Shown: positions 1-64,000 of the stretch, piece by piece
How the letters are laid out: every line of letters begins with the position of its first letter
Position numbering within the stretch: the first letter of the stretch is position 1
IMG/VR virus record: IMGVR_UViG_3300005663_000033
Span: 49,444 to 113,443 of that record
Origin: a virus
Direction: 5' to 3' (one strand)
DNA: 64,000 bases
Made by a program: the position numbers and the translations under genes
Notes under the pieces: model-generated
Database searches by the model: none
Told to the model about the DNA's origin: nothing
What the model saw: the letters and a program-made list of their open reading frames with translations, nothing else

Positions 1-83
1 AGACTGAAGGGGGATCGTGTTAACAATCTCGGTCCATTAGTTCCATCTACCATTGAGTAAAAGTTCTTTATTGCGGGGATAAA

Positions 84-305
84 ATGGAGCGTCAAAAAAA
101 ATTCTGTCCGGAATTGCACCGGAAGTTGAACTCATTGGTTAATCGTTGTGGTGGCGACGAGAATTTTGTAGCTCTAATGGATGAGTGGCCTAGAACAATC
201 AAAGAATTGATCTATGGCTCTGAAGAACTAATGATCCGGTTCAGACTTTTAGAACTTATCCCAGACCAACCCTATGATTATGAATCATCTGTGGGGATGG
301 ACTAG
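84..305 (+). CDS. hypothetical protein
   Basis: ORF with GGGGA SD-like sequence upstream; no recognisable motif. Confidence 0.5.
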   Translation: MERQKKFCPELHRKLNSLVNRCGGDENFVALMDEWPRTIKELIYGSEELMIRFRLLELIPDQPYDYESSVGMD

Positions 306-476
306 TAAAACAAGGGACGACAAATGTCTGTGGGACCGGACACAATCTTAGAGGCAACTCTCAAAGATATAAGAGAAGTAGCCGCATCCTTTTAATTGCA
401 TCTCTTTTTGTGTCATCGAATGGACACTAACCTGGAGCTTTAGGGTTAACGACCTAGGAACAGTTTAGCTCCTCAT

Positions 477-506
477 ATCTCGTGGGTGAAGCGAGATTTT
501 TCTTTT
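477..506 (+). terminator. possible intrinsic terminator upstream of tRNA-Glu
   Basis: ATCTCGT-loop-GCGAGAT hairpin followed by a T-rich run. Confidence 0.45.
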
Positions 507-530
507 CAGAAAAATCAGTTAGCCACAAAA

Positions 531-603
531 GCCCCTGTCGTCTAGTGGACTAGGATAGCTGTTTTTCAGGCAGCGGACCGGAGTTCGAATCTCCGCAGGG
601 GTA
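531..603 (+). tRNA. tRNA-Glu (anticodon TTC), CCA not encoded
   Basis: Cloverleaf: acceptor GCCCCTG/CAGGGGT, anticodon stem GCTGT/GCAGC with loop TTTTCAG, T-arm CGGAG-TTCGAAT-CTCCG. Confidence 0.9.
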
Positions 604-655
604 TTAAGAGGTCGAGACGACCTCATGGGATGGTACCAGGAAAGTGGGGTAATCA

Positions 656-982
656 ATGATTCCTTCATCAGAGATAGAGAATGTAAGAACAATTGGGTCA
701 ACACTCTTCTTCGAGTATCATTGCGAAGAATCACATTTATCATCTGATGCTGATCTTTGGTACCGATCTCATCAAGAAGTCGAAGTAATAGAATTTTCCC
801 CTAATGACGGATTTGACGTACCAACTCTGGAAGAGAGATGTGAGATTGGATGTCCGATTATGTATCAAGTAAAATTCAACGACGGATTTGTTGGAGGCGT
901 ATTTGAGGACGAACTGTTGGATAGCGAAGACGAATACTTCCGCCCCGACCCACTGAAACCACCAAAAGAGGGTGTCAAATAA
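656..982 (+). CDS. hypothetical protein (acidic)
   Basis: ORF in co-oriented gene string. Confidence 0.65.
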   Translation: MIPSSEIENVRTIGSTLFFEYHCEESHLSSDADLWYRSHQEVEVIEFSPNDGFDVPTLEERCEIGCPIMYQVKFNDGFVGGVFEDELLDSEDEYFRPDPLKPPKEGVK

Positions 983-1289
983 AAAAGGAACTTACACAAT
1001 GACAACTAGGCTGACGGCGGAAGAGCGGATACATAACACAACCAGCTTCCGTGTTGATGGCACGCACGTTGGTCGCTGCGTGATAGCGTGCGATGATGCA
1101 TTAGTCGCCATCCGCGACGCCGAGCGGAATGTGTATGAGGAGTGCAAGCCCTGTTTAAGGCATGACGCCGAGTGTCTTGTTTACTTGCCGGAAGACGATA
1201 TGGCTCGTCATTGCGACTGCGGCCTCGACGACATTCGCCGCCGCTGGGAGGCCGAGCAGGAGAAACCTGCGGAAGAGGAGACGCGATGA
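972..1289 (+). CDS. hypothetical protein (alternative start 999)
   Basis: ORF overlapping both neighbours; AAGGA precedes ATG 999. Confidence 0.6.
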   Translation: MSNKKGTYTMTTRLTAEERIHNTTSFRVDGTHVGRCVIACDDALVAIRDAERNVYEECKPCLRHDAECLVYLPEDDMARHCDCGLDDIRRRWEAEQEKPAEEETR

Positions 1290-1534
1290 GTGAGGTAGAA
1301 TGTCTTCGGTGCAAAAAGATGACCAACCCGGACCGTGATTGTGTTGCATATGGTCACACATGCAAAGGATGTGGCTTAGTGACGAAACAATGCCCAAAAT
1401 GCAAGAATTGGGTACTTAGCAATGAATTCTACTGGCCACCATACGGCAGTCCCTATTGCGGCAAATACTGCCAGTCCTGCCGTGCTCCCATGGAGAAAGA
1501 GCGAAGCCGAGTAGGGACTAAAGCTAAGGATTGA
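1286..1534 (+). CDS. small zinc-finger protein
   Basis: ATGA overlap with previous stop; CxxC motifs CLRC, CKGC, CPKC, CQSC. Confidence 0.65.
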   Translation: MSEVECLRCKKMTNPDRDCVAYGHTCKGCGLVTKQCPKCKNWVLSNEFYWPPYGSPYCGKYCQSCRAPMEKERSRVGTKAKD

Positions 1535-1566
1535 ATGCAACAGAACCATTCACTCAGGAATGAATA

Positions 1567-1639
1567 GGGTTGGTAGCTCAGTTGGTAGAGCAACGGCCTT
1601 TTAAGCCGTAGGCCGTGGGTTCGAGTCCCACCCGACCCA
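1567..1639 (+). tRNA. tRNA-Lys (anticodon TTT), CCA not encoded
   Basis: GGGTTGG/CCGACCC acceptor, D-arm GCTCAGTTGGTAGAGC, ACGGC-CTTTTAA-GCCGT, GTGGG-TTCGAGT-CCCAC. Confidence 0.95.
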
Positions 1640-1691
1640 ATAAATTCGTAATGATTCCCATTGATGCCTGCGCGAATAATGAAGGAGACTA

Positions 1692-2003
1692 GTGGTGGAT
1701 TCATTACCCAAAAGAATAAGGGACCTAGTATTAGAATATGGTATGCATCCATATGACATAAATTGTGGATGGTGTGAAGATTTTGCAAATACCGTCGCGG
1801 ATGAATTCGAAGGAGCCCGTGCGGAATGGGGGAATAAAGCTGAATCCCTATTCGAACAAGGGCATAAACCCTATCTTCACTGCTATATTGTCTACGAAGG
1901 TGCGTATTACGACTCCGAAGAGCCCGAAGGCGTGGATAGCCCCGTGAAATTGCCATTATACTATCGTCAAAAATGGCGGGCTACCAACTGCAATGTGATC
2001 TAG
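1692..2003 (+). CDS. hypothetical protein
   Basis: AAGGAG SD before GTG; INCGWCEDFA...H...YYD pattern may indicate a Cys-His-Asp fold. Confidence 0.65.
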   Translation: MVDSLPKRIRDLVLEYGMHPYDINCGWCEDFANTVADEFEGARAEWGNKAESLFEQGHKPYLHCYIVYEGAYYDSEEPEGVDSPVKLPLYYRQKWRATNCNVI

Positions 2004-2039
2004 TAACCCAAACCAATTTTACCTGTATGGAGAAAAAAC

Positions 2040-2285
2040 ATGGAAAAGCATACGAATGAACCAGAAGTAACAGTGGGCGAAACTGTTTTTGTCTTGACAA
2101 AAGATGAAGTTACTGAGGCCGTATTTGTCTTCGCAGTCGGCAGAGAACCAACGGGTGGTGAGATGAAGCGACTTAATTTCTACGTATGCGAACGTCGTGG
2201 ACAAAGTGAACAACCTTGGAGACTCGAACTCTGTTTCAAAGATCACCCTCCTACTATCGTTCCCAATAAGGGGGTGCAACCGTGA
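2040..2285 (+). CDS. hypothetical protein
   Basis: GGAG SD; coupled to next gene. Confidence 0.6.
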   Translation: MEKHTNEPEVTVGETVFVLTKDEVTEAVFVFAVGREPTGGEMKRLNFYVCERRGQSEQPWRLELCFKDHPPTIVPNKGVQP

Positions 2286-2521
2286 GAATAACAGAGGAAG
2301 AAGCTAGACATGCTGGCGAGTTAACACGTAAAATCGACCGCTGGACAGACGAAGACCTTGCTCTTATCATCAAAACGGATAAGCTGGTAATAGCTTATTT
2401 AGAAGGCAAAGGACAAGGGTGGCAATTGGCGTTATCGCCCTTGTGGAAAGAATTGAACGTTTTTAAAAGTTTTGTCGTCGCCAGAAAACGAGATCGCGAG
2501 GAAAATGCGAGAAAATCATGA
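2282..2521 (+). CDS. hypothetical protein
   Basis: 4-nt overlaps at both ends. Confidence 0.6.
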   Translation: MRITEEEARHAGELTRKIDRWTDEDLALIIKTDKLVIAYLEGKGQGWQLALSPLWKELNVFKSFVVARKRDREENARKS

Positions 2522-2754
2522 TAGTCTATCAAATAATAGCTAAAGGCCATTCGGCAAACTTCGGAGGTAGACTCCAGGCAATCGTATCGAAAGAACTCTA
2601 CACATCTCCTCCCGGAGACGAAGAAAAGGAAAGATTCCTAAAGAAGTGCATCAAATGCGAGGGAGCAGCAGACCTAAAGAGTCTTGATCCGGATAACGTA
2701 ATAACAATTATCGTAGTGCCTTACGAACTAATAGATAACGGAGGATTACTGTGA
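2518..2754 (+). CDS. hypothetical protein
   Basis: 4-nt overlaps at both ends. Confidence 0.6.
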   Translation: MIVYQIIAKGHSANFGGRLQAIVSKELYTSPPGDEEKERFLKKCIKCEGAADLKSLDPDNVITIIVVPYELIDNGGLL

Positions 2755-3317
2755 ACGCAGCCGAGAGATCAAGACATCTGGCGCACAGGAGGCTCGAAGA
2801 GTATGTGTCCGGTGGACATCGTCCAGAACGGACACTTGTAATTATTGATATGCAGACTGATTTTTACGATAAAGATGAGATAATTCCCAACATTTGTTCA
2901 CTAATCCAGTACGCCAGACAGAAAATATGGGCGATTATCGTTGTTGAATATGAAGGGCGCGGTAACACAGACGACGCGATTATTCAAGCTCTCGATGAAT
3001 ATCCACACAAGGAAACTGTATATAAACAGGGAATGGATGGAGGCAAAAAGGTATTGGATTGTATTAATAGTCACCCATCATGGCCGTTAGATCTTTTAGT
3101 TTGCGGTATTTATGGCCACGCATGTGTACCCGAAACCGTATCTGGGTTATTCAAATCGAGTGATTTAGTGGAAATTAGCGTGGTAACCGATGCGGTATTC
3201 AAATACTACTATCCACAGACTAAAATGGACGAACACGATCGACATCCAGAATGGATGATAACCATGAAGAATGTTCTAATTGACGAGGAGAGTGAAGTTG
3301 CGTCCCACACAGAATAG
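2751..3317 (+). CDS. isochorismatase-family cysteine hydrolase (nicotinamidase-like)
   Basis: LVIIDMQTDF (catalytic Asp), VYK (Lys), VCGIYGHACV (Cys). Confidence 0.8.
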   Translation: MNAAERSRHLAHRRLEEYVSGGHRPERTLVIIDMQTDFYDKDEIIPNICSLIQYARQKIWAIIVVEYEGRGNTDDAIIQALDEYPHKETVYKQGMDGGKKVLDCINSHPSWPLDLLVCGIYGHACVPETVSGLFKSSDLVEISVVTDAVFKYYYPQTKMDEHDRHPEWMITMKNVLIDEESEVASHTE

Positions 3318-3334
3318 ATATTGGAGAAACTATA

Positions 3335-3691
3335 ATGGCCTTAATAAACCTATTAGGTATTCGCCCAACAGCGTGGTCTGTTTTATATGGGCTTCAAGCC
3401 TACAATGACTGGAAAGGATATGAATTTTCCGCCTGGTATAACGGGCGCGAATGCAGCATTTGTATGCACAAAACCCTGGGTAAAAATAAAACTCTGTGTA
3501 TAGTGTTTGGTGAACCAAGACGTACGGATGGTGTTTTTGTGGATTCGTGGATATGTGTGTTGAATAATTTTATGAATCCACCAACACTAAAAGACTACAC
3601 AGAACAAGCCTACGAAGACAGACATTGGTTTACAACAATAGACGGGGCCATAACCTATATTCTTGGTCTTGCGAAACAAAATAGTGAGTAA
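3335..3691 (+). CDS. hypothetical protein
   Basis: GGAG SD; ORF track. Confidence 0.65.
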   Translation: MALINLLGIRPTAWSVLYGLQAYNDWKGYEFSAWYNGRECSICMHKTLGKNKTLCIVFGEPRRTDGVFVDSWICVLNNFMNPPTLKDYTEQAYEDRHWFTTIDGAITYILGLAKQNSE

Positions 3692-3753
3692 ATATCCAAC
3701 CAAGGAGAATACTGATCCGAATAAAACGTGGAAAATCAAAAGGAGTTTGAACG

Positions 3754-3933
3754 ATGAACGACACGGACAGAAGCCAGTGGGTTGATAATGACGAAGGTCT
3801 TTATAATTTATGGAAGTCCTCCGGGATGAATAAGAGGGCGTGGATCAAAGCTAATAGGGCAATGATTGACGAAGTGACTAACAATGTGACAAGTTCTCGG
3901 AAACCGGCTCACTACCTAGAATATGGTGAATAA
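3754..3933 (+). CDS. small hypothetical protein (59 aa, not in ORF track)
   Basis: AAGGAG SD; reads MNDTDRSQWVDNDEGLYNLW...HYLEYGE. Confidence 0.6.
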   Translation: MNDTDRSQWVDNDEGLYNLWKSSGMNKRAWIKANRAMIDEVTNNVTSSRKPAHYLEYGE

Positions 3934-3949
3934 GGTATAAAGAAGGAGA

Positions 3950-4165
3950 TTGATAATGTACCAAGGCCAACCAAGTCCTGAGCATAAGTTGTTCGCAGCG
4001 TACCACCATCACGAGTATGGCTCAACGCAGTGGGTATTTTGGTCAAATGTGTTCCCGACAGAATCACAAGTGGTCACGGCGCTCGGCATCATGTTTGAAC
4101 CAGAACTTGATGAATTTATCGATATTGAAGAAATAGATCAAATTCACACGGTAGAGCTTTCGTAA
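3950..4165 (+). CDS. hypothetical protein
   Basis: AAGGAG SD upstream. Confidence 0.55.
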   Translation: MIMYQGQPSPEHKLFAAYHHHEYGSTQWVFWSNVFPTESQVVTALGIMFEPELDEFIDIEEIDQIHTVELS

Positions 4166-4334
4166 CTTTTAATGAAAAAGAAAGGGGCTAACGTGAATAG
4201 TGAAATCCAGTCTAAAGGAACAATCATTAGTGCAAAGATGCTGATTTCAGATGGGCAGATGAGGATATGAAAGAGTAAGCGGTGTGTAGCCGCTATAAGA
4301 AGGGCAATTAAGCCCCATTTTAAGGAGATCAAAG

Positions 4335-4565
4335 ATGATCAATGTTACGTTGGGAACGAATAGTGGAGCTGGACTCCCATGCCGCATTCCTATCGTCGAG
4401 GGCACGACGCTTGAAAAGTTCCTCGAAGTGTCGTTTGATGGTGATGTTAATGATTTTACCATCCGAGTCCGTTGTAATGGTACGAGCGTTGAAGCGCACA
4501 GCGACTACGTTCTCCAGGATGGAGATAGAATCTCATTAGCACCCATTAAAGTAGATGGGTCGTGA
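4335..4565 (+). CDS. ubiquitin-like beta-grasp protein (Ubl; ThiS/MoaD superfamily)
   Basis: 76 aa; GTTLEKFL...IRVRCNG...YVLQDGDRISL pattern; ends KVDG-S; TAAGGAG SD; first gene of the E2/JAB/E1 cluster. Confidence 0.85.
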   Translation: MINVTLGTNSGAGLPCRIPIVEGTTLEKFLEVSFDGDVNDFTIRVRCNGTSVEAHSDYVLQDGDRISLAPIKVDGS

Positions 4566-4584
4566 TGCTGTAGCCGTACGATCT

Positions 4585-4618
4585 GGGGTGGGGGTGTGTC
4601 CCCCACCCCTTTTTATTT
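4585..4618 (+). terminator. strong intrinsic terminator between Ubl and E2-like gene
   Basis: GGGGTGGGGG-TGTGT-CCCCCACCCC perfect 10-bp stem followed by TTTTTATTT. Confidence 0.85.
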
Positions 4619-4631
4619 CTGGGAATTCACT

Positions 4632-5594
4632 ATGAACGAAAAACTCATAAGGCGCGCCGCTAAAAAGTATAGAGATTGGATAGTCGAAAAGTCACAAGAA
4701 ATAAACTCCGTATCAGAAGTAACGATTCGATCATATCTAGAAACCCTATATCAAAAGTCTGAAGAGATGCAGAAGTGGTCCGGTCGTATCCTAAAAGGCA
4801 TAAGACAACGTGTCCAAAAAGACACATGGAAGCCAAACGCACTCCACATGGGTCTTCCAAATAAAAGCATATATAGGGGAATCGCCAATGGAATGGTTCC
4901 AGACCTGGGTAGGGACATCATATCCTATACAAAAAACGTAGTCTCCATGTTAAAGGATATGACCGCAGGGAACGACACTATCTTTCTCTCACCAAAAGAA
5001 GCGATTGAAGAAATCAGAATCATCAGTCAGACGTGGGATAAGGTTGAATTCAGACGAAATATGCTTTCTGTACGAATCAACAAAGTAACACTCTCTGACG
5101 ACAAAGAAGAGGTAGAACTCGGTGACTTCTGGATAAATTTACATCTTGACAACCTACCAGAAGGACTAACAATTCAATCCATAAATAAGGTTATGTCTTC
5201 TAGGAAATTTTTCCATCCCCATGTAAAACATGATAAATTATGTACTGGAGATGGCACAAATATGAACAACGGAAATCCAATGGGAGAAGCCCTTTCTGAA
5301 GGAAGGTTGGAGGATTATTTTAGGATAGTCGAAGCAATTCTGAGAACATACAACAAAGAGTCCCCCCATGAAGAACTAGTCGCATGGTATGATCCTGGCT
5401 CGGAAGATAATCACGAAAATGAGTTCCATTGTGTGGGGTGTGATGAGTGGTGTCATTGCGACGATGGTCTGTGGTGCGAAGGATGTAGTACTATTTATTG
5501 TAACGATTGCGCAGATGGTGTTATTTGCATTGATTGTGAAAATTGGCGTTGCGGAGAATGTAATACAACGTGTATTGGATGTAGCGAATCCTAA
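4632..5594 (+). CDS. prokaryotic E2 (UBC-fold)-like protein with start of Cys-rich zinc-binding tail
   Basis: FFHPHVKHDKLCTGDG resembles the E2 HPN...C active-site signature; CxxC repeats at the C-terminus; lies between Ubl and JAB. Confidence 0.7.
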   Translation: MNEKLIRRAAKKYRDWIVEKSQEINSVSEVTIRSYLETLYQKSEEMQKWSGRILKGIRQRVQKDTWKPNALHMGLPNKSIYRGIANGMVPDLGRDIISYTKNVVSMLKDMTAGNDTIFLSPKEAIEEIRIISQTWDKVEFRRNMLSVRINKVTLSDDKEEVELGDFWINLHLDNLPEGLTIQSINKVMSSRKFFHPHVKHDKLCTGDGTNMNNGNPMGEALSEGRLEDYFRIVEAILRTYNKESPHEELVAWYDPGSEDNHENEFHCVGCDEWCHCDDGLWCEGCSTIYCNDCADGVICIDCENWRCGECNTTCIGCSES

Positions 5595-5967
5595 TGTATG
5601 CCACGACACGTATTGCAAATCTTGCCTAGAGCACACTTGTGTGTCCTGCAATGAAAAATGTTGTGACTCATGCGTACAGTCCTGCGCTGGTTGCGGTGAT
5701 ACCATGTGCGATGACTGCAATACTTCGTGTGAGTGTTGCGGTGACGGTTGCTGCGGAGATTGTATTGAAGATCAAACTTGTAGCAAATGCGAAGGTTATA
5801 TCTGCAAGAGTTGTAAGATTACTTGCGGCGTATGCGATAAAATATTCTGCAAATCTTGTGGAGATAACGAATGCACAGATTGTGGAGTTCCCATGTGCGA
5901 TTCTTGTGTTGCTGAACACGAGTGTTTGCTTACAGGAATCAAGCCCTCGACTCAAAGCTCGCAGTAA
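5593..5967 (+). pseudogene. out-of-frame continuation of the E2 Cys-rich (CxxC repeat) tail
   Basis: CxxC periodicity resumes in the +1 frame at the TCC-TAA stop; no SD or own start seen. Confidence 0.65.
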
Positions 5968-5981
5968 TAAGGAGAAGAAAA

Positions 5982-6908
5982 ATGGCGAAAACAGAAGAAT
6001 TTCTAAAACCTAAAGTAACGTTTGGTGATACATTACGAATATCTCCCCTAGCATTCGCAAAGATGATATTCTGGAGAGACTGCGGAGACACTGAAGTAGC
6101 GGCATACGCAACTACCCACACAGACGACCCCTTGTTTATTACAGACTTTCGATTAATCAAACAAGAATGCACAAACATAACGTTTGATATCGACAAAAAC
6201 GATTTAGCTGAAGATGTAGAACACACACTAGATGATGGGCTATGCCCGTGGATGACACACAATATATTGTGTCACACTCATCCCGGATGTTCACCCTTAC
6301 CGAGCCACAACGACGAAGAAAACTTCAAGAAAGCATTCTCTCATCCGAATTGGGCAATCATGCTAATCATAGCAGAAAATGGAGAAACTTACTGCCGCCT
6401 CAAAATTAATACGGCTCCAGGCGTAGAGAAGCTATTGAAAGTCAGTGTTGACTTTAGCCAGGAATTCGAGGCCTCAAACCACCAATCATGGGACACAGAA
6501 TACAAATCCAAAGTAACCGAGAAGAAATTCCGCATGACAGGAAAAGAGGGGGTGGCGGCGAATAATGCCTTACCCTTTCAGGGAACAGAGGGCTTCCCGT
6601 GTTGGGACTACGAAAAAGAAGATTGGGTCGAGTTTGATAGACAAGGCGAAGGCGGGAATGAAGAAGCTTATGACATAGCTAGTGATTGTTTTTGGGATAG
6701 AGACGGTAACGCTGTGTATTGGTGTGAAGATCACTATGGGTGGTATTTCTTCGATCCAGTAAATGATAAATGGTCTTTCGACGACGCGGACGACGATGAA
6801 AACAGTATCGTAGAGATCGAACGGCCAGACGAGAAATGGGCTGAGCAAGTAGTTGCGTGGGCTGAGAAATTTGCTGATGAGCAAAACATCTGCGTAGGAG
6901 AACAGTAG
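5982..6908 (+). CDS. JAB/JAMM (MPN+) metallopeptidase, deubiquitinase-like, with acidic C-terminal extension
   Basis: Upstream Glu (DTEV) plus HTHPGCSPLPSHND = HxH-x7-S-x2-D; TAAGGAG SD. Confidence 0.85.
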   Translation: MAKTEEFLKPKVTFGDTLRISPLAFAKMIFWRDCGDTEVAAYATTHTDDPLFITDFRLIKQECTNITFDIDKNDLAEDVEHTLDDGLCPWMTHNILCHTHPGCSPLPSHNDEENFKKAFSHPNWAIMLIIAENGETYCRLKINTAPGVEKLLKVSVDFSQEFEASNHQSWDTEYKSKVTEKKFRMTGKEGVAANNALPFQGTEGFPCWDYEKEDWVEFDRQGEGGNEEAYDIASDCFWDRDGNAVYWCEDHYGWYFFDPVNDKWSFDDADDDENSIVEIERPDEKWAEQVVAWAEKFADEQNICVGEQ

Positions 6909-7217
6909 ATGGAGAAATTAAATGACTATATGGGGATAACCTATCCTAGCTTCTTATATTGGAGGATTTGGCGGCGTACCGTCTGGTATCTCTGGAAGAA
7001 GTTTCTGTGTCCAAAAAATGTTCACTTATTCGATGAGGTGTTGTCTAGCGAACACACCCTTGTTTGTGATGTCTGTGGACTGTGTGTTCATATCTCGATA
7101 ATAGAGACTGAAGAAAAAAGTTGGGACAGAGCAGGCAGTGGTTTGTATATTGAAACATCGGCAGTTGAAAAGAGTTACGACAACGACACCCATTGTATTC
7201 AGATATCACAGGAGTAA
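6909..7217 (+). CDS. hypothetical protein within the Ubl operon
   Basis: Abuts JAB stop; C-x4-H...CDVC possible zinc site. Confidence 0.55.
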   Translation: MEKLNDYMGITYPSFLYWRIWRRTVWYLWKKFLCPKNVHLFDEVLSSEHTLVCDVCGLCVHISIIETEEKSWDRAGSGLYIETSAVEKSYDNDTHCIQISQE

Positions 7218-7222
7218 AAATC

Positions 7223-7882
7223 ATGCAGAGTCTAATAGAAAATCGTGACATTCGCCAACGGGAACTGATACCTCCAGAAAAATTGGCAGAGATCAGGGTC
7301 ACAATCGTTGGCGTTGGAAGCATAGGAAGGCAGGTAGCACTCCAATTAGCAGCTATTGGAGTATCAAGGCTCCATTTGGTAGACTTTGACACAGTCTGTC
7401 CAGAAAATCTGGCGGCGCAAGGTTTTTATGAAAGCGATCTCGGACGACCCAAGGTGGACGCCGTCGCGGATATCTGTAGGGCAATCAATTCGGAGATTGT
7501 GACAACCACTGCAAACAGAAAATTCAGGGGATTTGAGTTTACCGGGGGTGTGTTTTTCTGTTGTGCTGACGGAATCGACACCAAAAGGAAGATGTTCGAC
7601 TCTGTCAATAAGCGGGCAGACCTGTTCCTAGATGCTCGTATGAGTGCAGAGTATATAAGGGTGTTCTCTGTCTACGATGATGCGTCCAGGGAATATTATC
7701 CCACAACCTGTTTCCCAGCAGCCGAAGCATTCCAAGGAAGTTGCACGGCGAAAACAACCATATATTGTGCTAACGTCGCAGCGGGTATGCTAGTGGCGCA
7801 ATTCGCTAAGTGGTTGCGAGGATGTGAACTTGACAAAGATGTCGATCTCAATCTGTTAATGAATGAGATGGGGGCAAAATAA
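7223..7882 (+). CDS. E1-like ThiF/MoeB family adenylyltransferase
   Basis: IVGVGSIG nucleotide-binding loop, VDFDTVCPENLAAQ, GRPKV, CADG, DARM; candidate catalytic Cys in GSCTAK; AGGAG SD. Confidence 0.9.
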   Translation: MQSLIENRDIRQRELIPPEKLAEIRVTIVGVGSIGRQVALQLAAIGVSRLHLVDFDTVCPENLAAQGFYESDLGRPKVDAVADICRAINSEIVTTTANRKFRGFEFTGGVFFCCADGIDTKRKMFDSVNKRADLFLDARMSAEYIRVFSVYDDASREYYPTTCFPAAEAFQGSCTAKTTIYCANVAAGMLVAQFAKWLRGCELDKDVDLNLLMNEMGAK

Positions 7883-8496
7883 TGGACACTATCCAATTCA
7901 AAGATGGATGCAAGCTGGAAATAATCCAGGATGATGATGCATGGTCTCCTAGAGAATGGGACAATCTTGGTCGAATGGTATGTTTCCATAAGAATTACAA
8001 CCTTGGAGACAAACACGAATATCGTTCTGGTGATTTCAATTCGTGGGAAGAATTGCAAACCAAAATAGAGGAGGACCACGATGTTGTTTGTATAATGCCA
8101 TTGTACCTTATGGACCACTCGGGGATATCAATTAGTACGTCATCATTCGGTTGCCCGTGGGATAGCGGACAAATTGGTTTTATCCTATGCACTGCGGAAG
8201 ACGCTAAACGAGATTTTGGTGACTACGGAACAACTGGCGATCATGTAAAACAAGAGGTAATGAAAAAAGTCCACAATTGTTTAGCTGGTGAAGTAGAAAC
8301 ATACGATCAATATCTCCGTGGAGATATATACGGATTTATCATGCGCGGGCCACCGTGCGAACAATGCGGCGAAAAAGGAGAGAATCTTGACTCATGCTGG
8401 GGATTTTATGGTTCTAACCCACTCGAAAATGGAATGATGGATCATCTGGATGAGAAATACCAAGACGAACTAAAGGAAAAAAGTCATGGCGAATAA
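7882..8496 (+). CDS. phage-type hypothetical protein
   Basis: TAATG coupling to E1; motifs SPREWDNLG, WDSGQIG, YDQYLRGD, DSCWGFYG. Confidence 0.7.
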   Translation: MDTIQFKDGCKLEIIQDDDAWSPREWDNLGRMVCFHKNYNLGDKHEYRSGDFNSWEELQTKIEEDHDVVCIMPLYLMDHSGISISTSSFGCPWDSGQIGFILCTAEDAKRDFGDYGTTGDHVKQEVMKKVHNCLAGEVETYDQYLRGDIYGFIMRGPPCEQCGEKGENLDSCWGFYGSNPLENGMMDHLDEKYQDELKEKSHGE

Positions 8497-8920
8497 TTAT
8501 ATGGAATTCTCAGAAGCCATAGAAAACTTGACACCAAAAGAACTTGAATGGTGGACTAATGAGTGGGATCGTGTCATAGACGCCTACGATGACAATCCAG
8601 AAAATGCTGATGATGATTCTCTTTGTCAAGATTTTTCTGTACAAAAAGACGAGAAACTCGTGTGGTTTCACGACGACGAAAGCGGAAATCCAGATAAAAT
8701 TGGAAATGTCGTCCAGCGATTCTTAAAACAGTTCCGCCCAAACGAATGTTTTTGGTTAACATGGGCCTCTTGGTGTTCTAAACCTCGCATTGGCGAATTT
8801 GGCGGTGGCGCAATTTTTGTTACAGCGGATGAAATTAAATGGCACAACGCCCATACCTGGACAGAACAAATGCGAGAAGAATGGCGAAAGAATCAGGAGC
8901 CTAGTAATGGCTCATCCTGA
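8486..8920 (+). CDS. hypothetical protein
   Basis: Overlapping ORF; CSKPRIGEFGGGA motif. Confidence 0.7.
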   Translation: MANNYMEFSEAIENLTPKELEWWTNEWDRVIDAYDDNPENADDDSLCQDFSVQKDEKLVWFHDDESGNPDKIGNVVQRFLKQFRPNECFWLTWASWCSKPRIGEFGGGAIFVTADEIKWHNAHTWTEQMREEWRKNQEPSNGSS

Positions 8921-9716
8921 CTATTGGTATGACAAATGGATGGCTAGTACTCAATCCAATGCTTGTGTCGTCAGGGTAACTAATCAATGCAATCAAAAGT
9001 GCAGACACTGCTGTTTTAGGTCTGGCCCCGAACACGTTGGTCAAATGTCTGTAAAAATGTGCGAAAAAATCAACGCCTGGGTTCCGGTTAGGGTGGCCCT
9101 CAACATCATGGGTGGTGAATTCAGTGTCTTGGACAATTATCCGGAAATGCTTGCGGCATTGTCTCGCGACAAAAACATAGTTCATCTAGTCACAAACGGA
9201 TTTTGGACAAACGACAAAGAAGGTATTTACAAATTCTTTTCAGCCATAAGGGGTATAAAAAGAACGTCTGAATGTGTCAGTGTAACCGTATCCAATGATC
9301 ACTGGCACAAAAAGTCGACAGATGATCTGATAAAAATATTGAAAAATAACGGATTGGATGTGACAATAGAAACCGCTAGAAACTTAGGACCCAAGGGGGA
9401 CAGAATTTCACCAATTGGTCGCGCATGGGACAATAAACTCGTTCCTTGTAATAGTATCCATTGTTCTTGTGAAGTAATGTCCAGTATGATCATCACAGAA
9501 GATGGAATGGTGAATAGATGTCCATATGGGTATTTCCCGTGGAAACACTTCAGCGAAACCACTTGGAATGAAGCCCAAGAATATATCTGGGGATGGCGTT
9601 CAGAGAAACTCTCAGAAGGAATGAACTGTCATTTATGCATGGAAGTAGATAATGCAAATCGTTGTAGATTTGTTAGCAACAAAACATCTCTAGCGGGAGA
9701 ACTAAGTAATGTCTAG
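8907..9716 (+). CDS. radical SAM protein with SPASM/twitch-like tail
   Basis: CNQKCRHC (CxxxCxxC), MGGE, LVTNG, C-terminal DGMVNRCP...CHLC. Confidence 0.85.
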   Translation: MAHPDYWYDKWMASTQSNACVVRVTNQCNQKCRHCCFRSGPEHVGQMSVKMCEKINAWVPVRVALNIMGGEFSVLDNYPEMLAALSRDKNIVHLVTNGFWTNDKEGIYKFFSAIRGIKRTSECVSVTVSNDHWHKKSTDDLIKILKNNGLDVTIETARNLGPKGDRISPIGRAWDNKLVPCNSIHCSCEVMSSMIITEDGMVNRCPYGYFPWKHFSETTWNEAQEYIWGWRSEKLSEGMNCHLCMEVDNANRCRFVSNKTSLAGELSNV

Positions 9717-9957
9717 TGATCAAAAAATTATTTTTAAACAAGAAGGTATTGGATTTTGTGGCATCCTGTTTATCGTCCTGCTTTTGCTTAAGGTGGGCGT
9801 CGTGGAGACGGTAGTTATGGGATGGTCTTGGTGGTGGATTACAGCGCCTTTGTGGGGTCCACTGAGCTTGGCGGTCAGCTTTATTGTTATTTGCCTTTTG
9901 TTAGTTTGTTTTTTAACTCTGGTTGGTTTTCTTATAGACTTGATATGTAAACGATAG
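9709..9957 (+). CDS. small membrane protein
   Basis: Two hydrophobic segments, WSWWWITAPLW. Confidence 0.7.
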   Translation: MSSDQKIIFKQEGIGFCGILFIVLLLLKVGVVETVVMGWSWWWITAPLWGPLSLAVSFIVICLLLVCFLTLVGFLIDLICKR

Positions 9958-10002
9958 ACACCATTAAAAAAGTACGCGCAAAGCAGGTGTCGGGAGAAAA
10001 AA

Positions 10003-10257
10003 ATGACTGAAGATGAATTTTCTGAAATAATAGATAAACTCACAAAAAATATGAGAGACGCTATTGGCAATAGTGACAATATCCTAAAAAGTATATCAGA
10101 TGATCCAGAAAGGTTTTCAAAATTGATGGAAACTGTTGGCAACATAGGAAAATCTCTGGAACTTTTTAGTCTCGCCACAAAATACCTGTTATTTGATTTA
10201 GAAGCCACGCGTCGTGAGAGGGATAAATTGCGTATGTTGCTGGAGGATCAACAGTGA
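10003..10257 (+). CDS. hypothetical protein
   Basis: GGGAG SD; KYLLFDLEATRRE motif, similar to the C-terminus of the 14548 ORF (LRFDNAATRNE). Confidence 0.7.
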   Translation: MTEDEFSEIIDKLTKNMRDAIGNSDNILKSISDDPERFSKLMETVGNIGKSLELFSLATKYLLFDLEATRRERDKLRMLLEDQQ

Positions 10258-10472
10258 CATCTTACTTAATAAAGTACCAGACTCGCAGGAAGCATAGATG
10301 TGCGAGCATTCCACAAGGGGAGTGGCAGGACAAAGAAATTAGGGTTGTTGCCGGTGAGGATGCTAGAGAGGCTCTTGATGAAATATTGGGCACTTTCAAA
10401 GGGTTTGATTTTCGTCTAAGGGGAATCGAAGTGTGTGGGCAAATAGATGTGATAGCGCAAAAGTTGCGCTAG
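10254..10472 (+). CDS. hypothetical protein
   Basis: GGAGG SD, GTGA overlap. Confidence 0.6.
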   Translation: MTSYLIKYQTRRKHRCASIPQGEWQDKEIRVVAGEDAREALDEILGTFKGFDFRLRGIEVCGQIDVIAQKLR

Positions 10473-10543
10473 AATAAATCAAATAGGCCAGGGATGTCAA
10501 AATAACACTTGGTAGTCCACCAGAGTATTCTGACCAACGCCTT

Positions 10544-10762
10544 TCATTCTTCTTCTGAAACTTCGCCATCTGTAAGCGAGTCGACAATTTTGTCAACAAC
10601 GCTTGATTGGATAGTCACCTTAGCTGGTATGTCGCTATGCTGTCTTGTACGAAAACCACCGTACATTTCCCAACTAGCCTCTCCTGCGGTTGTGATAGTA
10701 CAACCCATGATCCCAATCATCATAAATGCGCCCAACGTTAACGTTACAAATTTCTTGGTCAT
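10544..10762 (-). CDS. small lipoprotein (only convincing minus-strand gene)
   Basis: MTKK + hydrophobic stretch + lipobox IMG-C; AAGGAGG SD on the minus strand. Confidence 0.75.
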   Translation of the reverse strand: MTKKFVTLTLGAFMMIGIMGCTITTAGEASWEMYGGFRTRQHSDIPAKVTIQSSVVDKIVDSLTDGEVSEEE

Positions 10763-10886
10763 AACAACCTCCTTTTCTCCTATTTATACACCAACAGGAA
10801 ACAGTAATGTGGTACTAAAACGACGCCGCGTTATTGAAGAGGAACTTGAATTTTTGCTGTTCAACGACAAGTTAGAAAAACAAAAA

Positions 10887-10925
10887 TTTTGTCGAACAAA
10901 CAGCGGAGTTTGACGTATAATAAGG
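10887..10925 (+). promoter_or_regulatory. conserved phage promoter motif, copy 1
   Basis: TTTTGTCGAACAA-N16-TATAAT-AAGG. Confidence 0.8.
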
Positions 10926-10987
10926 TGTCAGCGTGTCGCTGCCACCGTGGGCTACACACAGACAAACGACTTTTAAGGGAGAAGGCG

Positions 10988-11278
10988 ATGAGAGTTAGAG
11001 TTGGTGATTTAGCGATTGCTAAATTTGATCCAGGCGATGGTGATATCAAGGCTGGTCGGAAATGGGATGAAATGGTATGTCTCGTGACAGGAACAAATAG
11101 TCATGGACCCAGTAAGTATCGTTATTATGAGTTTATTTACTGGGACGGTTGTGGATCAAGTTTCAGTATTACTAAAAATGGTCTTCCTACTTCTCGTCTT
11201 GTTCGTGTTCGACCAAAAAAGAAATGGGATGGTGCATTGTCCAGTCTGAAGATAAATGATGTTGAAACAGTCGCCTAA
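10988..11278 (+). CDS. hypothetical protein
   Basis: GGGAG SD before ATG 10988, downstream of promoter copy 1. Confidence 0.55.
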   Translation: MRVRVGDLAIAKFDPGDGDIKAGRKWDEMVCLVTGTNSHGPSKYRYYEFIYWDGCGSSFSITKNGLPTSRLVRVRPKKKWDGALSSLKINDVETVA

Positions 11279-11342
11279 ATTTCCATGTAGTACAGATCAG
11301 TTATGTACGACTGATCAAAATATTAATTTACGAAAAGGAGTG

Positions 11343-11666
11343 ATGAAAATGCAACAGACAGAACAGACAGAGCAGGTTGAACAGAGTGAGGGCGAAGTCC
11401 GGAACGACCCGGCATTTGAGGTAGTCGAAATTAATCTCGCGACTGGAGAAACAACGATCATAATCAAAAAGGGGATCGTTGGCGCAATGGCCAACCAGTT
11501 GAAAAACACCAGCAATCGTAGAAAGGGCTCAAGTATTCTCCGTAAGCTCGGTTACGTGTTATCTGATTGTGGCGATATCCAGTATGGTGGAGAAGTCAAT
11601 AAGACGGATATTGATCCTGATCTTGTAACTAACGAGGATGAAGTGTCAAACCCTGCTTTGGAGTAG
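11343..11666 (+). CDS. hypothetical protein (start 11343 or 11349)
   Basis: AAGGAG SD; followed by terminator. Confidence 0.65.
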   Translation: MKMQQTEQTEQVEQSEGEVRNDPAFEVVEINLATGETTIIIKKGIVGAMANQLKNTSNRRKGSSILRKLGYVLSDCGDIQYGGEVNKTDIDPDLVTNEDEVSNPALE

Positions 11667-11689
11667 GATCATAAATTGAGGAAACCAAC

Positions 11690-11719
11690 GGGGTCGGGTC
11701 GAAAGACCCGGCCCCTTTT
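11690..11719 (+). terminator. intrinsic terminator
   Basis: GGGGTCGGGTC-GAAA-GACCCGGCCCC-TTTT. Confidence 0.85.
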
Positions 11720-11728
11720 CTGTGGGGA

Positions 11729-12136
11729 ATGGAAATGAGTGAGTATCTTTGGGAAGATGTTGGTAAGGGTGTTTGGATGTGGCATATTCACCATACGAGG
11801 TTACTTGAGTTGAGTAGCGAGCCCTTGTTGGTTCGGGCTAAATATATCCGAGAAAATAAACCTGAAGAGGAAATCAACCTACGGCTCCGAATGATGCGAC
11901 CAGTTAAAAACCCGGATCGGATACCTGAAAAGGTTAAAGAAGCCGGGAAGGCACACGACGAGGTCAGGAAGGCATACAAAGAAGCCGGGAAGGCATACGA
12001 CGCGGCCGGGAAGGTATACGACGAGGCCTTGAAGGCACACAATAAGGCCTTGAGCCAACACTCTAAGGAAATCGAAGAATTGCATCGTGAAGAGTGTGAC
12101 TCAGGCTGTCCATGGAACGGCACTTCAATTTGTTAG
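11729..12136 (+). CDS. hypothetical protein with heptad repeats
   Basis: KEAGKAH/DEVRKAY/KEAGKAY/DAAGKVY/DEALKAH repeats. Confidence 0.7.
   Translation: MEMSEYLWEDVGKGVWMWHIHHTRLLELSSEPLLVRAKYIRENKPEEEINLRLRMMRPVKNPDRIPEKVKEAGKAHDEVRKAYKEAGKAYDAAGKVYDEALKAHNKALSQHSKEIEELHREECDSGCPWNGTSIC
11936..12052 (+). repeat. 21-bp imperfect tandem repeat (about 5.5 units), in frame
   Basis: AAAGAAGCCGGGAAGGCACAC / GACGAGGTCAGGAAGGCATAC / AAAGAAGCCGGGAAGGCATAC / ... Confidence 0.8.
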
Positions 12137-12166
12137 GGAACCCATAATGAACTCTGTAAGGAGGGG

Positions 12167-12535
12167 ATGGAAATGAGCCTAGCTTCGTGGAAGAAAGAGT
12201 TTTATCGAACACCAGCCAATAGGGTGTCCAAGGGATGGGCGATGAGGCATTCTATCGACAAGTGGACGGGGTTGTTGTGTCGAAACAGAAGAAAACACAA
12301 GGTCAATCTAGACGAAGGAGTTTTGTATGATAACAATAACGACAGTCAACAATTAGGTATTGATCGTCATTCGTGTGCTCTGTGCCATCATCACCAAAAG
12401 AATGGTTGCACAACATGCCCCGTAAAAAGAACTGGTAAGACATGTCATACCACATATTGGGATATGGTCAACGACAAAAAAGTGGCTCCGATGATCCGTT
12501 TGTTGAAAAAGGCTTCGGATAAACCAAAGAGTTGA
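12167..12535 (+). CDS. hypothetical protein, Cys-rich
   Basis: AAGGAGG SD; CALC...CTTCP...C. Confidence 0.7.
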   Translation: MEMSLASWKKEFYRTPANRVSKGWAMRHSIDKWTGLLCRNRRKHKVNLDEGVLYDNNNDSQQLGIDRHSCALCHHHQKNGCTTCPVKRTGKTCHTTYWDMVNDKKVAPMIRLLKKASDKPKS

Positions 12536-12578
12536 TTACGGAACCGTAGTGCTGGGTTGATAATATCATGGAGAAATT

Positions 12579-13151
12579 ATGAAAACGTTGACCACAGAAG
12601 AACAGCGTAAAATTAAGGACCGCTTTGAGAAACATGTTGATCGGCGATCTAGAAAAGATATGATCGATTTTCTCACTAGTCACTTCAGATATCACACGAT
12701 GAGTAGTTGGAATAGAAGTACTAGTTACGCACACTGCATCAAACTTCATCATCTCAGTATTCCAGATGATATTTGCGATACGATGTACGATATGGTATTC
12801 AACGACGAATGGGGAAATCACTTCAGTGAGATCATTGATCTATTCAGTATGTCGCACGACGATAACTGGGTGGTAGGAACAAACGGTCGTTCTGGTGGTT
12901 ATCTCGTCCTCTACAAAGGGACTGTCAAAAATGGACGCAGAGGTTGTCTCCTCGGGTCAATAGATCAAGAAGAGGACTTCCATGAATGGGATAGGGATGA
13001 ACTCAGGGCACGAGTAAACTCAGTGTGTAGCTTTGATATGTTAGTTTCGAATGTAGCCATGGAATTCGTAGCATTCTGTCGAACATATAACATAATAGAT
13101 GAGACTATCATGGTTCAAAAGACTGTCCAAGTTCTTAGGGAGAAACAATGA
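12579..13151 (+). CDS. hypothetical protein
   Basis: GGAG SD; HFRY..M.SWN and GTNGRSGGYLVL motifs. Confidence 0.7.
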   Translation: MKTLTTEEQRKIKDRFEKHVDRRSRKDMIDFLTSHFRYHTMSSWNRSTSYAHCIKLHHLSIPDDICDTMYDMVFNDEWGNHFSEIIDLFSMSHDDNWVVGTNGRSGGYLVLYKGTVKNGRRGCLLGSIDQEEDFHEWDRDELRARVNSVCSFDMLVSNVAMEFVAFCRTYNIIDETIMVQKTVQVLREKQ

Positions 13152-13888
13152 TAACTCACGATGAAGCAAAATCGAAATTCAAAAAGTGTAGGAACAAAGA
13201 ACGCGGTTACAAGTTAGCAAACAACACCAGAATTCAGGAGCGTGGACATGCTTTTGCCGTCCGACTCCACAAGACTGATGTGGTGATGATTCGTCCTGAC
13301 GGAACATATCGTCTCAATACTGGTGGGTGGCGCACTGTTACAACTAAAAACCGAATGAATATGGTACTGCCCGACTCCTGTTGTGTCTCGCAAATAAATG
13401 GCCTTTGGTTTGTAGGACCTGAGAATACACCCTATTCCGACAGAATGTTGATAGGATCAGACGGGAAGGCTATCGGAGCTAAACATCTTGGAGATTTGCC
13501 GAAAATCAAACGAATAGTAGATCGTCGCATAAGCCAGTTTATAAAACTGCTAACAAAATTCTGTCAAGGAAGAGATATGGGGACATGGGATAGCTACGGA
13601 AAGCGCACCGTTCCACATAACAGCAATAAGACTCATTTGAGAAAATTATGGATTACAGCAAGACAAACTGTGTCGATTGACATTGATGACGGATTCAGAT
13701 TAGTCCATCTCGCTACTCTAGCTCGTGGTCATTGTAATCCAAAGTTTGTTTGGGACAACATGATTCAAATAGCATGTTCCAATGATAGAGAGTCTCACTT
13801 TATTGTCGACAACCTCAGATCATTTATGAGGACACGAAAGCCGTTTATTGCGGAAATGATCTCTAAAAAGGAACTCGAACTATGTTAG
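13148..13888 (+). CDS. hypothetical protein
   Basis: ATGA overlap; LNTGGWRTVTTKNRMN motif. Confidence 0.7.
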   Translation: MITHDEAKSKFKKCRNKERGYKLANNTRIQERGHAFAVRLHKTDVVMIRPDGTYRLNTGGWRTVTTKNRMNMVLPDSCCVSQINGLWFVGPENTPYSDRMLIGSDGKAIGAKHLGDLPKIKRIVDRRISQFIKLLTKFCQGRDMGTWDSYGKRTVPHNSNKTHLRKLWITARQTVSIDIDDGFRLVHLATLARGHCNPKFVWDNMIQIACSNDRESHFIVDNLRSFMRTRKPFIAEMISKKELELC

Positions 13889-14109
13889 AAGAACCTATGG
13901 ATAGAAACTTCGCTATTTTCAATATCAAAGATGAAGATAGACAGAGAGCGGATGCTGGTTTTCTTAGACGATTTGGCCAGGAAGTCTTCGATAGAGAAAT
14001 TTCTCCAATCCATAAAGCTGGAATTATGTCTGTTTTCCATAATCCACCAAATAAGTGGACCACATGGTATGTGGAAACAGTTGCGTTTTTAGTCAACGAG
14101 AGACGGTAG
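13882..14109 (+). CDS. hypothetical protein
   Basis: Overlapping ORF with SD. Confidence 0.55.
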   Translation: MLEEPMDRNFAIFNIKDEDRQRADAGFLRRFGQEVFDREISPIHKAGIMSVFHNPPNKWTTWYVETVAFLVNERR

Positions 14110-14118
14110 GGCACAAAT

Positions 14119-14319
14119 ATGGAACAGTGTGCTTTTCCACGGTGCAAAAATCTATCTGATTATGAGTATATCGGACGAGATATTTGCGAAATTCACTGGG
14201 GACTGCTTTGTGAGGCGGATAGCAAGACAGAAAAAGGATTATTGAAAAAGATCGGCCTAGTCAGAAATTCTAAAGGGTCTGTAGTTCCGATAAAAAGGAA
14301 AGGCGATGAAAAAGATTGA
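14119..14319 (+). CDS. hypothetical protein (possible C3H zinc site)
   Basis: CAFPRC...CEIH. Confidence 0.55.
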   Translation: MEQCAFPRCKNLSDYEYIGRDICEIHWGLLCEADSKTEKGLLKKIGLVRNSKGSVVPIKRKGDEKD

Positions 14320-14464
14320 TTGGAAAAGTATTTGGGAAGATTTTGATACATGGATGATTAATCATCATCCTGGACGAATGACCCCATCTCTGGTAAAACA
14401 ACAGTGTAAAATACAAAGACTTATCAACGCCCAGGTCCGAGAAATCGTACAAAAGAAAATCTAG
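14306..14464 (+). CDS. small hypothetical protein (52 aa, not in ORF track)
   Basis: MKKIDWKSIWEDFD...; AAGG SD; ends just before promoter copy 2. Confidence 0.5.
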   Translation: MKKIDWKSIWEDFDTWMINHHPGRMTPSLVKQQCKIQRLINAQVREIVQKKI

Positions 14465-14466
14465 AT

Positions 14467-14505
14467 TTTTGTGGAACAAATTGCTTAGTTGGACGTATAA
14501 TAAGG
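14467..14505 (+). promoter_or_regulatory. conserved phage promoter motif, copy 2
   Basis: TTTTGTGGAACAA-N16-TATAAT-AAGG. Confidence 0.8.
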
Positions 14506-14547
14506 TAGGAGATTCTAGCGACAGTGCGTAGGGGGTGAGAATACAAC

Positions 14548-14760
14548 ATGAACAAACAACAAATTGCAGCCAAGTTGAGAGCAATTTTGTGTCAAGCCGA
14601 TAGTATGTCTGGACTACTCAGCCGTAAAAGATCATCTAAACACGCAGATGATATTGAAGTTTTGCTGGAGCACATATCTCTTCTTGTAGCTGATCTGCGG
14701 TTTGACAACGCAGCTACGCGCAATGAACTCTGGCAAGTACGAGATATTCTTGAAGAATAG
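14548..14760 (+). CDS. hypothetical protein
   Basis: First ORF after promoter copy 2. Confidence 0.6.
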   Translation: MNKQQIAAKLRAILCQADSMSGLLSRKRSSKHADDIEVLLEHISLLVADLRFDNAATRNELWQVRDILEE

Positions 14761-14802
14761 ACCGTTCATTTCTTTAGTCACTTAGTTTAAGGGGACAATA
14801 AT

Positions 14803-16362
14803 ATGAAGGACTTCGCCACGGATTTTGCCGATTATTGTTGTTCAGGTCACGCCCTATTACATGTAGAAACCTTCGAAAAAGATCGGGTAATAAGCGAGAT
14901 TGCGAAGGTGGCTGACGCTATGAATCGTAAGGTCTATATTTGGTCTATCGCTCGTGGATGGATAGACAAGAATGGTGGTTCTGTATGTGGTGTCAAACCC
15001 TCTGCTCAGATCGAAGAACACTTGCAGGCAATCGTTGAATTCCCGAATAGCGTTATCTGCATACTGCGCGACTTTGGCATATATATGCAACACGAAACCT
15101 ATTCCTATGATGATGTTGTTGTTGGATGGTTGGATGAGCTTCGCAAAATCGTAGGATCAGTCAACCAAAATATCGTTTTCGTTGGTCCAGATTTTAAGGT
15201 CCCCAAACCATTGCTGCATGATATTACGAAGATTGATTTTGATCTACCAGATAATGATCAAATCAGTGAACGAATCGATTTTGTTTGTAGTGATGTGGTC
15301 AAAGCCAATGGGGAAAAGTTCGAACCAAATAAAGATATAATTCCACATATCATTGATTCTTGTCGTGGTATGACTTCACAACAGACGGTCGATCGTGTTG
15401 CTCTAGCCCTTCGAAAACACAAGGACTTGAATGAGGATGCCGTGCGCACCATCGTCAGAGAAAAGGCCAGCATTATTCGTGCATCTGGACTCCTCACATA
15501 CATAGAACCGCCAAAAGGAGGACTAGCTAATGTCGGTGGATATGACGCACTAAAACAACACGTCCTCCTAGATCAACCATGTTTTACTCAAGAGGCGAGG
15601 AAGTTTGGAATAGAATTCCCCAGAGGACTTATGCTTGTTGGAATACCGGGCTGTGGAAAAACGCTGCTGTCTCTAGCCATCGCATCGGAACTTGGTTTGC
15701 CGCTCATCTCCATGGACGTTGGCAATCTAATGGATAAATATGTTGGTGAGTCCGAGGGCAATATGAGGGAAGCAATTAAGATGTTAGAAAGTATCGCCCC
15801 GTGTGTTTTACAGTTGGACGAAATAGAGAAAGGTTTTGGTGGCACGTCTGACATGGATGGTGGTTCGTCTCGTCGAGTATTCGGCACCTTCATCAAGTGG
15901 CTAAACGACAGAGAATCCCCCGTATACGTTGTTGCCACAGCCAACCAAGTCCAATCTCTCCCACCTGAGTTTTGTCGTAAGGGTCGTTTCGATGAGATAT
16001 ACGGACTCGATCTACCAAACTTCGAAGAACGTAAAGAAATCTTCTGTATTCATCTCTCGAAGAGGGAAAGAAAACCAAGTGATTTTGAAGTTGAAAAGTT
16101 ATCTGAAATCAGCCAAGGGTATACAGGAAGTGACGTTGAACAAACTATCAAACTTGGTCTAAAGATGGCTTTCTCAGAAAACAGCGAGCTTACAACAACC
16201 CATCTCATGAAAGCTATTTCTAATATAGTTCCACTTTCCAAAACAGAAGAGAGCCGAATTAAGGAAATCAGACAGTGGTGTAAGATGCATGCGCGGGCTG
16301 CAAATCCAAGTAAGAAAAATAGTCCACGTGGGGACAACGCCAGGACAGTCTCACTAAACTAA
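14803..16362 (+). CDS. Ycf46-like AAA+ ATPase
   Basis: Degenerate N-terminal AAA-like domain plus active domain: GIPGCGKT (Walker A), LQLDEIEK (Walker B), ATAN, LPPEFCRKGRFDE. Confidence 0.9.
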   Translation: MKDFATDFADYCCSGHALLHVETFEKDRVISEIAKVADAMNRKVYIWSIARGWIDKNGGSVCGVKPSAQIEEHLQAIVEFPNSVICILRDFGIYMQHETYSYDDVVVGWLDELRKIVGSVNQNIVFVGPDFKVPKPLLHDITKIDFDLPDNDQISERIDFVCSDVVKANGEKFEPNKDIIPHIIDSCRGMTSQQTVDRVALALRKHKDLNEDAVRTIVREKASIIRASGLLTYIEPPKGGLANVGGYDALKQHVLLDQPCFTQEARKFGIEFPRGLMLVGIPGCGKTLLSLAIASELGLPLISMDVGNLMDKYVGESEGNMREAIKMLESIAPCVLQLDEIEKGFGGTSDMDGGSSRRVFGTFIKWLNDRESPVYVVATANQVQSLPPEFCRKGRFDEIYGLDLPNFEERKEIFCIHLSKRERKPSDFEVEKLSEISQGYTGSDVEQTIKLGLKMAFSENSELTTTHLMKAISNIVPLSKTEESRIKEIRQWCKMHARAANPSKKNSPRGDNARTVSLN

Positions 16363-16371
16363 GGAGATATT

Positions 16372-17382
16372 ATGAGTACCGCAACGGTGCAGAAATCAAA
16401 GTCTAACCAGGACACCATTAATCTTTTCGAAGTCGGGTGCCTGGTCAATCTAAGAATTAGCATGTGGTCTGGGAGAAAAATGTTGACCCGTGCTGATCTT
16501 GTTCATGTTGGTTACGACCCCGACAAACTTCCTGAAGATATAGTAAATCTCGGAAGAAAGCTTATGGTTCCCAAGTCGGAACTGCAAACTCTAAATCAAA
16601 TCGAACAGCGCGCCCGTAAGGCGTTGGAACGTTGGTCCGTACCATTTGGTATTGCCAATGCTCACTTTGTCCCATCGACAATGATTATGACGGTCGAACA
16701 ACAGGTCAAAGAATTGAAAAAAGAGTTTTTCGTTAGAGTTGACAGCTTCATTAGGCGTTTCGACGATCTTATCAAGGCAGTAAAGGACGCTCATCCAGAA
16801 TTCTGGGATAAGTGTTTAAAGGGGCACTATCCGTCCAATCCAAAATCGTTGAGACAATTGTTCCAGTTTGACTGGTATACCTTCAAGATATCTGGAGTAT
16901 CCGCGATCGAAGAGGTCAGTGCGGAGGAAGTGGTTGCTAAACAAAAGGTGCAAAACGAACGAGAAGTAGAATTGCGTCAACAAATGCAAACCGCTGTAGG
17001 TGAGTTTGTAGGAGAGTATGTAACCACCATGAGGGACGAAACTGTTAGATTTTGTAACCTAATGACGGCTCGTATCAATGGTACGCCCTTTGAGGATGAA
17101 GAAGATGTCAAAGGTCTGACTCCAAAATCTATCTCATGCTTCCGCAATTATATCGATCGCTTCCGGTCAATGAATGTCTTCGGGGATGGAAGTATTGAAA
17201 AGATGTTATCAGAATTCCGAGACACGTTCTTGGATTCTGGTGTTACTCCACAGGATTTTGAGTCGGCAACAGTTGCTAGTAGCATAACAAAGGCGCTCGA
17301 AGCCATTCGGAACAAGGCTGCCGCTGAAGGTGAAAGTGGTAGTCAGTTTATTGGGGAACTAAAAAGGAGGATTGTGATATGA
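16372..17382 (+). CDS. DUF3150-like protein
   Basis: LRISMWSGRK...LGRKLMVP, coiled coils, FRSMN; directly follows the AAA gene. Confidence 0.6.
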   Translation: MSTATVQKSKSNQDTINLFEVGCLVNLRISMWSGRKMLTRADLVHVGYDPDKLPEDIVNLGRKLMVPKSELQTLNQIEQRARKALERWSVPFGIANAHFVPSTMIMTVEQQVKELKKEFFVRVDSFIRRFDDLIKAVKDAHPEFWDKCLKGHYPSNPKSLRQLFQFDWYTFKISGVSAIEEVSAEEVVAKQKVQNEREVELRQQMQTAVGEFVGEYVTTMRDETVRFCNLMTARINGTPFEDEEDVKGLTPKSISCFRNYIDRFRSMNVFGDGSIEKMLSEFRDTFLDSGVTPQDFESATVASSITKALEAIRNKAAAEGESGSQFIGELKRRIVI

Positions 17383-18098
17383 CAAAAGCGATTGACATTT
17401 TGCGTCGTTGTAAAGAACTCTTCGAGAAGGGACTTGTCGGAATTCCTATAGGCCAGAGTATTGGTTCCGACTGGGTTGATGATGTAGAAATAGATATCAA
17501 CAACTTCTTAACGGGATACAATGAAATCACCCTAGGTAGTTGTTATCATACTGGCCTTGCATACTCTCTAGCTTACGATGCACATGGAATGGTGGAACTG
17601 TCTGGTAAAACATTCACCAATCTAGACACTGGTGTCGATGGTGGAGCAATGGCTGCTCTAAAAGAATACCAACGAAATTTAAATCCTGATCGAGATGTCC
17701 CTTTCTTCATTGTCGCACTTAAGCCAGTCAAAATCTATAGGCCTCCAGACTTGGATGTTTGTGACGATTGTTTTAAATGGAAGAAAGATTGCGCCTGTGA
17801 CGAAAATGATACCACCAACTCCGGGTGTAATTGCCTTGATGGTAATTGTGATGACGATTGTTGCGAAAACTGTGGTGAGCTATACGAACATTGTCAGGGT
17901 CTTTGCCTCGATAATTACGACCCATGCGACGAATGCGGTAGCTCGGATTGCGATTGTTGGGTTTATCAAGAGTCTTATTGCCAAAATTGTGGCCTGGTTG
18001 ATTATAAGTGTTTTTGCCCCGACGGATGTCGGTGCAACAATGAGGTGGTCGCTCCACCTCTGAATGCGTTTGATAGGGCAAGGTTCCTGAAGGCATAA
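17379..18098 (+). CDS. hypothetical protein with Cys/Asp-rich C-terminal half
   Basis: Many CxxC and CxC motifs. Confidence 0.65.
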   Translation: MTKAIDILRRCKELFEKGLVGIPIGQSIGSDWVDDVEIDINNFLTGYNEITLGSCYHTGLAYSLAYDAHGMVELSGKTFTNLDTGVDGGAMAALKEYQRNLNPDRDVPFFIVALKPVKIYRPPDLDVCDDCFKWKKDCACDENDTTNSGCNCLDGNCDDDCCENCGELYEHCQGLCLDNYDPCDECGSSDCDCWVYQESYCQNCGLVDYKCFCPDGCRCNNEVVAPPLNAFDRARFLKA

Positions 18099-18109
18099 GG
18101 GAAACTATA

Positions 18110-18523
18110 ATGAGCAGATATTGTACAGTACGAACTGAATTCATGGATGGCAGGGCTCTAATAGAAGCTCTCGTGGAGACTGGCCATTGGACAGCAGAAC
18201 AAATCGAAATTCACCATGAACCACAACATCTTCTTGGATATAAAGGCGACAGGCGCAAAGAAACAGCCAATATTATTATTCGTAGTAAACATGTAGGTAG
18301 ATTATCAAACGATATCGGTTTCGCCAAAGGGGAAGACGGTAATTATGTAGCAATAATTTCCGAATACGACTCTGGTAGGTATGGAAAAAAGTGGATCGGC
18401 CAATTGACGGGCAATTACGCTTATCACAGAGTCCGTAGAGAGCAAGAATCTCGCGGTCGCAATGTGTCTAGGGAACGTGGACGGGATGGTCGCCAAAGAG
18501 TGACTATCACAGGTTATAGGTAG
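18110..18523 (+). CDS. DUF1257 (Ycf35-like) protein
   Basis: MSRYCTVRTEF...L.EAL...GYKG...NDIGF...Y..IISEYD. Confidence 0.75.
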   Translation: MSRYCTVRTEFMDGRALIEALVETGHWTAEQIEIHHEPQHLLGYKGDRRKETANIIIRSKHVGRLSNDIGFAKGEDGNYVAIISEYDSGRYGKKWIGQLTGNYAYHRVRREQESRGRNVSRERGRDGRQRVTITGYR

Positions 18524-18528
18524 AAACT

Positions 18529-18870
18529 ATGGCATTGCAATTCTTAAGCGAAAACACCGGAAAAATGAAAGATGCTGTGTTTTGTTTTACTGGCAAATCC
18601 CCAAAGACTCGTCCCGAGATGCAAGCGATTGCAATCGGTGCTGGCGCAACAGTCACCAAATCCGTCACCAACAGCACAACCATCTTGGTAATTGCAGACG
18701 CAAATAGTACATCATCCAAAGTAATAAAAGCTCACTGGAGGGGAATTGATTTAATAAGCCCAGAACAGTTCTTCGAAATATGTGGCAAAACCAAAACGTC
18801 AAAGAAATTTGTAATAACCAAACCATCTGAAAAGAAAAGACATTCGTCTGTGAGACGGATACAACTTTAA
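18529..18870 (+). CDS. stand-alone BRCT domain protein (LigA/RFC-type BRCT)
   Basis: FCFTG...R...GATVTKSVT..TTILV...SSK..KA...GI. Confidence 0.85.
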   Translation: MALQFLSENTGKMKDAVFCFTGKSPKTRPEMQAIAIGAGATVTKSVTNSTTILVIADANSTSSKVIKAHWRGIDLISPEQFFEICGKTKTSKKFVITKPSEKKRHSSVRRIQL

Positions 18871-18881
18871 GGAAAAAAACC

Positions 18882-19394
18882 ATGAAACTTATAGACATTC
18901 CACAAATGAGTAGACCTGGATATGCTACTGACCATTTTCTATATATGTTACCAAAAACTATCAAACAATATCAAGAAGAACGACTTTGTCCTCTTAATCT
19001 GGAACCTGATTTCCAAAGGGTTCACGTTTGGACTCCCGAACAGCAAACTCGATATATGGAATTCATTTTACGAGGAGGAAACTCATCGAAGGATTTCTAC
19101 TTCAATTGTCCTGGTTGGCAGGGTTCCTATGATGGACCATTTGAACTCGTTGACGGCAAACAACGACTTGCTGCCTGTTTGGGTTTTATGAACGGAACAG
19201 TTCCCATTTTTGACGGATTCTATATTGGAGACTTTACTGACAAACCATTCAATGTTCTCCTGCGTTTCCATATCAACAATCTAAAAACTCGTAAAGAAGT
19301 TCTCCAATGGTATCTGGATATTAATTCTGGTGGAGTTGTTCACACCGCCGATGAACTAGACAAAGTAAGAGAATTACTAGAAAAGGAAATTTAA
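18882..19394 (+). CDS. stand-alone DUF262 (ParB-like) protein
   Basis: PDFQRVHVW and ELVDGKQRL motifs. Confidence 0.8.
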   Translation: MKLIDIPQMSRPGYATDHFLYMLPKTIKQYQEERLCPLNLEPDFQRVHVWTPEQQTRYMEFILRGGNSSKDFYFNCPGWQGSYDGPFELVDGKQRLAACLGFMNGTVPIFDGFYIGDFTDKPFNVLLRFHINNLKTRKEVLQWYLDINSGGVVHTADELDKVRELLEKEI

Positions 19395-19397
19395 TCT

Positions 19398-19685
19398 ATG
19401 CAAAAACTACAACTAGAGATTAGTCACATAACTATCCCGAAGGGGATCGGAGCAGATCAAATATCCTTTTGTGTTCCAAATGATCGGGTATTAGATGATG
19501 TACTAGGAGACACAGAAGCCCGTGAATGTTTCCCAGAACTATATTTCGACCTTAAAATTACCAAAGGTAAAGGCGAAAAACTATTGTCAGCCCTTGGATT
19601 AGTAGCGGATAGGATCATATCCAGGTCAACCGGATATAGTTTTGGACGATCAAGAAAAAATCATGATAAACAAAGTAAACCATGA
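19398..19685 (+). CDS. hypothetical protein
   Basis: ORF in gene string. Confidence 0.55.
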   Translation: MQKLQLEISHITIPKGIGADQISFCVPNDRVLDDVLGDTEARECFPELYFDLKITKGKGEKLLSALGLVADRIISRSTGYSFGRSRKNHDKQSKP

Positions 19686-19935
19686 TTTGGCCTATGCCCT
19701 AGCTGAGTTCGCCACCCATGTCATAGATAGATATGACTCCGATGACCCATCAGCAAGAACTCAAATATTAGTCAAAGGCGTTTTCGCTGGGGCTAGTTGT
19801 GGAAGTTTAGTGGAATACGCTAAGGAAAAACTACTGTTGGCCCACACATATATTTCACCAAAAGAGATTGAGGATATAAAAAGGAGAAATATGGATGGCA
19901 AAAATTGCAATCTTCCTCCGAGGAGAACCAAATGA
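19663..19935 (+). CDS. hypothetical protein
   Basis: ORF coupled to the next gene by an ATGA overlap. Confidence 0.5.
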   Translation: MINKVNHDLAYALAEFATHVIDRYDSDDPSARTQILVKGVFAGASCGSLVEYAKEKLLLAHTYISPKEIEDIKRRNMDGKNCNLPPRRTK

Positions 19936-20942
19936 CACAAGATCGTAAACTTTGTTTCAACGATATCTTGTTAGTCCCACAATATTCAACGCTGGATTCC
20001 AGAACAACCCCTGATATAACAACCCATTTGGGTCATCTAGAACTGAGAGCCCCGATTATCTCTGCTCCTATGGATTCAGTCACTGGAAAATATATGCTTG
20101 TCATCATGGATAAGTTGGGCGGTTTGGGGATATTGACTCGTCATATCAATTTGCCAGACGACGAAGAGTTGGCGATGCAAGTTCGAGAGATTCAATGGGC
20201 TCGCGATCAAGGTGCTATTAATGTAGGATGTGCTGTTGGAATCAAAGGAGACATTGACAGGAAGGCTCAATCTCTATTGAACGCCGGGTGCAATGTGATC
20301 TGTCTAGACGTAGCCCATGGCGACCACAAAAAGATGTACGAGGCAATAAAGATTATAGTTCTTCTTCAAGACAACTACCACTTTATCGTCATGGCAGGCA
20401 ACGTATGCACCGAAGAGGCGGTAATAAAATTCGCAAAGCACGGTGTAGATGCTATTAAAGTAGGTATAGGACCTGGCGCAGCTTGTACGACCAGGATTAT
20501 AACCGGATTTGGTTATCCTCAAATGTCTGCGATCATTGAATGTAGCAATAGTATCAAAAAATATCCACAAACAACAATTATTGCAGACGGAGGAATCAGG
20601 AATTCGGGAGATATGGTAAAAAGCCTTTGGGGTGGAGCAAGTGCGTGTATGATCGGATATATGCTGGCAGGGACCAATGCGACCCCAAGAATCGATGGCA
20701 AGAAAGTCTACAGAGGGATGAGTAGTCGCGCTGTTTCTGGTAGATCAGACATAGCCCCAGAGGGAGTCGAAATAGAGATGGGAGATAAAGGGGAAACAGA
20801 AGAAGTCGTAAAAGGATGTATCAAGGGAATTCGCTCAGGTTTAGCGATGGGTGGAGCGAAAAATCTCACCGAACTGCGTGAGAATATTAAACACGTAATT
20901 GTCAGTCCACTATCTATGGAAGAAACAATGCCTAAATCGTAG
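19932..20942 (+). CDS. GMP reductase / IMP dehydrogenase family protein, no CBS domains
   Basis: SAPMDSV, DVAHG, AGNV, KVGIGPGAACTTR (catalytic Cys), IIADGGI, YRGMSS. Confidence 0.9.
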   Translation: MTQDRKLCFNDILLVPQYSTLDSRTTPDITTHLGHLELRAPIISAPMDSVTGKYMLVIMDKLGGLGILTRHINLPDDEELAMQVREIQWARDQGAINVGCAVGIKGDIDRKAQSLLNAGCNVICLDVAHGDHKKMYEAIKIIVLLQDNYHFIVMAGNVCTEEAVIKFAKHGVDAIKVGIGPGAACTTRIITGFGYPQMSAIIECSNSIKKYPQTTIIADGGIRNSGDMVKSLWGGASACMIGYMLAGTNATPRIDGKKVYRGMSSRAVSGRSDIAPEGVEIEMGDKGETEEVVKGCIKGIRSGLAMGGAKNLTELRENIKHVIVSPLSMEETMPKS

Positions 20943-20951
20943 AAAGGTGAT

Positions 20952-21137
20952 ATGATGGGTTTGTTAAAAAACATAGTCAGGGGTATTTTGTCAATAAATC
21001 TATTCCCACCACCTAAACCACCTTACAAAGCTCCTGAAATAAAGTCTGACGAAGAAGCTATTCGTGAAAATTGGGAAATCGTTGGAAAAGACTTACAAAG
21101 GGCTATGGACAAAATTGATAAAATAGAAAGAGAATAA
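20952..21137 (+). CDS. hypothetical protein
   Basis: AAGGTG SD. Confidence 0.55.
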   Translation: MMGLLKNIVRGILSINLFPPPKPPYKAPEIKSDEEAIRENWEIVGKDLQRAMDKIDKIERE

Positions 21138-21138
21138 A

Positions 21139-21339
21139 ATGAAAAAGAAACTCAAAGACATCGCAGAATTCATTTTGCTGTTCTGGTGTTGTGGCGGTGG
21201 CGGCGTTATTGGCCTAGTATGTTTCGCTTTTGCATGGAAACTAGGGGTGGTCATCTTAGGCTTATGGGGGTGCTCGGTTATCATGGCGATCCTTATCTTA
21301 ATCAACAAACAAACATCAAAAAAAAGAGATAAGAAATGA
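21139..21339 (+). CDS. small membrane protein
   Basis: Two hydrophobic helices, basic termini. Confidence 0.55.
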   Translation: MKKKLKDIAEFILLFWCCGGGGVIGLVCFAFAWKLGVVILGLWGCSVIMAILILINKQTSKKRDKK

Positions 21340-21593
21340 AAATTGTTCTAGACATCGATCCTGCTGGAGATGTCCATTGTCTATATACTGACGAAATCGA
21401 CTTATTCGCCATAGGAAGAGTTGTTGGGGTGCGTAAGGCGTCAAACGTAGAATTCAACGAAAAAAAACAAGTCTGGGAAGTCTTATCTCTCGAAGGGAAA
21501 GTCCTACACGAAAGTTGCAGCCGCGTGGCTGCTATAGATTGGGAAATAAAGGCGTTTTCGCCAGGGGGAATGTGTTATGATCCTATGGATTGA
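21336..21593 (+). CDS. hypothetical protein, probable accessory of the Ycf46/DUF1257/DUF2997 module
   Basis: IDPAGDVHCLYTDEIDL...RKASNVE motif; module association is from recall. Confidence 0.6.
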   Translation: MKIVLDIDPAGDVHCLYTDEIDLFAIGRVVGVRKASNVEFNEKKQVWEVLSLEGKVLHESCSRVAAIDWEIKAFSPGGMCYDPMD

Positions 21594-21948
21594 TGAGTTT
21601 GGAGAGGCACACGTCGCAAATGACTTAGATGACGGTATGATTGACGCTATTAATAATAGTGAGGCGGTGTTCTATCGCTTTGATACTGATACCAAAAAAT
21701 ACCAGTATCACAATGGTACTAATTGGATAACCATTAAAGAAGGGTAGGGGGATGATATGCGAAAAGTGTATTATAAGGTAGTGTTGAATGTGTTTATTCT
21801 TGAGGATGATGAAGCAAATGTCGCAGACAGATTGAGAGAATCAACATTTGCTTTAGACTATAACGCCCTCGATGAAGTTGCTGATGTCCACGATATCTCC
21901 GTAGAAAGTGTAGAAGTAACCGACTCTAGATAAAAGGAGATTTAAGTT

Positions 21949-22203
21949 ATGCTACCCGAAGACGCTAAAAAAAACAAATGCGATCGATGCGGAGTGATAG
22001 TTAGCCTTTATCGTCATGCAAATGGTTGGCGATGCCCATCGTGCATCTGGAACGAACGAGAAAACTTGATTAAATGGTCTAAACCACTGCTTAATCTAAC
22101 CCATTACACAGCGGCTAAATATAAAGACAATCCGGTAGTAATTGTGTCTCGCAGAAACCTTGACGCTCTGGCAGAAGTCGTCAAAGAGGTCACCTCTATT
22201 TAA
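21949..22203 (+). CDS. zinc-ribbon hypothetical protein
   Basis: AAGGAG SD; CDRC...CPSC. Confidence 0.6.
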   Translation: MLPEDAKKNKCDRCGVIVSLYRHANGWRCPSCIWNERENLIKWSKPLLNLTHYTAAKYKDNPVVIVSRRNLDALAEVVKEVTSI

Positions 22204-22214
22204 CGAATGAGAAA

Positions 22215-22415
22215 ATGACCTTATCGTCTTTAAAAATGAACGAAACAGCAACCATTATTGGTTGTTCAAATAAGAGACTGTGCGACTTAGGTCTAATATG
22301 TGGGGTAAAAATACGTATAGTCAAGCAAGGTAATACTTGTATTATACGATTCAATAACACGAGTCTATGTATGGGTTATAAGTATCAAAAAATAATAGAA
22401 ATAGAGAGGAAATAA
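22215..22415 (+). CDS. feoA: FeoA-family (SH3-like) protein
   Basis: MTLSSLKMNETATII...KRLCDLGLICGVKIRIV pattern. Confidence 0.7.
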   Translation: MTLSSLKMNETATIIGCSNKRLCDLGLICGVKIRIVKQGNTCIIRFNNTSLCMGYKYQKIIEIERK

Positions 22416-22416
22416 T

Positions 22417-23025
22417 GTGGCTATGGAAGTGTTTAGAGGATGGTATCGTAAGTCTCTGTCTAGAAAAGGCACCGTGTGGCACCGTGTCCATAAGGTCGAT
22501 TCTGTTTTCGCTAGCAAGCAGATGGCATACACAGTATGCGATAGACGTATAGCAACGACCAAGTGTGACTTCGATATGAAACCAGATCACAGATATATGC
22601 AGTGTGAAAAGTCACCTGGAGTAATAGTAGAAACGGGTCGTGGTTTTGTCCCCATAGGCGCAACAGCAATCAACACCAAAGCTGATGCCATTTACGAATT
22701 GAAACGTCTATTGAAACCACGAACCTATTATCTTAGGATTTGGGGTATCTATGGTGTTCAAATCACAGCCAAATGGGAATCAGATATTAGTATAGATATT
22801 TACACAGAAACCGAAATCATTACCAAACGGCACAAGAAAAAGCTTATGGCTTTGCTGCAAGTGCAAGCAGACTTGGGTCGTTTCAAGTCTGCGATTGATT
22901 GTCTTTGTGACGCAACAACCGTCCTGGCCAAAAAGGCTAAGGAGAAGAAGAAGTTAAAGGGTCGTCTAACCGAAGCAGAAGATCAGGCGTACTTCGAAGA
23001 ACTCTTATATGAAGCGGAGAAATAA
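22417..23025 (+). CDS. hypothetical protein
   Basis: 202-aa ORF in gene string. Confidence 0.6.
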   Translation: MAMEVFRGWYRKSLSRKGTVWHRVHKVDSVFASKQMAYTVCDRRIATTKCDFDMKPDHRYMQCEKSPGVIVETGRGFVPIGATAINTKADAIYELKRLLKPRTYYLRIWGIYGVQITAKWESDISIDIYTETEIITKRHKKKLMALLQVQADLGRFKSAIDCLCDATTVLAKKAKEKKKLKGRLTEAEDQAYFEELLYEAEK

Positions 23026-23027
23026 AA

Positions 23028-23285
23028 ATGTCGTGGTCATTAAAAAATATGATTGATAAAATGAGTGATGACAGAAGAGAGGCTCAGCTACAATGGAACA
23101 GAGAATTTCCACCAGATATAGAGGTGGATGTGGTTGAAGATGCTGGTATAACAATTACGTATGGAATATGGAAAGTTCCTAATGGCGACATCTTCTTTAT
23201 ACCTAAATCAAAAAGTGGTTATCAACCAGAGCGCAGAATTAATATTGACAAAAAAATTGTCGAGGCAATAAGGGGTAAAACATGA
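23028..23285 (+). CDS. hypothetical protein
   Basis: ORF in gene string. Confidence 0.55.
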   Translation: MSWSLKNMIDKMSDDRREAQLQWNREFPPDIEVDVVEDAGITITYGIWKVPNGDIFFIPKSKSGYQPERRINIDKKIVEAIRGKT

Positions 23286-23494
23286 CTCAGGTAATGATAG
23301 ATGTTAATGATAAAAGAATAGACGAAGCGGTAAGAAAAGAACTCAAGCGACTAGAAGGACAGGTTAAGCGTTTGAAGTTGAGCAATGCAAAACTCAAGTC
23401 TCAGATAAGAGACCAACAGGAACTTGAGACAAGAGCGCGTAAGATTGTCAACGCAGCGGAAGCTATAGTCCGTGAATACAATGATGAGGAATAA
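23282..23494 (+). CDS. small coiled-coil protein
   Basis: ATGA overlap; heptad pattern. Confidence 0.6.
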   Translation: MTQVMIDVNDKRIDEAVRKELKRLEGQVKRLKLSNAKLKSQIRDQQELETRARKIVNAAEAIVREYNDEE

Positions 23495-23495
23495 G

Positions 23496-23792
23496 ATGAT
23501 AGAAAGAGACAAGATTTACATCATAAACACCAATGATCTCACTCAGGTCAAATGTTTTTCTGTTGGTGAAACAGTCTCCTACAAGATAGCAATGTACCTT
23601 CTTGGAAAAAGGATTCCTTTGTTTCTCCTTTGTCGCCCAGGTTACAGTTCTATCTTTTTGGAATCTCATCTCCATTGTGAGATGGTGGAAGAAATCAAAA
23701 AATGGTTGACAGCGACAATCAAGGTTCGTTATAGGGGTGTAGGAAAAATGAAATCTATACCATTCCCTTTTAGGGATAAGGAGAAAGAATAA
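23496..23792 (+). CDS. hypothetical protein
   Basis: GAGG SD before ATG 23496. Confidence 0.5.
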   Translation: MIERDKIYIINTNDLTQVKCFSVGETVSYKIAMYLLGKRIPLFLLCRPGYSSIFLESHLHCEMVEEIKKWLTATIKVRYRGVGKMKSIPFPFRDKEKE

Positions 23793-23986
23793 TGAAAACA
23801 ATATATGTCGTCCTTAGAGGGGAAAACCGTGAGTTCAGAAGATTATTCTCTTCTCGCGGTGGGGCGGAAGGCTACATATCCACAGGACAAAAGGCTGGGA
23901 TAGATGGCTCTGAATCAGAATTTGTTGAAGTCCACCAAGTAAGAGAAGAAGCAAGTTGCGACTCTTGTATCTCTAATGAGGAGTAA
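23792..23986 (+). CDS. hypothetical protein
   Basis: TAATG coupling, AAGGAG SD. Confidence 0.6.
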   Translation: MKTIYVVLRGENREFRRLFSSRGGAEGYISTGQKAGIDGSESEFVEVHQVREEASCDSCISNEE

Positions 23987-23988
23987 TC

Positions 23989-24195
23989 ATGCGAGAACAA
24001 AAGAAAGTCATCATAGATATTGACCCAGACGGAAATTGTTCGATAGGGGGTGAGGGGTTCGTTGGTCCTGAATGTGGTCATTTCCTTAGTGAAATTGAAG
24101 AATCACTTGGAACACAAATATCTCAAAAAGATAAACCGGAATATAGACAAAGACACACAACCAGTAATAGAAACCGTCAGTGTGAAGGTAGGTAA
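23989..24195 (+). CDS. DUF2997-family protein
   Basis: IIDIDPDG...GFVGPEC...IEESLG...KPEY pattern; GAGGAG SD. Confidence 0.75.
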   Translation: MREQKKVIIDIDPDGNCSIGGEGFVGPECGHFLSEIEESLGTQISQKDKPEYRQRHTTSNRNRQCEGR

Positions 24196-24298
24196 TATGA
24201 ATATCAGACAACTTGGATTGTGGACAATAACATTGTTGGTACTCAAAAAAATATGGTGGCTTGCAGTTATTCTGTTTGTCGTGTTTTAGGAGATCAAT

Positions 24299-24487
24299 AT
24301 GCAAAGTATTCTTAATCAGGCAGCAACGAAAAAATTCATTATAGCCAAATTCAGAAATCTTCGGCCGGGAATGCCGATAAGTCGTGTGTCAAAAGATTCT
24401 CTAGAAAAAATCGAAGCAAGGCTTCGTGCGTGGATAATAGAAGAGGTGCAGCGACACCCCTCTATTGGTGTAACTTTCAAATTGTAA
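24299..24487 (+). CDS. putative histone-fold protein (short bacterial alpha2-type)
   Basis: 62 aa, basic; helix1, RVSKDS loop, amphipathic helix2, G-x-T; AGGAG SD. Confidence 0.5.
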   Translation: MQSILNQAATKKFIIAKFRNLRPGMPISRVSKDSLEKIEARLRAWIIEEVQRHPSIGVTFKL

Positions 24488-24500
24488 AAAGGAGAGTAAT

Positions 24501-24779
24501 ATGAGTTATCCATTGATAAAAATAGTATCTGATGTCAAAAGCATCAAATGGTTTTCCCATATCCAAAAGAAAATATCAAAGGTTGGGCTGTTTTTAAATG
24601 TTTTCGAAGATAAGTTTGCTGTTGGCAAAAAGAAATACGCTTCTAAAATCGAGGACGTTATTGATGAGGCCGTACGCACATCTACAGAGGGTTCAATCTC
24701 ATTGTTTAACACTCTAGAAGAAGTAGAAGCGTTCGTCCAAGGCTTTTGTCTTTCTACGGGTAAGAAGCTTCCCTTCTGA
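24501..24779 (+). CDS. hypothetical protein
   Basis: AAGGAG SD. Confidence 0.6.
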   Translation: MSYPLIKIVSDVKSIKWFSHIQKKISKVGLFLNVFEDKFAVGKKKYASKIEDVIDEAVRTSTEGSISLFNTLEEVEAFVQGFCLSTGKKLPF

Positions 24780-24854
24780 CCGAGCGCCTTGAGCGGTGGC
24801 AATAAAAGTCCACCACCAGTTTATTGTATACGTGTTATCTGGAAAGGATATGGA

Positions 24855-25127
24855 ATTAAGATTGTAATAAACAAATGTTTTGGTGGATTCGGCTTCAGCA
24901 AAGAAGGAATCGAATCCATGGGTTTAGACTGGGATGATCATGGGAAATGTGATGACTTGTCTCGAAGCGACCCCAGGCTTGTCAAATGTGTCGAAGAACT
25001 CGGCGACAAGGCGAATGGGATATTCGCTAGTTTGAAGGTAGTGGAAATTCCGAACGATATAAAATACACGATAGAAGATTACGACGGAATAGAACATATT
25101 GTAGAGGAACATCAAACTTGGGAGTAA
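24855..25127 (+). CDS. phage-type hypothetical protein, possible ATT start
   Basis: KIVINKCFGGFGFS...RSDPRLV..VEELG...LKVVEIP...YDGIE. Confidence 0.65.
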   Translation: MKIVINKCFGGFGFSKEGIESMGLDWDDHGKCDDLSRSDPRLVKCVEELGDKANGIFASLKVVEIPNDIKYTIEDYDGIEHIVEEHQTWE

Positions 25128-25477
25128 TGCCTTTTGAACGGAGTCGGTGAATGAGTAAAAAGAAAACAGAGAGACAAAAAGTAAGTAAGATGATCGTAGG
25201 AGGATTGAGGGAGACAATACGCGCCCATGGTCCTATAACGAAACGATTAATAGGAAGTGCGGCAAAACGAATTATTGGCACGCTACTTGCCAAAAGGAAA
25301 ATAGATGATCAAGAAGAAGAAACAGGATGATTTTTGGGAGCCATGTCTACGAGCTAATGGACGAATGGAATGGATATGTCCGTGTGGTGTAGGTCATGGA
25401 AATCATGTTCATGGATGTTGTGGAAAAGAATGTTGTAATCGGGATGATTTTCCAGGCAAGACAGAAAATAAATAGAG

Positions 25478-25996
25478 GTGCTGATGCAATTAATTCGTTA
25501 CCCATCACAAATATTGTTGAAAATATGTAAGTCGGTGCTTGACTCAGGGAAGGGTCAGAGACGTAAAGATAGACTTATACTTGCCAACAAGATGTGGAAA
25601 ATAATGAATGATAATCATGGCATTGGATTAGCTGCACCTCAAGTTGGACTTGATATCCGTATGTTCGTCTGGAATTACTATGGCAGTCAGGTGCATAATC
25701 AGGCTATTTGGAATCCAGTCTTGATTCATATATGTGGTTTTATAGAATCAACAGAAGGATGTCTTTCGTTGCCTGGAGTAAACGTAACCCTACAAAGAGC
25801 AACATCATCTGTTTTGTCTGGCACTGGAATAAACGGGAAACCAATAGGACTCATCGGAAATTCAATCACAACACGAATTTGGCAGCACGAAATTAATCAC
25901 CTAGACGGCAAGCTGATCATAGATAATATGAGTTTGAGTGACAAAAATTCCAACAAAGGTGCTCTTCGTGAATTATTGAAGAATCATGGACAATAA
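25478..25996 (+). CDS. def: peptide deformylase
   Basis: GIGLAAPQVG, EGCLS and QHEINHLDG motifs. Confidence 0.92.
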   Translation: MLMQLIRYPSQILLKICKSVLDSGKGQRRKDRLILANKMWKIMNDNHGIGLAAPQVGLDIRMFVWNYYGSQVHNQAIWNPVLIHICGFIESTEGCLSLPGVNVTLQRATSSVLSGTGINGKPIGLIGNSITTRIWQHEINHLDGKLIIDNMSLSDKNSNKGALRELLKNHGQ

Positions 25997-26255
25997 AATA
26001 ATGATAGAAGAAAAACCTCCAAAGACATTAGAGGGATGGACCGTAACCACATTATGGTTCAAGCGAGGAATTGATGATCCGAAACCTCTAAAATACAAGG
26101 TGTGGTCACCTCCAGGGTGCTCCAATAACGATCGTATCAAACTACTAGAAAAGGCCGCAAATCAAATAGTCGGTCTTGTATGGGAACTTGTTGGCGCAGA
26201 CCCAATAGTAATACAGGGACAATTCAAAAGTGAAATAAGCGAGGGTGTCGAGTAA
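25986..26255 (+). CDS. hypothetical protein
   Basis: Overlapping ORF. Confidence 0.55.
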   Translation: MDNKIMIEEKPPKTLEGWTVTTLWFKRGIDDPKPLKYKVWSPPGCSNNDRIKLLEKAANQIVGLVWELVGADPIVIQGQFKSEISEGVE

Positions 26256-26481
26256 AAAAATGAAACATAAAAAAACAATTAAGGCTTATGTTTATTGTTA
26301 CAGTCAAAATCCCATTCGTTGGATATGGTTTTGTTCTCCTTTCCTTGGAGTCGATATGAAAGGAAAAACAAAAACACCAGTTGGAGCCAAACGCGCAGCA
26401 AAAAGAACTATCGAACGTATGGGATATATCGCTGAAGTTGAGATTTTGGGACCACGAACACCAAAAGTAAAGACGAGATGA
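26245..26481 (+). CDS. basic hypothetical protein
   Basis: Overlapping ORF. Confidence 0.5.
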   Translation: MSSKKMKHKKTIKAYVYCYSQNPIRWIWFCSPFLGVDMKGKTKTPVGAKRAAKRTIERMGYIAEVEILGPRTPKVKTR

Positions 26482-26833
26482 CAAAAGTAAAATTTTCTGA
26501 CTTTTTCAGATTTTTTATGGAACGTTTTGACGATTTTGTCCTCCCTATACTTACAGAGTCTTGTACTTTTCTTTCACATTCATGTCTCCTCTTTCTAAGC
26601 TATAAAATCGAAGCGATGATTTGTTATAATCGCAGTGAAGTCATACTCAACTATTGTAACAAAACATTATATTCTTTGTCTTGCTCTGATATTTTAAGTG
26701 ATTTATTCACTGATAAGTATGATAAAGATGAGTTTAATCGCAGAGATTCAATACATCGTTCCGAATTGGAGATTCAGTAGATAGGATGAAAAGTTACAAA
26801 AAGAATCCGGGCAGTGCGCGCGGAGGTTGATCG

Positions 26834-27100
26834 ATGGAATGTTTAGTCTGTAGGCAAAAAATCAAGCTTCACGAACAAATCTTCTGGGGAAATCAGATGG
26901 AGTGTTGTGGCCCCGGAGATAGCGATTGTAGCTACTCAGGTGATTCTGGGGGACTTATGGGTGCCATACACCTATCTTGTCTAGAAAGTCCAACAGCAGC
27001 CACTAGAACTCCAAATACGACAGTTTCCGAGCCCCTGGAGAAGAAGTCGAAGTCCGAATCGGTTGTGGAAAGATCAGATGCATTGGCATTATTTAATTAG
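26834..27100 (+). CDS. hypothetical protein (CxxC...HxxC)
   Basis: GGAGGT SD. Confidence 0.6.
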   Translation: MECLVCRQKIKLHEQIFWGNQMECCGPGDSDCSYSGDSGGLMGAIHLSCLESPTAATRTPNTTVSEPLEKKSKSESVVERSDALALFN

Positions 27101-27109
27101 GAGATAAAA

Positions 27110-27364
27110 ATGAGTGAACAAACAGTTACATGTACATGTCCAATATGCGGTGAACCATATGTGTTTTATAGTCATTACGCTGGAAATCAATCTGTGTGTC
27201 CCGATTGTCGCTATAAATATGGCGGGAGCAGCGGTGGTCAAATTATTCAATGCCCAATATGTCATGAACCATATAAGTTTTATTCGCACTATGTGGGAGA
27301 TCAATCAGCATGTCCCTCTTGTCGAGAAAAGGCTCGCAGTAAATTACCTAGATGGAATAACTAG
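27110..27364 (+). CDS. tandem double zinc-ribbon protein
   Basis: CPICGEPYVFYSHYAGNQSVCPDCR and CPICHEPYKFYSHYVGDQSACPSCR. Confidence 0.75.
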   Translation: MSEQTVTCTCPICGEPYVFYSHYAGNQSVCPDCRYKYGGSSGGQIIQCPICHEPYKFYSHYVGDQSACPSCREKARSKLPRWNN

Positions 27365-27403
27365 ACATACTAATTATCGTTTGAAGTTGGAGTTGATTTG
27401 TAA

Positions 27404-28054
27404 ATGCCGAAATTGATTGATCTTACTGGGAAAAGATTTGGTAGGCTTGTTGTTATCTGTCGCGACAAGAAAAATCGATTTGGAACACTCTGTTGGTTGT
27501 GTTTGTGTGACTGTGGTAAAGAAAAAATTATTCTTTGTGGCAGTCTTAAAAGTGGCAAGACGAAAAGTTGTGGATGTTTACGAAAAGAAATTATTTCAAA
27601 AATAATGACAAAACATGGCCATACGAAGAATAGGAAACAATCTCAAGTCTACAGGTCGTGGTATCACATAATACAGCGATGTACTAATTCTAACACAAAA
27701 GACTACCGTTGGTATGGTAGTCGAGGAATAACTGTTTGCGAACGATGGTTAAAATTCGAAAATTTTCTTGAGGATATGGGAGAGGCACCAATTGGATATC
27801 AAATTGATAGATTGGATAATAATAAAGGGTATTATTTAGAAAATTGTCGGTGGGTTACCCCAAAACAAAATGGTCGCAATAAACGAAACAATCATCTGAT
27901 TACACATAATGGCGAAATACAATGTATATCTGCTTGGGCAGAAGAAACCGGAATAAGTAAAAATACTATATTGTGGAGAATAACTCACGGTTGGTCACCG
28001 GAGAAAACTTTAACTACACCAGGTAAAATGGAGAAAACGAGTGACTGTAACTGA
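27404..28054 (+). CDS. free-standing HNH-type homing endonuclease, paralog 1
   Basis: DLTGKRFGRL, CLCDCG, SCGC, YGSRGITVCERW, IDRLDNNKGYYLENCRW. Confidence 0.85.
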   Translation: MPKLIDLTGKRFGRLVVICRDKKNRFGTLCWLCLCDCGKEKIILCGSLKSGKTKSCGCLRKEIISKIMTKHGHTKNRKQSQVYRSWYHIIQRCTNSNTKDYRWYGSRGITVCERWLKFENFLEDMGEAPIGYQIDRLDNNKGYYLENCRWVTPKQNGRNKRNNHLITHNGEIQCISAWAEETGISKNTILWRITHGWSPEKTLTTPGKMEKTSDCN

Positions 28055-29492
28055 AATAAAGCCAAAAGTTATCACAATTTTTCCAGAGCGCGGGATTATC
28101 GTGGATAAGAATTTAGTAAATTTGAACGAACAATTCCGAAAATTGCCATCTTTTGTGGCTGATTTTTTGGTCGCAGAAATGGTAGATAGTGATAACCCCG
28201 CTCCAGGTTTGGAACGCATTAATCAACTTCTAAGTGATCATTATATGGAATCCGACCAAAGGGAGCTTGTGAAGAGTAAAATTCGTGAAAAAGGAGAGTA
28301 TACTCTTCTAGGGAATATCCGTTGTAGATATGATGATGGCAAGGATGAATATTGGGCTGATGTTGTGGCACTCGGGAATCAGTACATCCGCATAGACCCA
28401 TACCTTATCGCCGAACACGGAGAAACTCTATTAACCACCGGCGCTTGGGGGATATTTCAAATCACATATGATGATTCATACGTCATGAGAAATAAACTAT
28501 ATCCATTTTTAATAACCAAGTTCCGTCCTATACAGATTACGAGAATTGATGTTGATACCTGGATCAAACGTAGATCCCAGTTCACAAATGAAGAATGGCT
28601 AGATTTAATGATTACGAGTGTCGGCTTTGATCCCACCCATCTTTCTGAAGAAGAAAAATGGTTGTATATGGTAAGGATGGTTCCATTTATTGAACCAAAT
28701 GTCAATATGGTAGAACTCGGCCCCACCATGACCGGAAAAACATTTGCGTGCCAATCTCTCAGTGCTCATGGATTTGTGATTTCTGGCTCCCAAACAACAG
28801 TGGCGTCTTTATTTTATGATAAACTGCGAAGACAATTGGGGTTAATAGGCTATAGAGACGTCGTTGCGTTTGACGAATTCACCAATAGTCGCGGTGGGAA
28901 CAAATGGTCTGGACACAGCGGTTTAGTAGACATCCTCAAAGATTTCATGAATTCTGGAAGATTCGGTCGTGGTACTGCTGAATTTGCTTCGGATTGTTCT
29001 TTGATGTTCATGGGAAATATTGATTGCGATAGAGACAAGAGGGCTGTTTCGGTAAGATATCGGAGTCTTTTCTCACCATTTCCACAAATAGTTAGTCAAG
29101 ATAGGGCATTTATTGATCGTATCCATGGATTCATTCCAGGTTGGCGAATAGGGCCGATTAGAGAATCCAACCTTGCCAAAGGTTTAGGGTTTATGGCTGA
29201 CTATATGTCTGAAATAATGCACAGAATGAGAGATCGTAATTATGCTAATGTCATATTACAAAATGTGGATTTCGGGAAAATGGGACAAAGAGATCAGAGA
29301 TCGCTTGTTCGTATAGGGTCTGGTTTACTGAAATTGGTGTTCCCCCACAGAATAGTCGAAACTGTAGAACCTAATGAACTGAAAACCGTTTTGGATATGG
29401 CGGTCGATCTGCGACAGAGAGTGTTGGACCAGCTAGCAATAATTTCTCCTGGTGAATTCAAGGGTGTTAAATTGGAGTATAAAGTTAAATGA
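28041..29492 (+). CDS. BrxL-like (MCM-type AAA+) ATPase lacking the Lon protease domain
   Basis: VELGPTMTGKT, TTVASLFY, VAFDEF, LKDFMNSGRFGRG, DRAFIDRIHGFIPGW. Confidence 0.8.
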   Translation: MTVTEIKPKVITIFPERGIIVDKNLVNLNEQFRKLPSFVADFLVAEMVDSDNPAPGLERINQLLSDHYMESDQRELVKSKIREKGEYTLLGNIRCRYDDGKDEYWADVVALGNQYIRIDPYLIAEHGETLLTTGAWGIFQITYDDSYVMRNKLYPFLITKFRPIQITRIDVDTWIKRRSQFTNEEWLDLMITSVGFDPTHLSEEEKWLYMVRMVPFIEPNVNMVELGPTMTGKTFACQSLSAHGFVISGSQTTVASLFYDKLRRQLGLIGYRDVVAFDEFTNSRGGNKWSGHSGLVDILKDFMNSGRFGRGTAEFASDCSLMFMGNIDCDRDKRAVSVRYRSLFSPFPQIVSQDRAFIDRIHGFIPGWRIGPIRESNLAKGLGFMADYMSEIMHRMRDRNYANVILQNVDFGKMGQRDQRSLVRIGSGLLKLVFPHRIVETVEPNELKTVLDMAVDLRQRVLDQLAIISPGEFKGVKLEYKVK

Positions 29493-29770
29493 AAACTAGA
29501 GACGGATATAAAATAAAAAAACGTCACGTCTATTTTTATGTTCCCAGAAGTAATACTTGTGGTACAAATAAATATAAAATATACAAAACAAGGTGTAGTT
29601 GTTTTTTTGAAGGCGATCAAATTGGCATGACCAATAATATTTTCTTGAGAGGTATAGATACAAAACACACTCTTTTTAGAGACCTAAAAAAAGCGAAACA
29701 ATTGTGTTTAAGAAGATTGTACAGAGAAAGAGGAAAAATCAACAAGACTATTCGGGAGTTTTCAGAATGA
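29489..29770 (+). CDS. basic hypothetical protein
   Basis: ATGA overlap. Confidence 0.5.
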   Translation: MKTRDGYKIKKRHVYFYVPRSNTCGTNKYKIYKTRCSCFFEGDQIGMTNNIFLRGIDTKHTLFRDLKKAKQLCLRRLYRERGKINKTIREFSE

Positions 29771-30048
29771 AAAATAAATACCCAGAATGTGAAAAGATGG
29801 CGGCAGTCAAAGATAAGTCCCAGACGATTGGTGAGTTTATTCATTGGTTATTTAATGAAAAGGAATGTGTAATAGCACATTACGATCCATATGAAGATGA
29901 CAGGGGTGGAGATACCCTTGTTCTGGTTCAAAAAAACATTGAAACATGGTTGGCAGAGTTTTTCAAAATAAACCTCGACAAAGTTGAAAAAGAGAAGCGT
30001 CAAATGCTCAAGGAGATAAGGGGTCGTGATGCAGCTAAAAACAAATGA
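29767..30048 (+). CDS. hypothetical protein
   Basis: GGGAG SD; YPECEK...SQTIGEFIHWL. Confidence 0.65.
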   Translation: MKNKYPECEKMAAVKDKSQTIGEFIHWLFNEKECVIAHYDPYEDDRGGDTLVLVQKNIETWLAEFFKINLDKVEKEKRQMLKEIRGRDAAKNK

Positions 30049-30283
30049 AGAAATAGATGTGTCATGTACGTGGGGAGATGGTCCGGATGTATGTGTCAAC
30101 ATATATTATGATCACAAGAAACTTGACCGTTGGACTAAAGGATTTTTCCCTATGGACTTTACTGGGGACGAAGCAATTGAAATTGGTCACAAGTTGATAC
30201 AGGCGGGCGAGCAAGCGAAGGAATTGGATCGTTGTTATGAGGATTATATGAAAAGTGAGAGAAAAAATGAAAATTCAGAATAG
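30026..30283 (+). CDS. hypothetical protein
   Basis: Overlapping ORF. Confidence 0.55.
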   Translation: MMQLKTNEEIDVSCTWGDGPDVCVNIYYDHKKLDRWTKGFFPMDFTGDEAIEIGHKLIQAGEQAKELDRCYEDYMKSERKNENSE

Positions 30284-30343
30284 TGAGACAGTGATAATTG
30301 TCACTGGATTAAGCTGGAAACATGTGAAATAAGGAGAATACAA

Positions 30344-31171
30344 ATGAGTAGTTTTGTGACTGAGCCAAGAGTCGAATTGATAGGAAAACCAATAATCGAA
30401 ATCGATGGGGTAATGAGATTCCTCAACGAACACGATTATGATTGGTCAGAATTTACCGATAAGCTTGAGTCAATGATTAGTCTTGGTGACGACGATGGTG
30501 AATGGCTTGTTGAATTCGCAGGTCGTATGTGTTATCAAAGTTGGCCCAAATGTGGTGAAAAATCAAAAGGTAGAAAACACGAAGATCACGTCAAACATTT
30601 GATTGAAGTTGGACATGGAGCGGCAATTGAACATTCCACGTATACTTTTGCTATTTGGGATGTTTCTCGCAGTTTAACTCATGAATTGGTCCGTCATCGA
30701 ATTGCATCGTATTCACAGTTGAGTCAACGATATGTTGATTCATCCAGTGTCAGATTTATTGTCCCACCAGCTATGCAGGAATTGGAAAAAATCGATCCCG
30801 ATGCTTACAGAGCATGGATTGAACATTGTGAACGATCAAGGCAATTATACGAGGAATTGACGGCTAAGCTGTCTGATATGTACGGGGATACTGAGAGTAA
30901 ACTTGAACGTAGGAAGAAGGCTCGTCAAGCTGCACGTTCTGTGTTGCCAAATGCTACCGAAACTAAGATTATCGTAACAATGAATGCTAGAGCGGTGCGA
31001 CATCTAATTGAGTTACGAGCCAATCCCGCAGCGGATGTTGAAATCAGAAAGTTGGCCGTCAAGATATGCCGTATTCTACAAGATAAAGCTCCGCTGTTTG
31101 CGCATGGTCTTGGTATTGTAAAATTGCAAGACGGAACAGAGGGGGTTGAGTCTAAATACAAAAGAGTGTAG
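30344..31171 (+). CDS. thyX: FAD-dependent thymidylate synthase
   Basis: SRSLTHELVRHRIASYSQLSQRY (RHRx7SxR), ARSVLPNATET. Confidence 0.95.
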   Translation: MSSFVTEPRVELIGKPIIEIDGVMRFLNEHDYDWSEFTDKLESMISLGDDDGEWLVEFAGRMCYQSWPKCGEKSKGRKHEDHVKHLIEVGHGAAIEHSTYTFAIWDVSRSLTHELVRHRIASYSQLSQRYVDSSSVRFIVPPAMQELEKIDPDAYRAWIEHCERSRQLYEELTAKLSDMYGDTESKLERRKKARQAARSVLPNATETKIIVTMNARAVRHLIELRANPAADVEIRKLAVKICRILQDKAPLFAHGLGIVKLQDGTEGVESKYKRV

Positions 31172-31172
31172 T

Positions 31173-31445
31173 ATGACGACATTTTGCGCCAACAATCTAG
31201 GAAAGATTAAACAGCAGCCCTTTCAATGTTCTGTGTGTGAGCAGACATTTACTGTTGAAGCCAACCTTGATTTTGGTGCTGAAGAATGTCCAAAGTGTGA
31301 AAAGAATCTTCGCACCCTTGTTTGTAGATTTATCAGGCTGGTTATAACTGGAAATCCTGATGGAATGTCTTTGAATGATATTTTGTGTATTCTTGGGAGG
31401 GATGAAGTTAAACGGAGAATTATGTCATATAAGATTTACAATTAG
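31173..31445 (+). CDS. zinc-ribbon hypothetical protein
   Basis: CSVC...CPKC. Confidence 0.55.
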   Translation: MTTFCANNLGKIKQQPFQCSVCEQTFTVEANLDFGAEECPKCEKNLRTLVCRFIRLVITGNPDGMSLNDILCILGRDEVKRRIMSYKIYN

Positions 31446-31469
31446 AAAATTACAAAGTAAAATCAAAGA

Positions 31470-31507
31470 TTTGTGAAACAAAAATTGGAGTTGGACGTAT
31501 AATGAGG
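31470..31507 (+). promoter_or_regulatory. conserved phage promoter motif, copy 3
   Basis: TTTGTGAAACAA-N16-TATAAT-GAGG. Confidence 0.8.
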
Positions 31508-31514
31508 TGGAAAG

Positions 31515-32405
31515 ATGCCTATGCTTGAACTGGCCTTAGATGAATTCGAAACATATATCCGCACGGAGCTTGGTTTATCCAAGGAGACGCTTTCGGCGTA
31601 TCTCAGAGATGCAAGAGAATTTCTTGATTTTATCGGGATACAAAAATTGACCGCCAAGTTAATAGAAGAATTCGTTAGTCATCTGCGCGGGCGGGGACTT
31701 AAGCAAACGACAATCCGGCGAAAATACATGTCTGTTAGATGTTTGTGCCATCACCTCATCAGCCGTGGTGGTCTAGATCCGAATATTCTCGGTATGGTTG
31801 ATTCAGTTCGTATAAACAGGAGAACGCCAGATGCATTGGAACATGAAGCTGTGGATGCCCTTGTGGCTGCTGTGGAAAAACGTGCACCCGTATACAGAGC
31901 AACTAACGTTCGCAGGGATGTCGCTATTGTATTGACGCTATATCACAGCGGACTTCGAGTGTCCGAATTATGTAATATGAATTTGACTGATGTGAACCCA
32001 ACCCGAAGAGAAATAAGGGTGAGAGGAAAAGGTAGTCGCGATCGAATAGTCCCAACCACACATAGGTGTATAAAAGTAATTAGCGATTATTTGGACTTAG
32101 ATCGTAATTCTGATACGGATGCGGTATTTGTTAAGTCTGATGGTCAACGAATAACTCGCCGTGCTATTAGTGATATGTTGATGTCCCTTTCTCGTCGAGC
32201 AGGTGTAAAACACACCACAGCCCATATGTTACGAAGAACTTGTGCCACATCCCTCATGAATAGTGGTGTAGATTTGGAACTTGTACAGACAATGCTCGGC
32301 CATAGACACTTATCAACAACGCAAGCATATTTGGCTGTTAGCTATAATCGACTTGTGGATGTTCATAGGCGATGTCATCCTTTTGGAGAAGAGTATGAAG
32401 TCTAG
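31515..32405 (+). CDS. XerC/XerD-like tyrosine recombinase
   Basis: GLRVSEL (R), RGKG (K), HMLRR (H-x-x-R), LGH, TTQAY (Y); SAM-like N-terminal domain. Confidence 0.92.
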   Translation: MPMLELALDEFETYIRTELGLSKETLSAYLRDAREFLDFIGIQKLTAKLIEEFVSHLRGRGLKQTTIRRKYMSVRCLCHHLISRGGLDPNILGMVDSVRINRRTPDALEHEAVDALVAAVEKRAPVYRATNVRRDVAIVLTLYHSGLRVSELCNMNLTDVNPTRREIRVRGKGSRDRIVPTTHRCIKVISDYLDLDRNSDTDAVFVKSDGQRITRRAISDMLMSLSRRAGVKHTTAHMLRRTCATSLMNSGVDLELVQTMLGHRHLSTTQAYLAVSYNRLVDVHRRCHPFGEEYEV

Positions 32406-33048
32406 TCGGAAGAAACGCAAAAATCACTGTGAACACGATGACGATTGTGAAGTTGTGACAGGACCTAATGCTCCACTTCAATTCGACGAAATAGTAGAAG
32501 ATTTTCTTACTAAAACACGTCGTCTGTTATTGGTGGGAGAAATAGATGAAATAGCATCAGCACATATCTGTAGTTATTTACAAGTTTTTTCTCTTAAAAA
32601 AGACCCTGTCTATATGTACATAAATAGTCCTGGGGGATGTTTAGCTTCTGGATATGCTATTGTCGATCAAATGTTGGCCTGTGATTGTCCTATTTACACA
32701 ATTATTCGTGGACAAGCACATTCTATGGGCGCTATAATAGCTGCGTTTGGCCAAAGTGGACATAGGTATTCAACGCCAAATTCATCTATCATGTTGCATT
32801 CAATTGTTGTTCAGAATGCATCCGGTCATATAGAAAAACATGCCGTAATGCTGGATTATATTCGAAAAAATTATTCCGAAAAGATTGTAGACCTTGCTAG
32901 AAGAATGAAATTGACCACGAAACAATTAGCCGATACAATGAATGATACTATATGGATGTCACCTAAACAAGCAGTGAAAATAGGTTTAATAGATGGGATT
33001 TGGACTCCACGTATGGAACGATCAATTAATAAGGGATTCAGCCAATGA
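32395..33048 (+). CDS. clpP: ClpP-family serine peptidase
   Basis: YINSPGG, GQAHSMGA (Ser), IMLH (His), WMSPKQAVKIGLID. Confidence 0.9.
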   Translation: MKSSRKKRKNHCEHDDDCEVVTGPNAPLQFDEIVEDFLTKTRRLLLVGEIDEIASAHICSYLQVFSLKKDPVYMYINSPGGCLASGYAIVDQMLACDCPIYTIIRGQAHSMGAIIAAFGQSGHRYSTPNSSIMLHSIVVQNASGHIEKHAVMLDYIRKNYSEKIVDLARRMKLTTKQLADTMNDTIWMSPKQAVKIGLIDGIWTPRMERSINKGFSQ

Positions 33049-33548
33049 TGAAGAAGAAGCGCCGTATTACTAAAACATATTTTGATTTTGCGTGTTGCCA
33101 ATATGCACCATTAATACATAAGTTATCGTTTACGATTGGAATCGATGCGACACAAGCTGAAGAACTCAGGGTTCGCGCGAAAGAAGAATTGTTGAAATGT
33201 ATGATTTGTTATGATCGAAGAGGGTCTTTCATGACCTTTTTATATTGTCGATTAGTTGGAATTTTCAAACACATAAGAGACGCAGAATACAGGGCCAGAC
33301 GAGTTAAAACTATATCCGTGGATTCTATAATCAACATAGCTCAACCTGATTGCGATATGGATTTTAACATGATGGTACAAGAGTGTCTAGAATGTCTAAA
33401 TGACGAAGAGCGTGACGTTATCATGGAATTATTTTTTAGCGAAAAAACTATAAGAGAAATATCCGATGATTGTGGGTCGGTCGTTTCAACTATTTATCGA
33501 ATAAAAACAGATGCAATAAATAAAATGAGGCAAAAATGTGGAGCATAA
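33045..33548 (+). CDS. sigma70-family (ECF-sized) RNA polymerase sigma factor
   Basis: Region-2-like YDRRGSFMTFLY; region-4 HTH LNDEERDVI...KTIREIS...STIYRIK. Confidence 0.75.
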   Translation: MMKKKRRITKTYFDFACCQYAPLIHKLSFTIGIDATQAEELRVRAKEELLKCMICYDRRGSFMTFLYCRLVGIFKHIRDAEYRARRVKTISVDSIINIAQPDCDMDFNMMVQECLECLNDEERDVIMELFFSEKTIREISDDCGSVVSTIYRIKTDAINKMRQKCGA

Positions 33549-33560
33549 AAGGAATAAACT

Positions 33561-33887
33561 ATGGCAAATGAAAAGGGCCGCAATAAAAGTAAACGAGAAC
33601 GAAAGAAAATTGAACGACTGAAACTTTTGCTTGGTATAGACCTTTGTGCATGTGGTGGTGGACATCGGTTACGGTGCCATGGTCCGTGTAGAAAATGTCA
33701 CACAAATTCCGATACCGGCAATGTCGAGTGTGGAGAAATGTATCAAATTGATCACTCGGTTGTAAAGCAGGGCGGTACACGCCGTCCTAAACGAGACTGG
33801 AAATATGGTCATCAAAAGGAGGGAAAAGAAAACATACTAGTCAAAAGCCAACGTCGTAATAAAATTGAAAGAGATAGGTCTGAGTAG
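33561..33887 (+). CDS. basic Cys-rich hypothetical protein
   Basis: AAGGA SD. Confidence 0.6.
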   Translation: MANEKGRNKSKRERKKIERLKLLLGIDLCACGGGHRLRCHGPCRKCHTNSDTGNVECGEMYQIDHSVVKQGGTRRPKRDWKYGHQKEGKENILVKSQRRNKIERDRSE

Positions 33888-33948
33888 TTGATCTTGGGTG
33901 TATAAACATCTACTGATCAATTGATTTGAAAAACAGAAAGGTAAAAAA

Positions 33949-34398
33949 ATGAAGAATCGATGTATTATTTTTATTCTGTTGGCATTTATGGTTATGCCAA
34001 TTACTGGTTGTACTACTTTTGGAGATAATGGGGGTTGGCAGGATAATGTCGTACAATTGAAGGATGACATCTTCATGTTTTCCAAGTTGGCCACACGGAT
34101 TGCTCTAACGGAAGCTCAGATGCCATCAGAGGATGTGGAACTAATTGAGGGATATTTAGTAGCTCTAGGAGACCTGCTTTCCGTACCTGGTCAGCCAAAC
34201 TTTACAGGCGCTAGGGCACTTGTTAGTATAAAGCTTCCGCAGAAATATCAAGTCTATGGTTTAACCATCATTGATGTACTGGAAAGATATTTACAAACTG
34301 CAAATCTAAATATTACTGATGATCAGGAGGATATTATTGCGATTATCTCATCCGGCATCGATGGCGCACTCGTAGCTGTGCGAGAATTTATGGAATAA
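33949..34398 (+). CDS. lipoprotein
   Basis: Signal peptide with lipobox ITG-C. Confidence 0.75.
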   Translation: MKNRCIIFILLAFMVMPITGCTTFGDNGGWQDNVVQLKDDIFMFSKLATRIALTEAQMPSEDVELIEGYLVALGDLLSVPGQPNFTGARALVSIKLPQKYQVYGLTIIDVLERYLQTANLNITDDQEDIIAIISSGIDGALVAVREFME

Positions 34399-34410
34399 AT
34401 GTTATTTTGT

Positions 34411-34450
34411 ATGGGGCGGCTCAATTTGAGCCGTCCCATTCCTTGTATTT
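34411..34450 (+). terminator. stem-loop / probable terminator
   Basis: ATGGGGCGGCTCA-ATT-TGAGCCGTCCCAT 13-bp stem with T-rich flanks. Confidence 0.65.
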
Positions 34451-34462
34451 GTGGGGTTGGAT

Positions 34463-35296
34463 ATGACTCAGTCGATAATAGGAATATGCACTATATTGCT
34501 TTGTTTACTATCTGCGGGTACTGACTGTATAATCAGTGAAGAAAAGTCTAATGTCGTATCACCAGTAATTGATAAACCAGTAATTGATAAAATTGAACTT
34601 AAACAGAAAGAGATGCGAGACACAATAGTGCTCGTAAAGACACGTCGTGGAAGTGGTTCTGGAACCATTATAGATCGCATAGATATCGACATTGAAAACA
34701 TATTCGAATATCGTATACTAACTAATGCACATGTAGTTCATTCAAGATTCTTTAGATATTTACGAGGTGTTAATTCTTTAACAGGAAAAATAAAAACCGA
34801 AGTTGTTGACACTGGTTGTGAAATTATTACATTTGATCATAAAAACCAAAAATGGAACAGCTATGTTGTAGATATTGTCTCAGAAGATGTAGCACTTGAC
34901 TTGGCAATTTTATCTTTTGTGTCAAATAAGGAATTAAACGTAGCAAAAATAGCTAACGATGACATGTTAAAACAAATTCGTGTTTTTGATGAAGTTTTTG
35001 CTATTGGTTGTCAGCTTGGACAGGCTCCAAGTCCAACAACTGGTATTGTATCACGAATTCTGACGGGAACTCACAATAAACAGAAATGGATAGTTTATGG
35101 AAGTACTACACAAATTGTTCCAGGTTCTAGCGGTGGTGGACTATTTAAGGAATATGATGATCATTATTATTTGATAGGTATTCCATATCTCGCTGCCATA
35201 ACTAATAGTGGTCAATTTGTATCGCATTTATCATCAGCCATTTCTGTTGTAACAGCAAAAAACTTTATTGATGAAAACTCGGTGTGCAATGACTAA
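34463..35296 (+). CDS. trypsin-like (S1) serine protease with signal peptide
   Basis: LTNAHVV (His), DLAIL (Asp), PGSSGG (Ser). Confidence 0.88.
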   Translation: MTQSIIGICTILLCLLSAGTDCIISEEKSNVVSPVIDKPVIDKIELKQKEMRDTIVLVKTRRGSGSGTIIDRIDIDIENIFEYRILTNAHVVHSRFFRYLRGVNSLTGKIKTEVVDTGCEIITFDHKNQKWNSYVVDIVSEDVALDLAILSFVSNKELNVAKIANDDMLKQIRVFDEVFAIGCQLGQAPSPTTGIVSRILTGTHNKQKWIVYGSTTQIVPGSSGGGLFKEYDDHYYLIGIPYLAAITNSGQFVSHLSSAISVVTAKNFIDENSVCND

Positions 35297-35969
35297 GCCG
35301 TCATTACTGGAGACAATTTTGCGACATATGCGACCTTCCAAAATTGTTATGCCAAGTTTTTACTGGAGATACACATTCCTTGAATTTCCCGAATTACAAA
35401 CTGCGAAAGGTATTTATCAAAGAAACGGTCAATCAGTATGGGAACATACCATGAATGTAATAGATCGTTTATCCGACAAAACAGATATAGCATTGCTTGC
35501 CGGATTATTTCACGATCTTGGAAAATGTAAGATACCTCCAATGGATGATCCATCTTTACCTAGATTCCCTGGCCACCCAATAGCGTCTGCGAATATTGCG
35601 GAAAATACTTTGGCTTTATGGGGAGGGCGTGATTATCTAATAGATAGGGTTTCTAGAATAGTTTCAACCCACATGTATGACATAAGCAACGCGACAAGAG
35701 AAAAGACTATCCGTAAGTTCGTTGCAGATGTGGGGCAGGACAATATAGAGAATTGGTTCGATGTACGAATTGCAGATTCTTCATCATATTCGTTTTATTC
35801 GAACCAAAAACAACGAAAACACCGTTCCGCAAAAGAAAGTTACTATAGTAGATACATAGAACCATTTCATAAAGTTGTTATGTCTTATTTGGAAAAACAA
35901 CCAAAAACCGATCAGCCTAAATTTACTTGCCCGGTTACGGGAATGCAGATAGAAGGGGGAGATGATTAG
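35289..35969 (+). CDS. HD-domain protein resembling the C-terminal half of CCA-adding enzymes
   Basis: FPEL...Q...VWEHTMNV...LLAGLFHDLGK...FPGH...THM...RIAD; no nucleotidyltransferase head domain. Confidence 0.75.
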   Translation: MTKPSLLETILRHMRPSKIVMPSFYWRYTFLEFPELQTAKGIYQRNGQSVWEHTMNVIDRLSDKTDIALLAGLFHDLGKCKIPPMDDPSLPRFPGHPIASANIAENTLALWGGRDYLIDRVSRIVSTHMYDISNATREKTIRKFVADVGQDNIENWFDVRIADSSSYSFYSNQKQRKHRSAKESYYSRYIEPFHKVVMSYLEKQPKTDQPKFTCPVTGMQIEGGDD

Positions 35970-37753
35970 TGAGTGTTGATAAGTACTCACCACAGGGATT
36001 TGCTCTCAAGATTTTTCAGGATAGATACGCTATCCACGCAAAAGAAACATTTGAACAGGCTTGCGAACGAGTTTCCAGGACGATTGCAGATGCTGAAATG
36101 GGAACCAAACGAGATGAGTATTTTACCAGGTTCCTAGATGTTTTGCAGACGAATCGTTTTTCTCCCGGCGGAAGAATCTGGAGAGGTGCAGGACGCCCAA
36201 GAGGGCAATTACTTAACTGTTTTTGTATACCAGCAGAGGATTCCAGAGAAGGTTGGGGGGATGTCCTCCGTAATGTTACTATTATATCAGGGACAGGTGG
36301 TGGAGTTGGAATTAATTTTTCCAAAATTAGACCACGAGGAACCAAAATCAGAGGTACTGGTGGTGAAGCAACTGGCTCCGTAAGTCTTATGCGAGCCGTT
36401 AATGCGGTCTGTAATGAATTGCGTGAGGGTGGAGGTCGTCGCAGCGCTTTATTATACTGCCTAGATTGGAGACATCCTGATTTACTTGAGTTTCTTGAGG
36501 CTAAGTTAGACAAAAAAGAATTAACCAATGCTAATATTTCTGTGTTGGTTGACGATGAGTTTTTTAAATTATTAGACAATAAAGGCGATATAGTCTTTAA
36601 GTGGCAGGGGGAAGAACGAGGAAAGATATCTTCTCAGGAATTGTGGGATAAAATTATTCAAAATGCGTGGAATGGTGGTGATCCCGGCTTGCTTAACATT
36701 GGTCTTATGAGTGAACAGAATACTATATCATATGTTAATGGAGGAGAAATTTCATCTCCTAACCCATGCGCAGAAGCCACCCTAGAAGAATATGGATGTT
36801 GTTGCCTAGGCGCTATCAATCTCCACACACATATCGTAGATGGAAAAATGGATTGGGATTTATTAGAAGAAACTGTTGCTATTGGAGTTCGATTTTTAGA
36901 TGATGTATTGGAGCAAAATAATTATCCACTTCCAATTATCCAACAAACATCACAGAGACATCGTCGCATTGGTCTCGGGATTATGGGTTTACATGATATG
37001 TTAATAGAACTCAATCTTAAGTATTCAACCCAGATAGCAAGAGACACCGTTGACAAAATTATGAACTTTATTAAAAAGCAGGCTTATCATGCCAGTATTA
37101 CTCTAGCAATAGAAAAAGGTCCATTCCAAGCCTTTGATGCATCTAAACACACAAGAACTGGATTTGCTAAGAAACATCTTACTCGCAGGCATCACCGTCT
37201 TATCAAAGAATATGGTATTCGCAATTGTGCATTGTTGGCGGCAGCACCAACTGGAACAATTTCATTAGTTGCTGGATGTTCGTCTGGCATAGAACCGCTA
37301 TTTCAAGCTGTCTACAAAAGACACTTTAACAAACACAAGGATACGCATAATGATAAGAAAAAAAATGGAGCAATGGAAATAATAATTCATCCATTATTGG
37401 CGAAGTTTCTTAAGGCCAACAGGTCTACAAAATGTTTTCAAAATGCTCACGATATTTCTCCAGAAGAACATCTGGCAATGCAAGTAGTGTGTCAAAATCA
37501 TATAGACAATGCAATATCTAAAACGATAAATGTGCCAACAGACTTTGCTGTAGAGCAACTATCTCGTGCTGTTAGAAAATATATCGACAGATTGAAGGGT
37601 GTAACTATATATCGGGATGGAAGCAGAAGTAAATCTCCATTAATTCCAATTCCCACCTCAGAGGCTAAACAATATCTGGACAAAATGAAAGAAGAAGCGG
37701 CAATTGATGATTGTCCAAGTGGTAAATGTAACATTCCGAAAGGTGGTAAATAG
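35969..37753 (+). CDS. nrdJ: class II (adenosylcobalamin-dependent) ribonucleotide reductase
   Basis: PGGRI, LLNCF, GGGVG, NPCAE, CCLGAINL, RRIGLGIMG, APTGTIS, AISKTIN, C-terminal CPSGKC; no nrdB in the window. Confidence 0.88.
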   Translation: MSVDKYSPQGFALKIFQDRYAIHAKETFEQACERVSRTIADAEMGTKRDEYFTRFLDVLQTNRFSPGGRIWRGAGRPRGQLLNCFCIPAEDSREGWGDVLRNVTIISGTGGGVGINFSKIRPRGTKIRGTGGEATGSVSLMRAVNAVCNELREGGGRRSALLYCLDWRHPDLLEFLEAKLDKKELTNANISVLVDDEFFKLLDNKGDIVFKWQGEERGKISSQELWDKIIQNAWNGGDPGLLNIGLMSEQNTISYVNGGEISSPNPCAEATLEEYGCCCLGAINLHTHIVDGKMDWDLLEETVAIGVRFLDDVLEQNNYPLPIIQQTSQRHRRIGLGIMGLHDMLIELNLKYSTQIARDTVDKIMNFIKKQAYHASITLAIEKGPFQAFDASKHTRTGFAKKHLTRRHHRLIKEYGIRNCALLAAAPTGTISLVAGCSSGIEPLFQAVYKRHFNKHKDTHNDKKKNGAMEIIIHPLLAKFLKANRSTKCFQNAHDISPEEHLAMQVVCQNHIDNAISKTINVPTDFAVEQLSRAVRKYIDRLKGVTIYRDGSRSKSPLIPIPTSEAKQYLDKMKEEAAIDDCPSGKCNIPKGGK

Positions 37754-39664
37754 ATGGCTAAAGAAAAACCCCAATTAAGCGAACAAATGCAGGAAGTCAT
37801 TAGATTGATTAGATTACACAATCGTAATGGAAGCTCAGGAGTTCTCAGGGAAGAAGTGGCAGAAGGCCTTGATATTTCTGTTTGGAAAGCCAGAAAACTC
37901 ATCACCCAAGCGGAAACTATTTTAGCAGGTACTCCAAAAGTTGGCATTGACCCAAGTGATCCACTTTTTCGATCAGAAGTTGCACGACGCATAAAAAAAC
38001 AAACTACAATAGTGAAGATTGCTGGAGCAATGCATTCGACTGAAGAAGAGGTAAGTGCCGTTATTGACGATATGGAAGAACGCGGATATATAATCCTAAG
38101 ACGAGGAAATACGGTTCAATTAGGTAAATCGGTAGAACATTCACCTACGGGTATTGTTTTTGAAAATCATTTTCACGACAAACCAATTTCATTCGGTGTT
38201 GTTGCTGACATGCATTTGTGTAGCAAAGCGGAACGATTAGATGTGCTTAATGCGGCGTATGACGAATTTGCCCGAAGAGGGATTAATACAGTTCTATGCC
38301 CTGGAAATTATATAGATGGAGAATGTAGATTCAACACACATGAACTTCTAGCGCATGGCATAGCTGATCAATGTCAGTATGCTATTGACCATTGGCCGTC
38401 AAGACCTGGTATTAAAACCTATTTCGTGGATGGCGATGACCATGAAGGTTGGTTCCAGCAAAGAGAAGGTATTGAGTTCGGTCGCTATCTAATGCTCGAA
38501 GCCCAGGCTCAGGGTCGAGATGATCTTGTATACATGGGTTATATGGAAGCGGATTTTGAATTAAAAGCACCTAATGGAAGTGCCGTAATCAAAGTTATTC
38601 ACGCTGGTGGGGGTTCGTCCTATGCATATAGTTATGCTTCGCAAAAATTAGCAGAGAGTTTTCAAGGAGGTGAGAAGCCAGCCGTTTGCATTATTGGTCA
38701 TTATCACAAAATGGAATATTGTGTAAGTTTAGATTCTGAAATCCTTACTAAGAATGGATGGAAAAAACACAATGAACTTACCCTGAAAGAAGAAATATTA
38801 GGATATAATTTAGAGACCGGGTTGTCAGAATGGACTACGCTGGATAGTATAAATGTCTTTCCTGAAAAACAATTAAACTATTATAGCAATGCAAAATTTG
38901 CGGTTAATTGTACGCCAGATCATAAGTGGGTCTGGGAACAAGATGGGGAAAGATTTCTAGCTTCTATGTCTGAAGTACATCCCAAATGGGACAATAATCG
39001 TCCTATGCTGATTCAAACAGCCAGGGCTCCTGATGGACCGGGTTTGCCTCAATTAAAATATCAAGATTTACTAGAGAAAGAAACATTGGTTCAGCAAGTT
39101 ATAAAAATGACTTCTGCCGAAAGACAAGCATTCCTGGTTGGCCTCATGGTAGGAGAAGGATCAAGAGCAAACAGTACAATATCTTTTGCTCAAAATGGCG
39201 GACCAGTGAATGACGCTTTTACTTTAGCTGCTTTTCTAGAAGGATGGGCTATGGGGAAGCCATATATAATACAAGATTCACAAACATTACGTACAGGTAT
39301 TTTTCAAAAGCCGCATAGAGATCATCGTATTAGAGATGCTTTGGTAAAAACTACTACTGAGACAGTTTGGTGCCCAACTACTGGTTTGGGTACGTGGGTT
39401 ATGAGACAAAATGGCCAAATAACTATTACAGGTAATTGTTTCCCAAGGAACGTTCACTGTTTACAAGCCGGGACAATGCAGGATCAAACTAGATTTATGA
39501 GGAAAAGAAAACTTGCTGCTCACGTTGGTTTTTGCATAGTTACATTACAACAGGATATAGGAGGAAGTGTTACCAGATTCTCTCCAGAATTTTTTCCATT
39601 CTGGGATCGAGGATACTATTTGAAGAGAGATGGAATTACTGAAAGACTCCAGAACGGAGAATAG
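37754..39664 (+). CDS. calcineurin-like metallophosphoesterase with N-terminal HTH domains, intein-containing
   Basis: ADMH, PGNYIDG, GDDHE, IH and GHYH motifs. Confidence 0.8.
   Translation: MAKEKPQLSEQMQEVIRLIRLHNRNGSSGVLREEVAEGLDISVWKARKLITQAETILAGTPKVGIDPSDPLFRSEVARRIKKQTTIVKIAGAMHSTEEEVSAVIDDMEERGYIILRRGNTVQLGKSVEHSPTGIVFENHFHDKPISFGVVADMHLCSKAERLDVLNAAYDEFARRGINTVLCPGNYIDGECRFNTHELLAHGIADQCQYAIDHWPSRPGIKTYFVDGDDHEGWFQQREGIEFGRYLMLEAQAQGRDDLVYMGYMEADFELKAPNGSAVIKVIHAGGGSSYAYSYASQKLAESFQGGEKPAVCIIGHYHKMEYCVSLDSEILTKNGWKKHNELTLKEEILGYNLETGLSEWTTLDSINVFPEKQLNYYSNAKFAVNCTPDHKWVWEQDGERFLASMSEVHPKWDNNRPMLIQTARAPDGPGLPQLKYQDLLEKETLVQQVIKMTSAERQAFLVGLMVGEGSRANSTISFAQNGGPVNDAFTLAAFLEGWAMGKPYIIQDSQTLRTGIFQKPHRDHRIRDALVKTTTETVWCPTTGLGTWVMRQNGQITITGNCFPRNVHCLQAGTMQDQTRFMRKRKLAAHVGFCIVTLQQDIGGSVTRFSPEFFPFWDRGYYLKRDGITERLQNGE
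38720..39436 (+). mobile_element. intein (239 aa) with degenerate LAGLIDADG remnant
   Basis: Starts CVSLDSEILTKNGW; block B CTPDHKW; AFLVGLMVGEG; ends VWCPTT...ITGN followed by Cys(+1). Confidence 0.88.
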
Positions 39665-39666
39665 GT

Positions 39667-40302
39667 TTGGGTACATTTATTAATATTGCTGGACAACGGT
39701 TTGGTAGATTAACTGTTTCATGTATAGCTGACCGAGATAAATGGAAAAATATCAGATGGTCATGTATTTGTGATTGTGGTCATAAAACTATTGTTTTAGG
39801 AGGCGCTCTTCGGCAAGGAAGAATCAATAATTGCGGTTGTTCAAAAATACGACATGGACATAGCAAGCAAGGTAATATGACACAAATATATATCGCGTGG
39901 ATGGCTATGAAACAAAGATGTGTTAATCTAAACAACCCAGAATACAAAAACTATGGAGCAAGAAATATAACTATATGTTTTCGCTGGAAAGTATTTGAAA
40001 ATTTCCTTGCAGATATGGGGGAACCTCCGACAGAAAATCATTCTTTAGATAGAATAAACAATGATGGTAATTATTGTCCAGAAAACTGCCGTTGGGCAAC
40101 TAAAACAGAACAAGCAAGAAACATGAGAGTCAATCATCTGATAACCTATCGAGGCAAAACACAATGTCTGCCAATTTGGGCTGAACAATTTGGCATAAGT
40201 GAAAATGCTTTGCGGACCAGACTCCGTGTATTAGGTTGGTCCATAGAAAAAGCTTTGACGACACCAATAAAAAGATACAAGAAAAGGAAAATCAATGGCT
40301 AA
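39667..40302 (+). CDS. HNH-type homing endonuclease, paralog 2
   Basis: GQRFGRL, CICDCG, YGARNI, SLDRINNDGNYCPENCRW. Confidence 0.85.
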   Translation: MGTFINIAGQRFGRLTVSCIADRDKWKNIRWSCICDCGHKTIVLGGALRQGRINNCGCSKIRHGHSKQGNMTQIYIAWMAMKQRCVNLNNPEYKNYGARNITICFRWKVFENFLADMGEPPTENHSLDRINNDGNYCPENCRWATKTEQARNMRVNHLITYRGKTQCLPIWAEQFGISENALRTRLRVLGWSIEKALTTPIKRYKKRKING

Positions 40303-41248
40303 ACTTGAAATGACATATGCCTGGAGTAATTCCAGAGTTAAGACACTGCGTGAATGTTCATGGAAATATTATTTGACTTATATACAGTCTTGGGAAGGAT
40401 GGCTTACCTCTGCGCCTCAGGAGAAGAGACAAGCTTATATGCTTAAACAAATGACCAATCTCCCCATATGGATCGGTTCTATTGTTCACGATGTAATAGA
40501 AGAAATTATTACCATAGGTCGTACAACTGAAGAATGGAGAACGTTAGAACAAGCCCAACACGACGGTATCCAGGCGCTGAGAAAGGGCTGGAAACAATCC
40601 AAAGATAAAAGATGGCAAGGTAGTCCAAAGAGAAACATAAATCTCGCAGAACATTTTTATCAGAAAGAGATAGAACCTGATAAATTAGCTTCATATAAAC
40701 AAAAGGTTCTCAGATCACTGAAAGCATTCTATGATATGCCCTTATTCAAAATATTACAGGGTCTCAAAAAAGAGGACTGGCTTACTCTCGAAGATTTCCA
40801 GAAGTTCCAAATGGATACGGGGGAAGAAGTTACGGTAAAGATTGACTGTGGCTTCCGGTATCGGGGAAAGGTGTATCTTCTGGACTGGAAGACTGGAATG
40901 GTTAATGACAGTGTGATAGACCAACTAGTAACCTATTCTATGTATGCATTGAAGCAAGGATGGGTAAAGAAGCCCGAAGATATTATCATCATCCCAGTAT
41001 ATTTAGCGGCGTATGCAGAACTTGGAGAACAAGCTACTCCACATCTCAATGTTACCATGCAACACATGAAAAGACAAGCGGGTATAATTCGCAGTGAATA
41101 CCCTCTGCTGAAGGAAGCTTTTGACAATAAAGATGATCCATCTAAATTTGAGCGGACAGATAACGAAAGAGCTTGTGTAAAATGTCATTTTAGAGATATG
41201 TGTTCCGGTGCGAAAATGGAGATATCAGATGGAGCAACACCTTTCTAA
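40295..41248 (+). CDS. PD-(D/E)XK nuclease (AddB/Cas4-like)
   Basis: WSNSRV...C, GSIVH, VKID, LLDWKTG, QLVTY, CVKCHFRDMC. Confidence 0.8.
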   Translation: MAKLEMTYAWSNSRVKTLRECSWKYYLTYIQSWEGWLTSAPQEKRQAYMLKQMTNLPIWIGSIVHDVIEEIITIGRTTEEWRTLEQAQHDGIQALRKGWKQSKDKRWQGSPKRNINLAEHFYQKEIEPDKLASYKQKVLRSLKAFYDMPLFKILQGLKKEDWLTLEDFQKFQMDTGEEVTVKIDCGFRYRGKVYLLDWKTGMVNDSVIDQLVTYSMYALKQGWVKKPEDIIIIPVYLAAYAELGEQATPHLNVTMQHMKRQAGIIRSEYPLLKEAFDNKDDPSKFERTDNERACVKCHFRDMCSGAKMEISDGATPF

Positions 41249-41801
41249 AAAATATGAAATATTAATGATTGATCCACCTTGGCCTAAGAAAAAGGGTGGT
41301 ATAAGAAAAATAGCCCCTAATCAAACACGAATGTTGGATTATCCTACTTTATCTATTAAAAAAATTGCAATTTTATTGGATGATCATATATTACCGTTGG
41401 CTTCTGAACAACATACTGTCTTTCTTTGGACTATTGATCAATTTTTACACGAATCTGAACAAATTATGGAGCAACGTGGTTACAAAAGACATGCTCGAAT
41501 TATTTGGGATAAAGGAAATGGTGTAGCTCCTGCGTTTACAATTCGTTATACACATGAATACTTATTGTGGTATTACAAACCAAAAATGTTGCGCATATGT
41601 AGAGATGCTAGGGGGAAATTAACTACAGTTATACAATCACCAAATCGACAGCATTCTCGTAAACCAGACAAAGCGTATGATTATATTAATTTCCTTTATC
41701 CAGATGCCAGTAAAATAGATATTTTTAGTAGAGAAAAAAGAACTGGATGGGATCAATGGGGAAGTGAATGTGGTAAGTTTGATAGACCAACATTATGTTA
41801 G
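41229..41801 (+). CDS. MT-A70 family N6-adenine methyltransferase
   Basis: IDPPW, VFLWT, IWDK, HSRKP, FSRE..GWDQWG. Confidence 0.88.
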   Translation: MEQHLSKKYEILMIDPPWPKKKGGIRKIAPNQTRMLDYPTLSIKKIAILLDDHILPLASEQHTVFLWTIDQFLHESEQIMEQRGYKRHARIIWDKGNGVAPAFTIRYTHEYLLWYYKPKMLRICRDARGKLTTVIQSPNRQHSRKPDKAYDYINFLYPDASKIDIFSREKRTGWDQWGSECGKFDRPTLC

Positions 41802-42286
41802 AAGCAACCCTGTATTTTGATGGTGGAATCCGCCAAGATATTATGGCTTATGGTTGGCTGTTAGTAGACAAAACCATAGTTGACTTGCGAAATTGTCTTT
41901 CGAATGACAACAAGGATGTAATCGCATCTGGCAATAAAACATGTGGGGAAGGAACATCAAACATAGCAGAATATCGTGCATTAATCGCCGGACTAAGAGG
42001 AAGTCTTAAGTGTGGAGTAGATGTTATCCACATCATAGGAGATAGTCAGCTTATCATTAAACAGGTGACTGGAGTATTCAAAGTAAAGAAACCGGAACTA
42101 AAGACCCATCGTGATTACGTTCTTGAACTTTTAAATCATTTTGAAGATTTCACAATCAAGTGGGTGCCACGGGTAGAGAACAAAAGAGCAGATGCTCTAG
42201 TTAACGCAGTATTCGAAAGGAAAAATGAAAAATGTTCTCCAAAAAAGAAAAATCAAGGCCGCAAAGATTTGCGAAAACGATCCTAG
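41795..42286 (+). CDS. rnhA: ribonuclease HI
   Basis: YFDGG, SNIAEYRAL, GDSQLII, WVPRVENKRADALVN. Confidence 0.9.
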   Translation: MLEATLYFDGGIRQDIMAYGWLLVDKTIVDLRNCLSNDNKDVIASGNKTCGEGTSNIAEYRALIAGLRGSLKCGVDVIHIIGDSQLIIKQVTGVFKVKKPELKTHRDYVLELLNHFEDFTIKWVPRVENKRADALVNAVFERKNEKCSPKKKNQGRKDLRKRS

Positions 42287-42798
42287 CTCTACTATTTTGT
42301 GTCTTGCCGGGATGCGTAGCACCAGATGCCGTCAAAACTGAGATTCAGGGTATCCGCAACGACATGGGTAGTCTTGAAAAAATTGTTGATCAGAAAGCTG
42401 ACAGCACCGTGGTTGCTGAGCAAGTAGGTGAAATCAATAACAAGATAGAGCAGACAGCACAGATTGCTGAAGAATTGTCTCTGTGGAGAAAAGACGTACA
42501 AGCCGAAACCATAAATTACAGTGGAGCTGGATGGGTAGTGGTTGGCACTGGCATTATGGCTTTAATTTTCGTTGGTGCGGGTTTGTTGCTTATTCGAGCA
42601 TTTATGAAAAGAGGTAGTCTACTGACTCTTATAACTTGTGCGATTCAGAAGGTTGGTAAGCATTCACCGGATACTGTAAAAGCTATTAAGAAACAATTAA
42701 AAATTGAAACTTTAAATGGAGGCCCATTTACAGAACAGGATCGAAAAAATCTCGGTAATTTTGCCAAGAAAAAAGGAACTTTTTCGGAACAAGAATAG
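42232..42798 (+). CDS. lipoprotein with coiled coil and internal TM helix (spanin-like architecture possible)
   Basis: Lipobox LPG-C, coiled coil, hydrophobic WVVVGTGIMALIFVGAGLLLI. Confidence 0.6.
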   Translation: MFSKKEKSRPQRFAKTILALLFCVLPGCVAPDAVKTEIQGIRNDMGSLEKIVDQKADSTVVAEQVGEINNKIEQTAQIAEELSLWRKDVQAETINYSGAGWVVVGTGIMALIFVGAGLLLIRAFMKRGSLLTLITCAIQKVGKHSPDTVKAIKKQLKIETLNGGPFTEQDRKNLGNFAKKKGTFSEQE

Positions 42799-42818
42799 GG
42801 TTTTGAGGTATAATAGGA
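42780..42818 (+). promoter_or_regulatory. conserved phage promoter motif, copy 4 (divergent)
   Basis: TTTTTCGGAACAA-N16-TATAAT-AGG, same spacing as the other copies. Confidence 0.65.
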
Positions 42819-42830
42819 TGGGAGTAAGTA

Positions 42831-43172
42831 GTGCCTACGTACGAATATGAATGCGAAGCTTGTGGTTATGAATTCGAAGCGTTTCACAGTATGTCAGCGA
42901 AGCCGCTTGTAGATTGTCCTGAGTGCTGTGAGCCTAAGTTGGTTAAACTGATCAGTCCAGGAGCAGCAATAATCATAAGGGGTACCGAAACGCCATGCCA
43001 TGGCGGCAGGGGACGCAAGACACAAAAGAAACAGCAGAAGAAACCTTGCGACAATGATCGATTGGGCGAAGGTAAAAACAAAAGTAAAAAACCATTCTGG
43101 AGAGAAGGCCCACTAAACAAAGATGTACTAAAAAATCCAACGAAGTACATTGAGGAAGGGAAGATAGATTGA
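42831..43172 (+). CDS. FmdB-family zinc ribbon protein
   Basis: MPTYEYECEACGYEFE...CPEC...KLIS. Confidence 0.85.
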   Translation: MPTYEYECEACGYEFEAFHSMSAKPLVDCPECCEPKLVKLISPGAAIIIRGTETPCHGGRGRKTQKKQQKKPCDNDRLGEGKNKSKKPFWREGPLNKDVLKNPTKYIEEGKID

Positions 43173-43504
43173 TGGACAAATCAGAAATTAGAACTAATCG
43201 AGTAAACGCCGACGATAAACCCCTCAAAGGCTTGGTGAATAAAGGCTATAAAACGTTTAAGTGTACTGGTTGTAATAAACCTTTGTTAGCACTTCAACTG
43301 ACGGCTATAGAAGGGGAGAGTGTAGTCGAAGTTTTAACACGAATAGCCGTCTTATGTTGTGCATGTAAAAGTTTTTCATGTGTACAACAGATTTCTGGAC
43401 AATTTCATCCAGGCGCACCAAATGACCAAATGGCATTCGACGTTTTAGATGATGATACCGGTGCTCCAGAAGCTGATGTTCTTTTTAAGGCGTGGAGTAA
43501 ATGA
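43169..43504 (+). CDS. zinc-binding hypothetical protein
   Basis: CTGC...CCAC. Confidence 0.6.
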   Translation: MMDKSEIRTNRVNADDKPLKGLVNKGYKTFKCTGCNKPLLALQLTAIEGESVVEVLTRIAVLCCACKSFSCVQQISGQFHPGAPNDQMAFDVLDDDTGAPEADVLFKAWSK

Positions 43505-43812
43505 AAGTAGTTGTTGTAGATATTCATGGGACACCTCGTGAAATAGATGGAAATGCCAAGGTAGATTTCGATATTTTGGCGAGATGGTCTGGCAATAGAT
43601 ATCTCGTTCTTGCTTCTGTTGAAGGAGATTTATTTGATCCGCTTGACACAAAAGCAGGCATAAACAAGCTAGATCGAGAACGTGGTGGAAAAGTTTGGGA
43701 ACTAAGGACATGTAGCCAGGAGTGTTATGAACAGTATACTGTTTTCTTGCGAAGCAAAAACAGAACACCATACCTCGTGGCACAACGGAGATTTAGAAAT
43801 GACTTTCGATGA
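43501..43812 (+). CDS. hypothetical protein
   Basis: ATGA overlap; GDLFDP...Y..FL...YL..AQR. Confidence 0.65.
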   Translation: MKVVVVDIHGTPREIDGNAKVDFDILARWSGNRYLVLASVEGDLFDPLDTKAGINKLDRERGGKVWELRTCSQECYEQYTVFLRSKNRTPYLVAQRRFRNDFR

Positions 43813-44155
43813 ATTCAAATTAGATTTTCTTAATTTTTTGGATGGTTCGAATGTGAATCTTGGTCGTAGAGGGACAAAGACGAGGAGCGCATTTCTCGAC
43901 AAGGTATTAGAAAAGTTTGAGACTTTTAGCGAATCTTGTAATAATGTCAATGTTGATAAGAATAAGACAAAGAAAAAAGATAAGAATCCCATGAGTGGTA
44001 GCGTTAAGTGTATTAAACCGGAAGACCCAAGAAAAGCACTTGATATAGGTAAAGGTGTTCATGCTATGACATCTAGTGAATCAATGCGGGCCGATGAACA
44101 ACTAGATCGCTCTCCTTTTAGTGGTAAAAACGATGAGGATAAAGAAAATGAGTAA
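43799..44155 (+). CDS. hypothetical protein
   Basis: GGAG SD; GVHAMTSSESMRADE motif. Confidence 0.6.
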   Translation: MTFDEFKLDFLNFLDGSNVNLGRRGTKTRSAFLDKVLEKFETFSESCNNVNVDKNKTKKKDKNPMSGSVKCIKPEDPRKALDIGKGVHAMTSSESMRADEQLDRSPFSGKNDEDKENE

Positions 44156-44573
44156 AGATGGAAATGACTCAAATTTAGCATTCGGAGTTACATCGACAAC
44201 ACCAGAAGTAAGATTTATCGCTTCATTATCTGATGGTAGAACTGTTATTCAGGATGATCGTCCAGGTAAAGAACATGCTTGGATTAGATTGTCTAAATGG
44301 ATAAAAGCTAATTCAAATATATCAATTTCAAACTTACGGCTTCAAGGTTTAAAAGGTAAGGATATCAAGATGCCACCCAATCAAAAGGGATACTTTTTAG
44401 GGAAAAAACAAAATGCAACCTGGGGTGGTTCTCAGAGTAATTATCTAGGTATTGGATATTATGATGGACAAATAGTTAATGTTGTTTGGCATCGTCAGCC
44501 TAAATTCGATCATTCTTTTACTGAGAATAGAACTGTGGCTAATGCTGGTTTCTTTTTGATTAAAAATTCCTGA
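44148..44573 (+). CDS. hypothetical protein
   Basis: LSDGRTVIQDDRPG...AWIRL. Confidence 0.65.
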   Translation: MSKDGNDSNLAFGVTSTTPEVRFIASLSDGRTVIQDDRPGKEHAWIRLSKWIKANSNISISNLRLQGLKGKDIKMPPNQKGYFLGKKQNATWGGSQSNYLGIGYYDGQIVNVVWHRQPKFDHSFTENRTVANAGFFLIKNS

Positions 44574-45064
44574 TGGCAATAAGACACCAATTACAAAATG
44601 AAAAGCATCCTTATCTATCCCCAACTACGCCGGGATTATATATTACATTCCGCGCTTATATTATCGAACTCATTTGTTTGAATGTCAATAAAAAAATCGG
44701 TCCGCGATTTTGGTCTGATAAAAAATATTGGGGGCCAAAATTTCGAAGAGAAGTTAAAGGTGTAGACAATGTTCTCAAACAATTATTTCATTTTGTATCT
44801 AAAGTCGAAACCATAGATGCTTTCACCCAAACAGCTTTTGTGCAAATCATAAGAGAACACAATATCAAATCTCTGACATATAAGACTACTGTGAAAAGAG
44901 CGGTTAATAGTATTCGTCAAAGAAAAGTTGATCTAGAAAAACAAAGAGTTGAATTTCGAGCAAAATCACCTCAGAAAGAAATAGATGCCAAGAAAAACTC
45001 GACTTTTATTGATACTGGAGAAAAGGGTGTATTAGCAAAGATAAGAGAGACAGAGAATGGCTAA
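44573..45064 (+). CDS. hypothetical protein
   Basis: TGATG coupling; directly upstream of recA. Confidence 0.65.
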   Translation: MAIRHQLQNEKHPYLSPTTPGLYITFRAYIIELICLNVNKKIGPRFWSDKKYWGPKFRREVKGVDNVLKQLFHFVSKVETIDAFTQTAFVQIIREHNIKSLTYKTTVKRAVNSIRQRKVDLEKQRVEFRAKSPQKEIDAKKNSTFIDTGEKGVLAKIRETENG

Positions 45065-46112
45065 GAAAAAATCAAAGATTGAAAATGAATCACTGGATGT
45101 ATTTCTTACGCGGATACACGGTGAAGGTATTATTGCCACAGCAGATAAAGCTTTACCTCCTAGAAAGAGAGATGTTCTTAATACCCCACTATCTTTAGAC
45201 ATTGCTTTGAGTGGCGGTATTCCAGATGGTACGATTTGTTTAATCACAGGAAAACCAAAGTCGGGGAAAACCACGCTGTGTCTAGAATTACTGAGAAATG
45301 CACAGATTCTTAATCGTCCGACATTCTATATTAATATTGAAAAAAGATGTACTCCATCCTTATTATCAACGATTCAAGGGCTTGATCCGTCAAAACTTCA
45401 AGTCATCCCACACCAAATAGATAAACCACTAACGGCTGAGGATTATCTCAACATTATAGAACGTATTGCTAAGACACAGAAAAAAGCCGTTGTTGTAATA
45501 GATAGTATTGCCGCACTATCTACCATGACAGAGCAAGAAGAACAAATTGGATCAAACAAAGATATGGCTGGACCTGCAAAGTTGTTGTCAGCGTTTTTTA
45601 GAAGAGCACAACAAGTCGTAGATTCAAATGATGTTATTCTCATTTTCATTTCACAAATGATGACAAGCAGAGAACCTCGTGGTCCAAAATGGATGGAAAA
45701 GGGTGGAATAGCTATTCAATATGCATGTTCTGTTTGGCTTAAAGTTACCTGGATACAGCAATGGGAAAGAAATGCAGAAACCAATGCTCCAGATGGTCAC
45801 GATATGCACATAACAGTACAGTCATCCGCCCTAGGACGGCCACTTTTGCCTTGTATTCTACCTCTTCGATATGGTGTTGGAATTGATGTTGTAAAAGATA
45901 TTGTAATGACAGCAGAGAACCTTGGATTGATCGAAAAAGCTGGCGCCTGGTATTCAATTCCCATGTTTGCTGGCGATGGTGATCCTCCTAAGTTTCAAGG
46001 ACTTGCAAGATTATCCAACTTTCTAAAGGATAATCCAGATAAGTTAAAACGACTGGAGACTGAAGTAAGAGATATTGTATTACCAAAGGAGACAGATAAT
46101 GCTAAGGACTAG
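45057..46112 (+). CDS. recA: RecA/UvsX-like recombinase
   Basis: SLDIALSGGIP, GKPKSGKTT, VIDSIAAL, IFISQ, GGIAIQY, IEKAGAWY. Confidence 0.9.
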   Translation: MAKKKSKIENESLDVFLTRIHGEGIIATADKALPPRKRDVLNTPLSLDIALSGGIPDGTICLITGKPKSGKTTLCLELLRNAQILNRPTFYINIEKRCTPSLLSTIQGLDPSKLQVIPHQIDKPLTAEDYLNIIERIAKTQKKAVVVIDSIAALSTMTEQEEQIGSNKDMAGPAKLLSAFFRRAQQVVDSNDVILIFISQMMTSREPRGPKWMEKGGIAIQYACSVWLKVTWIQQWERNAETNAPDGHDMHITVQSSALGRPLLPCILPLRYGVGIDVVKDIVMTAENLGLIEKAGAWYSIPMFAGDGDPPKFQGLARLSNFLKDNPDKLKRLETEVRDIVLPKETDNAKD

Positions 46113-46644
46113 AATCAACTGGGATGATTATTTTATGGTACAAGCCCTTTGGGCTAAAGTACGTAGTCCAGATAGTAGTACGCAATGTGGCTGCGTTTTG
46201 GTAGATAAACGTGGTAGGCCGATTGGTCAGGGTTATAATGGATACCCGAGAAACATCGACGACAGTAAAATGCCTCAAACACGGCCAGAAAAATATCCTT
46301 CCATTTTACATTCGGAAGAAAACGCTATATCCAATTCTGTTGGAGACCTGGAAGGAGCTACTGTTTACGTTACAGGACCACCATGTATTCATTGTTGGGC
46401 TCATATTATTCAAAAGGGAATCAAACGAGTTGTGTATGGACCAATTACAACATCATCTAAGGGATTGTATTCTGATGCGCAATTAGATAATCCAAACCAG
46501 GTTGTCGCAGACATGCTGGAGAATCAAGACATAGAAGTGGTTAGATGGATACCCAATAATTATGAACTGATCAAAGAAGAACTCGAACTGATTCGACGAT
46601 TGGTAATGGGGGCATTGGGCGAAATAGATGTCGGTATTAATTAA
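46099..46644 (+). CDS. dCMP deaminase
   Basis: WDDYFM, RSPDSSTQCG, GYNG, HSEENAI, PCIHC. Confidence 0.88.
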   Translation: MLRTRINWDDYFMVQALWAKVRSPDSSTQCGCVLVDKRGRPIGQGYNGYPRNIDDSKMPQTRPEKYPSILHSEENAISNSVGDLEGATVYVTGPPCIHCWAHIIQKGIKRVVYGPITTSSKGLYSDAQLDNPNQVVADMLENQDIEVVRWIPNNYELIKEELELIRRLVMGALGEIDVGIN

Positions 46645-47254
46645 TTTGATTGGTAAAAGATTTGGACGACTTGTTGTAATTAAACGTATTATTAACAACA
46701 ATGGGAAAAATGCCAAATGGTTATGTATTTGTGATTGTGGCAATGAGACATCTGTTTTGAGTAGTCATCTTATAAGGAATAATATTAAAAGTTGTGGGTG
46801 CCTACAAAGAGAAATGACATCTGTTAAAAATACTAAACATGGTCATCTTAAAAATGGAAGAGTATCTACAATTTATAGATCATGGACAAATATGAAAACA
46901 AGATGTGTAAATAGAAAATATAATGAATATGAGAGTTATGGCGGTAGAGGGATTACCGTCTGTAAACGATGGTTAAAGTTCAAAAATTTTAACTACGATA
47001 TGGGTAAGAGATGGAAACCTGGATTACAAATAGATAGAATCAATAATGATAAAGGATACTGCAAAGAAAATTGCCGTTGGGTTACTTCCAAAATAAATAA
47101 TAGGAATAAGCGCAAGAATCTTTATAAAACACACAGAGGGAAAACCAAGCTTGTAATAGAATGGGCAAAAGAACATGATATTCCTTATAAGACTTTATGG
47201 GCGAGATTGTATCGATATGGTTGGTCAACAGAAAAAGCACTAACTACTCCTTGA
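46628..47254 (+). CDS. HNH-type homing endonuclease, paralog 3
   Basis: NLIGKRFGRL, CICDCG, YGGRGITVCKRW, IDRINNDKGYCKENCRW. Confidence 0.85.
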   Translation: MSVLINLIGKRFGRLVVIKRIINNNGKNAKWLCICDCGNETSVLSSHLIRNNIKSCGCLQREMTSVKNTKHGHLKNGRVSTIYRSWTNMKTRCVNRKYNEYESYGGRGITVCKRWLKFKNFNYDMGKRWKPGLQIDRINNDKGYCKENCRWVTSKINNRNKRKNLYKTHRGKTKLVIEWAKEHDIPYKTLWARLYRYGWSTEKALTTP

Positions 47255-47273
47255 AAAAGAATAAATAGATAAT

Positions 47274-47634
47274 ATGGAAATTAAATTGCTTAAAGGTGGG
47301 ATAGCTAAACTACGACTAAAAAATAAACGGCTTAGAAGTAGAGAAAAATCAAAATCACAATTTCAATATGATATAGGACAACAATTGACTGGTCAATATC
47401 CACACGATATTATTTTTGAAGAAGTAATAATACCTGGAGATGGATTTATTATTGATTTTTTTATACCATCTATCAATTTAGTGATAGAGTGCCATGGTCT
47501 TCAGCATCGACAACATATAAAACATTTTCATAAAACAAAACGAGAATTTCATTGTCAGCAAGATACTGATCAAAAAAAAAAGGGATTGGTGTGAATTGAA
47601 TGGATTTCGTTTGATCGAGATTTACTATGAGTAA
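47274..47634 (+). CDS. Vsr/DUF559-like endonuclease, frameshifted in an A10 run (in-frame stop at 47594)
   Basis: IDFFIP...VIECHGLQH; removing one A gives the ending DQKKRDWCELNGFRLIEIYYE, which overlaps the next ATG. Confidence 0.7.
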
Positions 47635-48040
47635 CCTAAATCAAGAAGTAATAGAATACAAGAAACAACTTGATCAATGGATTACAGCATTAGGATTACT
47701 ACAACACCAACCATCTAACATAGAAGTTGAAACTATTATCAAATTAACGCGAGAAAAATTGAGAGAAAGGTCATCCACACAACTATCTGAAGATGCGATT
47801 ATGTTAGCTCAATACGCTTTGTTTCTACAACAGAAAACCAATGAGTGTAAAACTTTTCTCAAATGGTCTGGTCAAATAGTAAATCGTTTGCTTGGAGATG
47901 ATCGCCCAAAACTAAATCAGTGGACAAGACAGGCAGAACTTAGGATAGAACTAATAGCCTATCTAACTCGTAGAATCGAATTGATAGGACAGAGTATCAG
48001 CGGTCTTGTGAGAGCCCGATATAACGAAGGGAGAAATTAA
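47627..48040 (+). CDS. helical hypothetical protein
   Basis: ORF coupled at both ends. Confidence 0.65.
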   Translation: MSNLNQEVIEYKKQLDQWITALGLLQHQPSNIEVETIIKLTREKLRERSSTQLSEDAIMLAQYALFLQQKTNECKTFLKWSGQIVNRLLGDDRPKLNQWTRQAELRIELIAYLTRRIELIGQSISGLVRARYNEGRN

Positions 48041-48582
48041 TGAGTCCAATCGAACATATTGCAGAAGGAATAAAAGAAGGTAATTGGGAAACTGTTTGCG
48101 AAGGATATGAACGACTTACGGGGGAATCTTTGCCATGTCCAACTACATCTGCGACGAATGAAGCTAAAGAAGCATTGGGCAAAATTGCGAATATAGTATC
48201 AAATGTTCTTTGTGAACCAATCCTAAAACAGATATTGTCAAAAAATAAGAAAAAATCTGGTCGACCCAAAGGAAGTGGGAAAAAGACAAAGAAAACACCT
48301 GACAAAGATAATTCTTCCATCAATTTAGACGACAAGAAAAAAACAATAGTTAAGAAAGAAATCGGTGGGACCAGATTGATTACCAATAATCCTGATCCAG
48401 AAGAGGTTATCAAGAATAAGGAAAAATCCATAAGAGCAAACATAAATAAGGTTAAACTTGAGCGACAACCTACAAAAACCTTTCAAGCTGAATGTAACGA
48501 ATGTGAGCAATCTTTTGAATCAAACAGACCGGATGGGGAATTAGGACAAAAATGTCCTAAGTGTCTTAAGAAAAGAAGATAG
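48040..48582 (+). CDS. basic protein with AT-hook-like GRPKG and C-terminal zinc ribbon
   Basis: KKSGRPKGSGKK; CNEC...CPKC. Confidence 0.65.
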   Translation: MSPIEHIAEGIKEGNWETVCEGYERLTGESLPCPTTSATNEAKEALGKIANIVSNVLCEPILKQILSKNKKKSGRPKGSGKKTKKTPDKDNSSINLDDKKKTIVKKEIGGTRLITNNPDPEEVIKNKEKSIRANINKVKLERQPTKTFQAECNECEQSFESNRPDGELGQKCPKCLKKRR

Positions 48583-48591
48583 GTTTATCTA

Positions 48592-50034
48592 ATGGGCAAT
48601 AAACCCAATGCATTACTTCAAGATTCAGGTATGGAACGGGCAATTCTTGCCGGGATTACCACCTATGGTACCGATTGTTTCTTTGAAGTTGAAGATATAA
48701 TTGGTGTTGCAGATTTTTATTGGACATACAATCAAGAATTATTCAAAATTCTCTCCCACCTAGTTCATAAAGAAGATGTCAAAACTTTTGATACACCTAG
48801 TATTCAAGCAACAGCGAAGATTCTTGGACATAATGATTTCACAAGTGGAGGCAAGCATTCGGAATATCTTGATGCAATTATGGACGAAACTGGTTCATCA
48901 AAAGATAACGTTCGATCATTAGTCGTTGCAGTGTATAAACTCTCATTAGCTCGACGTGGATATCTAGCCGCAACTAGAATCCAGAATAATCTCAAAAAGA
49001 TTACTGGTGCAGAAGAAGTGGACAATATTATAGGACAAATAGAGGAACCGATTTTTGAGTTCACCGGACAAATTATGGATCAGGGTGCGAGCATCGTATC
49101 TCTTGGACAAAGATTCGGTGATGTAATGACAACCCTTTCCGAAACACCGCAAGATATAGTTGGTTTGCCAACAGGATTTCCTGCGTGGGACGAAGCTATA
49201 GGGGGAGGATTACGACCAGCTACGGTTAACATAATAGGCGCAAGACCCAAGATTGGCAAGAGCTTCATTTGTATCAACATAGCAAGAAATATGGCTGAGA
49301 ATGGAATACCCGTGTTGTATCTCGACACAGAACTTACGAGTGATATCCAGTTGCACCGGCTATCATCTTTGGTGTCTGGCGTAGACCTGAATCATGTTGA
49401 GACTGGCCAATTTAAGCATAATCAGCAAGAATCAGAAGCTCTATGGGGTTGTCAAAAACATATTGAAGGTCTACCTATTGATCATTTTTCAGTAGCAGGT
49501 TTAGCACCGCATTCTATCATGTCGATTGCAAGACGATGGCTATCAAAGACAGTCGGATTTACAAATAGCGGCGCAGCAAAGCCATGTCTAATTATCTATG
49601 ATTATTTGAAACTGATGGACGATGGTGGATTCAAAAATAATCTACAAGAATTCCAATTACTTGGTTTTCTGATTACGGCATTACACAATTTTGCTGTCAA
49701 GTTCAAACTACCAGTACTGGCAACTGTTCAATTGAATAGAGATGGCGTTGATAAAGAAGGGGCAGAAGTAATTTCTGGATCAGATAGGATTGTGTGGTTG
49801 TGTAGCAGCTTTACTATTCTCAAGAAAAAGATTCAGACCGAACTCAACGAAGATAAGCCATCAAACGGTACCAAGAAATTGGTAGTGACAGACACACGAT
49901 TTGGCGCTGGTATGGAAAGTGGCGAATATATTAACGTGATAAGTAACCTAGAGGTAGGCAAATTCACAGAAGGCAAACCGTTTTCTGTGGCGGCACAATC
50001 TGCTCTGGAGAATCAAGCCAATGAGAAGGTTTAG
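48592..50034 (+). CDS. dnaB: replicative DNA helicase
   Basis: GLPTGF, GARPKIGKS, LYLDTE, IIYDYLKL, VQLNR. Confidence 0.92.
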   Translation: MGNKPNALLQDSGMERAILAGITTYGTDCFFEVEDIIGVADFYWTYNQELFKILSHLVHKEDVKTFDTPSIQATAKILGHNDFTSGGKHSEYLDAIMDETGSSKDNVRSLVVAVYKLSLARRGYLAATRIQNNLKKITGAEEVDNIIGQIEEPIFEFTGQIMDQGASIVSLGQRFGDVMTTLSETPQDIVGLPTGFPAWDEAIGGGLRPATVNIIGARPKIGKSFICINIARNMAENGIPVLYLDTELTSDIQLHRLSSLVSGVDLNHVETGQFKHNQQESEALWGCQKHIEGLPIDHFSVAGLAPHSIMSIARRWLSKTVGFTNSGAAKPCLIIYDYLKLMDDGGFKNNLQEFQLLGFLITALHNFAVKFKLPVLATVQLNRDGVDKEGAEVISGSDRIVWLCSSFTILKKKIQTELNEDKPSNGTKKLVVTDTRFGAGMESGEYINVISNLEVGKFTEGKPFSVAAQSALENQANEKV

Positions 50035-51196
50035 TTCTCAGGATATCACCTTTATTCAGGATCGTGCTTGCGAGCGTATTGCTGAAGTGTTCGATGCTAT
50101 TGGTTGCGATTACACCGAGAGACATGATTATATACAAGCAGCCTGTCCTGTTCACGAAGGGGATAATCAGAGAGCTATGTTTTGGGCTATCCGCTCTAAT
50201 CACTGGCAGTGTAAAACGAGAGGGTGTCATCGTGATACTATCACTGGTCCATCCAACAGTGTATTTGGTCTGGTTCGCGGAACCATGAGTCGCAAGACAG
50301 AAAAAGAATGGAGCTTTCAACAAGCTGTTAATTTCGTAGCTCAAGCATTGGGATTAGAAAAATGTAACGTCGGTGATACTACGGCTCAGGACGTTGAAAT
50401 AGCCAAGATTATTAAACAACACAGAAAGAAACAATCTGCCACACAGAGACAAGGAATACCATTATATGAAACAGTTTCAAATCTAAAATCAGATCAAGTT
50501 TATTATCCCAACCGAGGTATTTCGCCAGAAATTATTGCTAAGTATCATATATCATTTTGCAACACTAAAGGTAAACAAATGTACAAGCGTGCATTTTTTC
50601 CCATTTTGGATATAACGGGAAGATATATTGTTGGATGGTCTGGTAGAAGTATTTATGACAAATGTTCTAAATGCGGCATGCATCATCATCCAGAACGACC
50701 ATCATGTCCTGATCCCGAATATGGTGGAGTATATACAAAATGGAAACATTCCAAAGACTTTCGTGGAGAATTATGTCTTTATAATATTTGGTACGCCAAG
50801 CCTTTTATTAGCAAAACTGGTACAGTTATTTTGTGTGAAGGGCCTGGTGATGCATGGGCATATGAAGCAGCGGGGATACGTAATAGCGTAGCCCTGTTGG
50901 GATTGAATCTGTCTCGTCAGCAACGGTTGATGTTACAAAATGCTGGAGCATTAACGGTTATATGTACATTCGATAACGATGAATCTGGTAAGAAAGCCAT
51001 GCAAAGACTAGAGCGAGATTTGACCCATTACTTTAGAGTATTTTGCGTAACACCCGATACTGTGAAAGATATCGGAGATATGCTTCCAGGTGATATCGCA
51101 GAGAAAATTGGTCCTGTTTTGGAACGAGCATCTAGAGCGAAAATGCTTTCGGATGACTATGTGACGGAGAATGTAGATGAAAAATCCAAATTTTGA
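50021..51196 (+). CDS. dnaG: DNA primase (CHC2 zinc finger + TOPRIM)
   Basis: CPVH...CKTRGC; GWSGR; CEGPGD; FDNDESG. Confidence 0.88.
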   Translation: MRRFSSQDITFIQDRACERIAEVFDAIGCDYTERHDYIQAACPVHEGDNQRAMFWAIRSNHWQCKTRGCHRDTITGPSNSVFGLVRGTMSRKTEKEWSFQQAVNFVAQALGLEKCNVGDTTAQDVEIAKIIKQHRKKQSATQRQGIPLYETVSNLKSDQVYYPNRGISPEIIAKYHISFCNTKGKQMYKRAFFPILDITGRYIVGWSGRSIYDKCSKCGMHHHPERPSCPDPEYGGVYTKWKHSKDFRGELCLYNIWYAKPFISKTGTVILCEGPGDAWAYEAAGIRNSVALLGLNLSRQQRLMLQNAGALTVICTFDNDESGKKAMQRLERDLTHYFRVFCVTPDTVKDIGDMLPGDIAEKIGPVLERASRAKMLSDDYVTENVDEKSKF

Positions 51197-51578
51197 AATT
51201 AAAGATTCTGGCAATAGAGAAGAATTTGCGGGTGGTGCAGTCCGCGACACCGATGATGGAAAACCTAGGTTTGATCTTATTCCACCACTAGCGGAGAAGC
51301 GAGTAGCCTTACATTATGGTAGTGGCGCTAAGAAGTATGATGAATGGAATTGGGCTAAGGGAATGCCCTATAGTCGTTTCGTGGCAAGTATGAAAAGACA
51401 TATTGCAGCATTTGAACGAGGAGAAATAGACGAGGATCATTTAGCAGCAGTAGTATTTAATGCTAATTCTATCATGCATTTTCAAGAATGTGGAAGGAAC
51501 GAATTAGACGATATAACTCCTCGCATAAAAGAGTGGTATGCCTATAGAGATAGGATGAGCAAAAATGAGGGTGGTTAA
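51177..51578 (+). CDS. DUF5664 dATP/dGTP diphosphohydrolase-family protein
   Basis: GAVRD..DGKPRFDLIP...GAKKY..WNW.KG...RH...EDHLAA. Confidence 0.82.
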   Translation: MKNPNFEIKDSGNREEFAGGAVRDTDDGKPRFDLIPPLAEKRVALHYGSGAKKYDEWNWAKGMPYSRFVASMKRHIAAFERGEIDEDHLAAVVFNANSIMHFQECGRNELDDITPRIKEWYAYRDRMSKNEGG

Positions 51579-52518
51579 ATGTAGTGCCAGCGCAATCGGA
51601 CGATATAATCATTGTTCATTTTCATATTTTCTACACTACATCTTGGGCATGGAATCTAAAGCTGGAAAAGCTGCTCTTCAGGGGAGTATCGTTCACCAAG
51701 CCTTTGATTGGATGGCAAAATTGCGGAAACGCGGTAAGACAAACGTAGACCCGATGTGGTTGTTGGATCGTGCTTGGGATGAATTTACTATCAAATCTCC
51801 CGAGTTCGGACTTCGTCGCGTGACCACTCGCATAGACAAGGAAACTGGTGGATTCAAAGAAGCAGCAGACTTCAAAAAATGCCGAATTGCCATGGAAGTA
51901 GTATTAGCTGATTCTTACGCCAATCCATATAACAATAAGGTCGTCGATTCTGAACGATGGTTTGCTTTGGAAATTCCGGGGGATGAGTGGAAGTGTCTTG
52001 ACAAAGATGGCAACGAACATCAATTCGCCGTACGTGGTTTCATCGACTTAGTGAATGAAATAGATGACGGAACAATTGAGATCATTGATTGGAAAACAGG
52101 AAGTCGCAAAGACTACTACACACAACAGCCCATAGATGAGGCCGCATTGATGAGAGAAATACAACCAAGGCTTTATCATTTGGCAGCATATTTTTTATAC
52201 CCCGAATATAAAAACATACTTATTACGTTTTACTATACAAATGAGGGTGGTCCAATTACAATAGCTTTATCTCAAGATGATTTAGCAATGACTATAGCTG
52301 CTTTATATCGTTTTTTCATAACGATTAGTCATGATACATTGATTCTTAGAAATCGTCAATGGCAATGTCGCATGTGCAATTTTAATAAGAACGACGTGTG
52401 TTGCAGAGTATGGAGTGATTTACATACAATGGGTGGTCAATATGTTATAGATCAATACGCCAAACTTAGTTGTAAGGATCAATTGGCGATAGGAAAATCG
52501 GAGAAGCAAGATGAGTAA
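51565..52518 (+). CDS. PD-(D/E)XK nuclease (Cas4/AddB-like, Fe-S cysteines)
   Basis: SASAI...C, GSIVH, RGFIDL, IIDWKTG, QPRLY, CRMC..C. Confidence 0.8.
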   Translation: MRVVKCSASAIGRYNHCSFSYFLHYILGMESKAGKAALQGSIVHQAFDWMAKLRKRGKTNVDPMWLLDRAWDEFTIKSPEFGLRRVTTRIDKETGGFKEAADFKKCRIAMEVVLADSYANPYNNKVVDSERWFALEIPGDEWKCLDKDGNEHQFAVRGFIDLVNEIDDGTIEIIDWKTGSRKDYYTQQPIDEAALMREIQPRLYHLAAYFLYPEYKNILITFYYTNEGGPITIALSQDDLAMTIAALYRFFITISHDTLILRNRQWQCRMCNFNKNDVCCRVWSDLHTMGGQYVIDQYAKLSCKDQLAIGKSEKQDE

Positions 52519-54853
52519 AAAAACGTATATTCCGTTGCACGCGCATAGTTTCTATAGCCTTCTTGACGGGCTTTGTTCGCCCAAGGATATCATAGATAGA
52601 TGCGTAGAGTTGGGATTACCAGCCTGCGCAATTACAGACCACGGTTCGATTGCCGGTATGAAGGTGTTCTATGACGCAGCCAAGAAGAAAAAGATTAAGC
52701 CGATTATAGGATGTGAGATGTACATATGTGAACAAGATCCAACTATTAAAAATAATGACAACAATCGACGGCATCACCTCATAGTGTTGGCAAAAAATGA
52801 TCAAGGCATCAAGGACTTAATGGCTTTGGTTAGCGAATCTAATCAACCTCACCATTTTTATCGTAAGCCTCGCATTCATCTGGCGGGTATTGCACCATTC
52901 GCAAAACGTGGCAATCTTATATTTTTAACCGCTTGTATTGGTGGCGAACTACCAATGTCTTTATTTACTGATTTTAAGGAAGCGGCTATAGCGAGTCAGC
53001 ATGGAACTCATGTGAAAGCTGTGAGGCAGCATCTGAAGCCAAATTGGAAAGATGTTGGCAAAGCAATTATTCATAAGCATGTGGCAACATTCGGGAAAGG
53101 TAACTATTATCTAGAATTGCAAGATGAAGGAATGGATATCCAGACTGTTGTTGTGGAATGCTTGAGGGAACTAAGTAAAGATACCGGAATTCCAACTGTA
53201 GCCACCATTGATTCTCATTATGCGAGAAAAGAAGATGCAGAAGATCAGCGACTATTGCTTTATGCCCAACTGCACACAACTAAAGAAGCCCAGGAATACA
53301 GAATTGCTAGTGGCCAGGATGTTATGGACTTTTTTGTCTCGGACAATTATCACATTCCTTCTTATGAAGAAATGCGTCAAAAATTCACAGAAGCAGAACT
53401 TCAAACAACATTAGACATCGCAAACCAAATACAATATTCATCGTTAGGTCATGATCCATATCTTCCTGTTTTTACCAATGACGAATCAAAGAAACTCGGA
53501 CTCGATTCAGATGGTTATCTAAGTTATCTATGTATAGAAGGTGCCAAAAAGAAATTAATTCACCTCGACCCATCCCGAAAGAAAATCTACTGGAAGAGAT
53601 TGCAGAGAGAACTTGTTGTTATCCGCGAAGCTAAATTAGCGGATTATTTTCTGATCGTTTGGGATGCATGTAAATTCGTTGATAAAAACAACGGACCGAG
53701 GGGCAAGGGGCGCGGTTCTGGTGCTGGATCACTGATAAACTATCTCACCGGAATTACTGGTATAGACCCCATCGAATATGGTCTATACTTTGAGAGATTC
53801 TATAACATGAGTCGTAACATCCCTCCCCACTTTGATGTCGGGCAAATTGACTTTATGTCATGGATGTCTGACAACTTTGAACTGCTACACACAAGAGATG
53901 TTGATGAAGAACGTAAGATGGTGGCACAACAATTAGCAAGACGAATAAAGCAATACAACGTTGAATTCACATCGAGCATGAGAACCGAAGTGGAATGGAT
54001 TGACGAGAAGAATCCTAGAATGTGGATGTATCTGTGGGATATGATTAAGCTTAAACCAGCGAATAATCCATCCAATTCTCATTTGGCGTTTGGGCTAGGC
54101 ATTACTATAGTATCCCCTGAATTCGACGAAGAGAAGCGTGTCAAGATACACAATGGTCATATTAGTTTGCCAGATATCGACACGGATATTGGTGTAGTTT
54201 TTCGTAGCCAAGTAATTGTATACTTAAAGGAGCGATGGGGCGAAGAATACGTTGCTCAAATGATTACCTTTGGTAGACTTCAGGGTAAAGCAGCACTCAA
54301 AGAAGTGTTTCGTGCTCACCCAGATACTGTTAAGCATTTGATGAAGGTGAAAGCTCTTAAAGAAGGTAAGGACGCGAATGATATTTGCATGAGTCCACAT
54401 GATCTATGTAATGATATCACAAAACATATTCCAGATGAAGCAACAATAGCCGACGAATTGAGGCAGGCTAGAGAAGAACAAGGTGATGATTATGGGATTC
54501 TACAATGGGCGATACATCATGTAGAACAGGTTCAAACTGCTTATGAATGGTACAAACCATTATTCGACCAAGCCATGAGAATCGAAGGAACCAAAAAATC
54601 CCAATCAAAACACGCTGCTGGTGTAGTAATTGCAGATAGACCAATTGAAGAACTTGTGCCATTGGTTTATGATGCCAAGAATAAAGATCGTGTTGTTGGC
54701 CTGGAGATGTATAACGCTGAAGACATGGGTGCTGTCAAGTTTGATTTTCTTGGAGTTGTAGCATTAGATAAAATGTGGAAAGCTCAGGATTTAATAAATG
54801 GTTGTGACGAGGAAGAAGTATTAGAAGAAGGATTGATCAATGTCATAGATTAA
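52511..54853 (+). CDS. dnaE: DNA polymerase III alpha, N-terminal part (PHP + catalytic palm)
   Basis: LHAHSFYSLLDG, AITDHG, GRGSGAGSL, FERF, PDIDTD, HAAGVVI, KFDFLG; stops shortly after KFDFLG. Confidence 0.92.
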   Translation: MSKKTYIPLHAHSFYSLLDGLCSPKDIIDRCVELGLPACAITDHGSIAGMKVFYDAAKKKKIKPIIGCEMYICEQDPTIKNNDNNRRHHLIVLAKNDQGIKDLMALVSESNQPHHFYRKPRIHLAGIAPFAKRGNLIFLTACIGGELPMSLFTDFKEAAIASQHGTHVKAVRQHLKPNWKDVGKAIIHKHVATFGKGNYYLELQDEGMDIQTVVVECLRELSKDTGIPTVATIDSHYARKEDAEDQRLLLYAQLHTTKEAQEYRIASGQDVMDFFVSDNYHIPSYEEMRQKFTEAELQTTLDIANQIQYSSLGHDPYLPVFTNDESKKLGLDSDGYLSYLCIEGAKKKLIHLDPSRKKIYWKRLQRELVVIREAKLADYFLIVWDACKFVDKNNGPRGKGRGSGAGSLINYLTGITGIDPIEYGLYFERFYNMSRNIPPHFDVGQIDFMSWMSDNFELLHTRDVDEERKMVAQQLARRIKQYNVEFTSSMRTEVEWIDEKNPRMWMYLWDMIKLKPANNPSNSHLAFGLGITIVSPEFDEEKRVKIHNGHISLPDIDTDIGVVFRSQVIVYLKERWGEEYVAQMITFGRLQGKAALKEVFRAHPDTVKHLMKVKALKEGKDANDICMSPHDLCNDITKHIPDEATIADELRQAREEQGDDYGILQWAIHHVEQVQTAYEWYKPLFDQAMRIEGTKKSQSKHAAGVVIADRPIEELVPLVYDAKNKDRVVGLEMYNAEDMGAVKFDFLGVVALDKMWKAQDLINGCDEEEVLEEGLINVID

Positions 54854-54924
54854 TCACGCAATACATAATTTTCATAATGATTGTTTATTAGCACGTTTTG
54901 TATATTGTGATTGGAGGAAATAAG

Positions 54925-55500
54925 ATGAGTCGTATATTTTTGGATGTTGGAAGCAACACCGGACAAACAATAGAGTTGTTATTACAGTCACGTTTTAGAA
55001 TCGATCATATTGTAGGTTTCGAACCTTCTCCGATATGTTGTGATATTCTCAATAGTAAATTTGAATCTAATCACAAAGTAGAAATAGTAGAGGCTGGATT
55101 GTGGTTCGAGACATGTGAAATGGATTTACATAATGAAGGATCAGTTGGCGGGACAGTACATGCTGATTATCAAACAACTTGTGACCCAGAGAAACGTATT
55201 ACCAGATGTAGGTTTATCAAGGCGTCGGATTGGTTCAGAGATTATGTTTCTGAAGATGATGAAGTTTTTTTGAAACTCAATTGCGAGGGTAGTGAGTGTC
55301 GTATTGTTACAGACCTTCTTGATTCGGGAGAATATGACAAAGTGAAAGCTACGTTGATAGATTTTGATGTCAGGAAATCTCCTATGGCAAAACCACAAGA
55401 AAATGAATTGCGAGAACGATTGAAAATTGCAGGTATTAATAATCTACATATTTATGCTGGCGATTATCGACACATGTTGCTTCCTTCGGTGTTGAGATAA
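54925..55500 (+). CDS. FkbM-family methyltransferase
   Basis: FLDVGSNTG, GFEP, LKLNCEGSE; GGAGG SD. Confidence 0.82.
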   Translation: MSRIFLDVGSNTGQTIELLLQSRFRIDHIVGFEPSPICCDILNSKFESNHKVEIVEAGLWFETCEMDLHNEGSVGGTVHADYQTTCDPEKRITRCRFIKASDWFRDYVSEDDEVFLKLNCEGSECRIVTDLLDSGEYDKVKATLIDFDVRKSPMAKPQENELRERLKIAGINNLHIYAGDYRHMLLPSVLR

Positions 55501-55548
55501 ATGGCTAGATTGATCGACTTAACAAATAGTTGGAAAAATCAAGAATAA
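55501..55548 (+). pseudogene. possible remnant of a deleted HNH endonuclease gene (15 codons)
   Basis: MARLIDLT... matches the starts MPKLIDLTG (27404) and MSVLINLIG (46628). Confidence 0.5.
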
Positions 55549-55562
55549 AAAGGAGACATGTA

Positions 55563-56306
55563 ATGAAACCTAATATATTTATGTATTGGGATAATCCACC
55601 TGGAAAAACAGAGCCACCAGCTTATATACAGTTATGTCATGAGACAATTCGTAAACATTGCGAAAATGATTTCGACATACATTTGGTGACAACTAAAAAT
55701 GTAAAACAATTTCTACCAAATATCTCTTCAAGTTTTTTCCAGATTGCTCAAATCAACAACAAATCCAATTTTTTAAGATACACACTTCTCAAAGAACATG
55801 GTGGCATTTGGTTGGATAGTGATCTGATTTTATTCCAAAGTCTACAACCAATGCTCGACTTACTAGAAGATGGAATCGACCTTGTAGCAACTGCCTCTCC
55901 TACTCTTCGCTATGGAGAACCCGAATGCGGTTTCTTGCTTTCGGCGAAGCGCGGTGTGGTGATTTCCAAAGCCGTTTCGGTAATTGAGTATGCCATTGAT
56001 TTGCACCCACCAGGCCATATATTCAAATGGGGTTCACTTGGACCTGGAACAATAAGAGAGGCGGTAAAGGGAAAAAGATATCATCATCTTGATTGTCGTT
56101 TGATTAGTCCCATTCCGTCTTGGGAAGCCTTCAGGTTCGGTGGAAAAGAGTCAATCAGCGGATGTTGTATCGAAAACTTATACGGAGTAATGCTTTTTCA
56201 CGAGATGTTTAAGCAAGACAACAGTCCATTTCTTAAAATGACTCGTCAACAATTGTTAGATAGCCCAACTCTTTTGGGCCAAATGTTCAGAAAGGCGATA
56301 GTTTAA
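55563..56306 (+). CDS. GT32-like DxD glycosyltransferase (capsular polysaccharide synthesis family)
   Basis: IFMYW...C..TI...SNFLRY.LL.EHGGIWLDSD...GP. Confidence 0.82.
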   Translation: MKPNIFMYWDNPPGKTEPPAYIQLCHETIRKHCENDFDIHLVTTKNVKQFLPNISSSFFQIAQINNKSNFLRYTLLKEHGGIWLDSDLILFQSLQPMLDLLEDGIDLVATASPTLRYGEPECGFLLSAKRGVVISKAVSVIEYAIDLHPPGHIFKWGSLGPGTIREAVKGKRYHHLDCRLISPIPSWEAFRFGGKESISGCCIENLYGVMLFHEMFKQDNSPFLKMTRQQLLDSPTLLGQMFRKAIV

Positions 56307-56307
56307 G

Positions 56308-57141
56308 ATGTCAGATGAAAGTAAAATGTGTTTCATGACCGTGGCAAATAAGCCGTATCAGAAATATGTACCATGGTTTCTGTATTTTTTGAATCGGGCA
56401 TATCCAGAAGCCCACAAGTTGATTCTTTTAGATGAAGAAATAACAGATGGTATTAAACCAATGATCTCTTTGTTGTCTGGCAACTTTGAAATCCGTGAAT
56501 GTGCTTTTCCTGAATACTCAACAACTGACGCTAATACGATCAAATGTCTTAGATGGCTTATATTTGAGCCCGCATTTTTACAATATGATTGTATGTCTAT
56601 AGGGGATGTGGATATGGCAATTCTTTTTGAATCGCCTTCGTATATGGACCAGCATTTAACTCATTGTAACCAACTTAAAATTCCATACAGTAATTGTATT
56701 CGTCCAAAAGGAAGTGGACCACGACGAATGTCTGGTATACATGTGATTAAACCAAAGGAATGGTTTGAAGTAATGAAACCAATAATTGAGAAATACAGAC
56801 CAATGCTTCTTGCTAGACAAATTCATCTTCTAAAACACGGATTTAACGAACAACTTTTACTTAAGATGATCATAGAATCTGATCTTGGTAAACCACCATT
56901 AAATCTGTCAAAGGCTTATTGGTCTTCGCTGGTAACATCTCATCACCATGGTGTACATATCCCATTAGCAGAGTGCCGGGGAATGAAAGGATTACAAATG
57001 TCTAAAGGTTATCGTTGTCGTAAAGAAGGAGTGTTAGCAGCTATTGACACACCACTTTTTAGACAATTATCATCACTATCTCCGCATATTGGCGGAATAT
57101 TTCAGGCGATAGCCAAAGAATACAGAAAAAATTCTTTTTAA
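56308..57141 (+). CDS. putative GT-A glycosyltransferase
   Basis: CLRW...IGDVDM DxD motif; island context. Confidence 0.55.
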   Translation: MSDESKMCFMTVANKPYQKYVPWFLYFLNRAYPEAHKLILLDEEITDGIKPMISLLSGNFEIRECAFPEYSTTDANTIKCLRWLIFEPAFLQYDCMSIGDVDMAILFESPSYMDQHLTHCNQLKIPYSNCIRPKGSGPRRMSGIHVIKPKEWFEVMKPIIEKYRPMLLARQIHLLKHGFNEQLLLKMIIESDLGKPPLNLSKAYWSSLVTSHHHGVHIPLAECRGMKGLQMSKGYRCRKEGVLAAIDTPLFRQLSSLSPHIGGIFQAIAKEYRKNSF

Positions 57142-57159
57142 AACAAAAGGATAATTAAA

Positions 57160-57891
57160 ATGACTAATGAAACAATCGGATTGTATTATGTTGCACTTGG
57201 TACTCAATATGATTACCAATGTGCTCATTCGGTAGCTTTGGTAAGAAGGTATAGTAAAATTCAGGTTAGAGTTATTACCGACTTGACGCAAGACCAAAGA
57301 TGTGATAAATGGGATGATCTGACGAATGTGTCATTTACAAATGTAGAAGTCAATCGTAATAAAAATCGATATTACAAAATTCGACCAGATTTATTCTCTC
57401 CATTTGATATTACATTATTCTGCGACACAGATACTGCTGTTCAATCAGCGGAATTTTTAGGTGGGTTTATAACAGCACAGAACTATGATGTAATGTTCTC
57501 AGTCTATGAGCGAATCGAAAGGGATAGACATAGATTACCTATGCCATGGTTATACGGCAAGTTTATGAAGCCTGAAGATTATCCAGCAACGATTTACAAA
57601 GAAGGTGTTTTCTTTTTTCGTAAAACAAAAAATACCATAAAGCTATTCAAAACATGGGAGCATTACTGGAGATTACTTGGTTGTGGACGAGATATGCCAG
57701 CACTGTTTCCTGCAACAACAATGGCCAAGAACTTAAATCTTGGTATCTTGCCTCCAGGGTGGGATAATAGAAATGGGCACATCATCGTGCACGCATTTGG
57801 TAATTACAAGGTAGATGGTTTGCCGATAATTACCAAGTATAAACCAGATGATATGAATCAAGGGAAATGGTCCGAACAAAAGAAGGGGTAA
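57160..57891 (+). CDS. putative GT-A (GT8/GT77-like) glycosyltransferase
   Basis: SPFDITLFCDTD, GVFFF, RDMPAL, LPPGWD, IVH. Confidence 0.7.
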   Translation: MTNETIGLYYVALGTQYDYQCAHSVALVRRYSKIQVRVITDLTQDQRCDKWDDLTNVSFTNVEVNRNKNRYYKIRPDLFSPFDITLFCDTDTAVQSAEFLGGFITAQNYDVMFSVYERIERDRHRLPMPWLYGKFMKPEDYPATIYKEGVFFFRKTKNTIKLFKTWEHYWRLLGCGRDMPALFPATTMAKNLNLGILPPGWDNRNGHIIVHAFGNYKVDGLPIITKYKPDDMNQGKWSEQKKG

Positions 57892-57898
57892 CTGAGCT

Positions 57899-58498
57899 AT
57901 GGTAAAGTCGCGGTACATCGTAAAAAATGACAAAACAGTTAGTTCTGTTGGGAAACATAGTCTACCAATAAAATCTAGGTGGAGTCGTCCGTATGAGTAT
58001 GAGTTTGCTATGAGGTGGGCTAAGCCTGGACTTCGTATGGTAGATGCGGCCTCTGGTGGTGGAACACACCCACTCTGTCATCATCTAGCAGATGTAGCAC
58101 CTGGATTGGTTACTGCTGTCGATCAAGCTGAGTGGTCAACTGGGGAAGTAACGAGTGGGCTTACATATCATCAAGTTTCAATGACAAACATGCCAATAGT
58201 AGATGGTTCAATAGATATAGTATTCAGCATTTCAGTCATAGAACATTGCACCAGCGAAGTAATCAGAAGTTTTTTTGCTGAGGCAGCAAGAATTCTAAAA
58301 ACAGGAGGGTTGTTCATTCTGACACAGAACACTGGTATAATATACCCAGGAAAAACACCGTCTTGGTCAGCACGAGAACTCAATAGGGCTGGATTTGCTT
58401 ACAACCAATTAACAACAAGTGACGACGTTCCAGACGGCGCAATTACAGAATTCCAACCACCAAGATGGTGTTACCGCTGGGCGTGTGAGAAACTTTAG
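57899..58498 (+). CDS. class I SAM-dependent methyltransferase
   Basis: VDAASGG, DIVFSISVIEH, RILKTGG. Confidence 0.82.
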   Translation: MVKSRYIVKNDKTVSSVGKHSLPIKSRWSRPYEYEFAMRWAKPGLRMVDAASGGGTHPLCHHLADVAPGLVTAVDQAEWSTGEVTSGLTYHQVSMTNMPIVDGSIDIVFSISVIEHCTSEVIRSFFAEAARILKTGGLFILTQNTGIIYPGKTPSWSARELNRAGFAYNQLTTSDDVPDGAITEFQPPRWCYRWACEKL

Positions 58499-58506
58499 AA
58501 ATATAG

Positions 58507-59073
58507 ATGATGGCCAAAAGAAACGACAATACACTAGACTGGTGGAACAAAAGATATTCCATTGCCGATGTTCATAAAATATGGTCTTCCAAGAAGCGCC
58601 TACAATTTTACGATATGATCGCTACTGCGATACCGAGAATATCGGCAACAATTCTAGATGTTGGTAGTGGATTCGGCTTTGGACCAGCACATCTAATGAA
58701 TATTTATAGCGGTTGGGATATTGAAGGTTTAGATTTTAGCACAAAAGCATGTGCCGAAGCTGTAATACAAACATATTGTGTCAATATAATTACGGATAAT
58801 ATTCCTGATAAATATGATTATATTATCTCAGCAGAGACAATGGAACATTTTAGCGATCCAATGACTGTTTTGGCTAAGATGTACAAAGCGGCTACGAAAG
58901 CTGTAATACTGACCGTTCCTTATATGGGAGGGATTAGTGAAATACATATCACCTCTTTTGATATACACACTTTTAATAAATATTCGAATGTACAGGTTAC
59001 ACTATCTGATAATAAGCACTTTATGCTTGTAGTAATTCCAAAACTTTTCGAAACAAGCGATAGTGAAACATGA
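58507..59073 (+). CDS. class I SAM-dependent methyltransferase
   Basis: ILDVGSGFG, GLDFS, YDYIISAETMEH, LTVP. Confidence 0.82.
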   Translation: MMAKRNDNTLDWWNKRYSIADVHKIWSSKKRLQFYDMIATAIPRISATILDVGSGFGFGPAHLMNIYSGWDIEGLDFSTKACAEAVIQTYCVNIITDNIPDKYDYIISAETMEHFSDPMTVLAKMYKAATKAVILTVPYMGGISEIHITSFDIHTFNKYSNVQVTLSDNKHFMLVVIPKLFETSDSET

Positions 59074-59768
59074 GCAATCGGCAAAAAGATACCGAAATGA
59101 ATGAACATACTAAAATACAACTTCAACTAGACAGATGTAATCGTTATTTGTTTTTTTCGAAAGGAATTTTACCACCAGAACCAATTTTTGTTGATATTGG
59201 ATCAAGAACTGGTATTCACGCAATAGCTCTTTATAAAAAGTTCAATAGTAAAATTATTGTTTATGAGGCGAATGAAGAAAATTATCATCTTCTAAATCAA
59301 GCAGTATCTGGATTAAAAATTATTACTCATCAGTTAGCAGTAACGGGTCGGGATGGTGAAATTGATTTTTTTGAATTCCCAGGAGGATGTTCTAATAGTA
59401 TTTACCCAAGACACATACAAGATATAGGATCATCCAGGGCGAATATGAGATTGATACAAAGAGTTAAAGTTAAATCAACCAGCATAGAATCTATCATAAA
59501 GGCGAACAACATTCCTCGCATAGATGTGCTTTTTTGTAACTGTGAAGGTGCGGAACTTGGCATAATAGATGAGATTGTGAATAAGCTCAGTTTACGAAAC
59601 AAAATAAAGCAACTTTGTATTTCTTTTCATGGAGGAAAAATTTATCCACAAAAACAAACAACCGATGCTATAAAAAGAATGTCTGAGTTTTTTTTAATGA
59701 CTACAGAAACAGGCGATTTTTCCTGTCATCTTTTTATTAACAGAAATTCGGTATCTTTCACCCATTAG
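59070..59768 (+). CDS. FkbM-family methyltransferase
   Basis: FVDIGSRTG, YEAN, IDVLFCNCEGAE, QLCISFH. Confidence 0.8.
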   Translation: MSNRQKDTEMNEHTKIQLQLDRCNRYLFFSKGILPPEPIFVDIGSRTGIHAIALYKKFNSKIIVYEANEENYHLLNQAVSGLKIITHQLAVTGRDGEIDFFEFPGGCSNSIYPRHIQDIGSSRANMRLIQRVKVKSTSIESIIKANNIPRIDVLFCNCEGAELGIIDEIVNKLSLRNKIKQLCISFHGGKIYPQKQTTDAIKRMSEFFLMTTETGDFSCHLFINRNSVSFTH

Positions 59769-59791
59769 TTTTTGTATATAAAAATTTCTGA

Positions 59792-59829
59792 TTTTGTGAA
59801 ACAATAAATAGACTTGAAGGTATAATAAG
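59792..59829 (+). promoter_or_regulatory. conserved phage promoter motif, copy 5
   Basis: TTTTGTGAAACAA-N16-TATAAT-AAG; ATG follows 5 nt after the -10 hexamer. Confidence 0.75.
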
Positions 59830-59831
59830 AT

Positions 59832-61781
59832 ATGATCACATTCGCAAAATGCAAGTGCAAGGTCGAAAAGGGTAGATTTAGTATTAATGATATCCATCTA
59901 GATTGTCCTGCTGTATGGCAGCTAATTGCTAGTGGCCATACGGTTGGTGTCTTTCAGCTTGAGAAGAATCTTGGCCAAGATTGGTCCAAAAGGGTTAGAC
60001 CAGATAGCCTAGAAGAGCTTGCTGCGCTTACTGCTTTACTTCGTCCAGGACCACTTGAATCAAATATGACGCAAGATTATGTGGACATCAAATTCGGACG
60101 CAAAAAACAATCATATCTACATCCGGCTTTGAAACCAATTCTTGAACCTACATTCGGATGCCTTGTCTACCAAGAACAGGCTATTCGTATTGCTACTGAC
60201 ATTGCTGGACTCAGTCCTGAAAGTGCAGACGAACTCAGAAAAGCGATTGGTAAGAAAAAGCCGGAACTCATGGCCAAAGTTAAGAGCAAATTTGTCAAAG
60301 GCGCTATAGAATATGGTAAGATCGGCCAGGATGTGGCTGAAGAAATATTCGGATGGATTGAAAAATGTCAGAGATACTCATTTAACAAAAGCCACGCAGT
60401 AAGTTATGGTATGATTGCATATCAAACTGCATGGTTAAAGTGCCACTTTCCACACGAGTTCTTTGCAAGTTATCTGACCTATTCCCAATATAAAGGCGAT
60501 CCAAAGGAAGAAATTTACAAACTGGTACAGGATTCTAGATTGTTTGGGGTTGATATTCTGCCTCCAGACATTCGACGTGGCAATATTCATTTTCGGATGA
60601 CTCAAAAACCACAAAAAAGTATAGCGTTTGGTCTGGCGCACGTTAGGGGTGTTGGAGCATCAGCCATCCAGAAAATCGTCGCAGCGGGCCTTAAAACATC
60701 AGGAATGGACCCCCTAGATGAGGCCGTGATGAATCACGGCGGCAGTGCATCTTGTGCCGCAAAAACATCGACTGTTGAATCTATTTCAGATGAAGCAACA
60801 GCAACACCATCCTGTCTCAAAACTTGGGCAGATTTTTTAGCAGCGGTTCCAAGCTTTCACAGAAATGTCGGCATTGCCCTAATTAAATCCGGCGCTTGTG
60901 ATTGCTATAATATGGGACGCAGCGAAATGGTACGAGAACTTGAAGTAGTACTTGGAACTGCGGTTCGTGATTCGACTGGCAAAAAGGTCGAAATCAAAGG
61001 ATTAACAAGTAAAGAGAGGATCTATTTTTTCGATCATCTACAACAGAGTGAGATGACTACTCAGGAAATTTTAAGACAGATGGCTCAACCTCCGGGGGAT
61101 AAGACAAAAACTATTGGACAAATGACCAAAGGGGAGTTGGTGTTCGCAGCAAAGGCATATCTAGATCAAGCTGATGCAGCTTTCGACGGCATAATCGATG
61201 GGGATGGAAAATTTGTTTACACATCCACAGAAGAGAAAGAAGCTTGGCTTGAAAACATAGGTAGTCGCACTAAGAAAAAAATAGAAGAACTAATGTTGCA
61301 GAATGGTTATAAGGATGTAGTGGTCAAACCTCCGTGTTCTAGTGACGCCAGACGCAGAATAATTGCAGCCAAAGCGGAGATGCTTGAAGGATCGCTTAGT
61401 GACACGAATACGGCTAAAGCTACCGCAGAGAAACATTTTTTGGGTATCGCGTTATCTTGTTCTCAGGCTGATGATGCAGATGATACTCTTGCTACTCATA
61501 CGTGTTTGGACGTAGCCAAAGCACCTAATAAAGAAGATATTGTAGTTTGTGCAATTATAGATAGCGTCAAACACACAAAAACCAAGAGAGGAAAAAATCC
61601 AGGTCAGCCAATGTGTTTTTTAACTATATCAGATTCTACATATTCGATAGATCACGCCGTTGTGTTTCCAGATGCGTTTGGTAAATTAAAAGCATTTTGT
61701 AAAGATGATCTGATTTGTTTGGTTTATGGACAAAAGCAAAAGGGTAGCTTTATAATAAAAGATATTCAAAAATTGATGTGA
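59832..61781 (+). CDS. dnaE: DNA polymerase III alpha, C-terminal part (fingers, HhH, OB fold)
   Basis: GVFQLE, ALLRPGP, LVYQEQ, ADELRKAIGKK, YSFNKSHA, LPPDI, GLAHVRGVG, EKHFLG, MCFLTISD. Confidence 0.92.
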   Translation: MITFAKCKCKVEKGRFSINDIHLDCPAVWQLIASGHTVGVFQLEKNLGQDWSKRVRPDSLEELAALTALLRPGPLESNMTQDYVDIKFGRKKQSYLHPALKPILEPTFGCLVYQEQAIRIATDIAGLSPESADELRKAIGKKKPELMAKVKSKFVKGAIEYGKIGQDVAEEIFGWIEKCQRYSFNKSHAVSYGMIAYQTAWLKCHFPHEFFASYLTYSQYKGDPKEEIYKLVQDSRLFGVDILPPDIRRGNIHFRMTQKPQKSIAFGLAHVRGVGASAIQKIVAAGLKTSGMDPLDEAVMNHGGSASCAAKTSTVESISDEATATPSCLKTWADFLAAVPSFHRNVGIALIKSGACDCYNMGRSEMVRELEVVLGTAVRDSTGKKVEIKGLTSKERIYFFDHLQQSEMTTQEILRQMAQPPGDKTKTIGQMTKGELVFAAKAYLDQADAAFDGIIDGDGKFVYTSTEEKEAWLENIGSRTKKKIEELMLQNGYKDVVVKPPCSSDARRRIIAAKAEMLEGSLSDTNTAKATAEKHFLGIALSCSQADDADDTLATHTCLDVAKAPNKEDIVVCAIIDSVKHTKTKRGKNPGQPMCFLTISDSTYSIDHAVVFPDAFGKLKAFCKDDLICLVYGQKQKGSFIIKDIQKLM

Positions 61782-61782
61782 T

Positions 61783-61821
61783 TTTTGTGAAACAAAAATT
61801 CGAGTTGGACGTATAATAAGG
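61783..61821 (+). promoter_or_regulatory. conserved phage promoter motif, copy 6
   Basis: TTTTGTGAAACAA-N16-TATAAT-AAGG. Confidence 0.8.
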
Positions 61822-61870
61822 TAACCACATCGTGTGGTTTCCGTGGGAACAAAGGGAAAGGTGAATTGAA

Positions 61871-62287
61871 ATGGCAGAACTAGGTGTATTCGGTGTTGGT
61901 GTGGCTACGGCAGATTCGGAGCTTAGAACAGTTGGCGAAGATCAGAAGGTGTGTACCGTTAATCTAGCCTTCAATCGAAGTTACAGAAAAAGAGGCGAGG
62001 ATAAGTGGCAACAAGAGCCATGTTTTGTAAGGGTTACTGTTTGGGGTAATCGTGCCGAACGGATGGTTGAACTGGTAAAGAAGGGACAGCCCGTTTATGT
62101 CGTTGGTTACTTAAAGCAGGAAACATGGGAAAAGGATGGCCAAAAGAGAGTTGCATATTCAATTAATGCCCGTGATTTTCAATTATGTGAAAAGCTCGGT
62201 AAAAAGAATAGCGAGCCACAAGCGGTGGGTGCAACAACTGCTCCAGCGGAATCACCAGTTAATGACGACAGTGACATTCCATTTTGA
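61871..62287 (+). CDS. ssb: single-stranded DNA-binding protein
   Basis: OB-fold motifs (VTVWG..AE...KG..V.V.G.L...W) and acidic tail DDSDIPF. Confidence 0.92.
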   Translation: MAELGVFGVGVATADSELRTVGEDQKVCTVNLAFNRSYRKRGEDKWQQEPCFVRVTVWGNRAERMVELVKKGQPVYVVGYLKQETWEKDGQKRVAYSINARDFQLCEKLGKKNSEPQAVGATTAPAESPVNDDSDIPF

Positions 62288-62304
62288 GGGAGGGGATGTT
62301 ATGA

Positions 62305-62901
62305 ATGAAACGTAAGCTGTCTTTAGATGAGTTCATTGTTCTTTTAGCACGGAAAATAGATATTCTTTATTCGAATAATTGCGCAGATGAAGAAGATTAT
62401 ATCCAGGCTGGACATCTAAAATTGGCCGAGATTAGCGGTAACAGACGTAAACAACGAGATTTTAGGGGATATGCCATTATTGCGATTGCTCGTGCGATGA
62501 GAAAAGCAGCCTTAGATGCGACTGGTGCAGCGTCTGCGACAGGAAGAGTTAAAAGAAAAGCTCATAGCACAGAATTACTCTTAGCGGCTAGCAAGACAGA
62601 AAATGAAATATGTCGTGAGTTGAAGATAAGCGCAATGGCACTAGCTGATTTAAAATCGTTGATCAATACTGAATCTTGGCATAGGTTATTTGACGAACCA
62701 GCGAATCCAACCGAACCGTTTTCGTTAATGGATGACCTTTTGTCGTCTAGCCACCTAACAGAAGAAGATAAAACTCTTTTGCAAGCACAATTCGATAGTG
62801 ATATAGATAGCCTAAGATTAACTCGGAGACAAAGATGGCTACAATTCAAAAATATCCGACACAAATTGACTAGGAGTGGTTATGGTCCAGAAACCAGTTA
62901 A
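62305..62901 (+). CDS. divergent sigma-factor-like protein
   Basis: EEDYIQAGHLKL...FRGYA..AI..AMR (region 2-like); EICRELKI HTH-like. Confidence 0.6.
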   Translation: MKRKLSLDEFIVLLARKIDILYSNNCADEEDYIQAGHLKLAEISGNRRKQRDFRGYAIIAIARAMRKAALDATGAASATGRVKRKAHSTELLLAASKTENEICRELKISAMALADLKSLINTESWHRLFDEPANPTEPFSLMDDLLSSSHLTEEDKTLLQAQFDSDIDSLRLTRRQRWLQFKNIRHKLTRSGYGPETS

Positions 62902-63424
62902 GGGAGAATCTTGGAGAGATGTTGTGGGGTATGAAGGACTGTATCTGGTGTCTAATTATGGTAGGATCAAGAGCTTGCCAAGGAAAACCACGAGTGGTAA
63001 AGTATTGAAGCAAATGAAACAAAAAAGTGGACATATATTTTTTGGTCTATCTATGAATGGTAACGAAAAACATCACAATATAGCGAAATTGATGATGCAA
63101 GCTTTTGTTGGACCATGTCCCGCAGATATGGAATGTTGTCATAACGATGGTAATCCTGGAAACAACAACATATCCAATTTGAGATATGATACCCACAAAA
63201 ACAACATGGCAGACAGAAAAAAACACGGAACATTTGTTCCACCTCCAATCAATTTTGGTTCTAATAATGGTAATTCTAAATTAAGTTCAATAGACATTAA
63301 AAAAATCAAAGAATTACTTATAGATAACGTTAAAATAAGAATAGTAGCAGCATTGTTTAAAGTCCATATTACCACAATTTACAAAATTCGTAATAAAAAA
63401 ACATGGAGACATGTTTGTGGATAA
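62882..63424 (+). CDS. NUMOD4-HNH homing endonuclease
   Basis: ESWRDVVGYEGLYLVSNYGRIKS; CCHNDGNPGNNNISNLRYDTHKNN; C-terminal HTH. Confidence 0.88.
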   Translation: MVQKPVKGESWRDVVGYEGLYLVSNYGRIKSLPRKTTSGKVLKQMKQKSGHIFFGLSMNGNEKHHNIAKLMMQAFVGPCPADMECCHNDGNPGNNNISNLRYDTHKNNMADRKKHGTFVPPPINFGSNNGNSKLSSIDIKKIKELLIDNVKIRIVAALFKVHITTIYKIRNKKTWRHVCG

Positions 63425-64000
63425 AAGAAGAATATTGTTTATCGGAGAAGCGTCTTTTCTGGCGACCGGGTTTAGCACGTACTGGCACGAAGTTCTAAAA
63501 AGACTGCATAAGACCGGTGAGTTCGAGATTGCAGAACTTGGTTCTTATGGCCACGATGATGATCCGCGATGTAAACAAGTACCGTGGAAATTCTATCCAG
63601 TTGCTCCTGCTAAAAGCAATGCTGCCGCAATGGCCATTTATGATCCACGCGTAAATCCAACTCATCAATTTGGAGAAGGGAGATTTAACGATGTATGTTT
63701 AGACTTCAAACCAGATATTGTTTGTGGAATCCGCGATTGGTGGATGGATGAATTTGTGTTGCGATCTCCATTGCGCCATAATTTCAAGTTCATATGGATG
63801 CCGACTATCGATGGTGAACCGCAAAGAGAATTGTGGTTGGATTCATATCGTCAGGCCGACCGTATCCTTACCTATTCCGAATATGGATTTAATTTACTCA
63901 AGAAAACAGGAAGACGTGGCACTGACCTTGTTACCGTAGCATCTCCCGGTGCTGATTTGGAAATATTCAAACCTCCAGAAAGCAAGAGGGACCATAAAGC
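63417..64000 (+). CDS. GT-B (GT4-like) glycosyltransferase, truncated by window end (not in ORF track)
   Basis: GGAG SD then GTG; DKRRILFIGEASFLATGFSTY...FKPDIV...RDWWM...SPGADLEIFKP; open to the end. Confidence 0.75.
   Translation, partial: MDKRRILFIGEASFLATGFSTYWHEVLKRLHKTGEFEIAELGSYGHDDDPRCKQVPWKFYPVAPAKSNAAAMAIYDPRVNPTHQFGEGRFNDVCLDFKPDIVCGIRDWWMDEFVLRSPLRHNFKFIWMPTIDGEPQRELWLDSYRQADRILTYSEYGFNLLKKTGRRGTDLVTVASPGADLEIFKPPESKRDHK

Follow-up and report, generated by a model that had tools for sequence, protein, structure and literature searches.

A cassette of four co-oriented genes and one small ORF, located at 4335-7882 of the viral record stretch analysed here (64,000 nucleotides of IMGVR_UViG_3300005663_000033, referred to as the window), is best read as a self-contained, phage-borne ubiquitin-like conjugation cascade. 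We assign this reading a probability of about 70%; no thioester or conjugate has been shown. The genes are arranged in the order Ubl, E2, JAB, E1 (Table 1), and an ORF check recovered all four, together with the small ORF, as the preliminary description had reported. The reading rests on matches of E1, JAB and Ubl to family models with every catalytic motif invariant, on the UBC fold found for the E2 core in an unbiased structure search, with which Foldseek agrees weakly, and on the glycine plus cap that ends the tag in all 28 homologues, the same rule as in Type II Bil.

To our knowledge, bacterial ubiquitin-like conjugation has so far been studied as a host anti-phage defence (CBASS, Bil, Bub). 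Here, what appears to be the full machinery lies on the opposite side of the conflict, in a whole clade of phages with genomes of 160-180 kb, and also on mobile elements that are very common in Planctomycetota. The combination of a classical His-Pro-x...Cys E2 with a fused zinc-finger rod would in effect be an E2 with a built-in E3, a layout that we found neither catalogued nor described. If conjugation proceeds as predicted, the cassette would provide a compact four-protein system to study E3-free target choice, a new handle on the rewiring of host proteins by phages and mobile elements, and a further data point on the evolution of E2-E3 cooperation.

Table 1. Features of the cassette and of its downstream region (window coordinates)
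Feature	Coordinates	Strand	Description
Ubl (tag precursor)	4335..4565	+	76 aa; C-terminus K72-V-D-G75-S76
Terminator-like hairpin and T-run	4585..4619	+	10-bp stem, 9 G-C pairs; between Ubl stop and E2 start
E2-like protein, first frame	4632..5594	+	ATG 4632, stop 5594; 320 aa
Rest of E2 zinc tail	5590..5967	+ (+1 frame)	125 codons, 31 Cys, 13 CxxC; end H-E-C-L-L as in homologues
JAB/JAMM metallopeptidase	5982..6908	+	ATG 5982; 308 aa; acidic Trp-rich C-terminal extension, roughly 150 aa
Small Cys/His-containing ORF	6909..7217	+	102 aa
Minimal E1	7223..7882	+	Single ThiF-type adenylation domain, 219 aa
Radical SAM gene	8790-9716		Downstream of cassette
Classic-clade AAA+ ATPase	14803..16362	+	Pfam AAA 3e-29; followed by DUF3150 and DUF1257 genes

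Components of the cassette

Judged by its sequence matches, the Ubl is ThiS/MoaD-like; there is no structure model of its fold. The Pfam ThiS model matched it below the cut-off (E=0.02) and matched 21 of 29 Ubl homologues individually, again sub-threshold (best 7e-4), and the nearest ESM Atlas cluster was MoaD/ThiS with a feature-match score of 0.92. Searching PDB chain sequences with the Ubl gave no match. Residues K72 and G75 are invariant among homologues. The tag ends in a single Gly after Asp or Glu, followed by a cap, and not in Gly-Gly; G75 is never terminal, at least one residue following the Gly in each homologue. For Type II Bil, the Gly-plus-cap rule has been shown experimentally (PMC10557695). 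Translational fusion of the Ubl to a downstream 80-aa protein is seen in 8 related loci. Elsewhere this protein has a gene of its own, and neither this genome nor any cellular copy contains it. Since the tag is fused in some relatives, the JAB would have to trim it. The hairpin that follows the Ubl gene is part of a -29.6 kcal/mol fold (z -2.3), and 10 of 25 related loci have a similar hairpin with a T-run after this gene. The element probably serves as an attenuator, keeping the tag more abundant than the enzymes, a function inferred rather than observed.

The E2 assignment is the weakest of the four, because no Pfam or NCBIfam model matches the protein; PHROG and PADLOC were equally without a match, for it and for 9 relatives. 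Neither PDB sequences searched with a profile of the E2 core nor GenBank phages yielded a match, and E2 patterns found nothing in GTDB genomes, the cellular relatives having surfaced solely via E1. In the first-frame product, residues 3-111 form a helical hairpin and a UBC-like core follows at about 115-255; the frame also takes in the first 6 CxxC pairs of the tail. The core carries the motif H195-P196-H197...C204, and the His195 and Cys204 codons lie at 5214 and 5241, exactly where the preliminary description had located an E2-type active site. Across 35 E2 sequences, H195, P196, C204 and G206 are invariant and H197 is nearly so, and the cellular relatives retain T-H-P-H-V...L-C-x-G. No conserved His follows C204; the conserved His residues all precede the Cys.

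In AF2 models of the E2 (pLDDT 88) and of its core alone (pLDDT 83, pTM 0.77), HPH-x6-C falls in the loop that strand 4 leads into. The core was modelled separately because the N-terminal helical hairpin dominated the matches when the whole protein was used for fold searches. When the core was compared with 48,161 PDB chains by VIA-align, the best match was UBE2S (1zdn_A; Z 7.4, rmsd 3.0 over 112 aa, 20% identity), and the top 50 were almost all UBC, UEV or RWD folds, so that the UBC fold proposed earlier for this protein withstands the comparison. A bacterial CBASS E2 (8hsb_B) scored Z 5.5. Foldseek, the check suggested earlier, gave weak agreement: E2s were among its matches but only at E 0.2-1, never significant. 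A UBC-type core is thus supported by a moderate structural match, within the limits of a predicted model. The E2 carries its zinc array as a fusion; the array has 5 to 11 sites and no above-threshold family match. Among PDB sequences, nothing beyond weak matches to FYVE, PHD, B-box and RING (E 0.006-0.1) was obtained for the tail. A role of this tail as a built-in adaptor fits the data and is untested.

The two remaining enzymes are the ThiF/E1 and JAMM proteins that they had been taken for. The JAB falls just below the cut-off of Pfam Prok-JAB (5e-5; 23.5 bits against 25) and is also matched by PADLOC JAB models; a search against PDB chain sequences returned no match. It contains the full JAMM site E38...H98-T-H100-x7-S108-x2-D111, in which E38, H98, H100, S108 and D111 are invariant in 27 homologues. 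The E1, which likely starts at ATG 7223 rather than TTG 7193, is matched by Pfam ThiF (PF00899) at 7e-23 (81.5 bits against a cut-off of 28.1) and by PADLOC Cap2-type E1 (E1-E2) models at up to 1e-17. It has neither a rhodanese domain nor the separate Cys domain of canonical E1s. A single ThiF domain of about 217 aa is found in all 24 sequences, and R6, R9 and Q10 (R-x-x-R-Q), GxGxxG, D52, K75, D114, C172 and C180 are invariant. The nearest solved sequences (MccB, MoeB, PaaA, UBA7 and ThiF) are about equidistant. A profile search of PDB sequences (E<=1e-5) reached BubCD at about 1e-8 and no entry named as a Bil E1. We presume that C172 lies in the crossover loop, going by its spacing from D114 and by ThiF numbering, not by an alignment or model; it may be the thioester-holding Cys, a suggestion that depends on this spacing alone.

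Viral setting, distribution and known relatives

The record encodes portal, terminase and replication genes, which bears out the viral origin claimed for it and not the alternative of a cellular chromosome. The cassette is surrounded by early and replication genes, with the portal and terminase far away. The same gene order was found in 8 related IMG/VR records, 37 metagenome contigs and about 50 loci in Planctomycetota MAGs and complete chromosomes. Order was judged in loci long enough to show it and is conserved in every one of these, indicating that the arrangement is not due to chance. Three related virus records are complete genomes with terminal repeats. The cellular loci resemble mobile-element regions (DUF932, DUF2958, DUF3150, recombinases) and not recognised defence islands. 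The cassette is therefore not restricted to phages; it is a large unannotated family common to phages and Planctomycetota mobile elements. Our literature search found no description of it in either, which is not proof that it is undescribed. An Asgard host was considered and rejected. The idea came from an entry labelled 'Ca. Heimdallarchaeota bin6 chromosome', which holds the best cellular E1 match. This entry consists of contigs joined by 100-N spacers, with the virus-like pieces on separate contigs, and offers no evidence of integration.

Among the annotated neighbours of the cassette we found no nucleotidyltransferase gene and, in keeping with the preliminary description, no sulfurtransferase, thiamine, molybdopterin or cysteine genes, in a check that was not exhaustive. 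Here, as in at least 9 related loci, the cassette is followed downstream by a radical SAM gene, which many phage loci lack. Clustering the neighbours of the cellular loci surfaced none, without a dedicated search for one there. Further downstream, the AAA+ ATPase has sub-threshold NCBIfam matches to CDC48, PAN, FtsH and IteA. All 8 related virus records carry it, on the downstream side of the cassette wherever its position was worked out, and in 12 cellular loci it lies no more than 8 kb from the cassette. It counts merely as a candidate partner and has not been shown to be part of the cassette.

In its working, the cassette resembles BilABCD Types I/II (PMC10557695; 10.1101/2023.09.04.556158). 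Both consist of four separate genes in the order Ubl, E2, JAB-type DUB, E1, both tags end in Gly and a short non-conserved cap for removal by the DUB, and neither includes a separate E3. The cassette nevertheless fails the membership features of the Bil E1 and E2. In the Bil E2 a conserved His comes after the Cys (CEHH in Type II) and the classical His upstream is missing, whereas the cassette E2 shows the reverse, His-Pro-x before Cys, and adds the helical hairpin and the poly-CxxC tail. The Bil E1 combines inactive and active adenylation domains with an inserted Cys domain; that of the cassette is one 219-aa domain. Moreover, Bil protects cells from phage by tagging a phage protein, whereas no defensive role has been demonstrated for the cassette, whose carriers are phages and mobile elements.

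The Caldiarchaeum cascade (PMC3082918, PMC5654768) shares a classical E2 active site, a zinc-finger element presumably doing the job of an E3, and a JAMM peptidase, which in Caldiarchaeum is Rpn11-like. Its zinc finger is, however, a separate small RING E3, whereas the cassette has a zinc array fused to the E2, and its Ub and E2 are caught by ordinary sequence models. With Type II CBASS Cap2/Cap3 the cassette shares a JAB peptidase, a partner of E2 fold and a similar E1 adenylation domain. In CBASS, however, E2 and E1 are fused in Cap2, which conjugates a CD-NTase and not a free Ubl; the cassette encodes them as separate genes on either side of the JAB and has a dedicated Ubl. Bub (6E/DUF6527) operons (PMC11601596) also combine E1, E2, Ubl and peptidase, but they use oxyester (Ser) intermediates, a peptidase-E1 fusion and a serine protease in place of the invariant catalytic Cys and separate, unfused JAMM peptidase seen here. 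The sole earlier phage pairing of Ubl and JAB, that of lambda/T1 tail assembly protein I with the JAB domain of protein K (PMC1779556), belongs to a tail module and, unlike the cassette, lacks E1 and E2. Viral ThiF-family genes are found in Nidhogg Asgard viruses (10.1101/2021.07.29.454249), crAss-like phages and Flavobacterium phages, at 25-30% identity to the cassette E1; these records hold an E1-like gene without a recognised Ubl or E2, and in crAss-like phages it adjoins a metalloprotease. Nor do NCBIfam models place it among PRTRC (ParB-related, ThiF-related) cassettes: TIGR03736 scores 21.5 bits against a cut-off of 144.75, and the other cassette proteins match no PRTRC model.

Proposed mechanism and alternative explanations

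In the proposed cascade, the tag would be produced as a precursor capped after Gly75 by extra residues or the 80-aa protein, the capping being evident from the sequences, and would probably be held in excess over the enzymes by the hairpin. The JAMM peptidase would take off the cap and, by analogy with BilC, probably also strip the tag from its targets. The E1, probably a homodimer, is inferred to adenylate Gly75 and may hold the tag on Cys172. Transfer to Cys204 of the E2, beside His-Pro-His, is predicted from fold and conservation. The E2 would then attach the tag to target lysines without a separate E3, its helical hairpin and C-terminal rod of about 20 CxxC zinc knuckles presumably choosing the target. 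Both a clade of large phages and integrated Planctomycetota elements retain the cassette, and we therefore think that its role most likely lies in conflict between a mobile element and its host, or between rival elements. Whether it tags host or rival proteins or jams a host Ubl defence is neither supported nor excluded. One elaboration, which we regard as rather improbable, makes the cassette the tagging arm of a 'tag-and-unfold' pathway, in which the zinc-finger E2 tags host or rival proteins and the CDC48/PAN-like AAA+ ATPase reads the tag. If true, prokaryotic viruses would possess an equivalent of ubiquitin-Cdc48/proteasome signalling that includes an E2-E3 fusion of its own.

A counter-defensive cassette would jam or reverse a Bil-like or CBASS-like host defence through a decoy tag, a JAB that strips conjugates, or the tagging of defence proteins. 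In favour of this, the bacterial Ubl cascades that have been characterised act against phages (PMC10557695; 10.1101/2023.09.04.556158), a clade of phages conserves the cassette as a gene set, and the homologous Planctomycetota cassettes could be the host-side counterpart. But a decoy or a deconjugase needs no E1 and E2 with intact catalytic residues, and the cellular relatives lie in mobile-element-like regions; PADLOC, moreover, has no model for the E2 or the Ubl. We consider this explanation unlikely. The same two enzymes, whose catalytic residues are invariant in every copy, are left unexplained if the Ubl is merely a removable fusion partner or assembly chaperone freed by the JAB without conjugation, as proposed for lambda/T1. 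This second explanation draws on the only phage precedent for a Ubl-JAB pair (PMC1779556) and on the Ubl fusions in related loci. Given a fused partner missing here and from the cellular copies, and a cassette sited amid early and replication genes, it is very improbable.

The least probable reading that we considered is a sulfur-carrier or small-molecule pathway, in which a ThiS-like tag, ThiF-like activation and JAB trimming as in CysO/Mec+ would feed the downstream radical SAM enzyme. Among families, the tag is best matched by ThiS and the E1 by ThiF/MoeB, and the conservation of the radical SAM gene in many relatives leaves some room for a biosynthetic role. Sulfur-carrier systems (ThiS/ThiF, MoaD/MoeB, CysO/Mec+), however, use a Gly-Gly carrier and a sulfur donor or rhodanese, and have no E2. 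The cassette has [DE]-G plus a cap, no rhodanese domain in its E1 and no sulfur-pathway genes among its annotated neighbours, and a sulfur relay offers no role for an E2 whose active site is conserved; nor is the radical SAM gene constant among the phage loci. A conjugation cascade remains the reading that we prefer.

Frame change in the zinc tail and the accessory ORF

The long CxxC tail given to the E2 in the preliminary description is present, but not as one ORF. In this copy it is interrupted by a +1 frame change at about 5590-5594, with a stop codon at 5592-5594, and resumes in the +1 frame to 5967. In the loci, each of the other 36 full-length E2 homologues is one uninterrupted ORF of 393-478 aa. 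TCC-TAA was considered as the site of a programmed +1 frameshift, which was rejected as the main reading, since the other copies are continuous and the site is no known slippery motif; it is not excluded. The frame change may instead cut the target-binding rod from the E2, the cassette decaying in this phage. The stop falls after just 6 of about 19 CxxC pairs, every other full-length copy is intact, and no credible start codon with a ribosome-binding site could be read in the sequence of the remaining segment. Yet no stop interrupts its 125 codons, all of its Cys pairs are in register, and the remaining cassette genes are all intact, so that a defective copy is possible but doubtful. The open downstream codons suggest that the break is very recent, is an assembly error or is bypassed in translation. 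With the zinc rod split, this copy may be impaired, or the record may be in error. The truncated E2 is present on three contigs, which are not established as independent assemblies.

The small ORF between JAB and E1 has no family match. Its homologues, at 51-60% identity, occupy the same position in loci L003, L011/L012, L022 and L036 and are elsewhere or absent in the other loci; it is an occasional accessory gene of the cassette.

Gene content and viral setting of the cassette

The ORF list and the sequence place five co-oriented genes at the cassette, encoding a ThiS-like tag (Ubl), an E2-like protein, a JAB protein, a small protein, and an E1 enzyme. PADLOC makes the same JAB and E1 calls. 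The histidine and cysteine assigned to the E2-type site in the preliminary description, at 5214 and 5241, are exact against the sequence. We conclude that the phage carries a genuine ubiquitin-like conjugation cassette, which is conserved and close to complete. Its enzymology is inferred with fair confidence, and no claim is made about its targets or biological role.

Coordinates of the cassette genes and other features (window positions, unless a related locus, L, or the source virus record, G000, is named)
Feature	Coordinates	Strand	Remarks
Tag gene	4335-4565	+	76 aa; AAGGAG ribosome-binding site upstream
E2-like gene	ATG 4632 to stop 5594	+	320 aa; no Pfam match
JAB gene	ATG 5982 to 6908	+	308 aa; Pfam Prok-JAB just below threshold
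Small ORF	6909-7217	+	102 aa
E1 gene	ATG 7223 to 7882	+	219 aa; Pfam ThiF domain, 7e-23
80-aa K-G-P-G-T protein, separate gene	L003:7352-7591; L004:7581-7835		
80-aa K-G-P-G-T protein, fused to tag	L007, L013, L014, L015, L029, L033/L038, L042		
Classic-clade AAA+ ATPase	14803-16362		sub-threshold matches to CDC48, PAN, FtsH, IteA
GmrSD_N domain protein	18882-19394		small; ParB-like, DUF262-type
Radical SAM protein	8790-9716		Cx3Cx2C
Radical SAM homologues compared	L002:12022-12786; L010:10022-10786; L007:11382-12164		
Isochorismatase-family hydrolase	2751-3317		Pfam 1e-11
DnaE-type polymerase, two pieces	52511-54853; 59832-61781		about 5 kb apart
tRNA-Glu (TTC)	531-603		phage tRNA gene
tRNA-Lys (TTT)	1567-1639		phage tRNA gene
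Large terminase ORF	G000 3572-6940	-	1,122 aa; L047

The contig, which would have undermined the proposal had it been a cellular chromosome, is viral. A portal gene and a large terminase gene with an HNH insert lie at the left end of the source IMG/VR record (113 kb, estimated 68% complete), and the part of it studied here encodes a split DnaE-type polymerase, a DnaB-type helicase, a primase, a UvsX-like recombinase, and ribonucleotide reductase. The cassette is present in eight related IMG/VR records; three of these represent complete genomes (165-181 kb) that have terminal repeats. The large terminase ORF also matches HNH endonuclease and helicase-like families, which suggests an inserted mobile element or intein. 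The two DnaE pieces match the N- and C-terminal parts of one PHROG (phrog_405).

Fold and zinc tail of the E2-like protein

A search of 5.8 billion proteins returned 35 relatives of the E2-like protein (392-459 aa), on contigs of up to 181 kb. All are unnamed or annotated as hypothetical protein, and no Pfam domain is on record for any of them. Residues H195, P196, C204, and G206 are invariant among the 35. The AlphaFold model (pLDDT 88) has a long helical hairpin; next come one helix and a meander of four strands, then the loop bearing HPH...C and a pair of helices. Because fold searches with the entire model were swamped by hairpin matches, residues 115-262 were modelled separately (pLDDT 83, pTM 0.77), and this core was then searched, with no prefilter, against 48,161 representative PDB chains. 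E2 enzymes and their inactive relatives (UEV/RWD) made up nearly all of the top 50. UBE2S ranked first (Z 7.4; rmsd 3.0 Å over 112 residues); a CBASS E2 from bacteria had Z 5.5. Foldseek with the core listed the same E2s, none of them significant. Since the Z scores are only moderate, the fold call rests on the uniformity of the list, the topology, and the conserved His-Pro-His-x6-Cys in the right loop. A UBC fold is thus supported at the level of predicted models, and its absence, which would have refuted the preliminary description, finds no backing in the almost uniform E2/UEV/RWD list. The protein does not meet sequence-level membership of a catalogued E2 family.

Beyond the core, E2 homologues carry about 20 CxxC pairs at 7-8-residue intervals (median 44 cysteines, which could fill about 11 Zn(Cys)4 sites) and end in H-x-C-L-L. 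The tail is split in the source record's copy: the array halts at the E2 stop codon after six pairs and picks up immediately in the +1 frame, where 125 more codons supply 13 pairs and the normal ending. Each of the 36 other full-length copies from the loci is one uninterrupted ORF (393-478 aa), indicating that the break is peculiar to this record. As the downstream part remains open and in perfect register, we attribute the break to a very recent indel or an assembly error; a recoding site is the less likely explanation.

Tag, JAB, and E1, and their place among known systems

In alignments from related loci, the catalytic residues are all conserved in JAB (E38, H98, H100, S108, D111) and E1 (N-terminal R-x-x-R-Q, GxGxxG, D52, K75, D114). 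E1 has two invariant cysteines, C172 and C180, and is about equidistant by sequence from MccB, MoeB, PaaA, UBA7, ThiF, UBA5, and BubCD. The tag keeps K72 and G75. Its own Pfam match to ThiS is weak; 21 of 29 homologues match ThiS individually, and a language-model search placed it beside a viral MoaD/ThiS cluster. At least one residue follows the glycine in every one of 28 homologues, the extension ranging from a single residue to a nine-residue tail, and at eight loci the tag continues into an entire 80-aa protein, beginning K-G-P-G-T, that other loci encode as a separate gene. With the glycine always capped in these ways, the tag is inferred to be a precursor needing a peptidase. Such a requirement has been shown for the Type II Bil tag by Chambers et al. 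(PMC10557695). The 80-aa protein is helical and is present at 16 phage loci, where it is joined to the tag after the glycine and 1-3 further residues or has its own gene a short way downstream. It is absent from the source genome and all cellular loci and has no family match. Between the tag and E2 genes, a 10-bp G+C-rich hairpin precedes a T-run, and of 25 related loci, 10 have a similar hairpin 3' of their tag gene. We infer that this element is an attenuator holding the tag in excess.

BilABCD is nearest to the cassette in function and layout. However, Bil E2s have no upstream histidine and one downstream, and Bil E1s have two adenylation domains and a Cys domain (PMC10557695); the cassette fails two defining features, one of the E2 and one of the E1. 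It falls outside the five operon types described by Iyer et al. (PMC1779556) and matches neither CBASS, Bub, nor PRTRC. In pairing a classical E2 site with a zinc-finger element, the cassette is reminiscent of the archaeal E1/E2/RING cascade, from which it differs in having the zinc array fused to its E2. ThiF-like genes have been recorded in other viruses (Nidhogg viruses, crAss-like and Flavobacterium phages), in these cases with no recognised tag or E2. We found no published description of the cassette, which is best described as a Bil-like variant with an E2-zinc-finger fusion and a minimal E1.

Cellular relatives, host, and neighbouring genes

An E1 alignment scan of one genome per prokaryote species gave 78 loci, nearly all in Planctomycetota MAGs and complete chromosomes (Phycisphaerae, Pirellulales, Planctomycetaceae, Kuenenia), with a few in Victivallales. 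According to profile searches, about 50 of the 78 keep the tag-E2-JAB-E1 order. The cellular E2s retain T-H-P-H-V...L-C-x-G, and their tail is shorter, with about 10 CxxC pairs. When 1.84 billion representative proteins were searched by profile, 2,500 clusters of this E2 came up, with no Pfam family or name in any of those sampled. The ESM Atlas includes a cluster of the same fold with 2,546 members, mostly from Planctomycetota, and two viral clusters. Some cellular genomes have two cassette copies. The cellular cassettes neighbour DUF932, DUF2958, DUF3150, recombinases, and runs of small co-oriented genes, and these regions look like integrated mobile elements.

In a quick maximum-likelihood E1 tree, the 24 phage rows group together as a single clade (SH-aLRT 100), which lies among Phycisphaerae rows under a midpoint root. 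From sequence alone, this would fit a single old capture and a Planctomycetota host, although the root is not established. The lone non-planctomycete outlier within the phage clade is a record labelled as a Ca. Heimdallarchaeota bin6 chromosome (CP070695.1; L052, L130-L145). Its pieces at about 47.5-93.9 kb and 151.2-173.0 kb are collinear with the source phage (portal 70%, terminase 72%, AAA 67% identity). The "chromosome" consists of contigs strung together by 100-N spacers, and the virus-like pieces sit on separate contigs. It offers nothing firm on the host; viral contigs were probably binned together with the MAG.

In the window, DUF3150 and DUF1257 genes come after the AAA+ ATPase gene. 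The ATPase is encoded in each of the eight related virus records, on the downstream side of the cassette wherever its position was worked out. At 12 cellular loci, a distant homologue (24-34% identity) is encoded no more than 8 kb from the cassette. Since shared ancestry of the element backbones could explain this linkage, the ATPase remains a candidate partner only. The GmrSD_N domain protein is encoded shortly beyond these three genes.

The radical SAM gene downstream of E1 is kept in at least nine related phage loci and has no established link to the cassette; its best match, to YydG-type peptide epimerases, is far below threshold. Two divergent related phages have an in-frame TAG at the same position of this gene, aligned with a Trp codon of the window gene (I-N-R-stop-V/I-P versus I-N-A-W-V-P), which could reflect shared decay, amber suppression, or recoding. 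In most of the related phage loci, a homologue of the isochorismatase-family hydrolase is encoded upstream of the cassette.

Follow-up and report, generated by a model that had tools for sequence, protein, structure and literature searches.

A Ycf46-type AAA+ module in a phage genome and its facultative linkage to a Ubl cassette

Related systems and layout of the locus

In cyanobacteria and plastids, Ycf46, Ycf35 (DUF1257) and DUF2997 form a set of the same three families that occur in the phage module analysed here, and Ycf46 is an AAA protein with the same two-part build as the phage motor. A DUF2997-ycf35-fed7 cluster has been described in cyanobacteria (PMC4284462), where ycf46 is induced by stress and an interaction with KaiC has been reported (PMC13683863). 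The version on phages and other mobile elements adds a DUF3150 protein and a small RASxVE protein (smallX), and it lacks the second DUF1257 paralog that was found in 30 of 80 bacterial loci. The C-terminal tails also differ, bacterial motors mostly ending in EVD and the phage motor in RTVSLN.

On plasmids, DUF3150 is again encoded with an AAA+ protein on a mobile element, namely beside a MoxR-like AAA and a VWA protein in ssb/bet/exo regions; there, however, the ATPase is short (316-334 aa) and of a different AAA+ type, the other partners are the VWA protein and RadC, and DUF1257 and DUF2997 are lacking. The neighbouring Ubl cassette resembles BilABCD/Bub by gene content, with the same four parts (Ubl, E2-like protein, JAB peptidase and ThiF-type E1). 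BilABCD/Bub are described as bacterial antiviral defence (PMC10557695, PMC11601596), with no mention in either paper of an AAA+ partner or a downstream 'reader' machine. The cassette described here differs in that a phage carries it and in its linkage to an AAA+ module of five genes.

The locus lies in a 64,000-nucleotide stretch of DNA from a large uncultured phage (IMG/VR record IMGVR_UViG_3300005663_000033, positions 49,444 to 113,443), hereafter the window. An ORF check of the window confirmed all five module genes on the + strand at the positions given by the original prediction, four of them with Pfam support and smallX by its own profile (Table 1).

Table 1. Features of the window discussed in the text (positions within the window)
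Feature	Position	Strand	Evidence or remark
Ubl-E2-JAB-E1 cassette, candidate partner of the module	4335..7882	+	ThiF 6.9e-23; Prok-JAB 5.2e-5
Ubl	4335-4565	+	
E2-like	4596-5594	+	
JAB	5922-6908	+	
E1/ThiF	7193-7882	+	ThiF 81.5 bits, assigned to the family
Promoter-like element, 'copy 2'	14469..14501	+	TTGT-N3-ACAA, 16 nt, TATAAT; 5' of module
Motor, Ycf46-type AAA+ ATPase	14803..16362	+	AAA PF00004 2.6e-29, aa 276-403
DUF3150 protein	16372..17382	+	PF11348 2.8e-23, 83 bits
239-aa ORF between DUF3150 and DUF1257	17379..18098	+	no family
DUF1257 (Ycf35-like) partner	18110..18523	+	PF06868 3.5e-11, 43.7 bits
Variable insert, outside the module	18529..20942	+	BRCT, ParB/GmrSD_N-like, two small ORFs, IMPDH/GMP-reductase family enzyme
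BRCT protein (interleaved)	18529-18870		Pfam
ParB/GmrSD_N-like protein (interleaved)	18882-19394		Pfam
IMPDH/GMP-reductase family gene (interleaved)	19905-20942		Pfam
SmallX ('RASxVE' protein), 85 aa, fifth module member	21336..21593	+	own-profile hits in unrelated module copies
DUF2997 partner, ~55-aa core	23989..24195	+	PF11211 5.5e-9, 36.2 bits
ClpP-family protease	32395..33048	+	CLP_protease 6.8e-35

Across 16 loci of the window phage's clade, the order AAA-DUF3150-(ORF)-DUF1257-[inserts]-smallX-DUF2997 was invariant, with spans from 5.1 to 13 kb. The presence of the insert genes differed between clade members: one locus (L104) is without the BRCT and reductase genes and another (L107) without the reductase, the module spanning 5.1 kb in both. 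The BRCT, ParB/GmrSD_N-like and reductase assignments agree with the earlier view that the genes between the module members are unrelated to them. Compact operons with the same families were found on Ca. Manganitrophus plasmids and in Rhizobium phage RHph_I4 and Aeromonas phage HJ05, as well as in ten non-clade viral loci, three Myxococcota loci and Planctomycetota blocks. We conclude that the five genes are a single conserved mobile-element module, consisting of the motor and four dedicated partners, and that inserted unrelated genes stretched the ancestral operon to 9.4 kb in the window phage.

The promoter copy that had been predicted upstream of the five genes is a real motif, with five exact copies in the window against none expected from shuffles. 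The next copy lies at 31471, about 45 genes later, so that sharing this motif is not specific to the five genes.

The motor and its partners

The motor matched phrog_8638 over its full length (6.9e-121). A PF00004 score of 102.8 bits (cut-off 21.2) places it among the classical-clade AAA ATPases, and its best PDB relatives were p97/Cdc48 D2 domains (E 8e-55, aa 232-491). The protein carries Walker A (GIPGCGKT, residue 280), Walker B (LDEIE), the pore loop KYVG, sensor-1 (ATAN) and, in the arginine-finger region (second region of homology), RKGRFD; the Walker B, pore-loop and sensor-1 columns, which were checked in 31 homologs, were conserved throughout. The pore-loop segment KYVGESE is p97-like, the corresponding segment of p97 D2 being WFGESE. 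Its length of about 500 aa, a family-specific N-half of about 230 aa, a single AAA domain and full-length homologs encoded beside DUF1257 identify the motor as Ycf46-type.

The N-half (aa 40-205) weakly resembles an AAA+ domain in register, with an hhalign E of 4e-4 (probability 35%) to the motor's own AAA domain and of 0.003 to the AAA+ module of RFC1. It has no P-loop, the only Walker A of the whole protein being the one named above, and its matches in the Atlas were solely N-termini of the same ATPase family (TM 0.87-0.91). With one active AAA domain behind a degenerate N-half, the motor, unlike Cdc48/p97/VAT, does not count as a true tandem ATPase. An assignment to that type was rejected, and the CDC48 model TIGR01243 gave 108.5 bits where its cut-off is 802. 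The 'tandem-domain AAA+' of the original prediction is thus abandoned. The Cdc48/p97 likeness that it proposed holds for the active domain; at the N-terminus, searches of aa 1-235 against Pfam, NCBIfam and PDB sequences recognised no Cdc48 double-psi barrel/beta-clam N-domain. Nor is the HbYX motif present at the C-terminus, where the motor has the tail R[KT]VSLN.

Judged by its sequence, the motor consists of one p97-D2-like, catalytically complete AAA domain and a degenerate AAA-like N-half. Because the domain is complete and has a pore loop, the motor is probably a ring-forming machine for the ATP-driven threading or remodelling of proteins. The likeness to Cdc48/p97/VAT includes the dedicated small cofactors of the module and its repeated genomic linkage to a Ubl-E1-E2-JAB cassette; in contrast, these cofactors have no sequence relationship to Ufd1/Npl4/UBX, and fold searches with DUF1257 and DUF3150 showed none either.

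Scores of the DUF3150, DUF1257 and DUF2997 proteins exceed the Pfam gathering thresholds (24.9, 22.2 and 24.1 bits, respectively). The DUF3150 gene lies immediately 3' of the motor gene throughout the clade. Its product was modelled by AF2 (pLDDT 82.8) as an alpha/beta N-domain followed by a long helical bundle, for which the only structural matches were other phage DUF3150 proteins (E 1e-10), and has a basic-hydrophobic C-terminal tail in common with the motor, reading KRR[VI][VI][LI] in DUF3150. DUF1257 was modelled as an alpha+beta domain (pLDDT 93.8), and its fold search returned no strong structural relative (best Z 5.5). As the fold searches with these two proteins gave no functionally informative match, the mechanism of the module given below is one that we infer. 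In an alignment of 41 diverse DUF2997 members, G15, G26 and C29 were invariant (G..G..C).

SmallX has no Pfam family and is marked by the motifs D..G..h..LYTD, RKASNVEF and NR..AI.WEI. It aligned with an ORF of about 108 aa that compact viral operons carry between DUF2997 and DUF3150 (hhalign E 6e-5), and the joint profile found smallX at the module end on the Manganitrophus plasmids (8e-18), in phage HJ05 (1e-10) and in phage RHph_I4 (2e-9), as well as in Planctomycetota blocks. The 239-aa ORF had no Pfam or PHROG match; homologs occupy the same position in 7 of the 16 clade loci.

Occurrence of the module and its linkage to the Ubl cassette

Of 80 bacterial loci from at least seven phyla, cyanobacteria included, 56 had a Ycf46-type AAA gene no more than 3 kb from DUF1257; among 22 non-clade viral loci, 18 had DUF2997 within the same distance of DUF1257, in line with the co-occurrence taken as established in the original prediction. 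Actinomycetes have the triad embedded with Hsp70-like and WD40 proteins, while on plasmids the module or DUF3150 is found among RadC, ssb, bet/exo, ParB, helicase and Fic genes. Comparative genomics thus shows the module to be a self-sufficient 'engine' whose neighbouring genes vary from one setting to another.

Carriage by phages, plasmids and multi-copy islands, together with a BrxL-like gene adjoining the module in large phages, would also suit a conflict system (defence or counter-defence) of the IetA-like AAA type, with the small partners as sensors or inhibitors. The AAA domain does match IetA defence models at the domain level (PADLOC 2e-26; NCBIfam IteA 5.4e-23), but this match concerns the generic AAA domain only (81.7 bits against a family cut-off of 510), an IetS-like protease partner is absent and no module partner has a PADLOC match. 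Moreover, the ycf46 operons of cyanobacteria, which are stress-regulated and part of the core chromosome (PMC13683863), do not resemble defence islands, and we consider a conflict system unlikely.

In the cassette, the JAB protein scored 23.5 bits, under its cut-off of 25, the E2-like protein had no Pfam match and the Ubl ends in ...KVDGS; the E2 gene of the window may be frameshifted. Clade relatives, small phages and Planctomycetota have all four genes conserved and in collinear order. Both systems were present in all eight near-complete clade genomes at a distance of 2.2-6.9 kb, with about 14 other genes between them in the window. In Planctomycetota, the module or part of it lies directly upstream of the cassette and co-directional with it in 18 of 25 informative cassette loci (12 genomes), so that a co-occurrence put forward in the original prediction proved correct. 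Order and orientation at the junction are fixed in the 12 genomes, and the spacer contains a conserved ORF of about 70 aa in 18 of 19 blocks. No other window protein matched the Planctomycetota cassette loci, which are therefore not prophages of the window phage's clade.

In the AAA tree, the deepest split (100*/100*) separates the two motor lineages that are linked to Ubl genes, and forcing the Planctomycetota and phage motors together cost 151.6 lnL (p-AU 7e-5), rejecting a sister relationship. One cassette type has thus joined two separate module lineages, the tree indicating that the linkage arose independently at least twice; the association is to be read as two independent events and not as a statistical sample. 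Such repeated joining argues for cooperation, and module and cassette probably cooperate. Against a coupling counts that no recognisable Ubl-binding domain was found on the motor or its partners.

Each system also occurs alone. The cassette was found without the module in three complete phages of about 52 kb and in 7 Planctomycetota loci; conversely, ThiF E1 was found in none of eight complete module-bearing phages outside the clade, and no E1, JAB, E2 or Ubl relative lay within 10 kb of the 80 bacterial and 22 non-clade viral modules. The co-occurrence analysis called for in the original prediction hence yielded two independent junctions and a linkage that is real but facultative.

This dissociation in both directions is compatible with the module working without reference to the cassette, the two gene sets lying side by side only as accessory cargo that shared mobile-element islands and early regions tend to pass on together; the module could, for example, remodel host or element proteins during DNA establishment or takeover of host physiology. 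The plasmid neighbours listed above are typical of establishment regions, the actinomycete triad sits with other proteins instead, cyanobacterial ycf46 is part of an operon induced by stress and associated with growth arrest (PMC13683863), and the intervening genes separate the two systems in the window. Such independence is quite possible, but it does not readily account for a single cassette type joined with two module lineages, for the fixed Planctomycetota junction, for islands and phage that share nothing else, or for a linkage kept in the phage clade despite many insertions.

The ClpP gene at 32395 is real, as predicted, and every near-complete clade genome has two ClpP copies. Together with the translocating pore loop on the motor, this would fit the full pathway first envisaged, in which Ubl marks, the motor unfolds and the phage ClpP degrades. 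Yet a family alignment of the motor revealed no conserved ClpP-docking tripeptide of the IGF/LGF type, LGL strings at 297 and 451 not being conserved, and the C-terminus is not of the HbYX kind. Of the eight complete phages outside the clade that bear the module, only two have ClpP, and the three small phages with the Ubl cassette all lack it; in the Planctomycetota loci, no relative of the window ClpP was found. Without a docking loop on the motor or ClpP co-occurrence outside the clade, the degradation arm is unsupported, and we regard this pathway as very unlikely. Probably, ClpP has no connection with the module; of its two copies in the clade, one may be a head-maturation protease.

Proposed function and implications

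The best overall explanation, to which we give an even chance, is a single Ycf46-type unfoldase/remodeller module that is paired with a Ubl cassette in this phage. The motor ring would thread or remodel proteins using ATP, its N-half and conserved C-terminal tail serving as putative docking surfaces, and the four partners would be adaptors or regulators, not enzymes. Substrates may be Ubl-marked proteins or the conjugation machinery itself. Module and cassette would thereby form a facultative 'tag and unfold/extract' pair for which ClpP is not needed. The narrower proposal, that the module is a dedicated reader/segregase for conjugates of the Bil-like cassette, is possible but doubtful.

Protein conjugation by Ubl tagging in bacteria and phages has been shown only recently. 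For the downstream reader of such tagging, the obvious candidate is a p97-like motor that brings its own cofactors and has repeatedly become linked to the cassette, and the ten-gene Planctomycetota block offers a compact construct for testing this idea. If the proposal is true, phages and bacteria would have in the reader module an equivalent of the eukaryotic ubiquitin-Cdc48 axis, which it may parallel or precede in evolution. The same engine would be re-aimed elsewhere by other inputs, such as the Hsp70-like and WD40 proteins of actinomycetes or the stress regulators of cyanobacteria, and the long-orphaned plastid and cyanobacterial ycf46 and ycf35 would gain a biochemical role. Since the five-gene module is widespread in phages, plasmids and islands and is related to these uncharacterised genes, solving one copy would annotate thousands of genes.

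Gene order and membership of the module

Five genes of the window had been predicted to form a dispersed module: a Ycf46-type AAA+ ATPase (the motor), a DUF3150-like protein, DUF1257, a small protein (smallX) and DUF2997. All five coordinates were correct, and Pfam backed four of the five families. The genes interleaved with them, namely a BRCT protein, a ParB/GmrSD_N-like protein and an IMPDH/GMP-reductase family enzyme, were likewise confirmed by Pfam to be unrelated to the module. The window has five exact copies of the promoter-like motif against none expected, and the copy at 14469 is genuine; because about 45 genes follow it, it carries no information specific to the five.

The source record comprises 113,443 bp and is 68% complete by CheckV, with the window being its last 64 kb; no isolated phage matched the region in a megablast search. 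The other genes of the window make up an arm for replication and nucleotide metabolism, among them a BrxL-like ATPase, a tyrosine recombinase, ClpP, a class II RNR, DnaB, a primase and a split DnaE. The Lon-related BrxL-like ATPase and a phage-encoded peptide deformylase are both conserved among the clade relatives. Two genes separated by 5 kb encode the parts of a split DNA polymerase III alpha, and a promoter-motif copy lies near each of them.

Features of the window discussed in the text
Feature	Position	Strand	Basis or remark
Ubl-E2-JAB-E1 cassette	4335-7882
E2-like gene region	4596-5967		332 aa
Overlapping other-frame ORF	5389-5967		three more copies of the E2 C-terminal repeat
AAA (motor)	14803-16362	+	PF00004, 2.6e-29 (Pfam)
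DUF3150	16372-17382	+	83 bits (Pfam)
DUF1257	18110-18523	+	43.7 bits (Pfam)
smallX, 85 aa	21336-21593	+	no Pfam family; weak PHROG match only
DUF2997	23989-24195	+	36.2 bits (Pfam)
Peptide deformylase	25478-25996		1.1e-29
BrxL-like ATPase	28041-29492		BrxL_N + BrxL_ATPase, 4.5e-104
Tyrosine recombinase, ClpP, small sigma-70 region 4 protein, in a row	31515-33548		just past promoter-motif copy 3
ClpP	32395-33048
DNA polymerase III alpha, first part	52511-54853		PHP and NTPase domains
DNA polymerase III alpha, second part	59832-61781		finger and HhH domains

Searches for related viral loci yielded nine and then sixteen, in genomes of 160-181 kb and with motor identities of 49-77%; together with the window phage they are referred to as the clade. 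In all of them, the order AAA-DUF3150-(ORF)-DUF1257-[variable BRCT/reductase inserts]-smallX-DUF2997 was found, with a module span from 5.1 kb in two nearly contiguous loci (L104, L107) to 13 kb, and 9.4 kb in the window. From the retained order and the varying span, we conclude that the apparent dispersal reflects insertion into an older operon. Every gene of the module region lies on the + strand.

Compact versions were found elsewhere, with the order AAA-DUF1257-DUF2997-DUF3150-smallX on Ca. Manganitrophus plasmids, AAA-ORF-DUF1257-DUF2997-smallX in Rhizobium phage RHph_I4 and Aeromonas phage HJ05, and AAA-DUF1257-DUF2997-(smallX)-DUF3150 in ten non-clade viral and three Myxococcota loci. 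The gene following the motor in RHph_I4 and HJ05 was considered as DUF3150-like, for which no support was obtained. The smallX family aligned to the ~108-aa ORF in these operons (hhalign E 6e-5), the two having the motifs D..G, RASxVE and NR..AI..E in common, and a joint profile matched at the module end of the plasmids (8e-18), HJ05 (1e-10) and RHph_I4 (2e-9). Judged by these profile matches, smallX is a true fifth member. The five genes very probably constitute a single module. A full-text literature search returned no description of this five-gene module; DUF1257 or DUF2997 is named in five papers and DUF3150 in one.

In cluster O mycobacteriophages (Firecracker gp100/gp99, locus L014; Dylan), a homologous AAA protein is followed by a weakly DUF3150-like protein (Firecracker gp99: Foldseek probability 0.99, E 7e-3; hmmsearch 3e-5), and DUF1257 and DUF2997 are absent. 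These phages suggest that motor and DUF3150 are the tightest sub-unit of the module.

For locus finding in cellular genomes, a first diverse DUF1257 alignment was too divergent to serve. Among 80 bacterial loci, from Cyanobacteriota, Actinomycetota, Planctomycetota, Verrucomicrobiota, Chloroflexota, Myxococcota, Acidobacteriota and other phyla, a Ycf46-type AAA gene was located within 3 kb of DUF1257 in 56, DUF2997 within 10 kb in 36 and a second DUF1257 paralog in 30; the three-family core is thus widespread in cellular genomes. An Hsp70-like neighbour of the triad was seen at 28 loci. Actinomycetes (loci L080, L089, L070, L086 and L061) carry a larger operon, DUF2997-AAA-large/WD40 proteins-Hsp70-like-DUF1257, with one to three large paralogous proteins, some of them bearing WD40 propellers. 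A cyanobacterial DUF2997-ycf35-fed7 cluster has been described (PMC4284462), and the Ycf46 operon is reported to be stress-induced in a manner dependent on RpaB and (p)ppGpp and tied to growth arrest, with an interaction with KaiC reported (PMC13683863).

The motor and its partner proteins

Residues 232-491 of the motor form a classical AAA domain closest to the D2 domain of p97/Cdc48 (E 8e-55), with the Walker A motif GIPGCGKT, Walker B LDEIE, the p97-like pore loop KYVGESE, sensor-1 ATAN and the arginine region RKGRFD. The motif columns checked are conserved among 31 homologs, and by its sequence the motor is catalytically intact; this motif set is the signature of a protein-pulling ring. 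The N-terminal half has no P-loop. Its residues 40-205 align in register with the motor's own AAA domain (hhalign E 4e-4, probability 35%), including the Walker-B strand, the sensor-1 strand and the lid, and the best PDB match of its profile is the RFC1 AAA+ module (E 0.003). We read it as a degenerate pseudo-AAA domain. Because of this, the original prediction of a tandem-domain, Cdc48/p97-like AAA+ protein was half right: the N-terminal half is AAA-like, but a Cdc48-like D1-D2 arrangement was not found. A mostly viral cluster of the motor's AAA family in the ESM Atlas carries inteins with LAGLIDADG domains.

In the clade, the motor ends in R(K/T)VSLN (window 16345-16362) and DUF3150 in KRR(V/I)(V/I)(L/I) (window 17365-17382); a second viral group has GRK(I/F/M)(R/K)(D/E) at the C-terminus of both proteins, as compared by inspection in loci L099-L128. 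The two proteins thus have a tail in common that co-varies between the groups, and this suggests a putative common docking site. The clade DUF1257 C-terminus reads GYR.

DUF1257 was predicted to fold into an alpha+beta domain (pLDDT 93.8), for which a fold search gave no strong relative (best Z 5.5, KA1- and IntS9/11-CTD-like; Foldseek E at least 0.09). The predicted DUF3150 fold consists of an alpha/beta N-domain and a long helical bundle (pLDDT 82.8), matching other phage DUF3150 proteins and otherwise generic helical bundles (Z up to 9.3). DUF2997 has about 55 aa with an invariant G..G..C. No PDB chain matched these three families below E 0.04 in sequence and profile searches. A search of the ESM Atlas returned the query proteins' own families and nothing else. 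Five long DUF1257 proteins, recovered in a search for domain fusions, were uninformative, one bearing Endonuclease_7 and four having no further domain recorded. Since none of the partners resembles an enzyme, we treat them as putative adaptors or regulators.

It had also been proposed that ClpP completes a viral tag-unfold-degrade pathway. The ClpP gene is real, but the degradation step is unsupported, with no ClpP-docking tripeptide conserved on the motor. Outside the clade, ClpP was found in two of eight complete module phages; the small cassette phages described below all lacked it.

Association of the module with the Ubl cassette

Two sets of results bear on whether the module is an arm of the Ubl system, and they point in opposite directions. 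The first is a dissociation of the two. A ThiF-type E1 was present in 7/7 near-complete clade genomes searched, and an eighth (L138) has both systems, whereas none of eight complete non-clade phage genomes bearing the module or its motor has such an E1. Conversely, three complete phages of 51-55 kb carry a compact Ubl-E2-JAB-E1 cassette and lack DUF1257 and DUF2997. No relative of E1, JAB, E2 or Ubl was detected, even at E 5, at distances of up to 10 kb from 80 bacterial and 22 non-clade viral modules; the Ubl, E2 and JAB profiles were our own iterative HMMs built from one clade, with a sensitivity below Pfam, and the ORFs were called mechanically. The JAB-like protein beside the plasmid module is of the RadC type. 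Such data are consistent with the main rival explanation, in which the module remodels proteins of mobile DNA autonomously and merely travels with the cassette; we consider this rival less likely than not, but a serious alternative.

The second set comes from Planctomycetota. In the genome behind one DUF1257 locus, four genes are strongly homologous to the phage E1 (~250 bits), and one of them closes the co-directional block DUF1257-DUF2997-AAA-DUF3150-smallX-Ubl-E2-JAB-E1 (L177:3722-11045). Phage-type E1s were found in 18 of 401 evenly sampled Planctomycetota genomes, often in multiple copies; 37 sites were retrieved, giving 25 informative cassette loci. Ten of these have four or all five module families directly upstream, eight have a partial module (four of them cut by contig ends) and seven have no module. 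The co-occurrence in Planctomycetota stated in the original prediction is borne out, with the module whole or partial at 18/25 loci, and an interim interpretation of the link as synteny within one phage clade only, drawn from the dissociation data, was dropped.

The smallX-Ubl spacer of 0.3-1.6 kb holds a conserved ~70-aa ORF in 18/19 blocks (L177:7967-8179 and 17 in L207-L233), making the block in effect ten contiguous genes. Its consensus start is M.Q.ELNRAVARATGE.., and it has no Pfam family and no counterpart detected in the window. As other window proteins are unmatched at the Planctomycetota loci, these are not prophages of the phage clade. The cassette is multi-copy in genomes G050, G054, G274, G447 and others, with up to six copies per genome. 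In the E1 tree, module-bearing and module-less copies are closely related, and this suggests that the element is actively duplicating or transposing.

A maximum-likelihood tree of 71 motors, from a quick search to which long-branch and composition warnings apply, placed the Ubl-linked motors of Planctomycetota (support 99) with compact operons that have no Ubl genes, from viruses, myxobacteria and plasmids. The deepest split of the tree (100 on both sides) separates these from the phage-clade motors (support 100), which fell among bacterial and phage modules without Ubl genes. Constraining both Ubl-linked groups to unite cost 151.6 log-likelihood units (p-AU 7e-5). The E1 tree (FastTree only) resolved two separate lineages within one cassette type, namely the phage clade (98) and the main group of Planctomycetota (99), and module-less cassettes are interspersed in the latter. 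Taken together, the trees imply that the same kind of cassette was joined to two different module lineages, so that the linkage is independent and repeated. Two joinings, the only events on which this argument rests, are hard to explain without a functional benefit of having both systems, and they speak against mere co-travel.

In the window, the E2-like gene is shorter than among relatives (332 aa against 417-445 aa), and the overlapping ORF in another frame contains further copies of its C-terminal repeat. The repeat region may contain a frameshift, real or a sequencing error, with possible consequences for the function of the Ubl system in the window phage.

Proposed working

The best composite reading, to which we give even confidence, is that of a conserved module whose motor acts in concert with the Ubl cassette. 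The motor would form a ring unfolding or extracting proteins, its pseudo-AAA half and the common tails would dock partners, and the partners would choose or regulate substrates. In the window phage, these would be either proteins that carry the mark of the nearby Ubl system or components of that system itself. Functional coupling of module and cassette is, on balance, somewhat favoured; action of the motor on Ubl-tagged proteins in particular is a tentative and rather doubtful proposal. Two papers on the Bil and Bub bacterial ubiquitin-like conjugation systems mention no AAA+ partner (PMC10557695, PMC11601596), whereas the cassette studied here is linked to an AAA+ module.
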